NCBI RefSeq assembly: GCF_051903065.1 | Contig: NZ_CP178438.1 | DNA: 64,000 nucleotides | Strand: one strand, 5' to 3' | Source of the DNA: Escherichia coli | Lineage (GTDB): Bacteria; Pseudomonadota; Gammaproteobacteria; Enterobacterales; Enterobacteriaceae | In this document: piece by piece, positions 1 through 64,000 of the stretch | Layout: every line of letters begins with the position of its first letter | Position numbering within the stretch: the first letter of the stretch is position 1 | Notes under the pieces: generated by a model | What the model was told of the DNA's origin: nothing | Seen by the model: the letters and a program-made list of their open reading frames with translations, nothing else | Database searches by the model: none | Made by a program: the position numbers and the translations under genes

Positions 1-9081: not shown

Positions 9082-9906
9082 TCAGGCGGTGAAAGTACCA
9101 ATAAAGGTTTCTACTTTGCTGTCCTTGAATTTCTCAACAAGCAGATCACGAAATTCGTTAGCCATTTCTTCCTGCACCGCCTCCAGCTGAATAATGCGCA
9201 GAACCAGTACAGGACGATCGCCAGTGATAATGCTGAGGCGTAATTTAAACGGACGTTCTTTCAGACCTTCAAACGGAACGCATTTAAATTCAAATGCCAC
9301 TGGCATAATGTCTTTGGTCTTCGCTTCGACAGACTCCATCAGGGAGCGTTTGCCGCTGAAGTCATTGTCTTCAAAATCAGCGGTCTGGTTCGCTTCAATT
9401 GTGATTTTACGGATCGCCGCAGCCGCTTTGGTTGCCTGAATGGCGTCACCATTAGCATCAAAGCCCACAAGGTAGTCTGCCCAGTCTTCAATCCATTCTG
9501 CCAGTGACTTCTGGGAGTTACGCTCGCCATTAACAGACAACAGAGCAGAGAACGGTGCTGTCTTTTTCAGTTTGAGAGTGGCGGTGTTATCTGCGTGACC
9601 TGGTTCATCAATAGTACCCAGGTTAAGCACACTGACGGCTCGCATATTATCGGCATCGATAAAGCAGCGGGTGCCTTCATCTGCAAGATCTTTAGAATAA
9701 CGGGTAAAGTCATCGATGCTGGCAGTGGAAAGTGCACCACGGAAACGGAAACGATTTAAATTAAATTTTTCCAGATCATGAATGCGGAAATTCTCAGGCA
9801 ATGCCACAGCATCGGCACCAATCTTACTGATAATTTCATTAACACCCTGAGCAGAAATAAGGGCATGGATTTGATTAATTGCGGTTGAGTCTAAGTTCTG
9901 AGACAT
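9082..9906 (-). CDS. DUF2303-like phage protein (YfdQ-like)
   Basis: 274 aa [21 protein letters not shown]...; recalled resemblance to CPS-53 yfdQ. Confidence 0.55.
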
Positions 9907-9971
9907 AATAAGTCCTCACTATATTAAGATATTCAGTGATGAGATAAATAATCAGTTAATTAAGAACGATA

Positions 9972-10334
9972 TTAATGACCTGCTGCGCGGAGTTTTCCGT
10001 CAGGTTCACCGGCAAGAGTCAGTAATTGTCCCTGGTCTTCCTGCAGAATAGTCAGGCGACCACCGCGATTGACATACATCGGCGTTTCGGTGGTGTCTTC
10101 TTCGGAAATTTTCCCGCGGTTAGTCGGGCGAACATATGAGAGTTTGTGTTTGATTTTCACACGGTTCTCATCAAATGGTTCGATTTCCAGGTTGAGTGAG
10201 ACCTTACCTTTGGTTTTCGTGTTCATCACACCGGAAGCGACTTCACTGAGAACTGCGCCGATTTTGGTTTCAAATACGCCGCCGTCCAGCTCCCCGATAA
10301 ATTCCTGCACGTTGGTACTGCGTTCGCTAGCCAT
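9972..10334 (-). CDS. hypothetical phage early protein (120 aa, YfdP-like)
   Basis: Real start taken at the internal Met (MASERSTNVQEF...) preceded by GAGGAG; the track ORF was extended upstream across a hairpin region. Confidence 0.55.
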   Translation of the reverse strand: MASERSTNVQEFIGELDGGVFETKIGAVLSEVASGVMNTKTKGKVSLNLEIEPFDENRVKIKHKLSYVRPTNRGKISEEDTTETPMYVNRGGRLTILQEDQGQLLTLAGEPDGKLRAAGH

Positions 10335-10942
10335 TTTGCTGCTCCTCATCATATCGACCCTGCAAGGTCGGTTGGTTTCTCCACAAAACAGAGAAGAACA
10401 CCTGCGGTGGTAGCCGCCCGGATGGATTGGGTTATGAGCCCGTCGTCCGGTGATGCTCTTCTCTGTTTTGTAAAAAGAGCGGTACCAGCCGGAAGCAAGT
10501 GTACAAACTGGTACCGCCAAAGCAGTGGCTGTTGTGGTGGGGTTGTCACTCAGGCGTATGGTCAACCTGACAATCCGGTGTCCTCAACGGGGAAAGAGTA
10601 ACCCCGCCATACTTACCGCCGCGCCATTTCGCGGATTACCACAACGCTGAGAGCACTTAGCCAGTTACGGCACCACACTTTGTCGAGGTTCCATAAATGC
10701 CCTCATCGTTGCACCCTGGTCTCTTCCCAGGCGTCAAACCGAATCGCCACGCTGGTTAGGCGTCTTATCAGCATCCTCATTGACTTGCACATTCCGGCTA
10801 CCTGGTTTGTTTGCCCGAGCAAGGAGTGGATTGTCCCCTTTAACGTCCCCAGACCGCTAACGACGCATGTGCCATACGCCGTGTTACAACCAAATTTTGT
10901 CAGGACCTTGTTTGTTGGTCTGGAAAGAAAGATAAAATGAAA

Positions 10943-10980
10943 TTGCGTAACGTGCAAGTATTTTATTGCGAGATATGCAA
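10943..10980. promoter_or_regulatory. putative OL operators / pL region
   Basis: Two TTGC-N7-GCAA palindromes (TTGCGTAACGTGCAA 10943-10957; TTGCGAGATATGCAA 10966-10980), the same motif as at the cI/cro intergenic region. Confidence 0.5.
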
Positions 10981-10994
10981 TAGTGTGAGTAATG

Positions 10995-11016
10995 AAAAGC
11001 CACCTTCTGGTGGCTA
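10995..11016 (-). terminator. terminator downstream of the repressor gene
   Basis: GCCACC-ttct-GGTGGC hairpin (11000-11015) followed by a U-run on the minus strand. Confidence 0.55.
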
Positions 11017-11036
11017 ATTGATGTTGAGGTAGGGGG

Positions 11037-11729
11037 TTAATTGTGTCGCTTAAGGGTTTGTGACTGACTGATTAAGACCTTTCCAAAGACCATAAACCGG
11101 TGTTCGTTTTCGCTGGTAATTCCCCATTCGCGGTAAATCTGATTATCAGAAATTACCAGCAGTTTATCAGGTATCATTTGCAGTCGTTTGACGTAAATTT
11201 TATCATCAAAACCAAATACATATATACCATCCCCATCAAACTGATTGATACTGATATCAACGAAGATGAGATCTCCTGGCTCAATGGTTGGACACATACT
11301 GTCCCCACGAACGTTGATAACTTTAATGTGATTTGCTGGTCGTCCACCAAACATCGATACAGCATTATCAGTTCTGTATTCAATGGCATGAATCACATCA
11401 ATGACATCACCGCCCTGGATAAGGCCATTTCCCGCACTGGCACTGACATCCAGCATTTCAATACGGAATACATCCTTCACCTGCGCAACATCCTCACTAA
11501 TACTGTTTTTACATACAGTATTACTTTTGAGGTCTGAGGTAAAGAGATCAGCAATATCAACACCTAAGCTCCTGGCAATATTACTCAGGGCTTGTTCAGT
11601 GAATTGTTTCTGCTTACCTGTTTCGAGGCGCGAGATATTCGCCGCATCCACTCCTATTGCTTCAGCGAGATCGGCGATTTTCATGTTCTTCGCCTGGCGA
11701 AGTTGTCTGACTCGATTTCCTATGTTCAT
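11037..11729 (-). CDS. CI-like prophage repressor (HTH_XRE + S24 LexA-like peptidase domain)
   Basis: 230 aa; N-terminal IGNRVRQLRQAKNMKIADLAEAIGVDAANISRLETGK (HTH); C-terminal ..VRGDSMCPTIEPGDLIFVD...KRL (Ser/Lys autocleavage-type motifs). Confidence 0.85.
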   Translation of the reverse strand: MNIGNRVRQLRQAKNMKIADLAEAIGVDAANISRLETGKQKQFTEQALSNIARSLGVDIADLFTSDLKSNTVCKNSISEDVAQVKDVFRIEMLDVSASAGNGLIQGGDVIDVIHAIEYRTDNAVSMFGGRPANHIKVINVRGDSMCPTIEPGDLIFVDISINQFDGDGIYVFGFDDKIYVKRLQMIPDKLLVISDNQIYREWGITSENEHRFMVFGKVLISQSQTLKRHN

Positions 11730-11826
11730 GCGTTTATTACATTTCTTTATTGCGCGTTAAGCAAATCAACTTGCGCAAAATATTTGCGTGAAATAATATG
11801 CTCATCACGCAATATGTGGAGGTTAT
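11730..11826. promoter_or_regulatory. divergent PRM/PR promoter-operator region
   Basis: TTGCGCGTTAAGCAA (11750-11764; TTGC-N7-GCAA), palindromic TTGCGCAA (11771-11778), inverted repeat TTGCGTGA...TCACGCAA (11784-11812); candidate PR -35 TTGCGC / -10 TAATAT with 17-bp spacing. Confidence 0.6.
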
Positions 11827-12087
11827 ATGCAATCACCATTACGGAATGTGCGTAAGGCGCACGGATTTACTTTGCAGCATGTTGCTGCGGGCGTTCAGGT
11901 CAATCCAGCGACGCTGAGTCGTATTGAAAGACTGGAACAAATTCCATCTATCGATCTTGCAGAACGTCTGGCCAATTTTTTTAAGGGTGAAATCAGCGAA
12001 ATGCAGATTCTTTATCCGGCACGTTTTCAATCTAGCCAAAACCAGAATGGGTTTAAACCACAGGAACAGGAGGTAAGCCGTGGGTAA
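11827..12087 (+). CDS. Cro-like HTH regulator
   Basis: 86 aa; GGAGG RBS; ..AHGFTLQHVAAGVQVNPATLSRIER.. HTH; divergent from the repressor gene. Confidence 0.75.
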   Translation: MQSPLRNVRKAHGFTLQHVAAGVQVNPATLSRIERLEQIPSIDLAERLANFFKGEISEMQILYPARFQSSQNQNGFKPQEQEVSRG

Positions 12088-12631
12088 GCATCATTGGAAA
12101 GTGGAAAAACAACCTGAGTGGTACGTGAAAGCTGTCAGAAAAACTATCGCGGCATTGCCAGGGGGTTACGCTGAAGCTGCTGACTGGCTGGATGTAACAG
12201 AGAACGCTTTATTCAACCGCCTTCGTGCAGATGGCGATCAGATTTTCCCGTTGGGATGGGCAATGGTTTTACAGCGTGCTGCTGGCAATCACCACATTGC
12301 GGATGCTGTCGCACAGTCTGCTGGTGGGGTGTTTGTATCACTTCCTGAAATTGAGGAAGTAGAGAACGCCGATATCAACCAGCGCCTGCTGGAGGTCATT
12401 GAACAGATCGGCAGTTATTCCAGACAGATTCGTTCAGCAATTGAAGACGGGGTGGTGGAACCACACGAGCAGGCAGCAATTAACGACGAGCTGTACATGT
12501 CAATTTCGAAGCTGCAGGAGCATGCAGCACTGGTCTACAAAATCTTTTGCGCTCCAGAAAAGAGTGACGCCCGCGAGTGTGCAGCTCCGGGCGCCGTGGC
12601 GTTTTGTGTCTGTGGAGAAACTAACGCATGA
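12080..12631 (+). CDS. hypothetical early protein (position of a CII-like regulator)
   Basis: 183 aa, GTG start with AGGAGG RBS, overlaps the cro stop; family not recognised. Confidence 0.45.
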
Positions 12632-12966
12632 ACAGTTTAACAACACACTACCGTCGCTCGCAACTGATTGCGCTTCCTGTACCGGGTGGAAAAGCGAAGG
12701 TGGAGTATTGCTATGCAGTGAATGTACCAGGTGACAGGGAAATTGTAACCCACAGCTTTGCAGAGTGGGCTGTGGGTGATTTCAACCGGCAGAAGGAGAC
12801 AGTCCTTTGCGACAAGTTAACCGCTGGTTCAAAGATCACTACGGAGTGCCCGTCAGAGTCATTCGTTGGGAGCCGGAAACACAACGGGTTATCTACCTCC
12901 GTGAAGGCTATGAACATGAATGCTTCAGTCCGCTCGAACAGTTTCGTCGTAAATTCAGGGAAATAG
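12628..12966 (+). CDS. hypothetical protein; an overlapping ORF in another frame (12807-13019) may represent a frameshift or second gene
   Basis: ATGA start-stop overlap with the upstream gene; the alternative frame looks more protein-like toward the 3' end. Confidence 0.3.
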
Positions 12967-12975
12967 AGGTCGGTC

Positions 12976-13968
12976 ATGAGCCTGTTAATGACATCCCAGC
13001 CCATTGTGATAAATCGTGATCTTGCATGCCGTATTGGTCTGAATGAGGCAATTGTGTTGCAGCAGCTTCATTACTGGCTGAATGAAACGAATTCAGGCAC
13101 TGAGCATGGCGGAATTCGCTGGGTTTATAACACGACAGAACAGTGGCTGGAGCAGTTTCCGTTCTGGTCAGAGTCCACTCTGAAACGCACATTTGCAAGC
13201 CTGAAATCACTTGGGGTTTTGCGTCGCGAGCAACTCAATAAATCGAAGCGTGACATGACCAACTTCTACACGATCAACTATGAAAGTGAGCTTTTAGAAG
13301 AGGTCAAAGTGAACGAATCGATCAGGTCAAAATGCACTTCTCCATCGGGTCAAAGTGACCTGATGGATGGGCGCAAAATGACACGATCCATTGGTTCAAA
13401 ACGACACGCTGTCATCGGGTCAAAATGGCCCAATGATCTTACAGAGAATACAACAGAGATTACTACAGAGAATAAAACCTCTTCTCGTCCGGACGCTTCG
13501 CAACCGGACACGCAAACGGCTGAACAGGAGTTTTTAACTCGCCATCCTGATGCGGTTGTATTCAGCCCTAAAAAGCGCCAGTGGGGAACGCAGGATGATT
13601 TGACCTGCGCACAGTGGCTCTGGAAAAAAATCATCGCCCTGTACGAGCAGGCCGCCGAATGTGACGGCGAGGTGGTTCGTCCCAAAGAACCGAACTGGAC
13701 AGCCTGGGCAAACGAAATTCGCCTGATGTGTGTGCAGGATGGTCGTACTCACAAACAAATCTGCGAGATGTACAGCCGCGTCAGCCGCGATCCGTTCTGG
13801 TGCCGTAACGTGCTCAGCCCGTCGAAGTTGCGGGAAAAATGGGATGAGCTTTCCCTGCGCTTATCGCCGTCCGTCAGCACGCACACAGAAAAACGTGAAG
13901 ACCCGTACTTCAAAGCCAGTTACGACAACGTGGACTACAGCCAGATCCCGGCAGGATTCAGGGGGTGA
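12976..13968 (+). CDS. replication initiator (lambda O-like / DnaD-like N-terminal domain) containing the origin iterons
   Basis: 330 aa; N-terminal winged-helix-like region; iterons lie within the coding sequence, as in lambda O. Confidence 0.65.
   Translation: MSLLMTSQPIVINRDLACRIGLNEAIVLQQLHYWLNETNSGTEHGGIRWVYNTTEQWLEQFPFWSESTLKRTFASLKSLGVLRREQLNKSKRDMTNFYTINYESELLEEVKVNESIRSKCTSPSGQSDLMDGRKMTRSIGSKRHAVIGSKWPNDLTENTTEITTENKTSSRPDASQPDTQTAEQEFLTRHPDAVVFSPKKRQWGTQDDLTCAQWLWKKIIALYEQAAECDGEVVRPKEPNWTAWANEIRLMCVQDGRTHKQICEMYSRVSRDPFWCRNVLSPSKLREKWDELSLRLSPSVSTHTEKREDPYFKASYDNVDYSQIPAGFRG
13301..13475. repeat. putative phage origin: five GGT(C/T)CAAA(A/G)-type iterons plus AT-rich ACAGAGAATA repeats
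   Basis: GGTCAAAGTG (13303), GGTCAAAATG (13325), GGTCAAAGTG (13348), GGTTCAAAACG (13393), GGTCAAAATG (13418); ACAGAGAATA x2 at 13441-13475. Confidence 0.6.
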
Positions 13969-14459
13969 TCATGAGTCTTTTGAATGAAGTTCAGAAATTC
14001 ATTGAAGCCCATCCGGGGTGTACTTCCGGAGACATTGCGGATGCTTTTGCAGGTTACTCACGGCAGCGCGTTCTGCAGTCAGCAAGCAAGTTACGTCAGA
14101 GTGGGCGTGTGGCTCACCGTTGTGAAGGAGATACACGCAGACATTTCCCACGCCTGACTGAGAGAGCGCAGGAGCCGGAACCACAACCAGTTCGTGAAAC
14201 CAGACCTGTGCGCAATTTCTATGTCGGCACTAACGATCCCCGGGTGATTTTGTGCCTGACCCGCCAGGCGGAAGAACTGGAGTCCAGGGGCCTATACCGT
14301 CGTGCTGCAACGGTGTGGATGGCGGCATTCCGTGAAAGCCACTCCCAGCCAGAACGAAACAATTTTCTGGTGCGTCGTGAGCAGTGTTTACGGAAAAGCA
14401 GCAAGCGCGCTGTATCGGGTGATGAGTGGTATCTGTCAGGGAATTACGTGGGGGCTTAA
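13965..14459 (+). CDS. hypothetical protein (possible DNA-binding/replication accessory)
   Basis: 164 aa; ATGA overlap with the O-like gene; no family recognised. Confidence 0.4.
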   Translation: MIMSLLNEVQKFIEAHPGCTSGDIADAFAGYSRQRVLQSASKLRQSGRVAHRCEGDTRRHFPRLTERAQEPEPQPVRETRPVRNFYVGTNDPRVILCLTRQAEELESRGLYRRAATVWMAAFRESHSQPERNNFLVRREQCLRKSSKRAVSGDEWYLSGNYVGA

Positions 14460-15112
14460 TGAGTAATAAATATTGCCAGGAGCTGGTGGAACTGCGGAAC
14501 AAACCAGCCCATGAACTGAAGGAAGTGGGTGATCAGTGGCGCACGCCGGACAACATTTTCTGGGGAATTAACACCCTGTTTGGCCCGTTTGTTCTGGATC
14601 TGTTCACTGACGGTGATAACGCCAAATGTGCCGCGTATTACACGGCGGAAGACAACGCGCTGGCGCATGACTGGTCAGAACGCCTTGCGGAGCTTAAAGG
14701 TGCTGCCTTTGGTAATCCTCCATACAGCCGCGCCAGTCAGCATGAGGGGCAATACATCACCGGCATGCGTTACATCATGAAACATGCCAGTGCCATGCGT
14801 GATAAGGGCGGGCGCTATGTTTTCCTGATCAAAGCTGCCACCAGCGAAGTGTGGTGGCCGGAAGATGCAGATCATATTGCTTTTATTCGCGGGCGTATTG
14901 GTTTTGAACTGCCTGTCTGGTTTATCCCGAAAGACGAGAAGCAGGTACCGACAGGAGCTTTTTTCGCTGGTGCTATTGCTGTTTTTGACAAGACCTGGAA
15001 GGGACCGGCAATCAGCTACATCGGGCGCGATGAACTTGAGGCATGTGGTGAGGCGTTTCTGGCGCAGGTTCGCCAGCAGGCGGAAAAACTGGTCAGGGAG
15101 ATGGCGGCATGA
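14459..15112 (+). CDS. phage Dam-type N6-adenine DNA methyltransferase
   Basis: Start at the internal ATG overlapping the upstream stop (TAATG); catalytic ..AFGNPPYSRA.. (NPPY) motif. Confidence 0.7.
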   Translation: MSNKYCQELVELRNKPAHELKEVGDQWRTPDNIFWGINTLFGPFVLDLFTDGDNAKCAAYYTAEDNALAHDWSERLAELKGAAFGNPPYSRASQHEGQYITGMRYIMKHASAMRDKGGRYVFLIKAATSEVWWPEDADHIAFIRGRIGFELPVWFIPKDEKQVPTGAFFAGAIAVFDKTWKGPAISYIGRDELEACGEAFLAQVRQQAEKLVREMAA

Positions 15113-15435
15113 CGACATTAACTCAATGCCAGCAGCAGGTGCTGGATATGCTGATTTCTTATCAGAAAGAGCGTGGCTTTCCGCCAACCAATCAGGAGGT
15201 GGCAACCATGCTGGGATACCGTTCAGTGAATGCAGCGGTGGAGCATCTTCGCGCACTGGAGAAAAAAGGCGTCATCACGATAAAGCGTGGCGTGGCCCGG
15301 GGGATAACGCTTCATACCGCGGTGAAGGACGACGACAGCGAGGCGGTCGGGATTATCCGCGCACTGCTTGCCGGTGAGGAAAACGCAAGGCTGCGTGCAA
15401 CCCACTGGTTACATGAGAGGGACCTGAAAGTATGA
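15109..15435 (+). CDS. LexA N-terminal DNA-binding-domain-like protein lacking the peptidase domain
   Basis: 108 aa; MTTLTQCQQQVLDMLISYQKERGFPPTNQEVATMLGYRSVNAAVEHLRALEKKGVITIKRGVARGITL aligns by eye with host LexA residues 1-69 in this same window. Confidence 0.7.
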   Translation: MTTLTQCQQQVLDMLISYQKERGFPPTNQEVATMLGYRSVNAAVEHLRALEKKGVITIKRGVARGITLHTAVKDDDSEAVGIIRALLAGEENARLRATHWLHERDLKV

Positions 15436-15821
15436 AGCTGATCCTGCCTTTTCCGCCCAGCGTGAACACGTACTGGCGACACCCCAACAAAGGGGCATTT
15501 TCTGGTAAGAGCCTGATAAGCGCGGCGGGGCGAAAATTTCAGAGCGCGGCGTGCGCAGCAATAGTTGAGCAGTTACGTCGTCTGCCAAAACCAACGTCGG
15601 CACCTGCTTCAGTGGAGATCGTGTTGTTTCCTCCGGATAACCGGATCCGCGATCTGGACAACTATAACAAGGCGCTGTTTGACGCCCTGACCCACGCGGG
15701 TGTGTGGGAAGACGACAGACAGGTGAAAAGAATGCTGGTGGAGTGGGGACCGGTTATCCCGGAAGGGAAGGTCGAGATCACTATCAGTAAGTACGAGAAA
15801 ACGGCGGGTGCAGCCGCCTGA
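15432..15821 (+). CDS. rusA: RusA Holliday-junction resolvase
   Basis: 129 aa; ..LPFPPSVNTYWRH..RDLDNYNKALFDALTHAGVWEDDRQV.. matches the recalled RusA family pattern. Confidence 0.8.
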   Translation: MKLILPFPPSVNTYWRHPNKGAFSGKSLISAAGRKFQSAACAAIVEQLRRLPKPTSAPASVEIVLFPPDNRIRDLDNYNKALFDALTHAGVWEDDRQVKRMLVEWGPVIPEGKVEITISKYEKTAGAAA

Positions 15822-15840
15822 GCAAAAGGAGAAACGAAGT

Positions 15841-16650
15841 ATGAATAATCTGATGGTCATTGATGGTATTGAAGTTCGTCGTGATGCTTATGGGCGTTAC
15901 AGCCTGAACGATCTGCATCGCGCAGCAGTAGCATCTGGTGCAAATGCCAGAACCAAGGAGCCGGGAAAGTTTCTTTCCAGCCAACAAACTGTTGAGCTTG
16001 TTCATGAATTGACCAACACCCAGAATTTGGGTGTTGACCCGGTGAGTGTGATTCATGGGGGAAATGAAAGGGGAACGTATGTCTGCAAGGAACTGGTGTA
16101 TGCCTATGCAATGTGGATCAGCCCGTCATTCCATCTGAAGGTGATCCGTACTTTCGATATGGTAACCAGCGCACCGGAAAAATTATCCGGACAGGCTGCT
16201 GACAAGATGCAGGCTGGCGTGATCCTGCTGGACTTTATGCGCCGGGAGTTAAACCTGTCTAACTCTTCAGTGCTTGGTGCCTGTCAGAAACTCCAGGAGG
16301 CTGTTGGCTTACCGAATCTGGCACCGCGCTATGCCATTGATGCTCCTGCTGACGCGCCTGATGGCTCAAGCCGCCCCACGCTATCATTGAGTGCACTGCT
16401 GAAGCAGTATGGTATCCGCCTGACAGCTAATCAGGCATATCACCAGATGGCGAAGCTGGGGATCGTTGAACAACGTGAACGATACAGCCGCACTGCGATT
16501 AACAACATCAAAAAATTCTGGTCGCTGACAGCGAAAGGCTGCATGTTCGGCAAGAACATCACCAGTCCCGCAAATCCGCGCGAGACGCAGCCGCATTTCT
16601 TCGAATCCCGATTCCCTGAGCTGTTAAAGCTGCTCGATACCGTTCATTGA
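15841..16650 (+). CDS. KilA-N domain protein (anti-repressor-like)
   Basis: 270 aa; MNNLMVIDGIEVRRDAYGRYSLNDLHRAA.. N-terminus typical of KilA-N; ATG preceded by AAAGGAG. Confidence 0.6.
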   Translation: MNNLMVIDGIEVRRDAYGRYSLNDLHRAAVASGANARTKEPGKFLSSQQTVELVHELTNTQNLGVDPVSVIHGGNERGTYVCKELVYAYAMWISPSFHLKVIRTFDMVTSAPEKLSGQAADKMQAGVILLDFMRRELNLSNSSVLGACQKLQEAVGLPNLAPRYAIDAPADAPDGSSRPTLSLSALLKQYGIRLTANQAYHQMAKLGIVEQRERYSRTAINNIKKFWSLTAKGCMFGKNITSPANPRETQPHFFESRFPELLKLLDTVH

Positions 16651-16651
16651 G

Positions 16652-17647
16652 GTGACCGTGAGAGCACTACTGACTCCTGAAATTGCCCCGCGTATGGGGA
16701 TCGTATTGTTCAGGCCAGGTTCAGAGCTGATGCCCCTGTTTATGCAGGGGCGTGTCCTGTTGGAGCCTGAGCCGGAACGTTATTCATCTTTTGCCAGTGG
16801 TGCCGTTCCGGCGGTATCACAACCGCTGGCGGATGATCCTGCCGTTCGGGGCGTGTTCCGCAATGAGGCAGTGATCCGTCGTGCTGGTGGCGTGGAATGT
16901 CTTGAAAGCTGGTTACTTCGTGAAAAGGGCTGTCAGTGGCCTCATTCCGACTGGCACAGCGAGAACATGACCACAATGCGGCACGCGCCGGGCGCAATCC
17001 GTCTGTGCTGGCACTGCGATAACCAGCTGCGCGATCAGTTCACGGAACGGCTGGAATCAATGGCAACGGATAACTGTGCCCGCTGGGTATTGTCTGTTGT
17101 GCGTCGGGATCTCGGTTTTGATGATAGTCACGTTGTGACAATGCCGGAACTGTGCTGGTGGCTGGTTCGTAATGACCTGGCGGATGCCTTACCGGAAAGT
17201 GCAGCCCGTAAGGCACTGAGATTACCGAAGCCTGTTGTGCCGTCTGTCACCCGGGAAAGTGACCTTGTGCCTTCGGTTCCTGCCACCAGCATCATCCAGG
17301 ATAAGGCGAAAAAGGTGCTGGCGCTGAAAGTGGATCCGGAGTCGCCGGAGTCTTTTATGTTACGCCCAAAACGTCGCCGCTGGGTTAATGAAAAGTACAC
17401 GCGCTGGGTTAAGACACAGCCGTGTGCATGTTGTGGAAAGCCCGCTGATGATCCCCACCACCTGATAGGCCACGGTCAGGGGGGAATGGGTACAAAAGCG
17501 CATGACCTCTTTGTGTTGCCTTTGTGCAGAAAGCATCACGACGAGCTGCATGCGGATACCGTGGCATTTGAAGAGAAGTATGGCTCCCAGTTGGAGCTGA
17601 TATTTCGTTTTATCGATCGTGCGCTGGCAATAGGCGTACTGGCGTAA
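16652..17647 (+). CDS. DUF968-type nin-region protein with C-terminal Cys/His nuclease-like motif
   Basis: C-terminus ..CACCGKPADDPHHLIGHGQGGMGTKAHDLFVLPLCRKHHDELH..; start may be the GTG at 16658. Confidence 0.55.
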   Translation: MTVRALLTPEIAPRMGIVLFRPGSELMPLFMQGRVLLEPEPERYSSFASGAVPAVSQPLADDPAVRGVFRNEAVIRRAGGVECLESWLLREKGCQWPHSDWHSENMTTMRHAPGAIRLCWHCDNQLRDQFTERLESMATDNCARWVLSVVRRDLGFDDSHVVTMPELCWWLVRNDLADALPESAARKALRLPKPVVPSVTRESDLVPSVPATSIIQDKAKKVLALKVDPESPESFMLRPKRRRWVNEKYTRWVKTQPCACCGKPADDPHHLIGHGQGGMGTKAHDLFVLPLCRKHHDELHADTVAFEEKYGSQLELIFRFIDRALAIGVLA

Positions 17648-17660
17648 GTGGAGAACGAGC

Positions 17661-18413
17661 ATGAACCTTGAAGCCTTACCAAAATATTACTCCCCAAAAT
17701 CTCCCAAATTGAGCGATGAGGCACCGGCGACAGGCTCGAGTGGTTTAACGATTACGGATGTGATGGCTGCGCAGGGGATGGTGCAGTCGAAAGCACCGCT
17801 TGGGTTTGCCTTATTTCTGGCAAAAGTTGGTGTTCAGGATCCTCAGTTTGCGATTGAAGGTCTGCTCAATTACGCGATGGCACTGGATAACCCGACATTG
17901 AACAAATTGAGTGAAGAAACCCGGTTACAGATCATCCCTTACCTTGTGAATTTTGCCTTTGCTGATTATTCCAGGTCTGCTGCAAGTAAGGCTCGCTGTG
18001 AGCATTGTGCTGGTACTGGATTTCATAATGTATTGCGCGAAGTGGTGAAACACTCCAGAAGCGGGGAATCTGTTATCAAGGAAGAGTGGGTGAAGGAACT
18101 ATGTCAGCATTGTTATGGTAAGGGAGAGGTCAGCACAGCGTGTAGAGGGTGTAAGGGGAAAGGTATTGTACTGGATGAAAAAAGAACCCGGCTTCATGGT
18201 GCGCCTGTTTATAAGGTTTGTGGGCGTTGCAATGGAAACCGGTTTAGCCGTTTACCAACCACACTGGCGCGGCATCATGTCCAGAAGCTGGTACCGGATC
18301 TGACGGATTATCAGTGGTACAAAGGATATGCAGATGTCATTGATAAACTGGTTACAAAGTGCTGGCAGGAAGAAGCATATGCAGAGACACAATTGAGAAA
18401 AGTGACAAGATAA
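17661..18413 (+). CDS. late-gene antiterminator Q-like protein
   Basis: 250 aa with multiple CxxC pairs; placed immediately upstream of a promoter-terminator pair and the lysis cassette. Confidence 0.55.
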   Translation: MNLEALPKYYSPKSPKLSDEAPATGSSGLTITDVMAAQGMVQSKAPLGFALFLAKVGVQDPQFAIEGLLNYAMALDNPTLNKLSEETRLQIIPYLVNFAFADYSRSAASKARCEHCAGTGFHNVLREVVKHSRSGESVIKEEWVKELCQHCYGKGEVSTACRGCKGKGIVLDEKRTRLHGAPVYKVCGRCNGNRFSRLPTTLARHHVQKLVPDLTDYQWYKGYADVIDKLVTKCWQEEAYAETQLRKVTR

Positions 18414-18444
18414 ATGATTTTCGCCGAAGATGGCGACATGATGC

Positions 18445-18473
18445 TTGCATTTTTCAAAAAATATGGATAAGAT
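18445..18473 (+). promoter_or_regulatory. candidate late promoter (pR'-like)
   Basis: TTGCAT (18445-18450), 17-bp spacer, TAAGAT (18468-18473), about 50 nt upstream of a strong terminator. Confidence 0.4.
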
Positions 18474-18518
18474 TTTCCCAACGATGGGCTTTGTATGTCT
18501 ACCGTTGATAAGATTTAA

Positions 18519-18546
18519 GAACCCGCCACTGAGCGGGTTTTTTGTA
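18519..18546 (+). terminator. tR'-like rho-independent terminator
   Basis: ACCCGC-cactga-GCGGGT followed by TTTTTTG. Confidence 0.75.
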
Positions 18547-18641
18547 CCTGTAAACTTGGTGCAGTACAGTAAACACGCTGGTGGTCGTGAATACTGACTT
18601 TTTATCTTGCTGGATTTTTAGACAAGAGTTATTGGTATGTC

Positions 18642-18869
18642 ATGTTAACCAGAAGGGAAAAAGACATGCTAAAACAGCAAGATATGACAGAAACCGCCGC
18701 CGCAGTCCTTCATTTCTTACCTGCTGACAAGTGGGTAACGCCACGCATGATGACGAGAACTACCGGAGTAAGCGAAGCCCGGTGCCAGTTAATACTGACT
18801 CAGTTAGTTCTGGCGGGTCTGGCGAAGGATAACGGCGGGTACGGGAATAAATTCAGACGCTGCCAGTAA
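18642..18869 (+). CDS. small hypothetical protein (possible winged-helix regulator)
   Basis: 75 aa; first gene after the late terminator; start could be the ATG at 18666. Confidence 0.35.
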   Translation: MLTRREKDMLKQQDMTETAAAVLHFLPADKWVTPRMMTRTTGVSEARCQLILTQLVLAGLAKDNGGYGNKFRRCQ

Positions 18870-19019
18870 TGGCGGTTTCCTGCTGTGAAAATGGGCGGCT
18901 GGTGGGTGTTGGTAGCACCTGCCAGCCATTCGCTCATGCTTACTGGTCACAAGCGAACCACGGCCCACTGCTTTAGCGCAAAAGCAGAGTGAGCCTACCA
19001 GAGTTACGCTTACTGATCC

Positions 19020-20072
19020 ATGAAAAATACTGTAAAAATAAACAGTGTTGATTTAATCAACGCTGATTGCCTGCATTTTATTCAGTCCCTGCCTGATGAT
19101 TCCATTGACCTGATTGTTACCGATCCGCCTTACTTCAAGGTGAAACCTAACGGTTGGGACAATCAGTGGAAAGGGGACGAAGATTACCTTAAGTGGCTGG
19201 ACCACTGTCTGGCCCAGTTCTGGCGGGTGTTGAAACCTGCCGGAAGCCTTTACCTGTTCTGTGGGCATCGCCTGGCATCTGATATTGAGATCATGATGCG
19301 TGAACGTTTCAACGTGCTTAACCATATCATCTGGGCGAAGCCGTCCGGACGTTGGAATGGGTGTAATAAAGAAAGTCTGCGCGCATATTTTCCTGCCACA
19401 GAGCGCGTTCTGTTTGCTGAACATTACCAGGGGCCATATCGCGGCAAAAGTGACGGCTATGCGGCAAAAGAAAGGGAACTCAAACAGCACATAATGGCAC
19501 CGCTGATATCGTATTTCAGGGATGCTCGTGCCGAACTGGGTATAACGGCAAAACAAATTGCCGAAGCCACAGGTAAGAAAAATATGGTTTCCCACTGGTT
19601 TGGTGCCAGTCAGTGGCAGTTGCCGAATGAGGCTGACTATCGGAAGTTACAGGCACTGTTTTCCCGTATAGCGGCAGAGAAGTTTCAGGAACAACAACTG
19701 GAACAACCACACCACCAGCTGGTGGCATCTTATGATTCACTGAATCGCAAATATTCTGAATTGCTGGATGAGTTTAAATCTCTCCGGCGCTATTTCTCCG
19801 TATCAGTCTCCGTGCCTTATACCGATGTCTGGACGCATAAGCCCGTTCAGTTCTACCCGGGTAAACATCCGTGCGAGAAACCGACGGATATGCTCCGGCA
19901 AATAATCAATGCCAGTAGTCGACCTGGTGATCTGGTTGCTGATTTCTTTATGGGATCCGGTTCCACAATAAAAGCAGCAATGGCGCTGGGGCGTCGGGCG
20001 TTAGGTGTTGAACTTGAGTCAGAGCGGTTTAATCAGACGGTGAAAGAGGTAAGTGAACTGGTGGGGAAATAA
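19020..20072 (+). CDS. DNA methyltransferase (beta-class N6-adenine or N4-cytosine; DPPY motif)
   Basis: 350 aa; ..DLIVTDPPYF.. (motif IV) near the N-terminus and ..FFMGSGST.. (motif I) near the C-terminus. Confidence 0.75.
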   Translation: MKNTVKINSVDLINADCLHFIQSLPDDSIDLIVTDPPYFKVKPNGWDNQWKGDEDYLKWLDHCLAQFWRVLKPAGSLYLFCGHRLASDIEIMMRERFNVLNHIIWAKPSGRWNGCNKESLRAYFPATERVLFAEHYQGPYRGKSDGYAAKERELKQHIMAPLISYFRDARAELGITAKQIAEATGKKNMVSHWFGASQWQLPNEADYRKLQALFSRIAAEKFQEQQLEQPHHQLVASYDSLNRKYSELLDEFKSLRRYFSVSVSVPYTDVWTHKPVQFYPGKHPCEKPTDMLRQIINASSRPGDLVADFFMGSGSTIKAAMALGRRALGVELESERFNQTVKEVSELVGK

Positions 20073-20148
20073 TTCTGGTGGCCACGTTGCGTGGCCTTTT
20101 TATTTCCAACACAGCACCCGCAAATATCGCGAGGTGAGAGATGACGAA

Positions 20149-20484
20149 ATGCCTCATAACCCAAATACCTGGCCGGACTGGCTGGAGTTGTTTCAGAGCT
20201 GGTGGCGTGGAGACACACCGCTGGGTGCAGTGATTATGTCGATCGTTATGGCTGGTTTGCGCATCGCCTATTTTGGCGGTGGTGGTGGCTGGAAGCGAAA
20301 AACGCTCGAGATTTTGCTCTGTGGCGCTCTGACGCTGACCTTTGCATCCGCTCTTGAATATGTCGGATGGCCTAAATCGCTTTCTGTTGCCATTGGTGGT
20401 GGCGTGGGGCTGATCGGTGTCGATGCTATTCGTGGGGCTGCAATGCGAGTAATCGGTAACAAATTTGGTAGCTCGAAGGAGTAA
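20149..20484 (+). CDS. holin
   Basis: 111 aa from the internal ATG with RBS; hydrophobic segments and charged C-terminus; immediately upstream of the endolysin. Confidence 0.65.
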   Translation: MPHNPNTWPDWLELFQSWWRGDTPLGAVIMSIVMAGLRIAYFGGGGGWKRKTLEILLCGALTLTFASALEYVGWPKSLSVAIGGGVGLIGVDAIRGAAMRVIGNKFGSSKE

Positions 20485-20487
20485 TTT

Positions 20488-20964
20488 ATGCAGGCACTAA
20501 ATTCCCAGCGTAAAGCTTTCCTGGATATGGTGGCATGGTCAGAAGGAACGGATAACGGGCGACAACCGACACGTAACCACGGTTATGATGTTATTGTTGG
20601 TGGCGAACTGTTCACTGATTACTCCGATCACCCTCGCAAACTTGTCACGCTAAACCCAAAACTCAAATCAACAGCCGCCGGACGTTACCAGCTTCTTTCC
20701 CGTTGGTGGGATGCCTATCGTAAGCAGCTTGGCCTGAAAGACTTCTCTCCGAAAAGCCAGGACGCTGTGGCATTGCAGCAGATTAAGGAGCGTGGCGCTT
20801 TACCGATGATTGATCGCGGTGATATCCGTCAGGCTATCGATCGTTGCAGCAATATCTGGGCGTCGTTACCTGGTGCAGGTTATGGTCAGTATGAACATAA
20901 AATCAGTGATCTGATTTCCCGGTTTAAAGAGGCTGGTGGGGTGGTAAATGAAGTTGAGCTATAA
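20488..20964 (+). CDS. R: endolysin, lambda R-like lytic transglycosylase
   Basis: 158 aa; ..NSQRKAFLDMVAWSEGTDNGRQPTRNHGYDVIVGGELFTDYSDHPRK.. closely matches the recalled lambda R sequence. Confidence 0.9.
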   Translation: MQALNSQRKAFLDMVAWSEGTDNGRQPTRNHGYDVIVGGELFTDYSDHPRKLVTLNPKLKSTAAGRYQLLSRWWDAYRKQLGLKDFSPKSQDAVALQQIKERGALPMIDRGDIRQAIDRCSNIWASLPGAGYGQYEHKISDLISRFKEAGGVVNEVEL

Positions 20965-21340
20965 GCTGGTTATCGCTGCATTCTTCTTTACTGTCATCGG
21001 TTCTTTCATCTGGTCTGCCAACCACTACTACAGCAAATATCAGCACGAAAAGAAACGTGCTGATGAGGCTGTACAAAATGCCAAATCGGCAACTGTCATT
21101 ACCAATAACGTCCTGCAATCACTGCAAATCGTCAATACAGTTCTGGAGGCTAACCAGCATGCAAAACAGCAGATCACACTGGAGTCACAGAGAACCCAGG
21201 AAGATATCAAAGTGGCTGTTGCGGATGATGATTGTGCTTCACGTCCTGTGCCTGCTGCCGCTGCTGACCGGTTGCGGAAGTACGCGAACAGTTTACGTAC
21301 CGATTCCGGCGGTACCGTTGCCAGCAAGCCTGACTACTGA
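20948..21340 (+). CDS. i-spanin (Rz-like)
   Basis: 130 aa with N-terminal TM segment and coiled-coil-like remainder; overlaps the endolysin stop. Confidence 0.7.
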   Translation: MKLSYKLVIAAFFFTVIGSFIWSANHYYSKYQHEKKRADEAVQNAKSATVITNNVLQSLQIVNTVLEANQHAKQQITLESQRTQEDIKVAVADDDCASRPVPAAAADRLRKYANSLRTDSGGTVASKPDY

Positions 21341-21497
21341 AACTCCCCAGCCAGTCATTCCCGAGCCGCTGACCTATGGGGCCAGTCTGGATCTGAATGT
21401 GAGCCTGCTTTCGGCGTTGGGACAATGCAATATTGACAAAGCGGGGATTCGAAGTATCGAGATGCGCCGTAACGCTTTGCTGGCAGCAGGCAAATAG
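21225..21497 (+). CDS. o-spanin (Rz1-like lipoprotein), +1 frame overlapping Rz
   Basis: MMIVLHVLCLLPLLTGCGS.. lipobox (LTGC), Pro-rich mature region; starts inside Rz and extends beyond it. Confidence 0.65.
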   Translation: MMIVLHVLCLLPLLTGCGSTRTVYVPIPAVPLPASLTTETPQPVIPEPLTYGASLDLNVSLLSALGQCNIDKAGIRSIEMRRNALLAAGK

Positions 21498-21523
21498 TCC
21501 GGACAAAGAACAGGAATATATTT

Positions 21524-21874
21524 ATGCCCCCTCGAACTCCAAAAGCCTGCCGCGTTCGCGGCTGCCGTAATACCACGACAGACCCGTCAGGCTACTGCGA
21601 AAGCCACAAAAGCGAAGGCTGGAAGCAATACAAGTCAGGACAATCCCGTCATCAGCGCGGTTATGGTTCTAAGTGGGATGTTATCCGTGTGCGTGTGCTG
21701 CAACGTGACAAAGGCCTGTGTCAGTTATGTCTGCGTGCCGGTGTGGCGCGTGAAGCGAAAACCGTTGACCACATCATCCCTAAAGCACATGGCGGCACTG
21801 ATGCCGACAGTAATCTGCAGAGTCTGTGCTGGCCGTGTCATAAGGCGAAGACGGCCCGTGAACGGCTTAAGTGA
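21524..21874 (+). CDS. HNH endonuclease (terminase-associated)
   Basis: 116 aa; ..CQLCLRAG....VDHIIPKAHGGTDADSNLQSLCWPCHKAKT.. HNH motif; just upstream of terminase. Confidence 0.8.
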   Translation: MPPRTPKACRVRGCRNTTTDPSGYCESHKSEGWKQYKSGQSRHQRGYGSKWDVIRVRVLQRDKGLCQLCLRAGVAREAKTVDHIIPKAHGGTDADSNLQSLCWPCHKAKTARERLK

Positions 21875-21999
21875 TAATAACTCTCAACTGTCTGAGGGGA
21901 GGGGCGGGTCAAATCTCTGTGACCTGACGTCTTCCGGACTGCCCGCCCCATCGTTTTTTTATACCCGCGAAAAATGAAATTTAACCAGGAGTGCCGCAT

Positions 22000-22494
22000 A
22001 TGGCTGGAACGGCGGGGCGTTCCGGGCGTCGCCCCAAGCCAACGGCGCGCAAGGCGCTGGCCGGAAACCCCGGCAAGCGAGCCCTGAACAAAGATGAACC
22101 TGTTTTTACGCCCATCAAAGGGGTTGAGCCACCGGAGTGGTTCGCAGAAGAAGATCTCCCTCTCGCTACGATCATGTGGCAACTGACAACTAAAGAACTC
22201 TGCGGTCAGGGTCTGCTGTGCGTGACTGACCTCGCGGTGCTTGAGCGGTGGTGCGTGGCCTACGAGTTCTGGCGACGTGCCGTGAAAAATATTGCCAGAC
22301 AGGGCAACACCATCACCGGTGCAATGGGCGGTATGGTCAAAAATCCGGAGCTGACCGCCAAAAAAGAACAGGAGTCCGAGATGAGCAGTACGGGGGCAAT
22401 GCTCGGACTCGACCCCAGCAGCCGCCAGCGTCTGATTGGCCTGGCGGGGCAGAAGAAAGCCACTAACCCGTTTCTGAAAATCATCGAATCATGA
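22000..22494 (+). CDS. terminase small subunit
   Basis: ATG at 22000, 9 nt after AGGAG; ~165 aa; directly upstream of and overlapping the terminase large subunit. Confidence 0.7.
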
Positions 22495-24224
22495 GCCGGA
22501 AATCTTACCCCAACGTAAATGCTGCCAATCAGTATGCCCGTGATGTCGTGCGCGGAAAGATTGTGGCCTGCCAGTTTGTGATTCAGGCCTGCCAGCGCCA
22601 TCTTGATGACCTGATGGAGGAAAAAAGTAAGTCGTTTCGTTACCGCTTCGACAAGGACCTGGCTGAACGGGCCGCGAAATTTATTCAGCTGTTGCCGCAC
22701 ACCAAGGGTGAGTGGGCATTTAAACGGATGCCCATCACGCTGGAGCCGTGGCAGCTATTTGTGATCTGCTGTGCGTTTGGCTGGGTCAATAAAGGCACCC
22801 GGTTGCGCCGCTTCCGGGAGGTGTATACCGAAATTCCCCGTAAGAACGGCAAATCGGCAATCTCTGCCGGTGTTGCCCTGTATTGTTTTGCCTGTGATAA
22901 CGAGTTCGGCGCGGAAGTGTATTCCGGTGCCACGACGGAGAAACAGGCATGGGAAGTCTTTCGTCCGGCACGACTGATGTGTAAACGCACACCCATGCTG
23001 ACGGAAGCGTTCGGGATTGAGGTTAACGCCTCAAACATGAACCGTCCGGAGGATGGTGCGCGGTTTGAACCGCTGATCGGTAACCCCGGTGATGGTTCAT
23101 CACCCCACTGTGCCGTGGTGGATGAATATCACGAGCACGCCACAGATGCGCTTTACACCACGATGCTTACCGGGATGGGGGCGCGACGCCAGCCACTGAT
23201 GTGGGCCATTACCACCGCCGGGTACAACATTGAGGGGCCGTGCTACGACAAACGGCGGGAAGTCATCGAGATGCTCAACGGCTCGGTGCCCAACGATGAA
23301 CTGTTCGGGATCATCTATACCGTTGACGAAGGCGACGACTGGACCGACCCGCAGGTACTTGAAAAAGCTAACCCGAATATCGGTGTGTCGGTTTATCGCG
23401 AGTTTTTGTTAAGCCAGCAGCAACGTGCGAAAAATAACGCCCGTCTGGCAAACGTCTTTAAAACAAAACACCTCAATATCTGGGTGTCGGCGCGTTCGGC
23501 GTATTTCAACCTGGTGAGCTGGCAGAGCTGCGAGAATAAATCACTGACCCTTGAGCAGTTTGAGGGGCAGCCGTGCATTCTGGCCTTTGACCTGGCGCGT
23601 AAGCTGGATATGAACAGTATGGCGCGACTTTATACCCGCGAGATTGACGGTAAAACGCATTACTACAGTGTGGCTCCGCGCTTCTGGGTACCGTATGACA
23701 CGGTGTACAGCGTCGAGAAAAATGAAGATCGCCGGACAGCCGAACGCTTTCAGAAATGGGTGGAAATGGGCGTTCTGACCGTTACCGATGGTGCGGAGGT
23801 GGATTATCGCTACATCCTCGAGGAGGCCAAAGCGGCGAACAAAATCAGCCCGGTCAGTGAGTCACCCATCGACCCCTTCGGGGCGACCGGGCTGTCGCAT
23901 GACCTTGCGGATGAAGACCTGAACCCCATCACCATCATTCAGAACTACACCAACATGTCCGACCCGATGAAAGAGCTGGAAGCGGCAATTGAATCGGGGC
24001 GTTTTCATCATGACGGCAATCCCATCATGACCTGGTGTATCGGCAACGTGGTCGGCAAAACCATTCCGGGTAACGATGATGTGGTGAAGCCCGTCAAGGA
24101 GCAGGCGGAAAACAAAATTGATGGTGCAGTTGCGCTGATTATGGCGGTTGGCAGAGCCATGCTGTACGAGAAAGAAGACACGCTGTCTGATCACATTGAG
24201 TCCTACGGGATCCGCTCGCTTTAA
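22491..24224 (+). CDS. terminase large subunit
   Basis: 577 aa; size, position and ATPase/nuclease-like organisation. Confidence 0.8.
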
Positions 24225-24235
24225 CTGAGGTAATT

Positions 24236-24418
24236 ATGATCATGCTGATTCTCGCGCCTCTGGTGGGCGTGCTGGGTGCGCTTTTGCTGGCGTATGGTGC
24301 CTGGCTGATTTATCCCCCGGCTGGGTTTGTTGTTGCCGGGGCGCTGTGCCTGTTCTGGTCGTGGCTGGTGGCGCGATATCTCGACCGTACACAGCCGTCT
24401 GTCGGCGGAGGTAAATAG
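24236..24418 (+). CDS. small membrane protein (hypothetical)
   Basis: 60 aa with two hydrophobic segments, between terminase and portal. Confidence 0.35.
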
Positions 24419-25659
24419 TGTTCTTTTCGGGATTATTTCAACGAAAAAGTGACGCACCGGTGACCACGCCAGCAGAGCTGGCGGATGCTATCGGGCTGTC
24501 ATATGACACCTATACCGGAAAGCAGATCAGCAGCCAGCGGGCCATGCGACTGACGGCGGTTTTTTCCTGCGTCAGGGTGCTGGCGGAGTCGGTCGGGATG
24601 TTGCCCTGCAACCTGTATCACCTGAACGGCAGCCTGAAACAGAGAGCCACCGGCGAACGTCTGCATAAGCTGATCTCCACGCATCCCAATGGCTATATGA
24701 CGCCGCAGGAGTTCTGGGAGCTGGTGGTCACCTGTCTGTGCCTGCGGGGAAACTTTTACGCCTACAAAGTGAAAGCATTTGGCGAAGTGGCTGAACTGCT
24801 GCCCGTCGATCCCGGCTGTGTGGTACCGAAGCTTAACAGTAGCTGGGAGCCGGTCTATCAGGTCACATTCCCGGATGGCTCCACGGATGTACTGAGCCAG
24901 GAGGATATCTGGCATGTGCGCACGCTGACGCTGGACGGATTGGTGGGGCTGAATCCCATCGCCTATGCCCGCGAGGCAATATCGCTGGCGGCAGCGACCG
25001 AAGAGCACGGGGCCAGACTGTTCAGCAATGGCGCGGTGACGTCGGGTGTGTTGCGTACAGAGCAGACGCTGTCGGATCAGGCTTATGAGCGCCTGAAGAA
25101 AGATTTTGAGGAGCGTCACACCGGGCTTGGCAATGCTCACCGCCCGATGATCCTTGAGATGGGGCTGGACTGGAAGTCGATGGCGCTGAACGCCGAGGAC
25201 AGCCAGTTCCTGGAAACCCGCAAGTTTCAGCTTGAAGAAATCTGTCGTCTGTTCCGGGTGCCGTTGCACATGGTGCAGAACACCGATCGCGCCACCTTCA
25301 ACAATATCGAAGAGCTGGGGCTGGGATTTATCAACTATTCACTGGTGCCGTATCTGACCCGCATCGAACAGCGGATCAACACCGGACTGGTACGAAAAAG
25401 TAAGCAGGGCGTTTATTACGCCAAATTTAACGCCGGGGCGTTACTGCGCGGGGATATGAAGTCCCGTTTTGAAGCCTACGCCACCGGGATCAACTGGGGA
25501 ATTTACTCTCCCAATGACTGCCGCGACCTGGAAGATATGAATCCGCGTCCCGGTGGTGATGTCTATCTCACACCGATGAACATGACCACGAAACCCTCCG
25601 ATGGCAGTAAAGCCGGTAAGCAGAAGGATAACGCCAATGCAGACGAAACAACGTCTTGA
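24418..25659 (+). CDS. portal protein (HK97-like)
   Basis: 413 aa, GTG start; position after terminase, before protease. Confidence 0.75.
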   Translation: MFFSGLFQRKSDAPVTTPAELADAIGLSYDTYTGKQISSQRAMRLTAVFSCVRVLAESVGMLPCNLYHLNGSLKQRATGERLHKLISTHPNGYMTPQEFWELVVTCLCLRGNFYAYKVKAFGEVAELLPVDPGCVVPKLNSSWEPVYQVTFPDGSTDVLSQEDIWHVRTLTLDGLVGLNPIAYAREAISLAAATEEHGARLFSNGAVTSGVLRTEQTLSDQAYERLKKDFEERHTGLGNAHRPMILEMGLDWKSMALNAEDSQFLETRKFQLEEICRLFRVPLHMVQNTDRATFNNIEELGLGFINYSLVPYLTRIEQRINTGLVRKSKQGVYYAKFNAGALLRGDMKSRFEAYATGINWGIYSPNDCRDLEDMNPRPGGDVYLTPMNMTTKPSDGSKAGKQKDNANADETTS

Positions 25660-26287
25660 TGTACCGCTGAGTCTGAAATCTGTCAGTGACTCCGGTGAGT
25701 TTGAAGGGTATGGCTCCGTCTTTGGTGTAAAGGACAGCCACGATGATGTGGTGATGTCCGGGGCATTTGCTGCTTCCCTGCGGGCGTGGAGTGACAGAAA
25801 AGCGTTACCTGCGCTGCTCTGGCAGCACCGCATGGATGAACCCATCGGTGTTTACACCGAAATGAAGGAAGACGATGTCGGGCTTTACGTCAGGGGACGG
25901 TTGCTTATTGATGATGATCCCCTCGCAAAACGCGCACATGCACACATGAAGGCCGGTTCGTTAACCGGCCTTTCTATTGGGTACGTCCTGAAAGACTGGG
26001 AATACGACCGGAGCAAAGAAGCCTTTCTGCTGAAAGAAATCGACCTCTGGGAAGTCAGCCTGGTGACGTTCCCGTCTAACGACGAGGCGCGGATCAGCGA
26101 CGTCAAGAACGCACTGGCCCGCGGGGAAATCCCCGAACAGAAAAAAATCGAAAGAGTCCTGCGTGATGTCGGACTCTCCCGTACCCAGGCCAAAGCATTC
26201 ATGGCCGGGGGCTATGGCGCACTGTCCCTGCGCGACGCTGAGGATGTGGGCTCTGCACTGAATGCACTGAAAAATCTGAACTTCTAA
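25637..26287 (+). CDS. prohead protease (HK97-like)
   Basis: Start at the internal ATG (MQTKQRLDVPLSLKSVSDSGEFEGYGSVFGV..); typical N-terminus of caudoviral prohead proteases. Confidence 0.75.
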   Translation: MQTKQRLDVPLSLKSVSDSGEFEGYGSVFGVKDSHDDVVMSGAFAASLRAWSDRKALPALLWQHRMDEPIGVYTEMKEDDVGLYVRGRLLIDDDPLAKRAHAHMKAGSLTGLSIGYVLKDWEYDRSKEAFLLKEIDLWEVSLVTFPSNDEARISDVKNALARGEIPEQKKIERVLRDVGLSRTQAKAFMAGGYGALSLRDAEDVGSALNALKNLNF

Positions 26288-26301
26288 TCAGGAGAAATAC
26301 G

Positions 26302-27507
26302 ATGGCGGTTGATATTAAAGATGTGGAACAGGTCGCGCAGGAGCTGCAGCAGAAGTTTGACGACTTCAAGGCAAAGAACGACAAGCGCGTGGATGCGATT
26401 GAGCAGGAAAAAGGCAAACTTGCCGGACAGGTGGAAACCCTGAACGGGAAACTCAGCGAGCTGGAAAATCTCAAAAGCGACCTTGAAAAAGAGCTGCTTG
26501 AGCTGAAACGTCCGGCAGGTGGTGCGCAAAATAAACTGGCCACGGAGCATAAAGAGGCTTTTGTGGGTTTCCTGCGTAAAGGCCGTGAAGACGGTCTGCG
26601 CGATCTGGAGCGTAAGGCATTGCAGGTGGGTACCGATGAAGACGGTGGCTACGCCGTGCCGGAAGAACTGGATCGCAACATTCTCAACCTGCTGAAAGAT
26701 GAAGTGGTGATGCGTCAGGAAGCCACGGTGATCACCGTTGGCGGTTCCGACTACAAAAAACTGGTGAATCTGGGCGGCACGGCTTCCGGATGGGTGGGGG
26801 AAACTGATACGCGATCCCAGACTGCCACCTCCAGACTGGAGCTGATTGAACCTCTCATGGGGGAAATCTACGGCAACCCGCAGGCCACCCAGAAAATGCT
26901 GGACGATGCCTTCTTCAACGTGGAGGGCTGGATCAACAGCGAGCTGGCAACCGAATTTGCCGAACAGGAAGAAATTGCCTTTACCTCCGGCGATGGCACC
27001 AAGAAGCCGAAAGGGTTCCTGGCGTATGAATCCACGGATGAAACCGACAAGGTCCGGGCGTTTGGCAAACTTCAGCATATTGTATCCGGTGAAGCGACTG
27101 CGGTGACCGCAGACGCCATTATCAAACTGATTTACACGCTGCGTAAGGCACATCGCACCGGTGCGAAGTTCATGATGAACAACAACAGCCTGTTTGCCAT
27201 TCGTCTGCTGAAAGACACCGAGGGTAACTATCTGTGGCGTCCGGGGCTGGAACTGGGGCAGCCGTCCTCTCTGGCGGGTTACGGTATCGCTGAAAACGAG
27301 CAGATGCCGGATATCGCCGCGGATGCGAAAGCCATTGCATTTGGTAACTTCAAACGGGGTTACACCATCGTTGACCGTATCGGCACCCGCATTCTGCGTG
27401 ACCCGTACACCAATAAACCGTTTGTCGGTTTTTATACCACCAAGCGCACCGGCGGGATGCTGGTCGATTCGCAGGCCATCAAACTGCTGAAGATTGCAGC
27501 GGCGTAA
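26302..27507 (+). CDS. major capsid protein (HK97-like)
   Basis: 401 aa with coiled-coil N-terminal delta-like region (MAVDIKDVEQVAQELQQKFDDFKAKNDKRVD..) then capsid body. Confidence 0.8.
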   Translation: MAVDIKDVEQVAQELQQKFDDFKAKNDKRVDAIEQEKGKLAGQVETLNGKLSELENLKSDLEKELLELKRPAGGAQNKLATEHKEAFVGFLRKGREDGLRDLERKALQVGTDEDGGYAVPEELDRNILNLLKDEVVMRQEATVITVGGSDYKKLVNLGGTASGWVGETDTRSQTATSRLELIEPLMGEIYGNPQATQKMLDDAFFNVEGWINSELATEFAEQEEIAFTSGDGTKKPKGFLAYESTDETDKVRAFGKLQHIVSGEATAVTADAIIKLIYTLRKAHRTGAKFMMNNNSLFAIRLLKDTEGNYLWRPGLELGQPSSLAGYGIAENEQMPDIAADAKAIAFGNFKRGYTIVDRIGTRILRDPYTNKPFVGFYTTKRTGGMLVDSQAIKLLKIAAA

Positions 27508-27556
27508 TCATTCAGGGGCGCGGAACCGCGCCCCCTGTTCTGACGGGTGAAGAATC

Positions 27557-27757
27557 ATGATCCTGAAACAAGATCTGAAATGGTCACCGGACGGTATGCG
27601 TGTTGAGGTCATTCGGGCCGGTGAGTATGACGACGGGACGCTTCCTGCCCGGGTGCAGGAGATTGCACTTCAGGCCGGGTTAGCAGAGCGCGGAACCAGT
27701 ACAAAAAGCAGTAAAGCAGCAAAAGAGAAAAAAGCCACGACCAGTAAAGAGGGCTGA
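27557..27757 (+). CDS. small hypothetical head-region protein
   Basis: 66 aa, Lys/Ser-rich C-terminus. Confidence 0.35.
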   Translation: MILKQDLKWSPDGMRVEVIRAGEYDDGTLPARVQEIALQAGLAERGTSTKSSKAAKEKKATTSKEG

Positions 27758-27759
27758 GT

Positions 27760-28083
27760 ATGCTTCTGACAATGGAAGAGATTAAAGCCCAACTCCGGCT
27801 GGATGAGGATTTCGATGCTGATGACCGCCATCTGCAACTGCTGGCCTGTGCGGCGCAAAAGCGGACGGAAACGTATCTGAACCGGAAGCTCTATACACCG
27901 GATGAAACCATTCCGGACAGCGATCCGGACGGGCTGCACCTGCCGGATGATATTCGTCTGGGGATGCTGATGCTTATCAGCCATTTTTACGAAAATCGCT
28001 CGTCGGTTACAGACGTTGAGAAAATGGAGTTGCCAATGAGCTTTAACTGGCTTGTCGGCCCGTACAGGTACTTTCCGCAATGA
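27760..28083 (+). CDS. head-tail connector (gp6-like)
   Basis: 107 aa; position and size. Confidence 0.55.
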   Translation: MLLTMEEIKAQLRLDEDFDADDRHLQLLACAAQKRTETYLNRKLYTPDETIPDSDPDGLHLPDDIRLGMLMLISHFYENRSSVTDVEKMELPMSFNWLVGPYRYFPQ

Positions 28084-37848: not shown

Positions 37849-38893
37849 ATTTCAGCGCCCGACGCTGGCAGAAAATATCAGTATGCTCCGTAACGATTTA
37901 TTCGCCAGGCTGGACGTCAGTGACACGCTCCGGCGCATGGATGAAGACGTGCGGGCAAAGGTGTATGCGGCGGCGCTGCATACGGTTTACGGTTACATCG
38001 ATTATCTGGCAATGAACATGCTGCCTGACCTGTGCGATGAGTCCTGGCTGGCGCGACATGCTGCGATGAAACGGTGTCCGCGCAAGGGGGCGACGGCTGC
38101 CAGCGGGTATATGCGCTGGGAAGGTGTCAGCGATGGCCTGAAGGTGACCGCCGGGAGTGTTATTCAGCGCGATGACCTGGTTCAGTACACGGCAACTGCC
38201 GATGCAACCAGCTCCGGTGGTGTCCTGCGCGTGCCGATCGCCTGCTCAAGTGCAGGTGCGGTCGGTAACGCTGACGACGGTACGGCATTAATCCTGGTCA
38301 CGCCGGTGAATGGTCTGCCGTCTTCCGGTGTGGCTGACACCCTTACAGGCGGATTTGATACTGAAGAGCTGGAAACGTGGCGCGCCCGCGTCATTGAGCG
38401 GTATTACTGGACGCCTCAGGGCGGGGCTGACGGGGACTATGTCGTCTGGGCTAAAGAAGTGCCCGGCATTACCCGCGCATGGACATACCGTCACTGGATG
38501 GGAACGGGAACTGTCGGTGTGATGATTGCCAGCAGTGACCTGATTAATCCCATTCCGGAAGAATCAACGGAAACGGCAGCAAGACAACATATCGTGCCAC
38601 TGGCCCCGGTGGCAGGCTCTGATTTGTATGTATTCAGGCCGGTGGCACATACGGTGGATTTTCATATCCGCGTGACGCCGGACACACCAGAAATACGAGC
38701 CGCCATCACCGCGGAGTTGCGTTCGTTTCTTCTGCGTGATGGTTATCCGCAGGGAGAACTGAAGGTATCGCGTATCAGTGAGGCGATTTCCGGTGCGAAC
38801 GGGGAATATAGCCATCAGTTGCTTGCACCGGCAGACAATATCTCCATTGCGAAAAATGAACTGGCGGTTCTGGGGACGATTTCATGGACGTGA
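37835..38893 (+). CDS. baseplate J-like protein
   Basis: 352 aa; position and size. Confidence 0.65.
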
Positions 38894-39468
38894 CAAACGA
38901 TGATTACATCCGTCTGTTGTCGGCACTGTTGCCACCCGGTCCGGCGTGGTCAGCCAGAGATCCGGCGATTGCCGGTGCGGCACCGTCATTAACCCGCGTT
39001 CATCAGCGTGCGGATGCCCTGATGCGGGAGCTGGATCCGCGCACCACCACTGAACTGATAAACCGCTGGGAGCGTCTGTGCGGTCTGCCGGATGAATGTA
39101 TTCCCGCAGGGACACAGACCCTTCGCCAGCGTCAGCAACGACTGGATGCGAAGGTTAACCTGGCGGGCGGCATCAATGAGGATTTTTACCTTGCACAGCT
39201 TGCTGCCCTGGGCAGACCAGATGCCACCATCACGCGATACGACAAAAGCACCTTCACCTGCTCATCGGCCTGTACTGACGCGGTGAATGCGCCGGAATGG
39301 CGGTATTACTGGCAGGTCAACATGCCAGCTGCCACCAACACTACCTGGATGACATGTGGCGATCCCTGTGATTCCGCACTGCGTATCTGGGGGGACACCG
39401 TTGTCGAGTGTGTGCTTAACAAACTCTGCCCGTCGCATACCTACGTAATTTTTAAATATCCGGAGTAA
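38884..39468 (+). CDS. tail protein (YmfQ / DUF2313-like, Mu gp48-like)
   Basis: 194 aa; recalled resemblance to e14 YmfQ. Confidence 0.6.
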
Positions 39469-39471
39469 TCC

Positions 39472-40512
39472 ATGCATCGTATAGACACGAAAACCGCGCA
39501 GAAGGATAAGTTCGGCGCGGGTAAGAACGGTTTTACCCGTGGTAACCCCCAGACCGGCACACCTGCCACCGATCTGGATGATGACTACTTTGACATGTTG
39601 CAGGAGGAGCTTTGCAGCGTTGTGGAGGCATCAGGTGCCAGCCTGGAGAAGGGGCGGCATGACCAGTTACTTACCGCACTTCGCGCGCTGCTGTTAAGCC
39701 GCAAGAATCCGTTTGGCGATATCAAATCGGATGGCACGGTGAAAACAGCTCTCGAAAACCTTGGTTTGGCTAATTACGCAGACAAAGCAAGTCTGGCGAA
39801 TCAGGAGTTTTCTGGTCCCGTATCATCTAAAGACTGCGTTACCGCAACATCGGCAGATGGGGTAACCCGCAAAGTATCGCTTAATGCCAGTACGGGTTTG
39901 AAGATAGTTATTTATGATGGCGGAACTTACAAGGGGGCAATAAACATCCCGGCAAAAGACGGGACAATGGCACTTGTATCTGATTTGGCTAATTTTGCTG
40001 ATAAATTGAGTGCTTCTGAGCAATATTTTAAAGGACCTGTTTCATCCGGGGATGGGCTCATAGCAAAATATGGCACCGCAAAAATAATTCTGTCAGCCCA
40101 AAACGGTCAGAGAATTGTTGTTTATACAAACGACACTTACCGTGGAGCTATTAATATTCCACTTCGTGACGGAACTATGGCGCTCCTGGATGATGTTACT
40201 AATGTTAGCGCAACGCTGCTGGGTATATCTCAGTCATGGCAGAACGTGAAAGCCAGCCGTAGTGCCGGGGTTACGTATACCAACTCAACAGGCAGGCCCA
40301 TTGCAGTTTCAATCGCCGGAATAATGGCAACACGTCAGAATGGAGTTCAGTTGTCACTTGCCGTTAATGGCACAGAGGCTTCAAGTTTTGCCGTGACTGA
40401 CAGCTCGTTTGACATCAGGGGTAACGTATTTGCGATTGTGCCACCAGGAGCAACTTACAAACTTACAGCAAATAACATTAATTCTATTTTGACCTGGTCG
40501 GAGCTTCGCTAA
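39472..40512 (+). CDS. tail fibre protein
   Basis: 346 aa; conserved tail-fibre N-terminus ([47 protein letters not shown]..) and internal ~60-aa repeats. Confidence 0.75.
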
Positions 40513-40889
40513 TGAATACGGTAATCAAAGAGCAAAAATTCTTTAAGGACTCGGCCGGTGTGATTTTTTGCATCGACATCATGGAAATGAATGCTGAGTC
40601 ATGGGGTGAAGAAGTACAGGCCGGATGGCAGGAAATTAGTGCCGATGAAGCGCTATTAATTGCTAATCCACCGCCTACAGAGGAACAGCTATTTGAACAG
40701 GTTAGGGCGCAGAAACAGGCCCTGATTTCCGAGGCGACTGCAATTATAGATCCACTTAAGGATGCACTGGATGGTGGCTATATCGACGATGCAGACAAAC
40801 CAAGACTGACTGAATGGCAAAAGTACCGCTATGAGGTGACGAAAGTTGATCCGGGAAAACCTGTGTGGCCACCGAAGCCTACAGAATAG
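40512..40889 (+). CDS. tail fibre assembly protein (short)
   Basis: 125 aa directly after the fibre gene with ATGA overlap. Confidence 0.6.
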   Translation: MNTVIKEQKFFKDSAGVIFCIDIMEMNAESWGEEVQAGWQEISADEALLIANPPPTEEQLFEQVRAQKQALISEATAIIDPLKDALDGGYIDDADKPRLTEWQKYRYEVTKVDPGKPVWPPKPTE

Positions 40890-40964
40890 GAACATTTTTT
40901 ATAACCATCAAAAATCTGGTGATATTTCGCCTCTTCTCCTGTTTTTACAACAGGAGAAGCACTC

Positions 40965-41528
40965 ATGATTTACGGGTATGTTCGTGTATCAACAAATCAT
41001 CAGGATACAGAGTTGCAACGTCTTGCACTTGAGTCAGCTGGCTGTGAGCGAATTTATGAAGAATATGCCAGTGGCAGAACAGCTAATCGCCCTGTGTTAA
41101 AGGAATTAATTACGGTGATGAAAAGTGGAGATGAGTTGATTGTCTGGAAGTTAGATCGGATAGGGAGAAATGTGCTGCATGCGCTATTTATGTTTCAAAA
41201 TCTGCACGAAAAAGGTGTTAATTTTCGGAGTATTACAGATGGCGTAGACCTGAAAACAGCAAGTGGTCGCTATAATTTCCGTAATATTCTTTCTGCTGCG
41301 CAGTATGAATCTGATTTGAATAGCGAGCGAACTTTAGCTGGTTTGGCTATTGCCAGATCCAAAGGCCGGATTGGTGGGCGTAGACCGAAGTTTAGCGACG
41401 AGCAGTGGCAACAGATGGGAGCGCTCATAGCGGCAGGGAAATCACGGCGTTATGTTGCACGTATCTATAACGTTGGGCTATCAACCCTATATAAACGATT
41501 TCCTGTTACTGGCATTCAAACGAAATAA
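40965..41528 (+). CDS. Pin/Gin/Hin-family serine DNA invertase
   Basis: 187 aa; MIYGYVRVSTNHQDTELQ.. with catalytic Ser in YVRVST and C-terminal HTH. Confidence 0.9.
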   Translation: MIYGYVRVSTNHQDTELQRLALESAGCERIYEEYASGRTANRPVLKELITVMKSGDELIVWKLDRIGRNVLHALFMFQNLHEKGVNFRSITDGVDLKTASGRYNFRNILSAAQYESDLNSERTLAGLAIARSKGRIGGRRPKFSDEQWQQMGALIAAGKSRRYVARIYNVGLSTLYKRFPVTGIQTK

Positions 41529-41671
41529 TTTAAAAGCAATTTAAAGAGTTATTTGTCTAATGTTGGAAGCCGCAGCCACGTCGTATGCAAGAACGTGCTG
41601 CGGCTGGCTGGCGAACTTTCGATAGTGCGAGTATTGAATGATTTCCAGCCGTTACCGATTTTACGTGTTAA

Positions 41672-41920
41672 TTAGTGAACAAACCACTCGTCAGCAGATT
41701 CCCAGGTATCTTTCAGAGTCTCCTGAACAAAAGTTTTTGCAGAATCCTTATCTGCGGTGCGTGTAACAGAAAGGCCATCGTTGCTGGTGGCTTTTACGAT
41801 CACCTCTACATCGTCATAACGTTTACTGATGCGTCGGGTTAATTCTTCCTTTAACGCATCCACAGCACCGGTTGGCATTTTAGTCATTTTTTCTTTGGCT
41901 ATGCAGATTTCAATACGCAT
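41672..41920 (-). CDS. DinI-family protein
   Basis: 82 aa; [11 protein letters not shown]...[10 protein letters not shown] matches the recalled DinI pattern (MRIEVTIAK...ETWESADDWFV). Confidence 0.85.
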
Positions 41921-41933
41921 AAAAGTCCCTCTA

Positions 41934-41979
41934 TACTGTGTTTGTATACAGTATTATTTTTAACTGTATAGATAAACAG
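41934..41979. promoter_or_regulatory. two LexA (SOS) boxes upstream of the dinI-like gene
   Basis: TACTGTGTTTGTATACAGTA (41934-41953, perfect CTGT-N8-ACAG palindrome) and CTGTATAGATAAACAG (41964-41979). Confidence 0.8.
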
Positions 41980-41981
41980 TG

Positions 41982-43079
41982 TCAAGAGGCCTTATTTCTG
42001 CTCCTTTGGAGCTCTTCAAAACGATTATGTAAAGATTTCGGATACAGTTCGGTATATACCTGCCATAGCACGTTTAATGAACGATGCCCTGTAACCTGGG
42101 CGACTTCCTCAATACTAAAACCAGCCTCAAATAAGCGACTTGCCCCTTCTCTACGCAAATCATGGTATCGCAGATCTTTAATACCTAATTTGCTTCTTAC
42201 CCTCTGGAATCCCGCAGTAACAGAAGTGCTGTTATATGGAAAAATGAATTCTGATTTTTTGGGTTGTCGTTGGACGATATCCCAGGCTTCCCCAAGCAAG
42301 GCTACTTTCATATGGTTGCCTTCCTTTTTACGTGGATCTTTCCTGTCTCTTACGAGTATGGATTTTTGTTCCTGATCGAGATCCTCCCATCGTAATCGGC
42401 ATACTTCACCGATTCGCATACATGACCACACAGAAAATTTGAGGATATCAACGAACGGAATTTTTGAGCATTTATGTGTAGATCGTTGTTGAAGACCTTC
42501 AATGAGCATGTCCAGTTCATCAGATGCCGGTCTACGATTACGACGATTTGATTTACCAATTAAACCAAGTTTAAGTAGATATGGACGAGCGGCTTTTGCT
42601 GGGTTTGATGTGTAATTAATTCCATATACAGGTTTGGCAGCATCCAGAACACTGCCAAGATAACTAACATCGTGGCTAACTGTAGCTGGACCTGCACCAG
42701 CGTTGTTTCTTAGCCTGCAATGTTCAATTACGTCATTTTCTGTCAGTTCAGATAGTTTGAGCGCGGAGACGTCACTATCCATAAGCAGTTCCAGCACATA
42801 TCTTTTAGTACGGCCTGCTTTACCTCCGGCATTTGGGTCATTTAAATATTTGTGTAGTAAGTCACGGACTGTAAGTCCGTCAACTGCATTTGATGATGGA
42901 ATGCCATATAGATCTAATTCCATCACTTTCTGTGTGCCCCATGTTTTGGCATGAGCATGTTTAGGGAATGTTTTACTTTCCCTGTAAGTGATAACACCTT
43001 TTTCTTTGATAATCACATTACAGCGATAGCGTGGTGTGCCATCGGATTTTAGTCGTTTCTCTATGTTATAGTATGCCAT
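41982..43079 (-). CDS. tyrosine integrase (dusA-targeting type)
   Basis: 365 aa; C-terminal ..HDLRREGASRLFEAGFSIEEVAQVTGHRSLNVLWQVYTELY with R..H..R..Y-type catalytic residues; abuts the dusA 5' end. Confidence 0.9.
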   Translation of the reverse strand: MAYYNIEKRLKSDGTPRYRCNVIIKEKGVITYRESKTFPKHAHAKTWGTQKVMELDLYGIPSSNAVDGLTVRDLLHKYLNDPNAGGKAGRTKRYVLELLMDSDVSALKLSELTENDVIEHCRLRNNAGAGPATVSHDVSYLGSVLDAAKPVYGINYTSNPAKAARPYLLKLGLIGKSNRRNRRPASDELDMLIEGLQQRSTHKCSKIPFVDILKFSVWSCMRIGEVCRLRWEDLDQEQKSILVRDRKDPRKKEGNHMKVALLGEAWDIVQRQPKKSEFIFPYNSTSVTAGFQRVRSKLGIKDLRYHDLRREGASRLFEAGFSIEEVAQVTGHRSLNVLWQVYTELYPKSLHNRFEELQRSRNKAS

Positions 43080-43160
43080 TACACGACCTCGTTATTTCGG
43101 GTTCCCATAAAACGTGGGAACCTGTGCGGGAACCTAACGCGAGAAAAATAGCCTGAAATG

Positions 43161-43271
43161 TTCAAAAATGCACGATAATCATGAAACACAAAAAATTAAT
43201 CAAACCAGCGTGATGCCTGAAAAAACTGGTGTTTACTGGAATTCTCGGTTTAGCATTGCTCCTATGCTCGA
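43161..43271. repeat. attR-side dusA 5' sequence (imperfect direct repeat of 4751-4861)
   Basis: Alignment by eye; this copy is fused in frame to the dusA body. Confidence 0.7.
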
Positions 43272-44205
43272 CTGGACGGACAGACATTGCCGCTATTTCT
43301 TGCGTCTGCTTTCCCGCAATACGTTGCTGTATACCGAAATGGTGACTACAGGGGCGATTATTCACGGTAAAGGTGATTATCTGGCGTACAGTGAAGAAGA
43401 ACATCCGGTAGCGTTGCAACTGGGCGGTAGCGATCCGGCGGCGCTGGCGCAGTGTGCGAAGCTGGCAGAAGCGCGCGGATATGATGAGATCAACCTGAAT
43501 GTCGGCTGCCCGTCTGACCGGGTGCAGAACGGCATGTTTGGTGCGTGTCTGATGGGTAATGCGCAGCTGGTTGCCGACTGCGTGAAAGCGATGCGCGATG
43601 TGGTGTCGATTCCGGTGACGGTGAAAACGCGTATTGGCATCGATGATCAGGACAGCTATGAATTTCTCTGCGATTTCATCAACACCGTTTCCGGCAAAGG
43701 CGAGTGTGAGATGTTCATCATCCATGCACGTAAAGCCTGGCTTTCGGGGTTAAGCCCGAAAGAAAACCGTGAAATCCCGCCGCTCGATTATCCGCGTGTG
43801 TATCAACTGAAGCGTGACTTTCCGCATCTGACAATGTCCATTAACGGTGGCATCAAGTCGCTGGAAGAAGCTAAAGCGCATTTGCAACATATGGATGGCG
43901 TGATGGTCGGGCGCGAGGCGTATCAGAATCCGGGTATTCTGGCGGCGGTAGACCGGGAGATCTTTGGTTCCTCGGATACCGATGCCGATCCGGTTGCGGT
44001 AGTGCGCGCCATGTATCCGTACATTGAGCGTGAACTCAGCCAGGGGACGTATCTCGGCCATATTACCCGGCATATGCTGGGCTTGTTCCAGGGTATTCCT
44101 GGCGCGCGGCAGTGGCGGCGTTATTTAAGTGAAAATGCCCATAAAGCGGGTGCAGACATTAATGTGCTGGAACACGCGCTCAAACTGGTGGCGGATAAGC
44201 GTTAA
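43168..44205 (+). CDS. dusA: tRNA-dihydrouridine synthase A
   Basis: 345 aa; TIM-barrel Dus motifs (..[18 protein letters not shown].., ..NLNVGCPS..); conserved position next to pspG. Confidence 0.9.
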
Positions 44206-44338
44206 CTTTTCACCAAAAAGTAGTCAAATTCACCACGCCCTGCGCACCGTCGCGGGGCGTTTTGCTGTTAAATCAATAGATTATTTTTGGCATGATTCTT
44301 GTAATGCCAGCAAGAGATTTCATATTTGGGAGAGCATC

Positions 44339-44581
44339 ATGCTGGAACTACTTTTTGTGATTGGCTTTTTTGTCATGCTGATGGTCACCGGCGTTTCGTT
44401 GCTGGGCATTATCGCCGCGCTGGTTGTGGCGACGGCCATTATGTTCCTCGGCGGTATGCTGGCATTGATGATTAAGTTGCTGCCGTGGTTACTACTGGCG
44501 ATTGCGGTGGTGTGGGTTATTAAGGCGATTAAAGCACCAAAAGTGCCGAAATATCAGCGTTATGACCGCTGGCGTTACTAA
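44339..44581 (+). CDS. pspG: phage shock protein G
   Basis: 80-aa membrane protein MLELLFVIGFFVMLMVTGVS..; track ORF over-extended upstream. Confidence 0.8.
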   Translation: MLELLFVIGFFVMLMVTGVSLLGIIAALVVATAIMFLGGMLALMIKLLPWLLLAIAVVWVIKAIKAPKVPKYQRYDRWRY

Positions 44582-44746
44582 GGGATTGTGCGGATGATCA
44601 CAACCTAAGGTTTTATCCTTAGAACAAAATAGGAATTGATAATCAAATCTGTCACTATTGCGCCTCTAACAGATTCATCGTGCTGTACCCTACATACAGC
44701 CGAACTATAAAAAGAAAGGGCTTCCCAGGTGGAAGCCCTATTTCTT

Positions 44747-45730
44747 TTATGGAATCAACAGGCTGGAACCTTGCGTCGCCCGGCTTTCCAGAATCTCATG
44801 CGCACGCTGCGCATCCTTCAGCGGATATTTCTGCTGTTCGGCGACATCGACCTTAATCACACCGCTGGCAATCAAAGAGAACAGTTCATTACTGGCCTCG
44901 GTTAATTCCTCCCGCGTGGTGATATAGCCTTGCAGGGAAGGGCGTGTCACATACAACGAGCCTTTTTGATTGAGAATGCCTAAGTTCACACCGGTAACCG
45001 CACCTGATGAGTTGCCAAAACTCACCATTAAGCCGCGGCGTTGCAGGCAATCCAGCGACCGTTCCCAGGTGTCTCTGCCCACGGAATCGTACACTACGCG
45101 CACTTTCTTACCGCCGGTGATCTCTTTCAATCGCTCGACCAGATTCTCTTCACGATAGTTAATAACCTGCCACGCGCCCGCTTTTAGCGCGCTCTGCGCT
45201 TTTTGCGCGGTTCCTACGGTGCCGATAAGTTTCGCGCCCAGGGCTTTTGCCCACTGGCAGGCAATCAAGCCAACGCCGCCAGCTGCTGCGTGGAACAGGA
45301 ACTGTTCATCGGGTTTAATTTCATAGGTTTTGCGCAGCAGATAATAAACCGTTAAGCCTTTCAGGAAAGATGCTGCAGCTTGCTCAAAAGAAATTGCCGC
45401 AGGCAGAATCGCCGCTTTATCCGCATTAATGTTATGCACAGAGCTGTAAGCGCCTAACGCCGACTGCGCATAGACTACACGATCGCCAGCCTTAATATGC
45501 TTTACACCACTGCCGACTTTACTCACGATGCCTGCCGCTTCGGTACCTAATCCGCTGGGTAGTGATGGCGGCGGGTAAAGGCCGCTGCGGATATACGTGT
45601 CGATAAAATTGATGCCGATGGCTTTATTTTCGACCTGGATTTCATTCTCCGCCGGATCGGCAGGAGTGAACTCTACGGCTTGAAGTACTTCCGGGCCACC
45701 GTGCTTGTGAAATTCAATTCGTGTTGCCAT
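44747..45730 (-). CDS. qorA: NADPH:quinone oxidoreductase
   Basis: 327 aa from MATRIEFHKHGGPEVLQ..; zinc-free MDR family; track ORF over-extended by 36 codons. Confidence 0.85.
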   Translation of the reverse strand: MATRIEFHKHGGPEVLQAVEFTPADPAENEIQVENKAIGINFIDTYIRSGLYPPPSLPSGLGTEAAGIVSKVGSGVKHIKAGDRVVYAQSALGAYSSVHNINADKAAILPAAISFEQAAASFLKGLTVYYLLRKTYEIKPDEQFLFHAAAGGVGLIACQWAKALGAKLIGTVGTAQKAQSALKAGAWQVINYREENLVERLKEITGGKKVRVVYDSVGRDTWERSLDCLQRRGLMVSFGNSSGAVTGVNLGILNQKGSLYVTRPSLQGYITTREELTEASNELFSLIASGVIKVDVAEQQKYPLKDAQRAHEILESRATQGSSLLIP

Positions 45731-45812
45731 GTGTCCTCCAGAACGTATCGTCAGGGTCTGCTTCATATGGTAAAGTTTCGACCCATTCTTTATCTCGGTA
45801 ACTCCATTCACT

Positions 45813-47228
45813 ATGGCAGGAAATAAACCCTTCAACAAACAGCAGGCTGAACCCCGCGAACGCGATCCACAAGTTGCCGGGCTGAAAGTGCCTCCGCACT
45901 CGATCGAAGCGGAGCAGTCGGTGTTGGGCGGTTTAATGCTGGATAACGAACGCTGGGATGATGTAGCCGAGCGTGTGGTAGCAGACGATTTTTACACCCG
46001 CCCACACCGTCATATCTTTACTGAAATGGCGCGTTTGCAGGAAAGCGGTAGTCCTATCGATCTGATTACCCTTGCGGAATCGCTGGAACGCCAGGGGCAA
46101 CTCGATAGCGTCGGTGGTTTTGCTTATCTGGCAGAGTTGTCAAAAAATACGCCAAGTGCGGCGAACATCAGTGCCTATGCGGACATCGTGCGTGAACGTG
46201 CCGTTGTCCGTGAGATGATCTCGGTTGCGAATGAGATTGCCGAAGCTGGTTTTGATCCGCAGGGGCGTACCAGCGAAGATCTGCTGGATCTGGCTGAATC
46301 CCGCGTCTTTAAAATTGCCGAAAGTCGTGCGAACAAAGACGAAGGGCCGAAGAACATCGCCGATGTGCTCGACGCAACCGTGGCACGTATTGAGCAGTTG
46401 TTTCAGCAGCCACACGATGGCGTTACCGGGGTAAACACCGGTTATGACGATCTCAACAAAAAAACCGCTGGCTTGCAGCCGTCGGATTTGATCATCGTCG
46501 CCGCGCGTCCGTCGATGGGTAAAACAACATTTGCGATGAACCTCGTCGAAAACGCGGCGATGTTGCAGGATAAACCGGTACTTATCTTCTCGCTGGAGAT
46601 GCCATCAGAACAGATCATGATGCGTTCTCTGGCGTCGCTGTCTCGCGTTGACCAGACTAAAATCCGTACCGGGCAGCTCGATGATGAAGACTGGGCGCGC
46701 ATTTCCGGCACCATGGGTATTTTGCTCGAAAAACGCAATATCTATATCGATGACTCCTCCGGCCTGACGCCAACGGAAGTGCGTTCCCGCGCACGCCGTA
46801 TTGCCCGTGAACACGGCGGCATCGGGCTTATCATGATCGACTACCTGCAACTGATGCGCGTACCGGCACTTTCCGATAACCGTACGCTGGAAATTGCAGA
46901 AATCTCCCGCTCGCTGAAAGCACTGGCGAAAGAACTGAACGTGCCAGTGGTGGCGCTGTCCCAGTTGAACCGTTCTCTGGAACAACGTGCCGACAAACGT
47001 CCGGTCAACTCCGACCTGCGTGAATCTGGCTCTATCGAGCAGGATGCGGACTTGATCATGTTTATCTATCGTGATGAGGTGTATCACGAAAACAGTGATT
47101 TAAAAGGCATCGCGGAAATTATTATCGGTAAACAACGTAACGGCCCAATCGGGACGGTACGCCTGACCTTTAACGGTCAATGGTCGCGCTTCGACAACTA
47201 TGCGGGGCCGCAGTACGACGACGAATAA
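45813..47228 (+). CDS. dnaB: replicative DNA helicase DnaB
   Basis: 471 aa; Walker A ..ARPSMGKTTFAMN..; recalled N-terminus MAGNKPFNKQQ.. Confidence 0.95.
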   Translation: MAGNKPFNKQQAEPRERDPQVAGLKVPPHSIEAEQSVLGGLMLDNERWDDVAERVVADDFYTRPHRHIFTEMARLQESGSPIDLITLAESLERQGQLDSVGGFAYLAELSKNTPSAANISAYADIVRERAVVREMISVANEIAEAGFDPQGRTSEDLLDLAESRVFKIAESRANKDEGPKNIADVLDATVARIEQLFQQPHDGVTGVNTGYDDLNKKTAGLQPSDLIIVAARPSMGKTTFAMNLVENAAMLQDKPVLIFSLEMPSEQIMMRSLASLSRVDQTKIRTGQLDDEDWARISGTMGILLEKRNIYIDDSSGLTPTEVRSRARRIAREHGGIGLIMIDYLQLMRVPALSDNRTLEIAEISRSLKALAKELNVPVVALSQLNRSLEQRADKRPVNSDLRESGSIEQDADLIMFIYRDEVYHENSDLKGIAEIIIGKQRNGPIGTVRLTFNGQWSRFDNYAGPQYDDE

Positions 47229-47280
47229 TAATTATTTTATGAATTAGGTAATTAAAGCAAACACTTATCAAGGAACACAA

Positions 47281-48360
47281 ATGCAAGCGGCAACTGTTGT
47301 GATTAACCGCCGCGCTCTGCGACACAACCTGCAACGTCTTCGTGAACTGGCTCCTGCCAGTAAAATGGTTGCGGTGGTGAAAGCGAACGCTTATGGTCAC
47401 GGTCTTCTTGAGACCGCGCGAACGCTCCCCGATGCTGACGCCTTTGGCGTAGCCCGTCTCGAAGAAGCTCTGCGACTGCGTGCGGGGGGAATCACCAAAC
47501 CTGTACTGTTACTCGAAGGCTTTTTTGATGCCAGAGATCTGCCGACGATTTCTGCGCAACATTTTCATACCGCCGTGCATAACGAAGAACAGCTGGCTGC
47601 GCTGGAAGAGGCTAGCCTGGACGAGCCGGTTACCGTCTGGATGAAACTCGATACCGGTATGCACCGTCTGGGCGTAAGGCCGGAACAGGCTGAGGCGTTT
47701 TATCATCGCCTGACCCAGTGCAAAAACGTTCGTCAGCCGGTGAATATCGTCAGCCATTTTGCGCGCGCGGATGAACCAAAATGTGGCGCAACCGAGAAAC
47801 AACTCGCTATCTTTAATACCTTTTGCGAAGGCAAACCTGGTCAACGTTCCATTGCCGCATCGGGTGGCATTCTACTCTGGCCACAGTCGCATTTTGACTG
47901 GGTGCGCCCGGGCATCATTCTTTATGGCGTCTCGCCGCTGGAAGATCGCTCCACCGGTGCCGATTTTGGCTGTCAGCCAGTGATGTCACTAACCTCCAGC
48001 CTGATTGCCGTGCGTGAGCATAAAGTCGGAGAGCCTGTCGGTTATGGTGGAACCTGGATAAGCGAACGTGATACTCGTCTTGGTGTAGTTGCGATGGGCT
48101 ATGGCGATGGTTATCCGCGCGCCGCGCCGTCCGGTACGCCAGTGCTGGTGAACGGTCGCGAAGTGCCGATTGTCGGGCGAGTCGCGATGGATATGATCTG
48201 CGTAGACTTAGGTCCACAGGCACAGGATAAAGCCGGGGACCCGGTCATTTTGTGGGGTGAAGGTTTGCCCGTAGAACGTATCGCTGAAATGACGAAAGTA
48301 AGCGCTTACGAACTTATTACGCGCCTGACTTCAAGGGTCGCGATGAAATACGTGGATTAA
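47281..48360 (+). CDS. alr: alanine racemase (biosynthetic)
   Basis: 359 aa; PLP-lysine motif ..[11 protein letters not shown].. Confidence 0.9.
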
Positions 48361-48386
48361 TCGTTCTGTAATATTTGATTGTCTGT

Positions 48387-48417
48387 GCCGGATGCGGCGT
48401 GAATGCCTTATCCGGCC
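48387..48417. repeat. REP (repetitive extragenic palindromic) element
   Basis: GCCGGATGCGGCGTGAATGCCTTATCCGGCC, the canonical enterobacterial REP form. Confidence 0.8.
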
Positions 48418-48612
48418 AATAAAATCCTACCAATTCAATAAGTTGATATTCTTTCATGCTCTTATAAAGGTCGTGCCTCTGGCGGATGTACGTTTGTCAT
48501 GAGTCTCACTCTGTTGCTAATTGCCGGTCGCCCCTGAACATCCACTCGATCTTCGCCTTCTTCCGGTTTATTGTGTTTTAACCACCTGCCCGTAAACCTG
48601 GAGAACCATCGC

Positions 48613-49806
48613 GTGTTTCAAAAAGTTGACGCCTACGCTGGCGACCCGATTCTTACGCTTATGGAGCGTTTTAAAGAAGACCCTCGCAGCGACAAAGTGA
48701 ATTTAAGTATCGGTCTGTACTACAACGAAGACGGAATTATTCCACAACTGAAAGCCGTGGCGGAGGCGGAAGCGCGCCTGAATGCGGTGCCTCATGGCGC
48801 TTCGCTTTATTTACCGATGGAAGGGCTTAACAGCTATCGCCATGCCATTGCGCCGCTGCTGTTTGGTGCCGACCATCCGGTACTGCAACAACAGCGCGTA
48901 GCAACCATTCAAACCCTTGGCGGCTCAGGGGCATTGAAAGTGGGCGCGGATTTCCTGAAACGCTACTTTCCGGAATCAGGCGTCTGGGTCAGCGATCCTA
49001 CCTGGGAAAACCACGTAGCAATATTCGCCGGGGCTGGATTCGAAGTGAGTACTTACCCCTGGTATGACGAAGCGACTAACGGCGTGCGCTTTAATGACCT
49101 GTTGGCGACGCTGAAAACATTACCTGCCCGCAGTATTGTGTTGCTGCATCCATGTTGCCACAACCCAACGGGTGCCGATCTCACTAATGACCAGTGGGAT
49201 GCGGTGATTGAAATTCTCAAAGCCCGCGAACTTATCCCATTCCTTGATATTGCCTATCAAGGATTTGGTGCCGGTATGGAAGAGGATGCCTACGCCATTC
49301 GCGCCATTGCCAGCGCTGGATTACCCGCTCTGGTGAGCAATTCGTTCTCGAAAATTTTCTCCCTTTACGGCGAGCGCGTTGGCGGACTTTCTGTTCTGTG
49401 TGAAGATGCCGAAGCTGCAGGCCGCGTACTGGGGCAATTGAAAGCAACAGTTCGCCGCAACTACTCCAGCCCGCCGAATTTTGGTGCGCAGGTGGTGGCT
49501 GCGGTGCTGAATGACGAGGCATTGAAAGCCAGCTGGCTGGCGGAAGTAGAAGAGATGCGTACTCGCATTCTGGCAATGCGTCAGGAACTGGTGAAGGTAT
49601 TGAGCACAGAGATGCCAGAACGCAATTTCGATTATCTGCTTAATCAGCGCGGCATGTTCAGTTATACAGGTTTAAGTGCCGCTCAGGTTGACCGACTACG
49701 TGAGGAGTTTGGTGTTTATCTCATCGCCAGCGGTCGCATGTGTGTCGCCGGGTTAAATACGGCAAATGTACAACGTGTGGCAAAGGCGTTTGCTGCGGTG
49801 ATGTAA
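48613..49806 (+). CDS. tyrB: aromatic amino acid aminotransferase
   Basis: GTG start giving [16 protein letters not shown]..; class-I aminotransferase; track began at an upstream TTG. Confidence 0.9.
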
Positions 49807-49807
49807 T

Positions 49808-49842
49808 GCAGGAAAGCAGGCTGGAGTTACCCAGCCTGCAGT
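49808..49842 (+). terminator. rho-independent terminator after tyrB
   Basis: GCAGGCTGG-agttac-CCAGCCTGC hairpin. Confidence 0.6.
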
Positions 49843-50027
49843 GAAATTAAACTGTCGTCGCTTTCACTCTTTCTTTATAGATGATTTTTTTGATGCCATC
49901 GTTCTACGTAAGAGATAATAAACGTTATTAGTTCTTTTATTGTTAAGCTTATCCCAATTATCTGGAATTCCTTATCCTGTTTTTTTGTGTGGAGTAATAA
50001 TTTCTGCACATCTAACCATTATTAAAT

Positions 50028-50570
50028 TTAATAATAAGTGCCGGGTTTGTTACGATAGAATTTTTCTATATCCTCAAGAATATGCTTTGCCTTATTGCCT
50101 GTGACTTTCTGAGATTCAATTATAGTATCGTTAAATTCTAAAGTTAAAGAGAACTCTTTTTTTCCGCTTTGTGTAAGTTTAACCTTATATTGATTACCAA
50201 TATCAAATAAAAAGGTCCTGTAATGAGAATAATCACCTTTAACCTCCTCGGCAAAACAGCAAAGCGTGCAAATATACATAAAATCTTTCTTACCCCTGAT
50301 TTTGTTAACTAAATCAATAAATGCGTGAAAAACTGTACTTGCAATAGAACTTGATGCTTCTTCTCCAGGTCTACAAAAATCTTTTGCAATTTTTAACTGT
50401 GTTTCTATATATAAAAAGAGATCTTTGGCATAAGAGAAATCTTTGGCATAAGAGATATCTTTGTTATTTAGTGTATCTAGCTCTACAGGTAAAGATGTCG
50501 TTTTGTTGCTATTCACATATGATATATTCATGTCATCATCTCCTTCGGGAGTAATAAAATTAGTCACCAT
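50028..50570 (-). CDS. AT-rich hypothetical protein (yjbS locus) with an 18-nt tandem duplication
   Basis: 180-aa ORF in a low-GC island between tyrB and aphA; tandem repeat at 50421-50456 encodes DISYAKDFSYAKD; start codon uncertain. Confidence 0.45.
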   Translation of the reverse strand: MVTNFITPEGDDDMNISYVNSNKTTSLPVELDTLNNKDISYAKDFSYAKDLFLYIETQLKIAKDFCRPGEEASSSIASTVFHAFIDLVNKIRGKKDFMYICTLCCFAEEVKGDYSHYRTFLFDIGNQYKVKLTQSGKKEFSLTLEFNDTIIESQKVTGNKAKHILEDIEKFYRNKPGTYY

Positions 50571-50669
50571 TGTAGGGTAGGGTTCTGGTCAATCAGAAAT
50601 CATCTTTATAAAAATGTTATTTTATAAACTTCGATTGTTTTTGTAATGCTGTATCATTAAGTTCATTAA

Positions 50670-51662
<993 letters not shown>

Positions 51663-51663
51663 C

Positions 51664-51705
51664 AGAGCGGGAGAGCGTGACACTCTCCCGAATGCTGTTT
51701 TTTTA
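51664..51705 (+). terminator. rho-independent terminator after aphA
   Basis: GGGAGAGCGTG-aca-CTCTCCCG hairpin followed by a T-run. Confidence 0.65.
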
Positions 51706-51772
51706 ATCACACCTTTATCCTTTCGCTGTCTTGCTGCAAACTGATTAAGAGAGTTTTATCAAGGAGCAGCAC

Positions 51773-52189
51773 ATGTGGTATCAAAAGACGCTCACGCTTA
51801 GCGCCAAATCTCGTGGGTTTCATCTGGTAACGGATGAAATTCTGAATCAGCTGGCTGATATGCCGCGCGTTAACATCGGCTTACTGCATCTGTTGCTGCA
51901 ACATACCTCCGCCTCTCTGACACTTAATGAGAACTGCGATCCCACCGTACGCCACGACATGGAGCGTTTTTTCCTCCGCACCGTTCCCGATAATGGAAAC
52001 TATGAGCATGACTATGAGGGAGCAGACGATATGCCTTCTCATATCAAATCCTCAATGCTGGGAACATCGCTTGTATTGCCGGTGCATAAAGGGCGTATTC
52101 AGACCGGCACCTGGCAAGGCATTTGGCTGGGGGAACATCGCATCCACGGCGGATCGCGTCGCATCATCGCGACACTACAAGGGGAGTAA
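51773..52189 (+). CDS. yjbQ: UPF0047 protein YjbQ
   Basis: 138 aa; conserved gene order. Confidence 0.8.
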
Positions 52190-52192
52190 AAA

Positions 52193-52549
52193 ATGACCAT
52201 TTCGGAGTTGCTACAATATTGCATGGCAAAACCAGGCGCAGAACAGAGCGTGCATAACGACTGGAAAGCGACGCAGATCAAAGTGGAAGATGTACTGTTT
52301 GCGATGGTGAAAGAAGTAGAAAATCGCCCAGCTGTTTCGCTGAAAACCAGCCCGGAGCTGGCGGAGCTGCTACGTCAGCAGCACAGCGATGTGCGTCCAA
52401 GCCGCCATCTGAATAAAGCGCACTGGAGCACCGTGTATCTCGACGGTTCGCTGCCGGATTCGCAAATCTATTATCTGGTGGATGCGTCTTATCAGCAGGC
52501 GGTGAATTTACTGCCGGAAGAAAAACGTAAATTGCTGGTGCAACTCTGA
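52193..52549 (+). CDS. yjbR: YjbR-family protein
   Basis: 118 aa; conserved gene order. Confidence 0.8.
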   Translation: MTISELLQYCMAKPGAEQSVHNDWKATQIKVEDVLFAMVKEVENRPAVSLKTSPELAELLRQQHSDVRPSRHLNKAHWSTVYLDGSLPDSQIYYLVDASYQQAVNLLPEEKRKLLVQL

Positions 52550-52555
52550 AAGGAA

Positions 52556-52582
52556 AAGGCCGCTCAGAAAGCGGCCTTAACG
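52556..52582. terminator. bidirectional terminator between yjbR and uvrA
   Basis: AAGGCCGCT-cagaa-AGCGGCCTT hairpin. Confidence 0.7.
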
Positions 52583-52583
52583 A

Positions 52584-55406
52584 TTACAGCATCGGCTTAA
52601 GGAAGCGTGCCGTGTGTGATGCTTCGCACTCCGCGACGGTTTCTGGTGTACCGGAGACGAGGATCTCGCCGCCGCCACTGCCGCCTTCCGGACCCAGGTC
52701 GACAATCCAGTCAGCGGTTTTGATCACGTCGAGATTGTGCTCAATCACCACGATGGTATTGCCCTGATCGCGCAGTTTATGCAGTACGTCGAGCAGTTGC
52801 TGAATATCGGCGAAGTGCAAACCGGTGGTCGGCTCGTCGAGAATATACAGCGTCTGCCCGGTGCCGCGTTTTGACAGCTCACGCGCCAGCTTCACGCGCT
52901 GGGCTTCACCACCAGAAAGTGTGGTTGCGGACTGCCCCAGGCGAATGTACGTCAGACCAACGTCCATCAACGTTTGCAGCTTACGCGCCAGAGCTGGCAC
53001 CGCATCAAAGAACTCACGCGCCTCTTCGATGGTCATATCCAGCACTTCGTGGATGGTTTTGCCTTTGTACTTAATCTCCAGCGTTTCACGGTTATAGCGT
53101 TTACCTTTGCACTGGTCGCACGGCACGTAGATATCCGGCAGGAAGTGCATCTCCACTTTGATCACGCCATCGCCCTGACAGGCCTCGCAGCGTCCGCCAC
53201 GGACGTTAAAGCTGAAACGTCCCGGCGTATAGCCACGCGCACGGGATTCCGGTACGCCCGCAAACAGTTCGCGCACAGGAGTAAACACGCCGGTATAGGT
53301 CGCCGGGTTAGAACGCGGAGTACGACCAATTGGGCTTTGGTCGATATCGATCACTTTATCGAAATGCTCCAGTCCCTGAATATCGCGATACGGTGCCGGT
53401 TCGGCGATGGTCGCACCATTCAACTGGCGTTGGGCAATCGGGAACAGTGTGTCGTTAATCAGTGTCGATTTACCGGAACCTGAAACCCCTGTGATGCAGG
53501 TAAACAGACCGACTGGCAGCGTTAGCGTCACGTCTTTCAGGTTATTACCGCGTGCACCAGTCAGCTTCAGCACTTTTTCCGGATTCGCCGGAACGCGTTT
53601 CTTCGGCACTTCAATCTTGCGTTTACCGCTCATGTACTGCCCGGTCAACGACTCCGGCACCGCCATAATCGCTTCCAGCGGACCTTCCGCGACCACTTCA
53701 CCGCCATGTACACCTGCACCAGGACCGATATCGATCACATGATCAGCGGCGCGAATCGCATCTTCGTCGTGCTCCACCACAATCACGGTATTACCGAGAT
53801 CGCGCAGATGGATAAGTGTACCCAACAGGCGCTCGTTATCGCGCTGGTGCAGGCCGATAGACGGCTCGTCCAGCACGTACATAACGCCAACCAGGCCCGC
53901 ACCAATCTGGCTCGCCAGACGGATACGCTGGGCTTCACCGCCGGAAAGCGTTTCTGCCGAGCGGGAAAGCGTCAGGTAATTCAGGCCGACGTTAACGAGG
54001 AATTTCAAACGATCGCCGATCTCTTTAAGAATTTTTTCCGCAATCTTCGCCCGCTGACCTGCGAGTTTGAGATTGTTGAAGAATTCCATCGCATGACCAA
54101 TGCTCATGTCGGAGATGGCGGGCAGCGGCGTATTCTCGACATACACGTGGCGCGCTTCCCGACGCAGACGCGTCCCTTCGCAGCTGGCACACGGACGATT
54201 ACTGATAAACTTGGCTAATTCTTCGCGTACCGCGCTGGACTCCGTCTCTTTATAACGGCGCTCCATATTGTGCAGCACGCCTTCGAACGGATGACGACGA
54301 ATGGAGGTATCGCCACGATCGTTCATGTATTTGAATTCAATGTTTTCTTTGCCAGAACCGTACAACACCACTTTATGCACGTTCGCGCTCAGGCTGCCCC
54401 ACGGCGCTTCGACGTCGAACTTATAGTGATCTGCCAGCGATTTCAGCATCTGGAAATAATAGAAGTTGCGGCGATCCCAGCCACGGATCGCACCACCTGC
54501 CAGCGACAGTTCCGGATTCTGGATCACGCGGTCAGGATCGAAATATTGCTGTACGCCAAGGCCGTCGCAGGTTGGGCAGGCCCCCGCCGGGTTGTTAAAT
54601 GAGAACAGGCGCGGTTCCAGTTCGCGCATACTGTAGCCGCAAATTGGGCAGGCGAAGTTGGCGGAGAACAGCAGCTCTTCTGCTTTCGGGTCGTCCATAT
54701 CCGCCACTACCGCGGTACCACCGGAAAGCTCCAGCGCGGTTTCAAACGACTCGGCCAGACGTTGGGTAAGATCGTCACGCACCTTGAAGCGATCAACCAC
54801 CACTTCAATAGTGTGTTTCTTTTGCAGTTCCAGTTTCGGCGGATCGGAAAGATCGCAGACTTCGCCATCAATACGAGCACGGATGTAACCCTGGCTTGCC
54901 AGGTTCTCCAGCGTTTTGGTGTGTTCGCCTTTGCGCTCTTTAATGATTGGTGCGAGCAGCATCAGACGCTTGCCTTCCGGCTGCGACAGCACGTTATCCA
55001 CCATCTGGCTGACGGTTTGCGCCGCCAGCGGGACGTCGTGGTCCGGACAGCGCGGCTCGCCAACGCGGGCGAACAACAAACGCAAATAGTCGTGGATTTC
55101 GGTGATTGTCCCCACCGTAGAACGCGGGTTATGAGACGTCGATTTCTGCTCAATTGAGATGGCAGGAGAAAGCCCCTCAATATGATCGACGTCCGGCTTT
55201 TCCATCAGTGACAGAAACTGCCGCGCGTAGGCGGAAAGGGATTCAACGTAACGGCGCTGCCCTTCGGCATATAAGGTGTCGAAAGCGAGCGAGGATTTGC
55301 CAGAACCCGAAAGCCCGGTCACGACAATGAGCTTGTCGCGGGGGATAACGAGGTTGATGTTTTTGAGATTATGGGTGCGGGCGCCCCGAACTTCGATCTT
55401 ATCCAT
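52584..55406 (-). CDS. uvrA: excinuclease ABC subunit A
   Basis: 940 aa; two ABC ATPase modules ([10 protein letters not shown].., [10 protein letters not shown]..) and zinc-finger Cys clusters. Confidence 0.97.
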
Positions 55407-55489
55407 TCACCTTTCCCGGATTAAACGCTTTTTTGCCCGGTGGCATGGTGCTACCGGCGATCACAAACGGTTAATTATGACACAAATTG

Positions 55490-55509
55490 ACCTGAATGAA
55501 TATACAGTA
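55490..55509. promoter_or_regulatory. LexA (SOS) box in the divergent uvrA/ssb promoter region
   Basis: On the uvrA strand TACTGTATATTCATTCAGGT (CTGT-N8-TCAG). Confidence 0.8.
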
Positions 55510-55659
55510 TTGGAATGCATTACCCGGAGTGTTGTGTAACAATGTCTGGCCAGGTTTGTTTCCCGGAACCGAGGTCACAACATAGTAAAAGCGCTATTGG
55601 TAATGGTACAATCGCGCGTTTACACTTATTCAGAACGATTTTTTTCAGGAGACACGAAC

Positions 55660-56196
55660 ATGGCCAGCAGAGGCGTAAACAAGGTTATTCTCGTTGGTAA
55701 TCTGGGTCAGGACCCGGAAGTACGCTACATGCCAAATGGTGGCGCAGTTGCCAACATTACGCTGGCTACTTCCGAATCCTGGCGTGATAAAGCGACCGGC
55801 GAGATGAAAGAGCAGACTGAATGGCACCGCGTTGTGCTGTTCGGCAAACTGGCAGAAGTAGCCAGCGAATATCTGCGTAAAGGTTCTCAGGTTTATATCG
55901 AAGGTCAGCTGCGTACCCGCAAATGGACCGATCAATCCGGTCAGGATCGCTACACCACAGAAGTCGTGGTGAACGTTGGCGGCACTATGCAGATGCTGGG
56001 TGGTCGTCAGGGTGGTGGCGCTCCTGCAGGTGGCAATATCGGTGGTGGTCAGCCGCAGGGCGGTTGGGGTCAGCCTCAGCAGCCGCAGGGTGGCAATCAG
56101 TTCAGCGGCGGCGCGCAGTCTCGCCCGCAGCAGTCCGCTCCGGCAGCGCCGTCAAATGAGCCGCCGATGGACTTTGATGACGATATTCCGTTCTGA
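55660..56196 (+). CDS. ssb: single-stranded DNA-binding protein
   Basis: 178 aa from [28 protein letters not shown].. with Gly/Gln-rich tail ending DDDIPF; track ORF over-extended. Confidence 0.95.
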
Positions 56197-56261
56197 TTTG
56201 TCATTAAAACAATAGGTTATATTGTTTTAAGGTGGATGATTAAAGCATCTGCCAGCCATAA

Positions 56262-56292
56262 AAAAGAAGCCTCCGTTATGGAGGCTTCTACG
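56262..56292. terminator. bidirectional terminator between ssb and yjcB
   Basis: AGAAGCCTCC-gttat-GGAGGCTTCT hairpin flanked by A/T runs. Confidence 0.7.
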
Positions 56293-56294
56293 TA

Positions 56295-56576
56295 TCAGGT
56301 CAAAATCATTGGCCATTGTGGCGGTGTCTGATTCATCTCTTCTATCATCACCGACTCGATGTTGTGCCAGATGGCGGTGATATCTGCCATTGTGATGCCA
56401 AGCAACCCCATTGCGAACCAACAGGCGGAAACTACGCCCAGACCGCTGCTGATCACTGCAAGCCCGATATAATCAGACCGACGAAAACGGATGTTGAGTG
56501 TACTGGCCAGAAACATCATTACGGCACTAAGAAGTTGCCAGCGAAGAAGAACCACGCCAGTGGTGAGGGTAGCCAT
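56295..56576 (-). CDS. yjcB: small inner-membrane protein YjcB
   Basis: 93 aa from MATLTTGVVLLRWQLLSAVMMFLAS..; track ORF over-extended upstream. Confidence 0.7.
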   Translation of the reverse strand: MATLTTGVVLLRWQLLSAVMMFLASTLNIRFRRSDYIGLAVISSGLGVVSACWFAMGLLGITMADITAIWHNIESVMIEEMNQTPPQWPMILT

Positions 56577-57004
56577 CAAACAATTCCTCTGAAAAGAGCC
56601 GATGCCCTGGACAGCGCGGCGTTGTTCACGGGAGGCGTGGTACACTCTGGCTATCGCGGGGCTTGCAGAACACAAAAATGAAACACTCTGTTTGTTTCAT
56701 TAATTTTGTGAACTATATCACAATTGATTGTTTGTTAGCCAGATTAGGCCGTGACTTTTATTGCTGTACAGATTATGTGGTTTTTCAGTGGTATTAAGGG
56801 CATATCTTCCCGCCGCCTCTGCATTCCTGTAGAAAATTAATTTTGAATATCAATGAATTATTTTCATCCAGGTGACGATTAGAAAGGTATCAATTTCAAA
56901 TCAGGCAAAAGTGCTATTTATACCGTAAGATTTATCTAAAGACGTCGGTAGCCAGGGTTTCACCTTGCAATGGCCGGGTATAAACAGGCAGGAAATTGAT
57001 AGCA

Positions 57005-58591
57005 ATGAGTCATCGTGCACGACACCAATTACTGGCGTTGCCGGGCATTATCTTTTTAGTTCTCTTTCCCATCATTCTTTCGCTATGGATTGCCTTCCTT
57101 TGGGCAAAATCAGAAGTGAATAATCAGCTACGAACCTTTGCTCAGCTGGCGCTGGATAAATCTGAGCTGGTCATTCGTCAGGCAGATTTAGTGAGCGATG
57201 CAGCAGAACGCTATCAGGGGCAAGTTTGCTCTCCAGCCCATCAAAAGCGAATGTTAAATATTATTCGTGGCTATCTTTATATTAATGAATTGATCTATGC
57301 CCGTGATAACCATTTTTTATGCTCATCGCTGATAGCGCCTGTAAACGGCTATACGATTGCACCGGCCGATTATAAGCGTGACCCTAACGTTTCTATCTAT
57401 TATTACCGCGATACGCCTTTTTTCTCTGGCTATAAAATGACCTATATGCAGCGGGGAAATTATGTGGCGGTTATCAACCCTCTCTTCTGGAGTGAAGTGA
57501 TGTCTGATGACCCGACATTGCAATGGGGTGTGTATGATACGGTGACGAAAACCTTTTTCTCGTTAAGCAACGAGGCCTCGGCAGCAACGTTTTCTCCGCT
57601 GATTCATTTGAAGGATTTAACCGTACAAAGAAATGGCTATTTATATGCGACAGTTTATTCGACAAAACGCCCAATTGCAGCCATTGTTGCGACTTCATAT
57701 CAACGTCTTATAGCCCATTTTTATAATCATCTTATTTTTGCGTTACCCGCCGGTATTTTGGGGAGTCTTGTTCTGCTATTACTCTGGCTACGTATTCGAC
57801 AAAACTATTTGTCTCCCAAACGCAAATTGCAACGCGCCCTAGAAAAACATCAACTTTGTCTTTATTACCAGCCAATAATCGATATCAAAACAGAAAAATG
57901 TATCGGTGCTGAAGCGTTATTACGTTGGCCTGGTGAGCAGGGGCAAGTTATGAATCCGGCAGAGTTTATTCCGTTGGCAGAAAAGGAGGGGATGATCGAA
58001 CAGGTAACTGATTATGTTATTGATAATGTCTTCCGCGATCTGGGTGCGTACCTGGCAACACATGCCGATCGCTATGTTTCTATTAACCTGTCGGCCTCCG
58101 ATTTTCATACGTCACGGTTGATAGCGCGAACCAATCAGAAAACAGAGCAATACGCGGTGCGTCCACAGCAAATTAAATTTGAAGTGACTGAACATGCATT
58201 TCTTGATGTCGACAAAATGACGCCGATTATTCTGGCTTTCCGCCAGGCCGGTTACGAAGTGGCAATTGATGATTTTGGTATTGGCTACTCTAACTTGCAT
58301 AAACTTAAATCATTGAATGTCGATATTTTGAAAATCGACAAATCGTTTGTTGAGACGCTGACCACCCATAAAACCAGTCATTTGATTGCTGAACATATCA
58401 TCGAGCTGGCGCACAGCCTGGGGTTAAAAACGATCGCTGAAGGCGTCGAAACTGAGGAGCAGGTTAACTGGCTGCGCAAACGCGGTGTGCGCTATTGCCA
58501 GGGATGGTTCTTTGCGAAGGCGATGCCGCCGCAGGTGTTTATGCAATGGATGGAGCAATTACCCGCGCGGGAGTTAACGCGCGGGCAATAA
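57005..58591 (+). CDS. pdeC: c-di-GMP phosphodiesterase (CSS-motif sensor + EAL domain)
   Basis: 528 aa from MSHRARHQ..; TM segments flanking a periplasmic domain; C-terminal EAL domain (..[20 protein letters not shown]..). Confidence 0.85.
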
Positions 58592-58593
58592 AA

Positions 58594-58917
58594 CTACAGG
58601 CGGTGGCGATAATCGCTGGGAGTGCGATCAAACTGCCGACGGAAAACGCGGGAGAAGGTCTGCTGCGAGACATAACCCAGGTCCATTGCGATATCAAAAA
58701 TCGGACGCTCGGTGGTGCGCAACTCAACGGCGGCCAGTAACAGGCGGCGTTGGCGAATGTAATCGCCAAGCGTCTGATGCGTCACCGTGCGGAACATCCG
58801 TTGCAAGTACCACTTTGAATAGCCTGATTTTTTTGCGACGACATCAATGTTAAGCGGCTGGTCAATATGTTCGTCAATCCATGCGATAAGATCCTGAATA
58901 ATTTTCTGATGGGACAT
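58594..58917 (-). CDS. soxS: AraC-family superoxide-response activator SoxS
   Basis: 107 aa MSHQKIIQDLIAWIDEHIDQPLNIDVVAKKSGYSKWYLQRMFR.. Confidence 0.95.
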   Translation of the reverse strand: MSHQKIIQDLIAWIDEHIDQPLNIDVVAKKSGYSKWYLQRMFRTVTHQTLGDYIRQRRLLLAAVELRTTERPIFDIAMDLGYVSQQTFSRVFRRQFDRTPSDYRHRL

Positions 58918-58973
58918 AAATCTGCCTCTTTTCAGTGTTCAGTTCGTTAATTCATCTGTTGGGGAGTATAATT

Positions 58974-58991
58974 CCTCAAGTTAACTTGAGG
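58974..58991. promoter_or_regulatory. SoxR-binding palindrome in the soxS promoter
   Basis: CCTCAAGTTAACTTGAGG perfect palindrome between divergent soxS and soxR. Confidence 0.85.
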
Positions 58992-59002
58992 TAAAGCGAT
59001 TT

Positions 59003-59467
59003 ATGGAAAAGAAATTACCCCGCATTAAAGCGCTGCTAACCCCCGGCGAAGTGGCGAAACGCAGCGGTGTGGCGGTATCGGCGCTGCATTTCTATGAAAG
59101 CAAAGGGTTGATTACCAGTGTCCGTAATAGCGGCAATCAGCGCCGATATAAACGTGATGTGTTGCGATATGTCGCAATTATCAAAATTGCTCAGCGTATT
59201 GGCATTCCGCTGGCGACCATTGGTGAAGCGTTTGGCGTGTTGCCCGAAGGGCATACGTTAAGTGCGAAAGAGTGGAAACAGCTTTCGTCCCAATGGCGAG
59301 AAGAGTTGGATCGGCGCATTCATACCTTAGTGGCGCTGCGTGACGAACTGGATGGATGTATTGGTTGTGGCTGCCTTTCGCGCAGTGATTGCCCGTTGCG
59401 TAACCCGGGCGACCGCTTAGGAGAAGAAGGTACCGGCGCACGCTTACTGGAAGATGAACAAAACTAA
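59003..59467 (+). CDS. soxR: MerR-family redox sensor SoxR
   Basis: 154 aa; HTH N-terminus and C-terminal [12 protein letters not shown] [2Fe-2S] motif. Confidence 0.95.
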
Positions 59468-59495
59468 AGCGCCACAAGGGCGCTTTAGTTTGTTT
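59465..59495 (+). terminator. rho-independent terminator after soxR
   Basis: AAAGCGCC-acaag-GGCGCTTT followed by a T-rich run. Confidence 0.65.
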
Positions 59496-60012
59496 TCCGG
59501 TCTTTGTCTTTCTCTCTATCCCGCTGGTACACAGGAGGGTTTCCCCCGACGTCAACACACCTCATTCGAGCACGTGGTGGAGGTTCCGGTTGGTGTTGAT
59601 GCTTTAATTGTATGTCACCGGCGTTTCTTCGCCAGTGTAAAAGTATACTTTTTAGCCGCAATATTTTTGTCATCTCAGACGATTTTTTATCGCAATCCAG
59701 AACGGTGTACGGCTCGATAACGCTGCAATCTTGCGCATCGACGATAACGTTTGCGCATCAATTGCCTGGTTTTTCATCGTCAAGACAATAAAAGAGAAAA
59801 AAGCAGCAAACTTCGGTTGAAAAAGCCGCTATGATCGCCGGATAATCGTTTGCTTTTTTTACCACCCGTTTTGTATGCGCGGAGCTAAACGTTTGCTTTT
59901 TTGCGACGCACCAAATTGTCGCAAACCTGGAGCAGGAAGATAACGTTTCGCTGGCAGGGGATTGTCCGCCACGCATCTTGACGAAAATTAAACTCTCAGG
60001 GGATGTTTTCTT

Positions 60013-61362
60013 ATGTCTACGCCATCAGCGCGTACCGGCGGTTCACTCGACGCCTGGTTTAAAATTTCACAACGTGGAAGCACTGTCCGTCAGGAAGTGG
60101 TTGCCGGGTTAACAACGTTTCTGGCGATGGTCTACTCGGTTATCGTCGTTCCAGGCATGTTGGGTAAAGCGGGCTTCCCGCCTGCGGCAGTTTTCGTTGC
60201 AACCTGTCTGGTTGCCGGACTCGGTTCTATCGTGATGGGTCTGTGGGCTAATCTGCCGTTGGCGATTGGTTGCGCCATCTCCCTGACGGCGTTTACCGCA
60301 TTCAGCCTGGTGCTGGGGCAACATATTAGCGTACCTGTCGCGCTGGGTGCCGTGTTCCTGATGGGTGTGCTGTTTACGGTAATCTCTGCCACGGGTATCC
60401 GTAGCTGGATTTTGCGCAACTTGCCGCACGGTGTGGCGCACGGCACGGGGATCGGTATCGGTCTGTTCCTGCTGCTCATTGCCGCTAACGGTGTCGGTCT
60501 GGTGATTAAAAACCCGCTTGATGGTCTGCCCGTTGCGCTGGGTGATTTCGCGACCTTCCCGGTGATTATGTCACTGGTAGGTCTGGCGGTGATCATCGGC
60601 CTGGAAAAACTGAAAGTCCCTGGTGGCATTCTGCTGACCATTATCGGTATCTCAATTGTCGGTTTGATCTTCGATCCTAACGTCCATTTCTCCGGCGTTT
60701 TCGCCATGCCTTCATTGAGCGATGAAAACGGCAATTCACTGATTGGCAGCCTGGACATTATGGGCGCGCTGAATCCTGTAGTCCTGCCAAGCGTTCTGGC
60801 GCTGGTGATGACGGCAGTATTTGATGCCACCGGAACTATCCGTGCCGTCGCCGGCCAGGCGAACCTGCTGGATAAAGATGGGCAAATTATCGACGGCGGG
60901 AAGGCACTGACCACTGACTCCATGAGCAGCGTTTTCTCTGGCCTGGTGGGTGCGGCTCCGGCAGCGGTATACATCGAGTCTGCGGCGGGTACGGCGGCGG
61001 GCGGTAAAACCGGTTTGACGGCTATCACCGTTGGCGTGCTGTTCCTGCTGATTCTGTTCCTCTCTCCGCTTTCTTACCTCGTTCCGGGGTATGCAACGGC
61101 TCCGGCGCTGATGTACGTTGGCCTGCTGATGCTGAGCAACGTGGCGAAAATCGACTTTGCTGATTTTGTTGATGCGATGGCGGGTCTGGTTACGGCGGTA
61201 TTCATCGTGCTGACCTGTAACATCGTAACAGGCATCATGATCGGCTTCGCGACTCTGGTGATTGGTCGTCTGGTTTCCGGTGAATGGCGCAAGTTGAACA
61301 TCGGTACGGTCGTTATCGCCGTGGCGCTGGTGACCTTCTATGCGGGTGGCTGGGCTATCTAA
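60013..61362 (+). CDS. ghxP: purine (guanine/hypoxanthine) permease, NCS2/AzgA family
   Basis: 449 aa polytopic membrane protein; conserved position after soxR. Confidence 0.85.
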
Positions 61363-61377
61363 TCTTTCATCGGATTC

Positions 61378-61412
61378 TGAAAACGGGTGGCAATGGCTGC
61401 CCGTTTTTATTT
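61378..61412 (+). terminator. rho-independent terminator after ghxP
   Basis: AAAACGGGTGGC-aat-GGCTGCCCGTTTTT. Confidence 0.6.
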
Positions 61413-61512
61413 TCTCCGCACATTGTGTGAGCTTTTGCGATATTCTGAAAAAATGAGAATTCAGGCATAACGTCTTTCTCAGATCATAAAAAACATCGCA
61501 AACAGGGAACGC

Positions 61513-64000: not shown

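What the first reader, a model, noticed from the sequence alone, without database searches (positions are those of the whole stretch)
21875..21999. GC-rich dyad followed by a T-run between the HNH endonuclease and terminase small subunit (possible cos/packaging or terminator element)
GGGGCGGG ... CCCGCCCC flank a ~40-nt spacer and are followed by TCGTTTTTTTAT, at the position where HNH-terminase phages usually carry the cos site.
Basis: inference. Interest (0 to 1): 0.3.

Follow-up and report, generated by a model that had tools for sequence, protein, structure and literature searches.

The report
Prophage cos (cohesive-end packaging) site

Summary
GGGGCGGG (21901-21908) and CCCGCCCC (21942-21949) are a perfect 8-bp inverted repeat with a 33-nt spacer (not ~40). 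A T7 run lies at 21954-21960. All of it sits in the 125-bp gap between an HNH endonuclease gene and the small terminase gene.

It is the cos site. The right arm lies inside TGCCCGCCCC (21940-21949). That 10-mer is identical to the cohesive end mapped by run-off sequencing of phage SfI virion DNA. It is homologous to the annotated phiP27 cos-site, to the 10-base 3' extension of Burkholderia phage phi644-2, and to the HK97 end.

The dyad is not the functional unit. Across 34 diverged relatives the two arms pair no better than shuffled columns, and the central pair is broken in 24 of 34. What is conserved is a row of blocks at fixed distances from the cut:
- a G-rich block followed by an AAATC box, upstream;
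- GGAC and the left part of the cohesive end;
- a T-tract and CCCGCGAAAAATGAAATTTAA downstream, which changes with small-terminase type and is probably its binding site.

A terminator reading is not supported: the loop is 33 nt, the U-run is offset, and stability is not unusual.

Verdict: already known, low interest.

The parts
21524..21874 (+). HNH endonuclease gene (116 aa), last gene before cos; counterpart of HK97 gp74
   Evidence: Pfam HNH PF01844, E=5e-16. 40% identity over 65 aa to HK97 gp74, E=6e-11. 52% identity to phi644-2 gp71.
21895..21908 (+). G-rich block AGGGGAGGGGCGGG (-55..-42 from the top-strand cut); contains the left arm of the dyad (21901-21908)
   Evidence: G in 28 of 29 representatives at -49..-46 and -43. 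Present in HK97, phiP27, phi644-2, EPP-1, the Klebsiella phages and F1055 whatever their TerS type.
21909..21919 (+). TCAAATC-TCTG box (-41..-31): AAATC nearly invariant, then YCTG
   Evidence: A at -38 and -37 in 29/29, A at -39 in 28/29, T-36 and C-35 in 26/29. Same distance from the cut in HK97 (ATCAAATC) and in every relative checked.
21920..21935 (.). Variable spacer (-30..-15)
   Evidence: Low information content. No excess of short palindromes (Fisher p=0.25).
21936..21939 (+). GGAC (-14..-11). The bottom-strand nick is inferred between 21939 and 21940.
   Evidence: A-12 and C-11 in 29/29, G-14 in 28/29. Nick position follows from the 10-nt 3' extensions of phi644-2 and HK97 and the 10-nt gap in SfI.
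21940..21949 (+). Cohesive-end sequence TGCCCGCCCC (cosN equivalent); contains the right arm of the dyad (21942-21949). Top-strand nick between 21949 and 21950.
   Evidence: Identical to the mapped SfI cohesive end. Homologous to the phiP27 'cos-site' feature CGCCCGCCCC, to the phi644-2 3' extension CGCCCGCTTC and to the EPP-1 record end TGCCCGCCTC. G-9, C-8, C-7 and C-4 invariant.
21950..21960 (+). TC at +2/+3 completes a loose GAC-N10-(R)TC symmetry around the nicks.
   Evidence: T at +7..+10 in 28-29 of 29; T+2 in 24/29, C+3 in 25/29.
21961..21984 (+). ATACCCGCGAAAAATGAAATTTAA (+12..+35): putative small-terminase recognition site (cosB equivalent)
   Evidence: The 21 nt at +15..+35 are identical in Burkholderia phage phi644-2, whose TerS is only 53% identical in protein. 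A 20-nt core (+16..+35) is identical in EPP-1 and the Klebsiella phages. The block is replaced by unrelated sequence where TerS is unrelated: HK97 and F1055. HK97 TerS binds +15..+29 (PMC11331095).
21987..21991 (+). Shine-Dalgarno AGGAG for TerS
   Evidence: Read from the sequence, 8 nt before the ATG at 22000.
22000..22494 (+). Small terminase subunit (164 aa), P27 family
   Evidence: Pfam Terminase_4 PF05119, E=2e-21. 49% identity to phiP27 L35 and 53% to phi644-2 gp1.
22491..24224 (+). Large terminase subunit (577 aa), HK97 type
   Evidence: Pfam TerL_ATPase and TerL_nuclease. 26% identity to HK97 gp2 over about 520 aa, E=1e-29.

Best explanation
This is the cos site of a lambdoid prophage with an SfV/SfI-type, HK97-like packaging module. 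After induction, concatemeric phage DNA is cut here by the large terminase together with the adjacent HNH endonuclease. The cuts are directed by the P27-family small terminase. Two nicks 10 bp apart flank TGCCCGCCCC: top strand between 21949 and 21950, bottom strand between 21939 and 21940. They give 10-nt 3' cohesive ends. Packaging then proceeds rightwards from the terS side, and the ends re-anneal after injection. The left arm is part of a G-rich block and AAATC box held at -55..-31, shared with HK97. I infer that this upstream element positions the TerL/HNH nuclease or signals termination, like lambda cosQ. The T-run and CCCGCGAAAAATGAAATTTAA at +5..+35 are inferred to be the small-terminase binding site (cosB equivalent). 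What is shown: sequence identity or homology to ends mapped in other phages, and the conservation pattern. What is inferred: that this particular prophage still packages, which nuclease makes which nick, and what the flanking blocks do.
For: (1) SfI virion ends mapped by run-off sequencing leave a 10-nt gap, TGCCCGCCCC (PMC3636060), which is window 21940-21949. The SfI record ends at the homologue of 21949 with 55 nt identical to the window and starts at the homologue of 21950. (2) The circularised SfV junction reads the same as the whole intergenic region. (3) The phiP27 record annotates the homologous 10-mer CGCCCGCCCC as 'cos-site'. (4) phi644-2 has 10-base 3' extensions, 5'-CGCCCGCTTC-3' (PMC2920897), at the homologous position. 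The EPP-1 record, corrected with PhageTerm, breaks at the same base. (5) HK97, with 10-nt 3' overhangs (PMC9410871), has the same layout: a G-run, TCAAATC at -41..-35 and GAC at -13..-11. (6) The gene set fits: HNH, Terminase_4 TerS, HK97-type TerL, portal and S78 protease. HK97 gp74 HNH stimulates cos cleavage by TerL in vitro. (7) Block-wise conservation at fixed spacing in 29-34 representatives. (8) The right-hand block tracks TerS type, and HK97 TerS binds +15..+29.
Against: No virion DNA from this prophage was examined, so the prophage could be defective and the site unused. Most relatives used for the downstream block were retrieved with an exact 20-nt pattern taken from that block, so its conservation is partly built in. 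The retrievals that did not use it are phi644-2, EPP-1, the Klebsiella phages and phiP27. The functions given to the G-block/AAATC box and to the downstream block rest on analogy with HK97 and lambda, and window TerS shows no sequence similarity to HK97 TerS. The original SfV, phiP27 and Kala et al. papers could not be read.
Confidence: 0.93

Rival explanations
1. Rho-independent terminator ending HNH/late-operon transcription: the GC dyad forms an RNA hairpin and the U-run releases the transcript.
For: In the window alone the arms pair in the predicted RNA fold, and a U7 run lies nearby.
Against: The loop is 33 nt and the U-run starts 4 nt after the stem. The terminator scan (loop 3-8, tail within 0-2 nt) did not call it. 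Folding energy is within the range of shuffles (z -0.82 and -1.28). Across 34 relatives the arms pair in 72.4% of cells against 76.4% when shuffled, the central pair is broken in 24 of 34, and there is no covariation. The RNAalifold consensus is -1.81 kcal/mol. In relatives the T-run is shorter and starts 5-6 nt after the arm. From general knowledge of lambdoid phages, late transcription has to read from the lysis genes through cos into terS.
Confidence: 0.04
2. The dyad is needed as a DNA structure or symmetric site: a cruciform, or a two-fold binding site for a terminase dimer centred near 21925.
For: The 8-bp complementarity is perfect in the window, SfV, SfI and phiP27. An all-G/C dyad followed by a T-run appeared in 0 of 100 simulated sequences.
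Against: The mapped nicks flank the right arm only and are not symmetric about the dyad centre. HK97 and the L040/L104 lineage lack the dyad but keep the G-block. There are no compensatory changes, and controls slid by 1-3 columns give similar pairing, 61-67%. The DNA fold has z -1.47.
Confidence: 0.06
3. Chance GC-rich inverted repeat in a non-functional spacer.
For: 8-bp inverted repeats are frequent in the window: 119 observed.
Against: Block-wise conservation at fixed spacing from E. coli phages to Burkholderia phages, while the 20 nt just after the HNH stop and the -30..-15 spacer vary freely. Coincidence with mapped genome ends.
Confidence: 0.01

Closest known systems
cos of Shigella phages SfI / SfV / SfII / SfIV
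   Same: Same sequence. The intergenic region equals the circularised SfV junction. The cohesive end TGCCCGCCCC and the 55 nt before the cut equal SfI. Same order of HNH, cos, TerS and TerL.
   Different: Here it lies in an E. coli prophage whose early region is mEp460-like. No virion data exist for this copy.
cos of Stx2e phage phiP27 (type member of the P27 small-terminase family)
   Same: Annotated 10-nt cos-site CGCCCGCCCC at the homologous position. Same G-block, TCAAATC, GGAC and ACCCGCGAAA. TerS 49% identical.
   Different: First base of the end is C rather than T. The spacer and the distal part of the downstream block differ.
cos of Burkholderia phages phi644-2 / phiE125
   Same: 10-base 3' extensions CGCCCGCTTC at the homologous position. 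The 21 nt CCCGCGAAAAATGAAATTTAA are identical. HNH 52% and TerS 53% identical.
   Different: The AAATC box is replaced by GAAAAAG. The host is a beta-proteobacterium.
HK97 cos
   Same: 10-nt 3' overhang, HNH-assisted cleavage by TerL, G-run plus TCAAATC at -41..-35, GAC at -13..-11, GC-rich left part of the end. TerS site lies a few bp downstream of the cut and combines CCCG with an A/T tract.
   Different: TerS is unrelated in sequence. The downstream block differs (CTAACCCGATTTTTT at +15..+29). The overhang is CGCCGCCAAA. There is no dyad between the G-run and the overhang.
Lambda cos (cosQ-cosN-cosB)
   Same: Works alike: a nick site flanked downstream by a TerS-specific initiation site and upstream by a conserved element at a fixed distance. 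cosB is specificity-determining and cosQ/cosN are conserved (PMC4669245).
   Different: From general knowledge, lambda gives 12-nt 5' overhangs, has no HNH partner, and has Nu1 R-sites plus an IHF site. No sequence similarity was seen. It is not a member of this family.

Membership tests
HK97-like / P27-type cos site with 10-nt 3' cohesive ends | Lies between the HNH endonuclease gene (end of the late/lysis region) and the small terminase gene | tested here: met
   HNH 21524-21874, TerS 22000-22494, element 21895-21984.
HK97-like / P27-type cos site with 10-nt 3' cohesive ends | Carries the cohesive-end sequence mapped experimentally in a family member | tested here: met
   Window 21940-21949 is the SfI end TGCCCGCCCC. 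Homologous to the phiP27, phi644-2 and HK97 ends.
HK97-like / P27-type cos site with 10-nt 3' cohesive ends | Conserved flanking blocks at fixed distance from the cut: G-block/AAATC, GGAC, downstream A/T tract | tested here: met
   the register is the same in 29 ungapped representatives.
HK97-like / P27-type cos site with 10-nt 3' cohesive ends | Cognate enzymes encoded next to it: HK97-type TerL, HNH, Terminase_4 TerS | tested here: met
HK97-like / P27-type cos site with 10-nt 3' cohesive ends | Virion DNA of this element ends here with 10-nt 3' overhangs | not testable with these tools
   Needs induction of the prophage and end mapping.
Intrinsic (Rho-independent) terminator | Compact GC-rich hairpin with a short loop | tested here: not met
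   33-nt loop. Not called by the scan.
Intrinsic (Rho-independent) terminator | U-tract directly after the stem | tested here: not met
   4-nt gap in the window. In relatives the T-run starts 5-6 nt after the arm.
Intrinsic (Rho-independent) terminator | Stem kept by covariation, or stability above background | tested here: not met
Lambda-type cos | 12-nt 5' overhang, Nu1/gpA terminase, R-sites and an IHF site in cosB | tested here: not met
   The homologous ends are 10-nt 3' extensions. TerS is Terminase_4. R-sites and IHF sites were not searched for systematically.
Known RNA family (Rfam) | Match to any Rfam covariance model | tested here: not met
   No match at E<=1 in 21500-22300.

The most novel reading that the evidence does not exclude
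The upstream G-rich block and AAATC box (-55..-31) may be a distinct cos subsite that has not been characterised. It is kept at the same distance from the cut in HK97, SfV-like, phiP27, Klebsiella, Edwardsiella and Burkholderia phages, whatever their small-terminase type. It could be a cosQ-like termination signal or a docking site for the TerL/HNH nuclease. Separately, both nicks lie just 5' of GTC on the nicked strand in most relatives (GAC-N10-GTC; ATC on the right in the window). This resembles the CG^GT specificity of terminase-linked HNH nickases of Gram-positive phages (PMC3592412). It hints that the HNH enzyme makes at least the bottom-strand nick. I found no description of either point in the papers I could read, but several key papers were not available.
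Probability: 0.3. Interest if true: 0.4.

Novelty: already known. Interest (0 to 1): 0.12.

Why it matters
It fixes where packaged DNA of this widespread prophage family begins and ends. The 125-bp element is present in 1119 of 5426 complete E. coli genomes, and no annotated feature lay under the match in any of the eight records listed. Knowing the cut site helps with prophage annotation, with setting the start of phage genome records, and with predicting which elements could be packaged by the same terminase. The comparative map of conserved blocks gives concrete targets for experiments on how HNH-dependent terminases recognise and cut cos.

Tried and rejected
- Rfam scan of 21500-22300 at E<=1: nothing.
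- Promoter scan of 20500-23500: none.
- Hairpin or terminator reading: energies within the range of shuffles; no covariation.
- Lineage-specific short palindromes in the variable spacer (-34..-11) as a hidden dyad element: some relatives have 5-7 bp stems, but overall there is no excess over shuffles (mean best stem 3.68 against 3.20, Fisher p=0.25). Rejected.
- G-quadruplex in the G-block: read by eye, only three G-runs in the window (GGGG, GGGG, GGG), so there is no canonical four-run motif. Not pursued.
- Full-text searches for GGTCAAATC and TGCCCGCCCC returned only unrelated primer hits among the ten papers listed for each.
- The original SfV (PMID 11889106), phiP27 (PMC127862) and Kala et al. 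2014 (PMC4000778) papers are not held. Statements about them come from citing papers and GenBank features.
- The starts of the SfV, SfIV, SfII and ST64B records fall at the homologues of 21933, 21933, 21875 and 21985. They are arbitrary linearisation points, not physical ends, and were not used as evidence.

Full report
**Observation**

The sequence is as described. The HNH ORF ends at 21874 and the TerS ATG is at 22000. Within the gap, GGGGCGGG (21901-21908) and CCCGCCCC (21942-21949) are a perfect 8-bp inverted repeat separated by 33 nt (I10). The right arm is followed by ATCG and then T7 (21954-21960).

Eight-bp inverted repeats are common in the window: 119 observed, against 46 +/- 8.5 in Markov simulations. 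An all-G/C repeat followed by a T-run occurred once in the window and in 0 of 100 simulations. That test was chosen after seeing the site.

**What it is**

BLAST against phage records shows a packaging module 94-99% identical to SfV, SfI, SfII, SfIV and several E. coli and Salmonella phages.

- The SfI paper mapped virion ends by run-off sequencing and found a 10-nt gap, 5'-TGCCCGCCCC-3' (PMC3636060).
- The SfI record ends at the homologue of 21949, with its last 55 nt identical to the window, and starts at the homologue of 21950.
- The circularised SfV junction reads the same as the whole intergenic region.
- The phiP27 record annotates the homologous CGCCCGCCCC as "cos-site".
[quoted passage not shown] Its record breaks at the homologous base.
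- The Edwardsiella phage EPP-1 record, corrected with PhageTerm, ends in TGCCCGCCTC at the same position.
- HK97, whose ends carry 10-nt 3' overhangs (PMC9410871), shows the same layout.

A gap in both run-off reads, rather than an overlap, is what 3' overhangs give. This is my inference, and it agrees with phi644-2 and HK97. The top-strand nick is therefore placed at 21949|21950 and the bottom-strand nick at 21939|21940.

**Anatomy from comparison**

I collected 47 variants downstream of HNH homologues. I collected 70 more with the exact pattern CCGCGAAAAATGAAATTTAA. To these I added HK97, phiP27, EPP-1, phi644-2, F1055 and L040. Thirty-four representatives, thinned so that none is 93% or more identical to another, were aligned (A1).

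Relative to the cut, the conserved blocks are:

| Block | Position | Notes |
|---|---|---|
| G-rich block | -54..-42 | G in 28/29 at five positions |
| AAATC | -39..-35 | A-38 and A-37 in 29/29 |
| CTG | -33..-31 | |
| GGAC | -14..-11 | A-12 and C-11 in 29/29 |
| YGCC and C | -10..-7 and -4 | inside the cohesive end |
| TC | +2, +3 | T in 24/29, C in 25/29 |
| TTTTTA | +7..+12 | |
| CCCGCGAAAAATGAAATTTAA | +15..+35 | partly selected by the search pattern |

The 20 nt just after the HNH stop, the spacer at -30..-15, and positions -6, -5 and -3..-1 of the overhang all vary. The TCAAATC box sits at -41..-35 in the window, HK97, phiP27 and the Klebsiella phages. EPP-1 has a variant of it, GTAAATC, at the same place.

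**The dyad is incidental**

On A1 the eight window pairs form standard pairs in 72.4% of cells. Shuffled partners give 76.4%, and partners slid by 1-3 columns give 61-67%. The central C:G pair is broken in 24 of 34 sequences. RNAalifold finds no consensus structure (-1.81 kcal/mol). HK97 and the L040/L104 lineage keep the G-block but not the complementarity. So a G-rich block faces a C-rich cohesive end, and in this lineage they happen to be exactly complementary.

**Terminator rival**

The loop is 33 nt and the U-run starts 4 nt after the stem. In relatives the T-run starts 5-6 nt after the arm. The scan does not call it. The fold is no more stable than shuffles. From general knowledge of lambdoid late operons, transcription must also pass from the lysis genes and HNH through cos into terS.

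**How it most likely works**

The genes are an HNH endonuclease, a Terminase_4 (P27-family) TerS, an HK97-type TerL, a portal and an S78 protease. TerL is 26% identical to HK97 gp2 (E=1e-29) and HNH is 40% identical to gp74 over 65 aa. In HK97, gp74 stimulates cos cleavage by TerL. TerS binds +15..+29, recognising a G and the adjacent A-tract by DNA shape (PMC9410871 and PMC11331095).

In this family the downstream block tracks TerS type:
- It is identical over 21 nt in phi644-2, where TerS is 53% identical in protein.
- It is partly kept in phiP27 (TerS 49% identical).
- It is replaced where TerS is unrelated, as in HK97 and F1055.

The upstream blocks and the left part of the end are shared by all. 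I therefore assign +5..+35 to TerS (cosB-like) and the 10-mer plus GGAC to the nuclease. The G-block/AAATC box would be a nuclease-positioning or termination element, analogous to lambda cosQ (PMC4669245). These three assignments are inference.

The bracket GAC-N10-(G/A/C)TC places each nick 5' of GTC on its own strand in most relatives. This recalls the CG^GT specificity of terminase-linked HNH nickases (PMC3592412). It is only a lead.

**Caveats**

- No virion data exist for this prophage.
- The downstream-block conservation is partly selected by the search pattern. The confirmations retrieved without it are phi644-2, EPP-1, the Klebsiella phages and phiP27.

**Novelty and score**

The site is already known: the sequence is the same as in SfI and SfV, where cos was mapped (SfI) or postulated (SfV). 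The element is widespread, in 1119 of 5426 complete E. coli genomes, with no annotated feature under the match in the eight records listed. Interest is low. The only mildly new point is the family-wide block architecture that includes HK97.

Noticed in passing
L104/L043, L040, L045, L148/L075 (viral contigs) compared with window 21895-21984: cos is a mosaic junction. L043/L104 combine the L040-type left half (GGAGGGGGAGGGG...TGCCCGCCTC) with the window-type right half. L040 and L045 carry the same HNH (94% identity or more) but an F1055-type right half and an unrelated TerS. Recombination seems to swap the TerS-side and HNH-side halves at the cut.
   Followed up: partly
window 21944-21955 and 22008-22019: Imperfect inverted repeat CGCCCCATCGTT / AACGGCGGGGCG (83% complementary, 52 nt apart, I4). 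It links the cut site to a GGCGGGGCG motif inside the first codons of terS. The motif is also in the Klebsiella phages and partly in phi644-2. It could be a further terminase contact or chance.
   Followed up: no
window 21875-21999, as found in RefSeq E. coli genomes: The 125-bp element occurs in 1119 of 5426 complete E. coli genomes, up to 4 copies per genome, with 13 places on plasmids. No annotated feature lay under the match in the eight records listed.
   Followed up: partly
GenBank records SfV U82619.2, SfIV KC814930, SfII KC736978, ST64B AY055382: These records start at the homologues of window 21933, 21933, 21875 and 21985. None of these is the mapped cohesive end (21949|21950), so their first base should not be read as a physical genome end.
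   Followed up: yes
L018 / L163 (IMGVR_UViG_2778261634_000011): One relative has a 1-nt deletion in the C-run of the cohesive end (GACTGCCCGCCC-ATCG). It may be a decaying prophage or a sequencing error in a homopolymer.
   Followed up: no
window 59460-59600 (-): sraL Hfq-binding sRNA (Rfam RF01408, 153 bits), so the right part of the window is E. coli chromosome outside the prophage. ARAGORN found no tRNA gene anywhere in the window.
   Followed up: no
window ~4750-20900 compared with 21400-25000: The prophage is mosaic. The early/regulatory region with the DNA methyltransferase ORF (19020-20072) matches mEp460-like phages at about 97%, while the HNH-terminase module matches SfV/SfI.
   Followed up: no
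window 21524-21620 (N-terminus of the HNH protein): The HNH protein has an N-terminal Cys/His cluster (C-x4-C ... C-x2-H: CRVRGC...YCESH) ahead of the HNH domain. This resembles the zinc-ribbon plus HNH 'Group 1' layout of sequence-specific phage nickases described in PMC3592412. HK97 gp74 lacks it there.
   Followed up: no

What the first reader, a model, noticed from the sequence alone, without database searches (positions are those of the whole stretch)
40890..41528. Pin-family invertase with no visible invertible tail-fibre segment
In Mu, P1 and e14 the Gin/Cin/Pin invertase flips a segment carrying alternative tail-fibre C-termini and assembly genes. Here the invertase follows a single fibre plus assembly-protein pair with only ~75 bp between, and no inverted duplicate is present. 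The region 40890-40965 contains a weak hix/gix-like AT-rich half-site (TTTATAACCATCAAAAATC). The host-range switch may be locked by deletion, or the invertase may act on a site elsewhere.
Basis: partly seen in the sequence, partly recalled or inferred. Interest (0 to 1): 0.5.

Follow-up and report, generated by a model that had tools for sequence, protein, structure and literature searches.

The report
Single-cassette (locked) phage tail-fibre invertase switch
An intact prophage DNA invertase sits beside a tail-fibre region that holds one fibre-tip cassette instead of the usual two, so there is nothing to switch to; it is an ordinary variant of a well-known system.

Summary
Window 40965-41528 encodes an intact Gin/Pin-type serine invertase, 75 bp after a single fibre gene plus chaperone (tfa) gene, and there is no inverted duplicate.

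- A strong 26-bp crossover site lies inside the fibre gene (39749-39774, core TT). It is nearly identical to the left site of the e14 P segment.
- A hybrid site lies at 40879-40904. Its outer half and AA core match the canonical right site of relatives. Its inner half is the last tfa codons plus the stop codon.

Most relatives at the same dusA site carry the classical two-cassette invertible segment with paired sites. Natural inversion isoforms exist next to an invertase that is 186/187 identical.

Here the two sites bracket one 1.13-kb cassette. Inverting it would only truncate the fibre, and no flipped copy was found in any collection searched. The "tfa-stop" junction recurs in about 27 distinct phage contexts. 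Identical cassettes sit in unrelated backbones with breakpoints at both site cores, which supports Sandmeier's 1994 idea that these sites mediate cassette exchange.

Verdict: a locked, single-cassette member of a known system. The invertase could still act in trans, as PinQ does on e14.

The parts
39472..40512 (+). Tail-fibre gene (346 aa). Residues 1-97 are the constant part (e14 StfP / SfV-group type). Residues 98-346 are the variable receptor-binding tip.
   Evidence: ORF. The N-terminal 298 nt are 94-97% identical to SfI/SfII/SfIV/SfV fibre genes, and similarity ends at window 39769. Close tip homologues (66-100% identity) are few, about 18 proteins with total lengths of 261-422 aa.
39749..39774 (.). 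Left 26-bp crossover site: CTCTCGAAAACC TT GGTTTGGCTAAT (core TT at 39761-39762, inside codon 97).
   Evidence: The first 21 nt are identical to the e14 left site and to the left site of ETEC H10407. It is the only exact AAACCNNGGTTT in the window. The G+C break is here.
39763..40890 (+). Single host-range cassette (fibre tip plus tfa), 1128 bp between the two core dinucleotides.
   Evidence: Present in only 2 of 5426 complete E. coli genomes, in the same layout. A homologous cassette in L148 is 60-100% identical per 50-nt bin over about 1150 nt, and similarity ends at the left site.
40512..40889 (+). Tail-fibre assembly chaperone (tfa, 125 aa), C-terminus ...VWPPKPTE*.
   Evidence: Pfam Caudo_TAP, E 2.5e-15.
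40879..40904 (.). Right hybrid crossover site: CTACAGAATAGG AA CATTTTTTATAA. The inner half is the last tfa codons plus the TAG stop. The core AA is at 40891-40892. The outer half is canonical.
   Evidence: From the AA core rightwards the sequence is identical to the canonical right site of L005 (TTCTCCCAAACC AA CATTTTTTATAA...). The same 'ATAGG AA C.TTT' junction occurs in about 27 distinct contexts.
40933..40959 (+). 11-bp stem-loop that sequesters the invertase Shine-Dalgarno sequence (AGGAGAAG).
   Evidence: Inverted repeat I17. RNA fold -21.8 kcal/mol, z -6.3. Invariant across the invertase family. Annotated as IR3 in phi80.
40965..41528 (+). Din-family (Gin/Pin/Hin-type) serine DNA invertase, 187 aa, apparently intact.
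   Evidence: It is 186/187 identical to the invertases of H10407 and phage SKA5, 101/187 to PinE and 92/187 to Gin.
41672..41920 (-). DinI-family gene (context).
   Evidence: Pfam DinI, E 1e-19.
41982..43079 (-). Tyrosine integrase of the prophage, next to dusA (context).
   Evidence: Pfam Phage_integrase. The same layout is found in relatives at dusA.
4756..4862 (+). Copy of the dusA 5' end (83% identical to 43165-43271). It marks the far end of the roughly 38-kb prophage.
   Evidence: BLAST within the window.

Best explanation
This is the host-range module of an intact, roughly 38-kb prophage with a Mu-type tail, integrated at dusA. It is related to e14, the SfV group and phage SKA5. Its Gin/Pin-type serine invertase normally flips a segment bounded by two inverted 26-bp sites. 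One site lies in the fibre gene at the joint between the constant and variable parts. The other lies about 60 bp upstream of the invertase start.

In this copy the DNA between the sites holds one fibre-tip plus chaperone cassette instead of two convergent ones. The left site is complete. The right site keeps its AA core and its outer, invertase-proximal half, but its inner half is the end of tfa including the stop codon.

Such 'tfa-stop' sites mark one end of portable host-range cassettes. The same cassette can be found in unrelated phages with breakpoints at both core dinucleotides. The most likely history (inferred) is that recombination at the two sites replaced the resident two-cassette segment with a single imported cassette.

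The functional consequence is also inferred. The fibre is fixed in the expressed orientation. A flip would fuse codon 97 to ...P-I-L-stop and silence both genes. The invertase has no productive local substrate, but it remains able to act in trans on canonical segments elsewhere in the cell.
For: Shown directly:
- The invertase is intact and Gin-like. It is 186/187 identical to the invertases of relatives that carry canonical segments.
- For those relatives the same 1829-bp segment occurs in both orientations (L008 versus L022, 99.8% identical, inverted).
- 48 of 80 IMG/VR loci with this invertase family have a matching inverted left partner site (at most 3 mismatches), 1.2-3.2 kb away. Among the 40 best E. 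coli hits, 33 span 3.4-4.8 kb and 30 of those list two tfa genes; 7 are single-cassette length.
- Left site.
- Right site: the outer half, the core and the downstream sequence are identical to the canonical right site of L005, and divergence starts exactly at the core.
- The tfa-stop junction occurs in about 27 distinct contexts, 14 of them with no invertase downstream. The 12-bp outer half is conserved and information content falls to about 0 beyond it.
- L080 and L122 share a cassette that is 98-100% identical over 1102 bp. It is bounded by the left TT and right AA cores, and the flanks are unrelated: an invertase-bearing phage versus a P2/186-like phage.
- Relatives of the window's own cassette sit on four backbones with the same two boundaries.
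- No flipped junction was found in IMG/VR, GTDB genomes or JGI metagenomes, against about 25 in the expressed orientation in IMG/VR.

From the literature:
- Sandmeier's 1994 hypothesis, as cited in PMC8986868 and PMC4134206.
- Trans action of an orphan Pin (PMC12529663).
Against: - No experiment shows that the right hybrid site is inert. Its orientation (TT versus AA cores) is formally competent for inversion.
- The flipped-junction pattern was restrictive, and the window's own tfa end has one extra codon, so it does not fit that pattern.
- Only three genomes carry this exact cassette, so orientation statistics for it are weak.
- Sequence alone cannot separate cassette replacement from deletion.
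- Exchange at the conserved 8-13 nt of the sites could be microhomology-driven rather than invertase-catalysed.
- Two Fis sites (the recombinational enhancer) were not recognisable in the invertase gene with a crude scan.
- The invertase carries one private substitution, L75F.
Confidence: 0.7

Rival explanations
1. On/off phase switch. The left site and the hybrid right site are both functional, and the invertase flips the single 1.13-kb cassette. The phage population would then alternate between fibre-bearing particles and particles with a 100-aa fibre stub.
For: The two sites are in inverted orientation with complementary cores, TT and AA. The outer half of the right site matches the consensus. 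The conserved 'ATAGG' next to the core resembles the 'AAAGG' of functional outer halves. The tfa-stop site is kept as a 26-bp unit in many phages.
Against: No true flipped junction was found in three large collections, against about 25 in the expressed orientation in IMG/VR. The inner half matches the half-site consensus at only about 5 of 12 positions, and its conservation can be explained by the K-P-x-stop coding sequence. A fibre-less state has no obvious benefit.
Confidence: 0.1
2. Simple decay. An ancestral two-cassette segment lost its second cassette by a non-specific internal deletion, and the invertase is an orphan on its way to loss.
For: Decayed versions clearly exist in the family. 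L017/L056/L072 keep a ~95-bp spacer with a consensus-like inner half. phi80 keeps fibre pseudogene fragments next to pinL. L031/L084/L057 have invertases beside unrelated genes.
Against: The junction is at the core dinucleotide, not at a random point, and it is the same in about 27 distinct contexts. The cassette was never seen as one arm of a two-cassette segment in 5426 E. coli genomes. The invertase ORF is intact and nearly identical to active relatives.
Confidence: 0.12
3. The invertase's real substrate lies elsewhere in the host genome, for example an e14-type P segment or another prophage's fibre segment. In that case its position here is incidental to its current role.
For: The canonical sites of this invertase lineage (..AAACC TT GGTTTGGGAGAA / TTCTCCCAAACC AA..) have the same inner halves as the e14 P-segment sites. 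PinQ, an orphan invertase, inverts the e14 P segment in trans (PMC12529663). EC958 Phi4 inverts although its own invertase is truncated (PMC4134206).
Against: No second site above chance was found in the 64-kb window. The rest of the genome is not available. This reading is compatible with the best explanation rather than opposed to it.
Confidence: 0.3

Closest known systems
e14 P-segment / PinE system of E. coli K-12 (and Mu G/Gin, P1 C/Cin)
   Same: - Same gene order: gp48/YmfQ, fibre constant part, crossover site, variable tip, tfa, then invertase.
- The left site is identical to the e14 left site over 21 nt.
- The invertase is 54% identical to PinE and 49% to Gin, with the same fold-length alignment.
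- The right site lies just upstream of the invertase gene.
   Different: - Only one tip-plus-tfa cassette lies between the sites, with no inverted alternative.
- The inner half of the right site is the tfa stop region, not the inverted copy of the fibre motif.
- The invertase belongs to a separate sub-lineage with a conserved hairpin that occludes its Shine-Dalgarno sequence.
Canonical dusA-integrated relatives (ETEC H10407 prophage, phage SKA5)
   Same: The backbone is about 98% identical on both sides of the cassette. The invertase is 186/187 identical. DinI, integrase and the dusA junction are the same.
   Different: They carry two convergent cassettes between perfect inverted sites about 1.83-1.88 kb apart, and they occur in both orientations.
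Orphan Pin invertases next to a single stf-tfa pair (PinR of Rac, PinQ of Qin; pinL of phi80)
   Same: An invertase follows a single fibre/chaperone pair with no local invertible segment. This layout is recalled from my knowledge of K-12 and was not checked here. phi80 pinL belongs to the same invertase family (79% nucleotide identity) and has the same upstream hairpin. PinQ acts in trans (PMC12529663).
   Different: PinQ is much more distant (38% identical to PinE according to PMC12529663). phi80 keeps pseudogene relics of the alternative fibre. The window has a clean site-to-site cassette and an apparently complete prophage.
Crossover-site-bounded host-range segments (Sandmeier 1994 hypothesis; 'Mu-like inversion crossover site' annotated in phage 186 gene K)
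   Same: Invertase-type sites sit at the boundaries of the fibre segment that confers specificity, including in phages that have no invertase (PMC8986868 citing Sandmeier).
   Different: Here both boundaries can be mapped to the core dinucleotides, and the right boundary overlaps the tfa stop codon. I could not check whether that specific site has been described.

Membership tests
Din-family serine DNA invertases (Gin/Cin/Pin/Hin) | Small serine recombinase with an N-terminal catalytic domain (active-site Ser about residue 9-10 and the D-R-x-x-R motif) and a C-terminal helix-turn-helix domain. | tested here: met
   Pfam Resolvase plus HTH_7. Residues 1-181 align with Gin 3UJ3 at E 1e-56, with the Ser9 column and WKLDRxGR conserved.
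Din-family serine DNA invertases (Gin/Cin/Pin/Hin) | Two 26-bp crossover sites (two 12-bp half-sites around a 2-bp core) in inverted orientation, flanking the segment. | tested here: inconclusive
   The left site is complete (39749-39774). The right site has a core and a consensus outer half, but its inner half is the tfa stop region and matches the consensus at about 5 of 12 positions. Canonical relatives meet this feature fully.
Din-family serine DNA invertases (Gin/Cin/Pin/Hin) | Fis-dependent recombinational enhancer (two Fis sites) within the 5' part of the invertase gene. | tested here: inconclusive
   A crude Fis-consensus scan found no site in the first 260 nt of the window's gene, and it recovered the Gin sites only imperfectly. 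The scan is not a reliable test.
Din-family serine DNA invertases (Gin/Cin/Pin/Hin) | Inversion isoforms observed. | tested here: not met
   For this locus type, no flipped junction was found in IMG/VR, GTDB genomes or JGI metagenomes. The feature is met for canonical relatives with a 186/187-identical invertase (L008 versus L022).
Invertible tail-fibre host-range switch (Mu G, P1 C, e14 P type) | Two alternative fibre C-termini, each with a cognate chaperone, in opposite orientation between the sites. | tested here: not met
   Only one fibre tip and one tfa are present, and there is no inverted duplicate.
dusA-specific integrating prophages | Tyrosine integrase next to the dusA 5' end, with a displaced copy of the dusA 5' end at the other prophage end. 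| tested here: met
   Integrase at 41982-43079 and dusA at 43168-44205. 4756-4862 is 83% identical to 43165-43271. Relatives have the same layout.

The most novel reading that the evidence does not exclude
The site that overlaps the tfa stop codon is a genuine substrate of Din invertases. Together with the in-gene left site it would make the fibre-tip plus chaperone unit a mobile cassette. Invertases, supplied in cis or in trans, would swap this cassette between unrelated phages (Mu-like, P2/186-like and others) by double site-specific exchange. The invertase would then serve as a host-range cassette exchanger and not only as a flip switch. The window would show the product of such an exchange.
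Probability: 0.3. Interest if true: 0.6.

Novelty: new member of a known kind. Interest (0 to 1): 0.3.

Why it matters
For this locus the outcome is modest. It shows that an "orphan-looking" invertase is explained by a one-cassette version of a textbook system, and it corrects where the recombination sites are.

The broader pattern found on the way has more value. Cassettes are bounded at both ends by crossover-site cores, including a recurrent site fused to the chaperone's stop codon. Identical cassettes occur in unrelated phage backbones. This gives base-pair-level support to the thirty-year-old proposal that invertase sites drive horizontal exchange of phage host-range determinants, and it defines natural cassette boundaries that could guide fibre swapping in engineered phages.

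It also flags a PGAP annotation artefact: intact mosaic fibre genes are called "stfP pseudogene".

Tried and rejected
- Position-weight scan of the window for further crossover sites. Half-sites carry too little information: the top scores fall within the range of shuffled sequence, and the matrix was partly trained on the window-type site. It was used only to show that no second site stands out.
- Simple pattern AAACCNNGGTTT. The number of hits equals chance expectation. Only the comparative evidence makes 39756 meaningful.
- Search for the window cassette, and for the L002 and L004 cassettes, as one arm of a two-cassette segment in 5426 E. coli genomes. None was found, so a local deletion origin could not be documented.
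- Flipped-junction pattern scans. The hits were either chance matches in unrelated organisms (L105, L152-L154) or expressed-orientation sites with a GG-type outer half (L104, L155). None was a flipped isoform.
- Fis-site scan for the enhancer. Uninformative.
- Promoter and terminator scan of 40400-41700. Nothing above chance.
- The idea that 'TAGGCCATTCAATAT' at the convergent tfa ends of canonical segments is a relic site. Rejected, because it is the reverse strand of the conserved ...IEWPTP... coding sequence.
- NCBIfam. Only sub-threshold hits to other serine recombinases, so no added value.
- I could not locate the second matching place in the near-identical genome NZ_AP045789.1, so trans targets were not examined.

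Full report
**1. What is at the coordinates.**

Window 40965-41528 (+) is a 187-aa ORF with Pfam Resolvase (E 4e-36) and HTH_7 (E 7e-12) domains. It aligns over residues 1-181 with the solved Gin invertase (3UJ3, E 1e-56). Ser9 and the WKLDRxGR motif are in place.

Immediately upstream are one fibre ORF (39472-40512, 346 aa, no Pfam hit) and one Caudo_TAP chaperone ORF (40512-40889). The gap to the invertase is 75 bp. Further upstream are Mu-type baseplate genes (gp45-gp48). Downstream are a DinI gene, a tyrosine integrase and dusA.

A degenerate copy of the dusA 5' end at 4756-4862 marks the other prophage end, so the element is about 38 kb.

No long inverted duplication exists around the fibre genes.

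**2.

Left site:
- The fibre gene contains CTCTCGAAAACC TT GGTTTGGCTAAT at 39749-39774.
- Its first 21 nt are identical to the left crossover site of the e14 P segment and of ETEC H10407.
- It lies at codon 97, where G+C falls from about 0.55 to about 0.42-0.48.
- Similarity to the SfV-group fibre genes stops there, at window 39769.

Right site:
- Canonical relatives have the right site at a fixed distance upstream of the invertase start. Examples are TTCTCCCAAACC AA CCTTTCAAATAT in H10407 and TTCTCCCAAACC AA CATTTTTTATAA in L005.
- The window reads CTACAGAATAGG AA CATTTTTTATAA at 40879-40904.
- From the AA core (40891-40892) rightwards it is identical to L005. To the left it is the end of tfa, with the TAG stop at 40887-40889.
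- The rest of that string is leader sequence specific to one sub-lineage. Other relatives with the same invertase have a different sequence there.

**3. Relatives.**

- The same prophage family sits at dusA in many E. coli genomes. In the 40 best hits, 33 span 3.4-4.8 kb and 30 of those list two tfa genes. Seven are of single-cassette length, 2.8-3.05 kb. ETEC H10407 and the isolated phage SKA5 are canonical examples.
- Of 80 IMG/VR loci that encode this invertase family, 48 have an inverted partner site with at most 3 mismatches, 1.2-3.2 kb upstream.
- The 1829-bp segment of SKA5 (L008) occurs at 99.8% identity in the opposite orientation in L022. The lineage therefore inverts in nature. Its invertase differs from the window's by one residue (L75F).
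- The window's own cassette is rare. It is present in 2 of 5426 complete E. coli genomes, in the same layout.

**4. The tfa-stop junction is a recurrent, site-like element.**

- Other single-cassette loci (L002, L004, L006, L036, L041, L080, L099) have different cassettes. In all but one the tfa stop is followed by G-AA-C and the resident outer half-site; L099 reads TAA-G-AA-C.
- A pattern scan of IMG/VR gave about 27 distinct junctions of the form ...ATAGG AA C(C/G/A)TTT...(G/A)AA. Fourteen have no invertase downstream, and these include P2/186-like phages.
- The unforced positions of the 12-bp outer half are conserved (1.3-1.5 bits at +6, +10 and +12). Information content falls to about 0 beyond +14.
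- Homology breakpoints coincide with the core. L080 and L122 share a cassette that is 98-100% identical over exactly 1102 bp, between the left TT and right AA cores, with unrelated DNA on both sides. L111/L118 and L104/L113 show the same pattern at the right end.
- Relatives of the window's own cassette (tip 77-90% identical) sit on three other backbones. Two of them (L148, L151) have an invertase or resolvase gene after the tfa-stop site; L149/L150, from Citrobacter braakii, do not. All carry the ..ATAGG AA C.TTT.. right boundary, and L148 and L151 also have the ..TT GG.. left site; none was detected in L149/L150.
- This matches the hypothesis attributed to Sandmeier (1994) that invertase sites and site-like sequences bound host-range segments and mediate their exchange (cited in PMC8986868 and PMC4134206).
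- The GenBank record of phage 186 already annotates a 'Mu-like inversion crossover site' in its fibre gene, although I know of no invertase in 186.

**5. Does the single cassette flip?**

The geometry allows it, because the cores are TT and AA in inverted orientation. A flip would give ...E-N-L-P-I-L-stop, a 100-aa stub, and would reverse tfa (derived).

A pattern for the flipped left junction found no true case in IMG/VR, in 100,044 species-representative genomes or in JGI metagenomes. About 25 relevant copies in the expressed orientation were found in IMG/VR.

Two limits apply. The pattern is restrictive, and the window's own tfa end does not fit it. The conclusion 'locked on' is therefore well supported but not proven.

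**6. Mechanism, with what is shown and what is inferred.**

Shown:
- The invertase is intact.
- The left site is complete.
- The right site is a hybrid whose exchange point is at the core.
- Relatives invert.
- Portable cassettes have both boundaries at site cores.
- No flipped forms were found.

Inferred:
- The resident two-cassette segment was replaced by a single imported cassette through recombination at the two sites. Whether this was invertase-catalysed or used the sites as microhomology cannot be told from sequence.
- The fibre is now monomorphic.
- The invertase is kept either because the event is recent or because it works in trans. The inner halves of the e14 P-segment sites are identical to the canonical sites of this lineage. 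The orphan PinQ inverts e14 in trans (PMC12529663).
- A stable hairpin (40933-40959, -21.8 kcal/mol) occludes the invertase ribosome-binding site and is invariant in the family. This suggests low, controlled expression.

**7. Comparison and novelty.**

The locus works like the e14 Pin, Mu Gin and P1 Cin systems and belongs to the same invertase family. It fails the defining feature of an invertible host-range switch, which is two alternative cassettes.

Single fibre-chaperone pairs followed by a Pin-type gene are already known. Examples are PinR and PinQ of K-12 (layout from my own knowledge) and phi80 pinL with relic fragments. I therefore rate it a new member of a known kind, with low to moderate interest.

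The most novel reading not excluded is that the tfa-stop site is a true invertase substrate and that these enzymes exchange host-range cassettes between phages. I give this a probability of about 0.3.

Noticed in passing
window 40933-40959: An 11-bp perfect stem-loop (CTTCTCCTGTT / AACAGGAGAAG) buries the invertase Shine-Dalgarno sequence (-21.8 kcal/mol, z -6.3). It is invariant in all relatives and is annotated only as 'IR3' in phi80. It probably acts as a translational throttle on the invertase.
   Followed up: partly
window 4756-4862 and 43165-43271: A 107-nt, 83%-identical duplicate of the dusA 5' end marks the two ends of a roughly 38.4-kb prophage integrated in dusA.
   Followed up: partly
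L114, L118, L122, L125 (P2/186-like phages); L091, L098, L103, L112: The 26-bp 'tfa-stop' crossover-like site (..ATAGG AA CCTTTGAAAGAA) is conserved directly after the chaperone gene in phages that have no invertase gene downstream. It is followed at once by unrelated sequence, often a terminator.
   Followed up: partly
L118, around the tfa stop: Tandem duplication of the site: AGGAACCTTTGAAAGT AGGAACCTTTGAAAGAA.
   Followed up: no
L151 4044-7044: A relative of the window cassette is followed by the tfa-stop site, a terminator and a resolvase-family gene. Downstream of that recombinase lies a second set: a 234-aa ORF, a tfa and an inverted tfa. This is an unusual order.
   Followed up: no
L003 (NZ_AP045789.1) 2072-2380; L002 2073-2369: PGAP annotates the intact mosaic fibre ORFs as 'stfP pseudogene, missing C-terminus' and leaves the variable part unannotated. 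This is an annotation artefact caused by the cassette boundary.
   Followed up: partly
window 40891-40930: The invertase leader is itself mosaic. 40891-40923 matches the L005-type leader exactly. From 40924 on it matches the H10407 type. The otherwise 99.6%-identical genome NZ_AP045789.1 continues with the L005 type (GGTGATGCT...).
   Followed up: no
window 41187-41189 (codon 75 of the invertase): Private substitution L75F relative to the invertases of H10407, SKA5, L002 and L004. The residue is not conserved in Gin or PinE. Any effect is unknown.
   Followed up: no
L017, L056, L072 (about 95 bp upstream of the right core): Other single-cassette relatives keep a ~95-bp spacer that ends in a consensus-like inner half-site (CTGTTCGAAACG AA). 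These look like internal deletions of the second cassette, so there are two routes to a one-cassette state.
   Followed up: no
L104 and L155: Another invertase lineage (start MAVIGY...) lies behind a tfa-stop site with a perfect consensus outer half, GGTTTTTGGAAA. In L104 the first codons read MVVIGYGNRRRKEPL-stop, so that copy may be disrupted.
   Followed up: no

Follow-up and report, generated by a model that had tools for sequence, protein, structure and literature searches.

A DinI-like gene preceded by two predicted LexA operators lies at one end of a prophage in the window, the 64,000-nucleotide stretch of DNA that we analyzed. The window is a piece of the E. coli chromosome that begins at the lexA promoter and continues through dinF, yjbJ, and zur into a prophage of ~38 kb, the insertion site of which is the 5' end of dusA. 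Early and late regulation of this prophage are lambdoid, its contractile tail is Mu/P2-like, and its gene order is matched by related prophages in RefSeq genomes. The ends of the prophage are marked by a duplication of the 5' end of dusA:

4756-4862 (107 nt): displaced dusA 5' fragment, 83% identical to 43165-43271
[quoted passage not shown]

The prophage thus brings with it a replacement 5' end for dusA, the host and phage-supplied copies being 83% identical over those 107 nt. The features with which we are chiefly concerned occupy a short interval next to the integrase gene:

41568-41605, minus strand: stem-loop of the 3' untranslated region, in the gap that separates the DinI-like gene from the convergent invertase gene
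41672-41920, minus strand: gene for the DinI-like protein, 82 aa with an ATG start (ORF list, Pfam, PDB, PHROG)
41926-41932, minus strand: Shine-Dalgarno sequence AGAGGGA, read from the sequence, 5 nt upstream of the ATG
41934-41953: proximal LexA box, TACTGTGTTTGTATACAGTA, ending 13 nt before the ATG and covering the predicted transcription start
41956-41962, minus strand: -10 element (consensus scan), either TAAAAA (spacer, 17 nt) or AAAAAT (spacer, 18 nt)
41962-41981: distal LexA box, the 20-mer AACTGTATAGATAAACAGTG, with its CTGT-N8-ACAG core CTGTATAGATAAACAG at 41964-41979, filling the spacer between the -35 and -10 elements
41980-41985, minus strand: -35 element TTGACA (consensus scan), overlapping the integrase stop codon
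41982-43079, minus strand: dusA-type tyrosine integrase gene (ORF list, RefSeq annotation of identical DNA)

The integrase stop codon and the ATG of the DinI-like gene are separated by 61 nt, and both boxes fall inside this interval, as the preliminary description of this DNA had stated; its placement of the gene directly downstream of the integrase is likewise correct in the direction of transcription, which is that of the minus strand. Read on that strand, the interval consists of TTGACA, then CTGTTTATCTATACAG, TTAAAAATAA, TACTGTATACAAACACAGTA, and TAGAGGGACTTTT, and then the ATG.

The assignment of the open reading frame to the DinI family was borne out. The protein matches the Pfam DinI model (PF06183) with an E value of 1.4e-19 over positions 1 to 63 of 63, its full length; it matches the E. 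coli DinI structures 1GHH/7YWA with an E value of 3.7e-13, aligned to residues 1 to 79; and it matches phrog_189, "RecA filament binding protein DinI," with an E value of 5.7e-31. It is a small single-domain protein, homologous to the solved DinI structure over its whole length. With host DinI (b1061; 1GHH, 7YWA) it shares its Pfam family, its length class, and the TWESADxWF C-terminal helix, yet it is only 46% identical to the K-12 protein, and with 73 bits it scores under the 111-bit cut-off of the NCBIfam DinI equivalog model (NF007893), so that we call it a paralogue whose equivalence to host DinI is not established.

The cryo-electron microscopy structure of the RecA-DinI complex offers a benchmark for judging whether such a paralogue could still bind RecA. 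In this structure, L13, L21, W71, W77, and F78 of DinI form a pocket for RecA F203, while an acidic patch made of E24, E69, and D76 faces RecA K232/R243/K245 (PMC9926225). The equivalent residues in our alignments are M15, L23, W73, W79, and F80 for the pocket and E26, D71, and E78 for the patch; five of these eight RecA-contact residues are identical, and the remaining three are conservative replacements. The dN/dS ratio of the open reading frame against diverged copies is 0.02 to 0.23, which indicates a real gene under purifying selection. Along one branch, that of BP-4795 and JLK-2012, an Arg stands where DinI has W71, and RecA binding has perhaps been lost in some branches.

We scored LexA sites throughout the window with a position-weight matrix derived from 24 operators of E. 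coli. Against the consensus TACTGT-N8-ACAGTA, the proximal box has no mismatches and the distal box has two, and their matrix scores are 22.9 and 23.2 bits, respectively. Three host operators in the same window provide an internal yardstick:

119-138 and 140-159: the two host lexA operators, 20.3 and 19.7 bits (matrix scan)
55490: host uvrA/ssb operator, 20.4 bits (matrix scan)

Seven sites in the window reach at least 19.7 bits, namely, these three host operators and four sites in the prophage, two of which belong to the DinI-like gene; the next-best site scores 12.6 bits, and simulated sequence yields 0.16 sites of at least 15 bits per 64 kb. The simpler CTGT-N8-ACAG motif occurs 5 times in the window against an expectation of 0.69, a count that none of 100 shuffles reached. 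Both boxes at the DinI-like gene are therefore predicted LexA operators of genuine appearance, with scores in the range of proven operators. The preliminary description had called the proximal box a perfect palindrome; the box is where it was said to be, but its perfect symmetry is limited to the 6-nt arms TACTGT/ACAGTA, the central 8 bases not being palindromic. The second CTGT-N8-ACAG box of that account is present as described.

Both boxes overlap the sole good consensus sigma-70 promoter, and the transcription start that we give is predicted from it. The best reading, TTGACA-18 nt-AAAAAT at 41985 to 41956, has 10 of 12 consensus matches, and the record of phage mEp460 (JQ182728) annotates the same promoter. 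A purine-rich block stands at the Shine-Dalgarno position in all aligned homologues. The consensus promoter scan, taken alone, does not rise above shuffles, and this is the one observation that might favor the view that the boxes arose by chance or that the gene is a decaying, functionless relic. We give that view almost no credence: the boxes outscore authentic host operators and nearly all simulations, and the boxes, the -35 hexamer, and the coding sequence are all conserved across diverged cassettes, the last with the low dN/dS values given above.

Downstream of the gene, the stem-loop at 41568 to 41605 is the likely 3' end of the DinI-like transcript. The 131-nt 3' region folds at −36.4 kcal/mol (z, −4.1); a terminator scan called no canonical intrinsic terminator after the DinI-like gene because the stem-loop has no T-run. 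The stem-loop is part of a 97-nt element (41567-41664) that is 82 to 99% identical to intergenic DNA of lambda, phi80, HK106, HK75, and many Stx phages, the lambda copy lying at 24160 to 24256 in the b region. This element matches no Rfam family, and the Rfam scan of the whole window found nothing in the 3' region of the DinI-like gene; its sole match is an ordinary host feature, the Hfq-binding small RNA sraL, at 59460 to 59600 on the minus strand (RF01408, 153 bits).

Comparison of the cassette among phages reveals how precisely it is delimited. Alignment of the cassettes of mEp460, 2H10, Stx2_EH2201, PhiR12_1, and PhiR5_1 shows that the -35 hexamer is kept along with both boxes, the distal one having CTGG variants; all three elements persist even where the dS of the open reading frame is 0.8 to 1.1, as it is in PhiR12_1 and PhiR5_1. 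In JLK-2012, both boxes are degenerate. Two further phages were left out of the alignment, Stx2a_JNE122536 (no alignment at the guessed coordinates) and vB_EcoM-683R1 (no intact DinI open reading frame). Upstream of the -35 hexamer the sequences of the aligned phages are unrelated, while everything downstream of it is conserved, and since the homology starts at this hexamer, we place the upstream edge of the cassette there.

The two boxes differ in how widely they are kept. A box in the proximal position, 13 to 22 nt from the start codon, precedes K-12 dinI, its DinI-like counterparts in phages of E. coli, Klebsiella, and Aeromonas, and that of mEp237; in the Yersinia phage YeP1, the box precedes a small open reading frame upstream of the DinI gene. 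Host dinI thus resembles the prophage gene in having a LexA box at the equivalent spot just upstream of the ribosome-binding site, but it lacks the second, distal box in the promoter spacer, which has no counterpart upstream of more distant phage homologues either. On this comparison, only the E. coli cassette at the att end has the distal box.

The cassette is not special to this prophage; it is widespread and already annotated. The block from int to the DinI-like gene is 97 to 100% identical in phages SKA5, mEp460, and Lys8385Vzw and is present at 80% or more query coverage in 716 of 5,426 complete E. coli genomes, and the cassette alone is found in 1,828 of these 5,426 genomes, in up to 7 places per genome. 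A tblastn search recovered it in 133 phage records, among them many Stx1 and Stx2 phages and VT1-Sakai. The closest relative is mEp460_021, a 100% identical protein in the same cassette with an annotated promoter, where the DNA from int to dinI is 97% identical; the VT1-Sakai protein H0001, "DNA-damage-inducible protein I," is 95% identical. No LexA boxes are listed in the feature tables of mEp460 and the other phage records that we retrieved, and the literature that we searched yielded no functional study of the E. coli DinI cassette. The finding as it stands, then, does not introduce a novel type of element: a DinI paralogue that was already annotated in prophages, in a cassette of a known kind, has been reidentified. 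What is new is that the promoter spacer holds a predicted second operator for LexA and that the unit is apparently mobile from exactly its -35 hexamer.

This mobility is evident from the company that the cassette keeps. Its neighbor is int in mEp460 and SKA5, nleC in Stx2_EH2201, and espV in JLK-2012, and the cargo genes adjoining it in phages include nleC, espV, and an avirulence-protein gene. The unit has its own promoter and its own 3' structure in otherwise unrelated genomic contexts, which are the marks of a phage moron. Such an architecture, at a prophage end among cargo genes, invites a reading as lysogenic conversion, in which an extra dose of DinI would stabilize RecA filaments and restrain UmuD cleavage, thereby raising the survival of the lysogen or lowering its mutagenesis, with no specific role in the phage cycle. 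The wide distribution of the cassette, the purifying selection on its gene, and the conserved RecA contacts agree with this reading. The host, however, already has dinI, and the additional distal operator points to selection for a silencing stricter than that of the host gene, which is not obviously needed for a benefit to the host; we therefore hold this reading to be possible but doubtful.

An equally tentative reading, in our estimate about level with the one just described, is that the cassette tunes the induction of its own prophage, with the DinI-like protein made during the SOS response altering the rate at which RecA* cleaves the repressor and hence the threshold or timing of induction. 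The repressor gene of this prophage is as follows:

11037-11729, minus strand: CI-like repressor of 230 aa with HTH domains and a Pfam Peptidase_S24 domain (E value, 8.7e-19)

Five homologues all retain its Ala-Gly, the Ser of GDSM, and the Lys of VKRL, and a repressor that combines an HTH with such an S24 domain makes RecA-stimulated self-cleavage the likely trigger of induction. This self-cleaving type is what makes tuning of the prophage's own induction plausible, and the repressor would accordingly be a RecA* substrate with which the DinI-like protein competes. DinI and lambda CI share elements of the RecA groove, two strong operators predict expression late, when repressor cleavage is decided, and the cassette is carried by many inducible lambdoid and Stx phages. 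On the other side, the same cassette accompanies different immunity regions in up to 7 copies per genome, which a general RecA-directed function fits better than one matched to a single repressor, and the published deletions of dinI homologues in Gifsy prophages had no effect on induction.

Those Gifsy homologues are a precedent. In Gifsy-1, -2, and -3, the dinI homologue follows a LexA box and heads a LexA-controlled operon in which an antirepressor is encoded as well; a tagged Gifsy-2 homologue accumulates after mitomycin C, and when the homologue was removed from Gifsy-1 or Gifsy-3 by a nonpolar deletion, neither the level nor the rate of induction changed significantly (Lemire et al. 2011, PMC3121763). 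A second study lists the Gifsy homologues among SOS genes, places their LexA box 19 bp from the ATG, and gives a 4.5- to 23-fold induction by nalidixic acid (Mérida-Floriano et al. 2021, PMC8072944). Besides Gifsy-1 and Gifsy-3, we found no published tests of prophage dinI homologues on induction in the literature searched. The Gifsy genes resemble ours in that both encode DinI paralogues, are carried by a prophage, and are closely preceded by a LexA box. They differ in being first in an operon with an antirepressor (gfoA/gftA) and irsA, downstream of replication genes, in prophages whose repressors are not cleaved, whereas the E. coli gene stands alone at the att end with two boxes, no downstream open reading frame, and a self-cleaving S24 repressor. 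Since Gifsy prophages combine antirepressors with uncleaved repressors, the Gifsy deletion test does not address competition for RecA*.

The same precedent raises the question of whether the cassette could be an antirepressor module of the Tum or Gifsy type, in which LexA controls a protein that inactivates the repressor by binding to it. In phage 186, the Tum antirepressor has a DinI-like C-terminal half, and LexA-controlled DinI-like sequences are either fused to an antirepressor, as in 186, or adjoin antirepressor genes, as in Gifsy, Fels-2, and PSP3 (PMC3121763). Tum, together with the split tum genes of Fels-2 and PSP3, shares with our protein LexA repression, a DinI-like segment, and a PHROG family, but Tum (~146 aa) has an N-terminal antirepressor half that is absent from the 82-aa protein, and there is no adjacent antirepressor open reading frame. 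Our protein aligns to positions 71 to 149 of the 151-position phrog_189 profile, which is the DinI half only; between the stop of its gene (41672) and the convergent invertase gene there is no minus-strand open reading frame of at least 20 aa; and the self-cleavage apparatus of the repressor is intact. We rejected an antirepressor role on the size of the protein and the lack of a downstream minus-strand partner of at least 20 aa, and consider it very improbable.

The explanation that we favor, and think probable, is that the locus is a self-contained, LexA-repressed moron cassette at the att end of a dusA-integrated prophage, encoding a DinI paralogue that acts as a modest brake on the late SOS response. 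In an undamaged lysogen, two LexA dimers would keep the DinI-like gene tightly off and would keep transcription of the integrase gene from running on into it. Given the strength of both operators, derepression would probably come only with deep LexA depletion, that is, late or after heavy damage. The DinI-like protein would then bind in the groove of RecA-ssDNA filaments, at the L2-loop pocket and the basic patch that are used by LexA, UmuD, and CI-type repressors, substrates that are known to use the same RecA groove elements as DinI (PMC9926225). Added to the host DinI pool, it would stabilize filaments and compete with the self-cleaving substrates that bind weakly and react slowly, UmuD and the S24 repressor of the prophage itself. 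The net effect would most likely be a modest brake or delay on late SOS outputs and not an on/off switch. The direction of the effect of the DinI-like protein on RecA* is uncertain; Yasuda et al. reportedly observed in 1998 that an excess of DinI inhibits coprotease activity. Structural work indicates, for its part, that DinI stabilizes RecA filaments (PMC9926225). The preliminary description had proposed that the phage uses this gene to modulate the signal for its own induction, and, taken whole, its observation is confirmed and its interpretation is partly supported.

Two other predicted operators and one further gene of the prophage bear on LexA control:

11501-11520: LexA box TACTGTTTTTACATACAGTA inside the repressor gene (11037-11729, minus strand), 25.4 bits, the top matrix score in the window
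19028-19047: LexA box TACTGTAAAAATAAACAGTG, 22.6 bits, beginning 8 nt after the ATG of a late-region DNA methylase open reading frame (19020-20072, plus strand)
15109-15435, plus strand: 108-aa protein consisting of a LexA DNA-binding domain only (Pfam E value, 3.8e-19; PDB 1LEA E value, 6.2e-16)

The box inside the repressor gene falls in the linker between the HTH and S24 domains, and its arms show little or no variation across SfII, ST64B, Klebsiella P7641 and Kp4872-1, and phage Eeyore (68 to 96% protein identity), while the linker residues around it vary. No consensus promoter overlaps this box on either strand; by eye there are weak flanking hexamers only. The methylase gene lies just upstream of the lysis genes, and its box is conserved in Flotzy, Stx2a_1447, phiP27, and Hafnia yong2 (74 to 85% DNA identity). 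The two coding-region boxes are read in the same frame and yield a shared peptide pattern, N-T-V-x-x-x-N-S, as NTVCKNS in the repressor and NTVKINS in the methylase, which suggests that the DNA motif dictates the local protein sequence at both. LexA binding at prophage endolysin promoters has been reported (PMC9621596); we rejected that report as a precedent for the box at 19028, as the boxes that it quotes (e.g., CTGACGTACCTGACAA) are weak and unrelated.

The four top-scoring prophage boxes thus lie at three loci, two in the promoter of the DinI-like gene, one in the cI linker, and one in the first codons of the methylase, and each is conserved in distant relatives. The literature that we searched contained no paper describing the cI box, the methylase box, or the function of the LexA-DBD protein. 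In our judgment, the cI and methylase sites are at least as interesting as the DinI cassette itself.

The LexA-DBD protein has a short unrelated tail and lacks the S24 cleavage/dimerization domain. Its recognition helix, SVNAAVEHL, is nearly identical to that of LexA, with residues matching LexA S39, N41, A42, and E45, and its gene sits between an adenine methylase gene and rusA in the early-right operon. It occurs, already annotated, in 61 phage records (mEp460, SfII, SfV, cdtI, and Stx2c phages), many of which also carry the DinI cassette. The LexA-DBD paralogue on which the preliminary description drew therefore exists, but its tie to the DinI-like gene is one of co-occurrence in related phages only. 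The protein is absent from ST64B, which has the box inside cI, so this box does not depend on it. An uncleavable LexA-DBD might nonetheless serve a LexA-box circuit private to the phage, reoccupying prophage and host SOS boxes after the loss of LexA, silencing the DinI-like gene again, and reshaping cI and late transcription in lytic growth; we offer this circuit as an unlikely, speculative possibility.

A role of the DinI-like protein in lytic growth or infection, where it would protect intermediates of phage recombination or replication, or would dampen either the RecA-dependent responses of the host or the induction of competing prophages, seems to us more improbable still. By gene order, once excision has circularized the genome, the leftward early operon is followed downstream, across attP, by int and the DinI-like gene, and the presence of the uncleavable LexA-DBD gene in the early-right operon also speaks for such a role. 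The argument is, however, a positional one only, and strong LexA operators would be roadblocks to this transcription until LexA is gone.

If the cassette alters RecA* as the favored explanation holds, then one third of sequenced E. coli strains carry at least one extra SOS-modulating gene, and EHEC-type strains carry as many as 7 per genome. This could move the threshold at which prophages, Shiga-toxin phages among them, are induced and the threshold for SOS mutagenesis, with a bearing on antibiotic-triggered toxin release and on the evolution of resistance.

Two minor observations concern the neighbors of the cassette. In JLK-2012 (locus 592-2253) and BP-4795 (locus 248-893), the cassette lies directly upstream of an effector or avirulence gene on the same strand (espV and ORF84, respectively), an arrangement in which SOS-driven read-through into effector genes is conceivable; the LexA boxes of both cassettes are partly degenerate. 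In our window, the cassette is preceded by a tail-fiber gene, a tail-fiber assembly gene, and a Hin/Gin-type DNA invertase gene (40965-41528), which together occupy 39472 to 41528. Related prophages have an inverted alternative tail-fiber assembly/fiber segment at the equivalent place (relative locus 41982-42723), and the region from 39472 to 41528 looks like an invertible host-range switch, possibly reduced in the window.

Follow-up and report, generated by a model that had tools for sequence, protein, structure and literature searches.

The window analysed here is a stretch of 64,000 nucleotides of Escherichia coli DNA (contig NZ_CP178438.1), and its segment from 49800 to 50960 is 100% identical to the chromosome of E. 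coli 23CRST027 in RefSeq, where the gene order reads alr-tyrB-ORF-aphA-yjbQ-yjbR. The open reading frame (ORF) that concerns us lies between the end of tyrB at 49806 and the start of aphA at 50949, on the strand opposite to both of these genes, and it is embedded in a 1.0-kb islet of AT-rich DNA that varies among strains (Table 1). The ORF and the whole islet both have a GC content of 31%, versus approximately 50-58% in the flanks. The first-pass annotation, made from the sequence of the window, had described an AT-rich frame of 180 codons in the tyrB-aphA gap, and the frame was found exactly as claimed, on the minus strand and with an ATG start.

Table 1. Features of the tyrB-aphA interval, in window coordinates
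Feature	Position	Strand	Description
AT-rich variable islet, 1.0 kb	49807-50809		Extends from the stop codon of tyrB up to a point ~140 nt upstream of aphA
Hairpin GCAGGCTGG-AGTTAC-CCAGCCTGC	49816-49839	+	9-bp stem and 6-nt loop, directly after tyrB
Long ORF	50028-50570	-	180 aa from the first in-frame ATG; no Shine-Dalgarno sequence there
Probable true CDS, full-length yjbS	50028-50531	-	167 aa, 19.3 kDa, pI 7.6
A7 homopolymer	50157-50163	-	Codons 123-125; recurrent site of frame-breaking deletions
T5 run	50375-50379	-	Codons 51-53; second 1-nt deletion of the K-12-type allele, which creates the 67-aa 'YjbS'
18-nt in-frame tandem repeat, AAAGAT[A/T]TCTCTTATGCC on the coding strand	50417-50463	-	Encodes K-D-(I/F)-S-Y-A
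Shine-Dalgarno sequence AAGGAG	50540-50545	-	8-nt spacer to the second in-frame ATG (50531-50529)
16-nt insertion TTTATAAAAATGTTAT	50605-50620		AT-rich leader/promoter region between the ORF and aphA

Two marks of a horizontally acquired, H-NS-silenced islet are present at this locus, namely a GC content far below that of the flanks and a presence/absence polymorphism at a fixed site. A donor signature in the form of an integrase, direct repeats or phage or plasmid relatives was not found: a direct-repeat search of the islet ends turned up flanking repeats of chance size only, and the islet holds no mobility genes. The hairpin that immediately follows tyrB is presumed to be the terminator of that gene and may possibly serve the convergent ORF transcript as well; it was not among the sites listed by a terminator scan with a strict T-run criterion. 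At the other end of the ORF, the 16-nt insertion is missing from all three of the other strains aligned there, and identity to the window reaches 99% or more at this region in only about 22 complete genomes. The inserted TTTATAAAAATGTTAT in part repeats the adjoining TTTATAAA. A promoter scan of the region returned 6 sites, which is no excess over the 5.6 obtained in shuffled sequence, and no RNA element matched Rfam at E ≤ 1.

The frame itself is longer than composition would lead one to expect. Its stop-free run extends over 186 codons, where 2000 shuffled versions of the islet gave 68 on average and 159 at most, and the GC content declines with codon position in the order GC1 > GC2 > GC3 (36/30/26%). 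With regard to where translation begins, the second in-frame ATG, at 50531, appears the likelier start and would yield a product of 167 aa in this strain. We prefer it because it is the one preceded by a Shine-Dalgarno sequence, and because the representatives of the 167-aa allele in the public protein collection begin there. The GGAG core of this sequence is conserved in 18 of the 18 alleles aligned.

K-12 carries the small gene yjbS at this position, and the first-pass annotation had proposed that the long ORF might be the intact ancestral form of a gene that has been degraded elsewhere. Comparison with K-12-type DNA bore this out. Using strain ER1709 as the K-12-type reference, in which the gene is annotated as yjbS with 67 aa, we could align the two sequences base for base over the whole intergenic region at approximately 95% nucleotide identity. 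Within the ORF the K-12-type allele has one repeat copy fewer, one nucleotide less in the T5 run and one nucleotide less in the A7 run. The locus, strand and start codon are the same, and the first 52 residues here, minus one hexapeptide, have their counterpart in residues 1-46 of K-12 YjbS; the K-12 gene differs in its two 1-nt deletions and its single repeat copy, so that its 46 in-frame residues are followed by 21 out-of-frame ones (47-67) and the C-terminal 115 residues of the full protein are absent. On the strength of this alignment, K-12 yjbS is best seen as the pseudogene stump of a full-length gene.

Other lineages have been broken independently of this event. The A7 run is the site of damage in the K-12 type, in a class of alleles measuring 590 nt, in strain 98191 and in O157:H7, and the lesions among the broken alleles comprise the loss of a single nucleotide confined to A7, a deletion of 2 nt next to that run, the K-12 pair of deletions, a 10-nt deletion covering A7 in O157:H7, and IS1 insertions. 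There are thus at least five different inactivating lesions, mostly at the A7 run, and a nonsense substitution is responsible in none of the broken alleles examined. Since different lesions occur on different allele backgrounds, the broken alleles are derived from the open frame. No outgroup species has the gene, so that the word ancestral is valid only within E. coli, and it does not extend to the copy number of the repeat, which cannot be polarised. As to IS1, it has inserted independently in the yjbS of natural isolates, and the AT-rich ORF is an apparent target hotspot for the element; in K-12, too, the gene was hit by IS1 on two occasions during an experiment on adaptation to macrophages, at coordinate 4,205,688 (PMC4999529).

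The intact form is by no means confined to the strain studied here. Of 5426 complete E. coli genomes, 4350 (~80%) contain the ORF region, and the shares of intact and broken alleles among these carriers were estimated from a systematic sample of 60 rows taken down the ranking of matches. Intact alleles accounted for 28 of the 60, with 25 genomes in the window-like 591-nt class, two at 573 nt and one at 609 nt. The 32 broken ones were made up of 21 genomes of the K-12 type at 571 nt (one of them also with IS1), four at 590 nt, one at 572 nt, four of the O157:H7 type at 563 nt, one with a further IS1 insertion and one with a partial match. An intact gene would thus be found in approximately 47% of carriers (rough 95% interval, 34-60%) and approximately 37% of all complete genomes, and an earlier sample of 30 rows gave a similar intact fraction by length class. 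Length proved a good guide to integrity: 10 of 10 alleles fetched from the 591-, 573- and 609-nt classes, chosen to spread over identity levels, translate without interruption, and so do three further alleles of intact length from the earlier sample. The exact protein of the window is present on 473 public contigs as a 'hypothetical protein'. The 36 distinct intact protein alleles compared have a mosaic look in which invariant blocks (e.g. LYIETQLKIAKDFCRPGEE and VTGNKAKHIL) are interspersed with variable patches, which lie at approximately residues 95-116 and 135-158.

This distribution also settles the other origin that had been suggested for the ORF, a strain-specific acquisition. In 4350 of the 5426 genomes the islet occupies this very position, with the long frame kept in many divergent alleles, and the suggestion is thereby refuted. 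In its broader form, the idea of a recent acquisition peculiar to this strain could draw on the low GC content and on the lack of relatives outside E. coli, but it is scarcely credible given that the same-site islet is so widespread, that its alleles diverge by as much as approximately 8%, and that the gene occurs in Shigella too.

The intact alleles also vary at the tandem repeat. Tandem Repeats Finder (TRF) reports a period of 18, 2.6 copies and 93% matches at 50417-50463. The first-pass annotation had called the segment from 50421 to 50456 a perfect duplication; the duplication exists and the peptide given for it, DISYAKDFSYAKD, is correct, but the two copies (50421-50438 and 50439-50456) agree at 17 of 18 positions rather than all of them. 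Their last bases are A and T, which makes the difference between Ile and Phe, and the longest exact run at an offset of 18 is accordingly 17 nt. Across strains with an otherwise intact frame, one, two or three copies give proteins of 161, 167 or 173 aa. A single copy is found in strains S3 and UCPROB-001, two copies in most strains and three in strain 1190. Because the single-copy alleles have either the Ile or the Phe version, repeat units appear to have been gained and lost repeatedly, which suggests replication slippage.

The combination of a homopolymer and a short tandem repeat, both in frame and both of strain-variable length, is a feature that yjbS shares with simple-sequence contingency loci. 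In-frame tract length does vary between strains (A7 versus A6, tract deletions, and one to three repeat copies), frame breaks at A7 recur in unrelated allele backgrounds, and one can therefore imagine that the A7 run and the 18-nt repeat switch the gene or vary its product at high frequency within strains. We nevertheless regard this as quite improbable. Seven bases are short for a high-rate switch, and the lesions have a fixed and cumulative appearance. They look fixed by lineage in that the K-12-type allele is the same in many unrelated isolates and carries a second frameshift in addition to the one at A7. The 10-nt deletion of O157 is, moreover, irreversible.

The remaining fifth of E. coli genomes provides a view of what else can occupy the interval. 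In an islet-less genome, that of E. coli WP4-W18-ESBL-08, homology to the window ends at 49804 and resumes at 50810, and the tyrB-aphA interval is filled by 13.7 kb of DNA (2286-16000 of the extracted locus) encoding a second 2-oxoglutarate dehydrogenase, a succinyl-CoA synthetase, a transporter and a sigma-54 two-component system. This DNA is the island for alpha-ketoglutarate utilisation (kgu; c5032-c5041 in CFT073) that Cai et al. (2013, PMC3694859) described in uropathogenic E. coli as an insertion in the tyrB-aphA gap, and it takes the place of the islet in genomes of the B2 type. It shares with the islet the exact interval from the tyrB stop codon to approximately 140 nt upstream of aphA, and differs from it in its length of 13.7 kb, its ten genes of known function and a sequence unrelated to that of the islet. 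Judging from the breakpoints in the one islet-less genome checked, the islet and kgu are alternative occupants of a single hotspot with identical boundaries. The rest of the islet-less ~20%, some 1075 other genomes, also appear to be kgu carriers, an assumption based on their identical match pattern.

Within the genomes that have it, the islet stands out from its surroundings by its diversity. The intact allele furthest from the window among those retrieved shares 92.8% identity with it in the ORF and 90.9% in the non-coding 3' part of the islet, and for the same pair of strains the figures are 98.2% in tyrB and 99.8% in aphA. Because the divergence of the islet so far exceeds that of tyrB and aphA, its polymorphism would seem to be much older and deeper than that of its neighbours, or else faster-evolving, and the ORF would be protected only mildly. 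In terms of divergence between two E. coli strains, the islet segments 49807-50027 and 50028-50531 differ by 7-9%, and the tyrB and aphA flanks by 0.2-1.8%.

Such figures raise the question of whether the long frame does anything at all. It could be a non-functional relic, a piece of silent, foreign AT-rich DNA whose frame has ceased to be translated or never was, and that stays open in those strains where it has not yet been hit. Several of the observations above sit comfortably with this idea: divergence proceeds at much the same rate in the ORF and in the adjoining non-coding DNA, inactivating lesions have accumulated independently, and the islet is dispensed with altogether in approximately 20% of genomes. 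Pairwise dN/dS among intact alleles ranges from 0.16 to 0.79, with several values not significantly below 1, and the corresponding K-12 locus is reported to be bound by H-NS and transcribed at a very low level (PMC3661553). On the other side of the balance, 14 intact alleles differ by 25 synonymous versus 49 nonsynonymous mutations on 92 versus 373 sites, and the resulting ratio of 0.48 represents a significant synonymous excess (binomial p = 0.003). Among 13 intact alleles aligned, length differences within the frame are always multiples of 18 nt. About 5.4% of point changes in the frame would make a stop codon, yet alleles differing at up to 7% of sites are still open. Finally, the Shine-Dalgarno sequence is conserved, the gradient of GC content across codon positions is coding-like, and the absence of nonsense substitutions from the broken alleles examined also speaks against a frame left to drift. 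We consider a relic unlikely on this evidence and infer that yjbS is translated, or was so until recently, and is subject to weak purifying selection. The literature searched held no expression data for the long form.

The product is as isolated as the gene. Neither a word-indexed search of 5.8 billion proteins nor an exhaustive HMMER search of 1.84 billion representatives detected a relative outside Escherichia and Shigella; the hits of substance in both were near-identical Escherichia/Shigella sequences or fragments of them. The one exception, a 25-residue stretch of a 4536-aa protein, was treated as spurious. Pfam, NCBIfam and PADLOC gave no match at E ≤ 1, and a search of PHROGs gave a single hit to a family of unknown function that is not significant (E = 0.084). 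No phage homologue was found in a search of a phage collection.

Two apparent exceptions to this narrow range were traced to problems with the database records. A plasmid origin was rejected, the plasmid hits being either chromosomes under a wrong label or records derived from a chromosome. A number of PLSDB entries of 4.8-4.9 Mb, given there as 'plasmids', are E. coli chromosomes, and a 17-kb 'Klebsiella oxytoca plasmid' (NZ_CP069917.1) has a gene annotated YjbS, with a match that is divided in the same way as that of the K-12 type; this last record is probably a contamination or misassembly. A scan of 100,044 genomes, one per species, which relied on two peptide patterns only and is hence less sensitive than the protein searches, returned a single locus, in 'Flavobacterium paronense' CECT 8460 (NZ_JAUFQN010000013.1). 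Since the contig, of 9.5 kb, matches the window at 97% identity over 6.1 kb (uvrA-alr), we dismissed this homologue as E. coli contamination. The E. coli representative in the collection is presumably a B2 strain that lacks the islet.

With no hydrophobic segment long enough to span a membrane, the product is predicted to be a soluble protein of 161-173 aa. The AlphaFold models are of low confidence and yield no informative fold; they agree on a disordered N-terminus rich in Ser, Thr and Asn, two long helices, an antiparallel sheet of four to five strands and a C-terminal helix, and they place the hexapeptide repeat KD(I/F)SYA at the start of the first long helix. A profile search of the PDB produced only one hit at E ≤ 10, the N-terminal domain of Salmonella SipA, which at E = 0.47 over 54 residues is not significant.

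The resemblance to SipA brings to mind a substrate of type III secretion (by the ETT2 or LEE systems) or a related virulence factor, all the more so as Ser, Thr and Asn abound among the first 25 residues and no acidic residue occurs before position 17. Such a role is, however, very unlikely. Beyond the poor score of the match, the SipA segment concerned is helical and the part of YjbS to which it aligns is predicted to form beta strands. N-termini rich in Asn, Ser, Thr, Ile and Lys are usual in AT-rich genes. The gene also stands alone, with no chaperone or secretion genes nearby.

Taking the evidence together, we propose that the ORF is an intact allele of yjbS and the sole gene of a 1-kb AT-rich islet between tyrB and aphA, an explanation to which, as a whole, we assign a probability of about 80%. 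The gene is probably dispensable and largely silenced by H-NS, as has been reported for the K-12 locus, and would for that reason be undergoing piecemeal loss. What its product might do when it is expressed is a matter for guesswork. One thought, doubtful as it is, would be a 'conflict' factor that binds other proteins, for example an orphan immunity protein or an inhibitor; the thought is prompted solely by the patchy mosaic that the alleles form and by the repeated loss of the gene. Improbable, too, is a bolder version of this idea in which full-length YjbS is the founder of an E. coli-restricted family engaged in inter-bacterial, phage or host conflict, so that the diversity, the hexapeptide variation and the on/off states of the A7 run would be products of selection and not of decay.

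Earlier work has touched on this locus from other directions. In K-12, the tyrB/yjbS region is one of 78 'promoter islands', classed as foreign DNA that overlaps a predicted genomic island and is bound by H-NS (Panyukov and Ozoline 2013, PMC3661553). The islet described here resembles these islands in its GC content of 31%, with the qualification that H-NS binding has been reported for the K-12 locus only. That work treats the region as a silent feature of the DNA, and the intact coding frame of other strains lies outside its scope. Separately, two TraDIS studies place yjbS in the group of genes that received few transposon insertions, and the designation 'essential' is taken up again in a recoding study (PMC5821084, PMC9687012, PMC13287592). 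We doubt that the gene is essential because the locus is absent in approximately 20% of E. coli, is deleted or hit by IS1 in many other strains, and in K-12 encodes a product that is largely out of frame. From what is generally known, the signal is best explained by a bias of insertion against AT-rich, H-NS-bound DNA. Literature referring to the O157 locus tags or to the WP accession was looked for, and nothing was found.

Database annotation reflects the stump as well. In strain 23CRST027, whose locus is identical to that of the window, the RefSeq annotation (PGAP) describes it as a 'hypothetical protein, frameshifted'. Other strains with an intact gene often have an additional 83-aa 'hypothetical protein' (WP_000275035.1) that corresponds to the C-terminal part of the product from an internal Met. 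The 'frameshifted' label of intact alleles probably stems from the use of the K-12 stump as the reference, and by our estimate some two thousand intact copies have been labelled in this way. The region marked as a 'frameshifted' pseudogene in intact alleles corresponds to 50309-50531 of the window.

Whatever the eventual role of the protein, the feature is an ordinary strain-variable accessory orphan gene that is already in the databases as a hypothetical protein. The value of recognising its full-length form is mainly one of curation, in that K-12 yjbS is better treated as a pseudogene. If YjbS did found a family of conflict proteins, the stump in the reference strain and the pseudogene label given to intact copies by RefSeq would explain why that family has escaped notice. 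In biological terms yjbS is one more lineage-restricted orphan caught mid-decay, and it would take on greater weight only with the discovery of a function.
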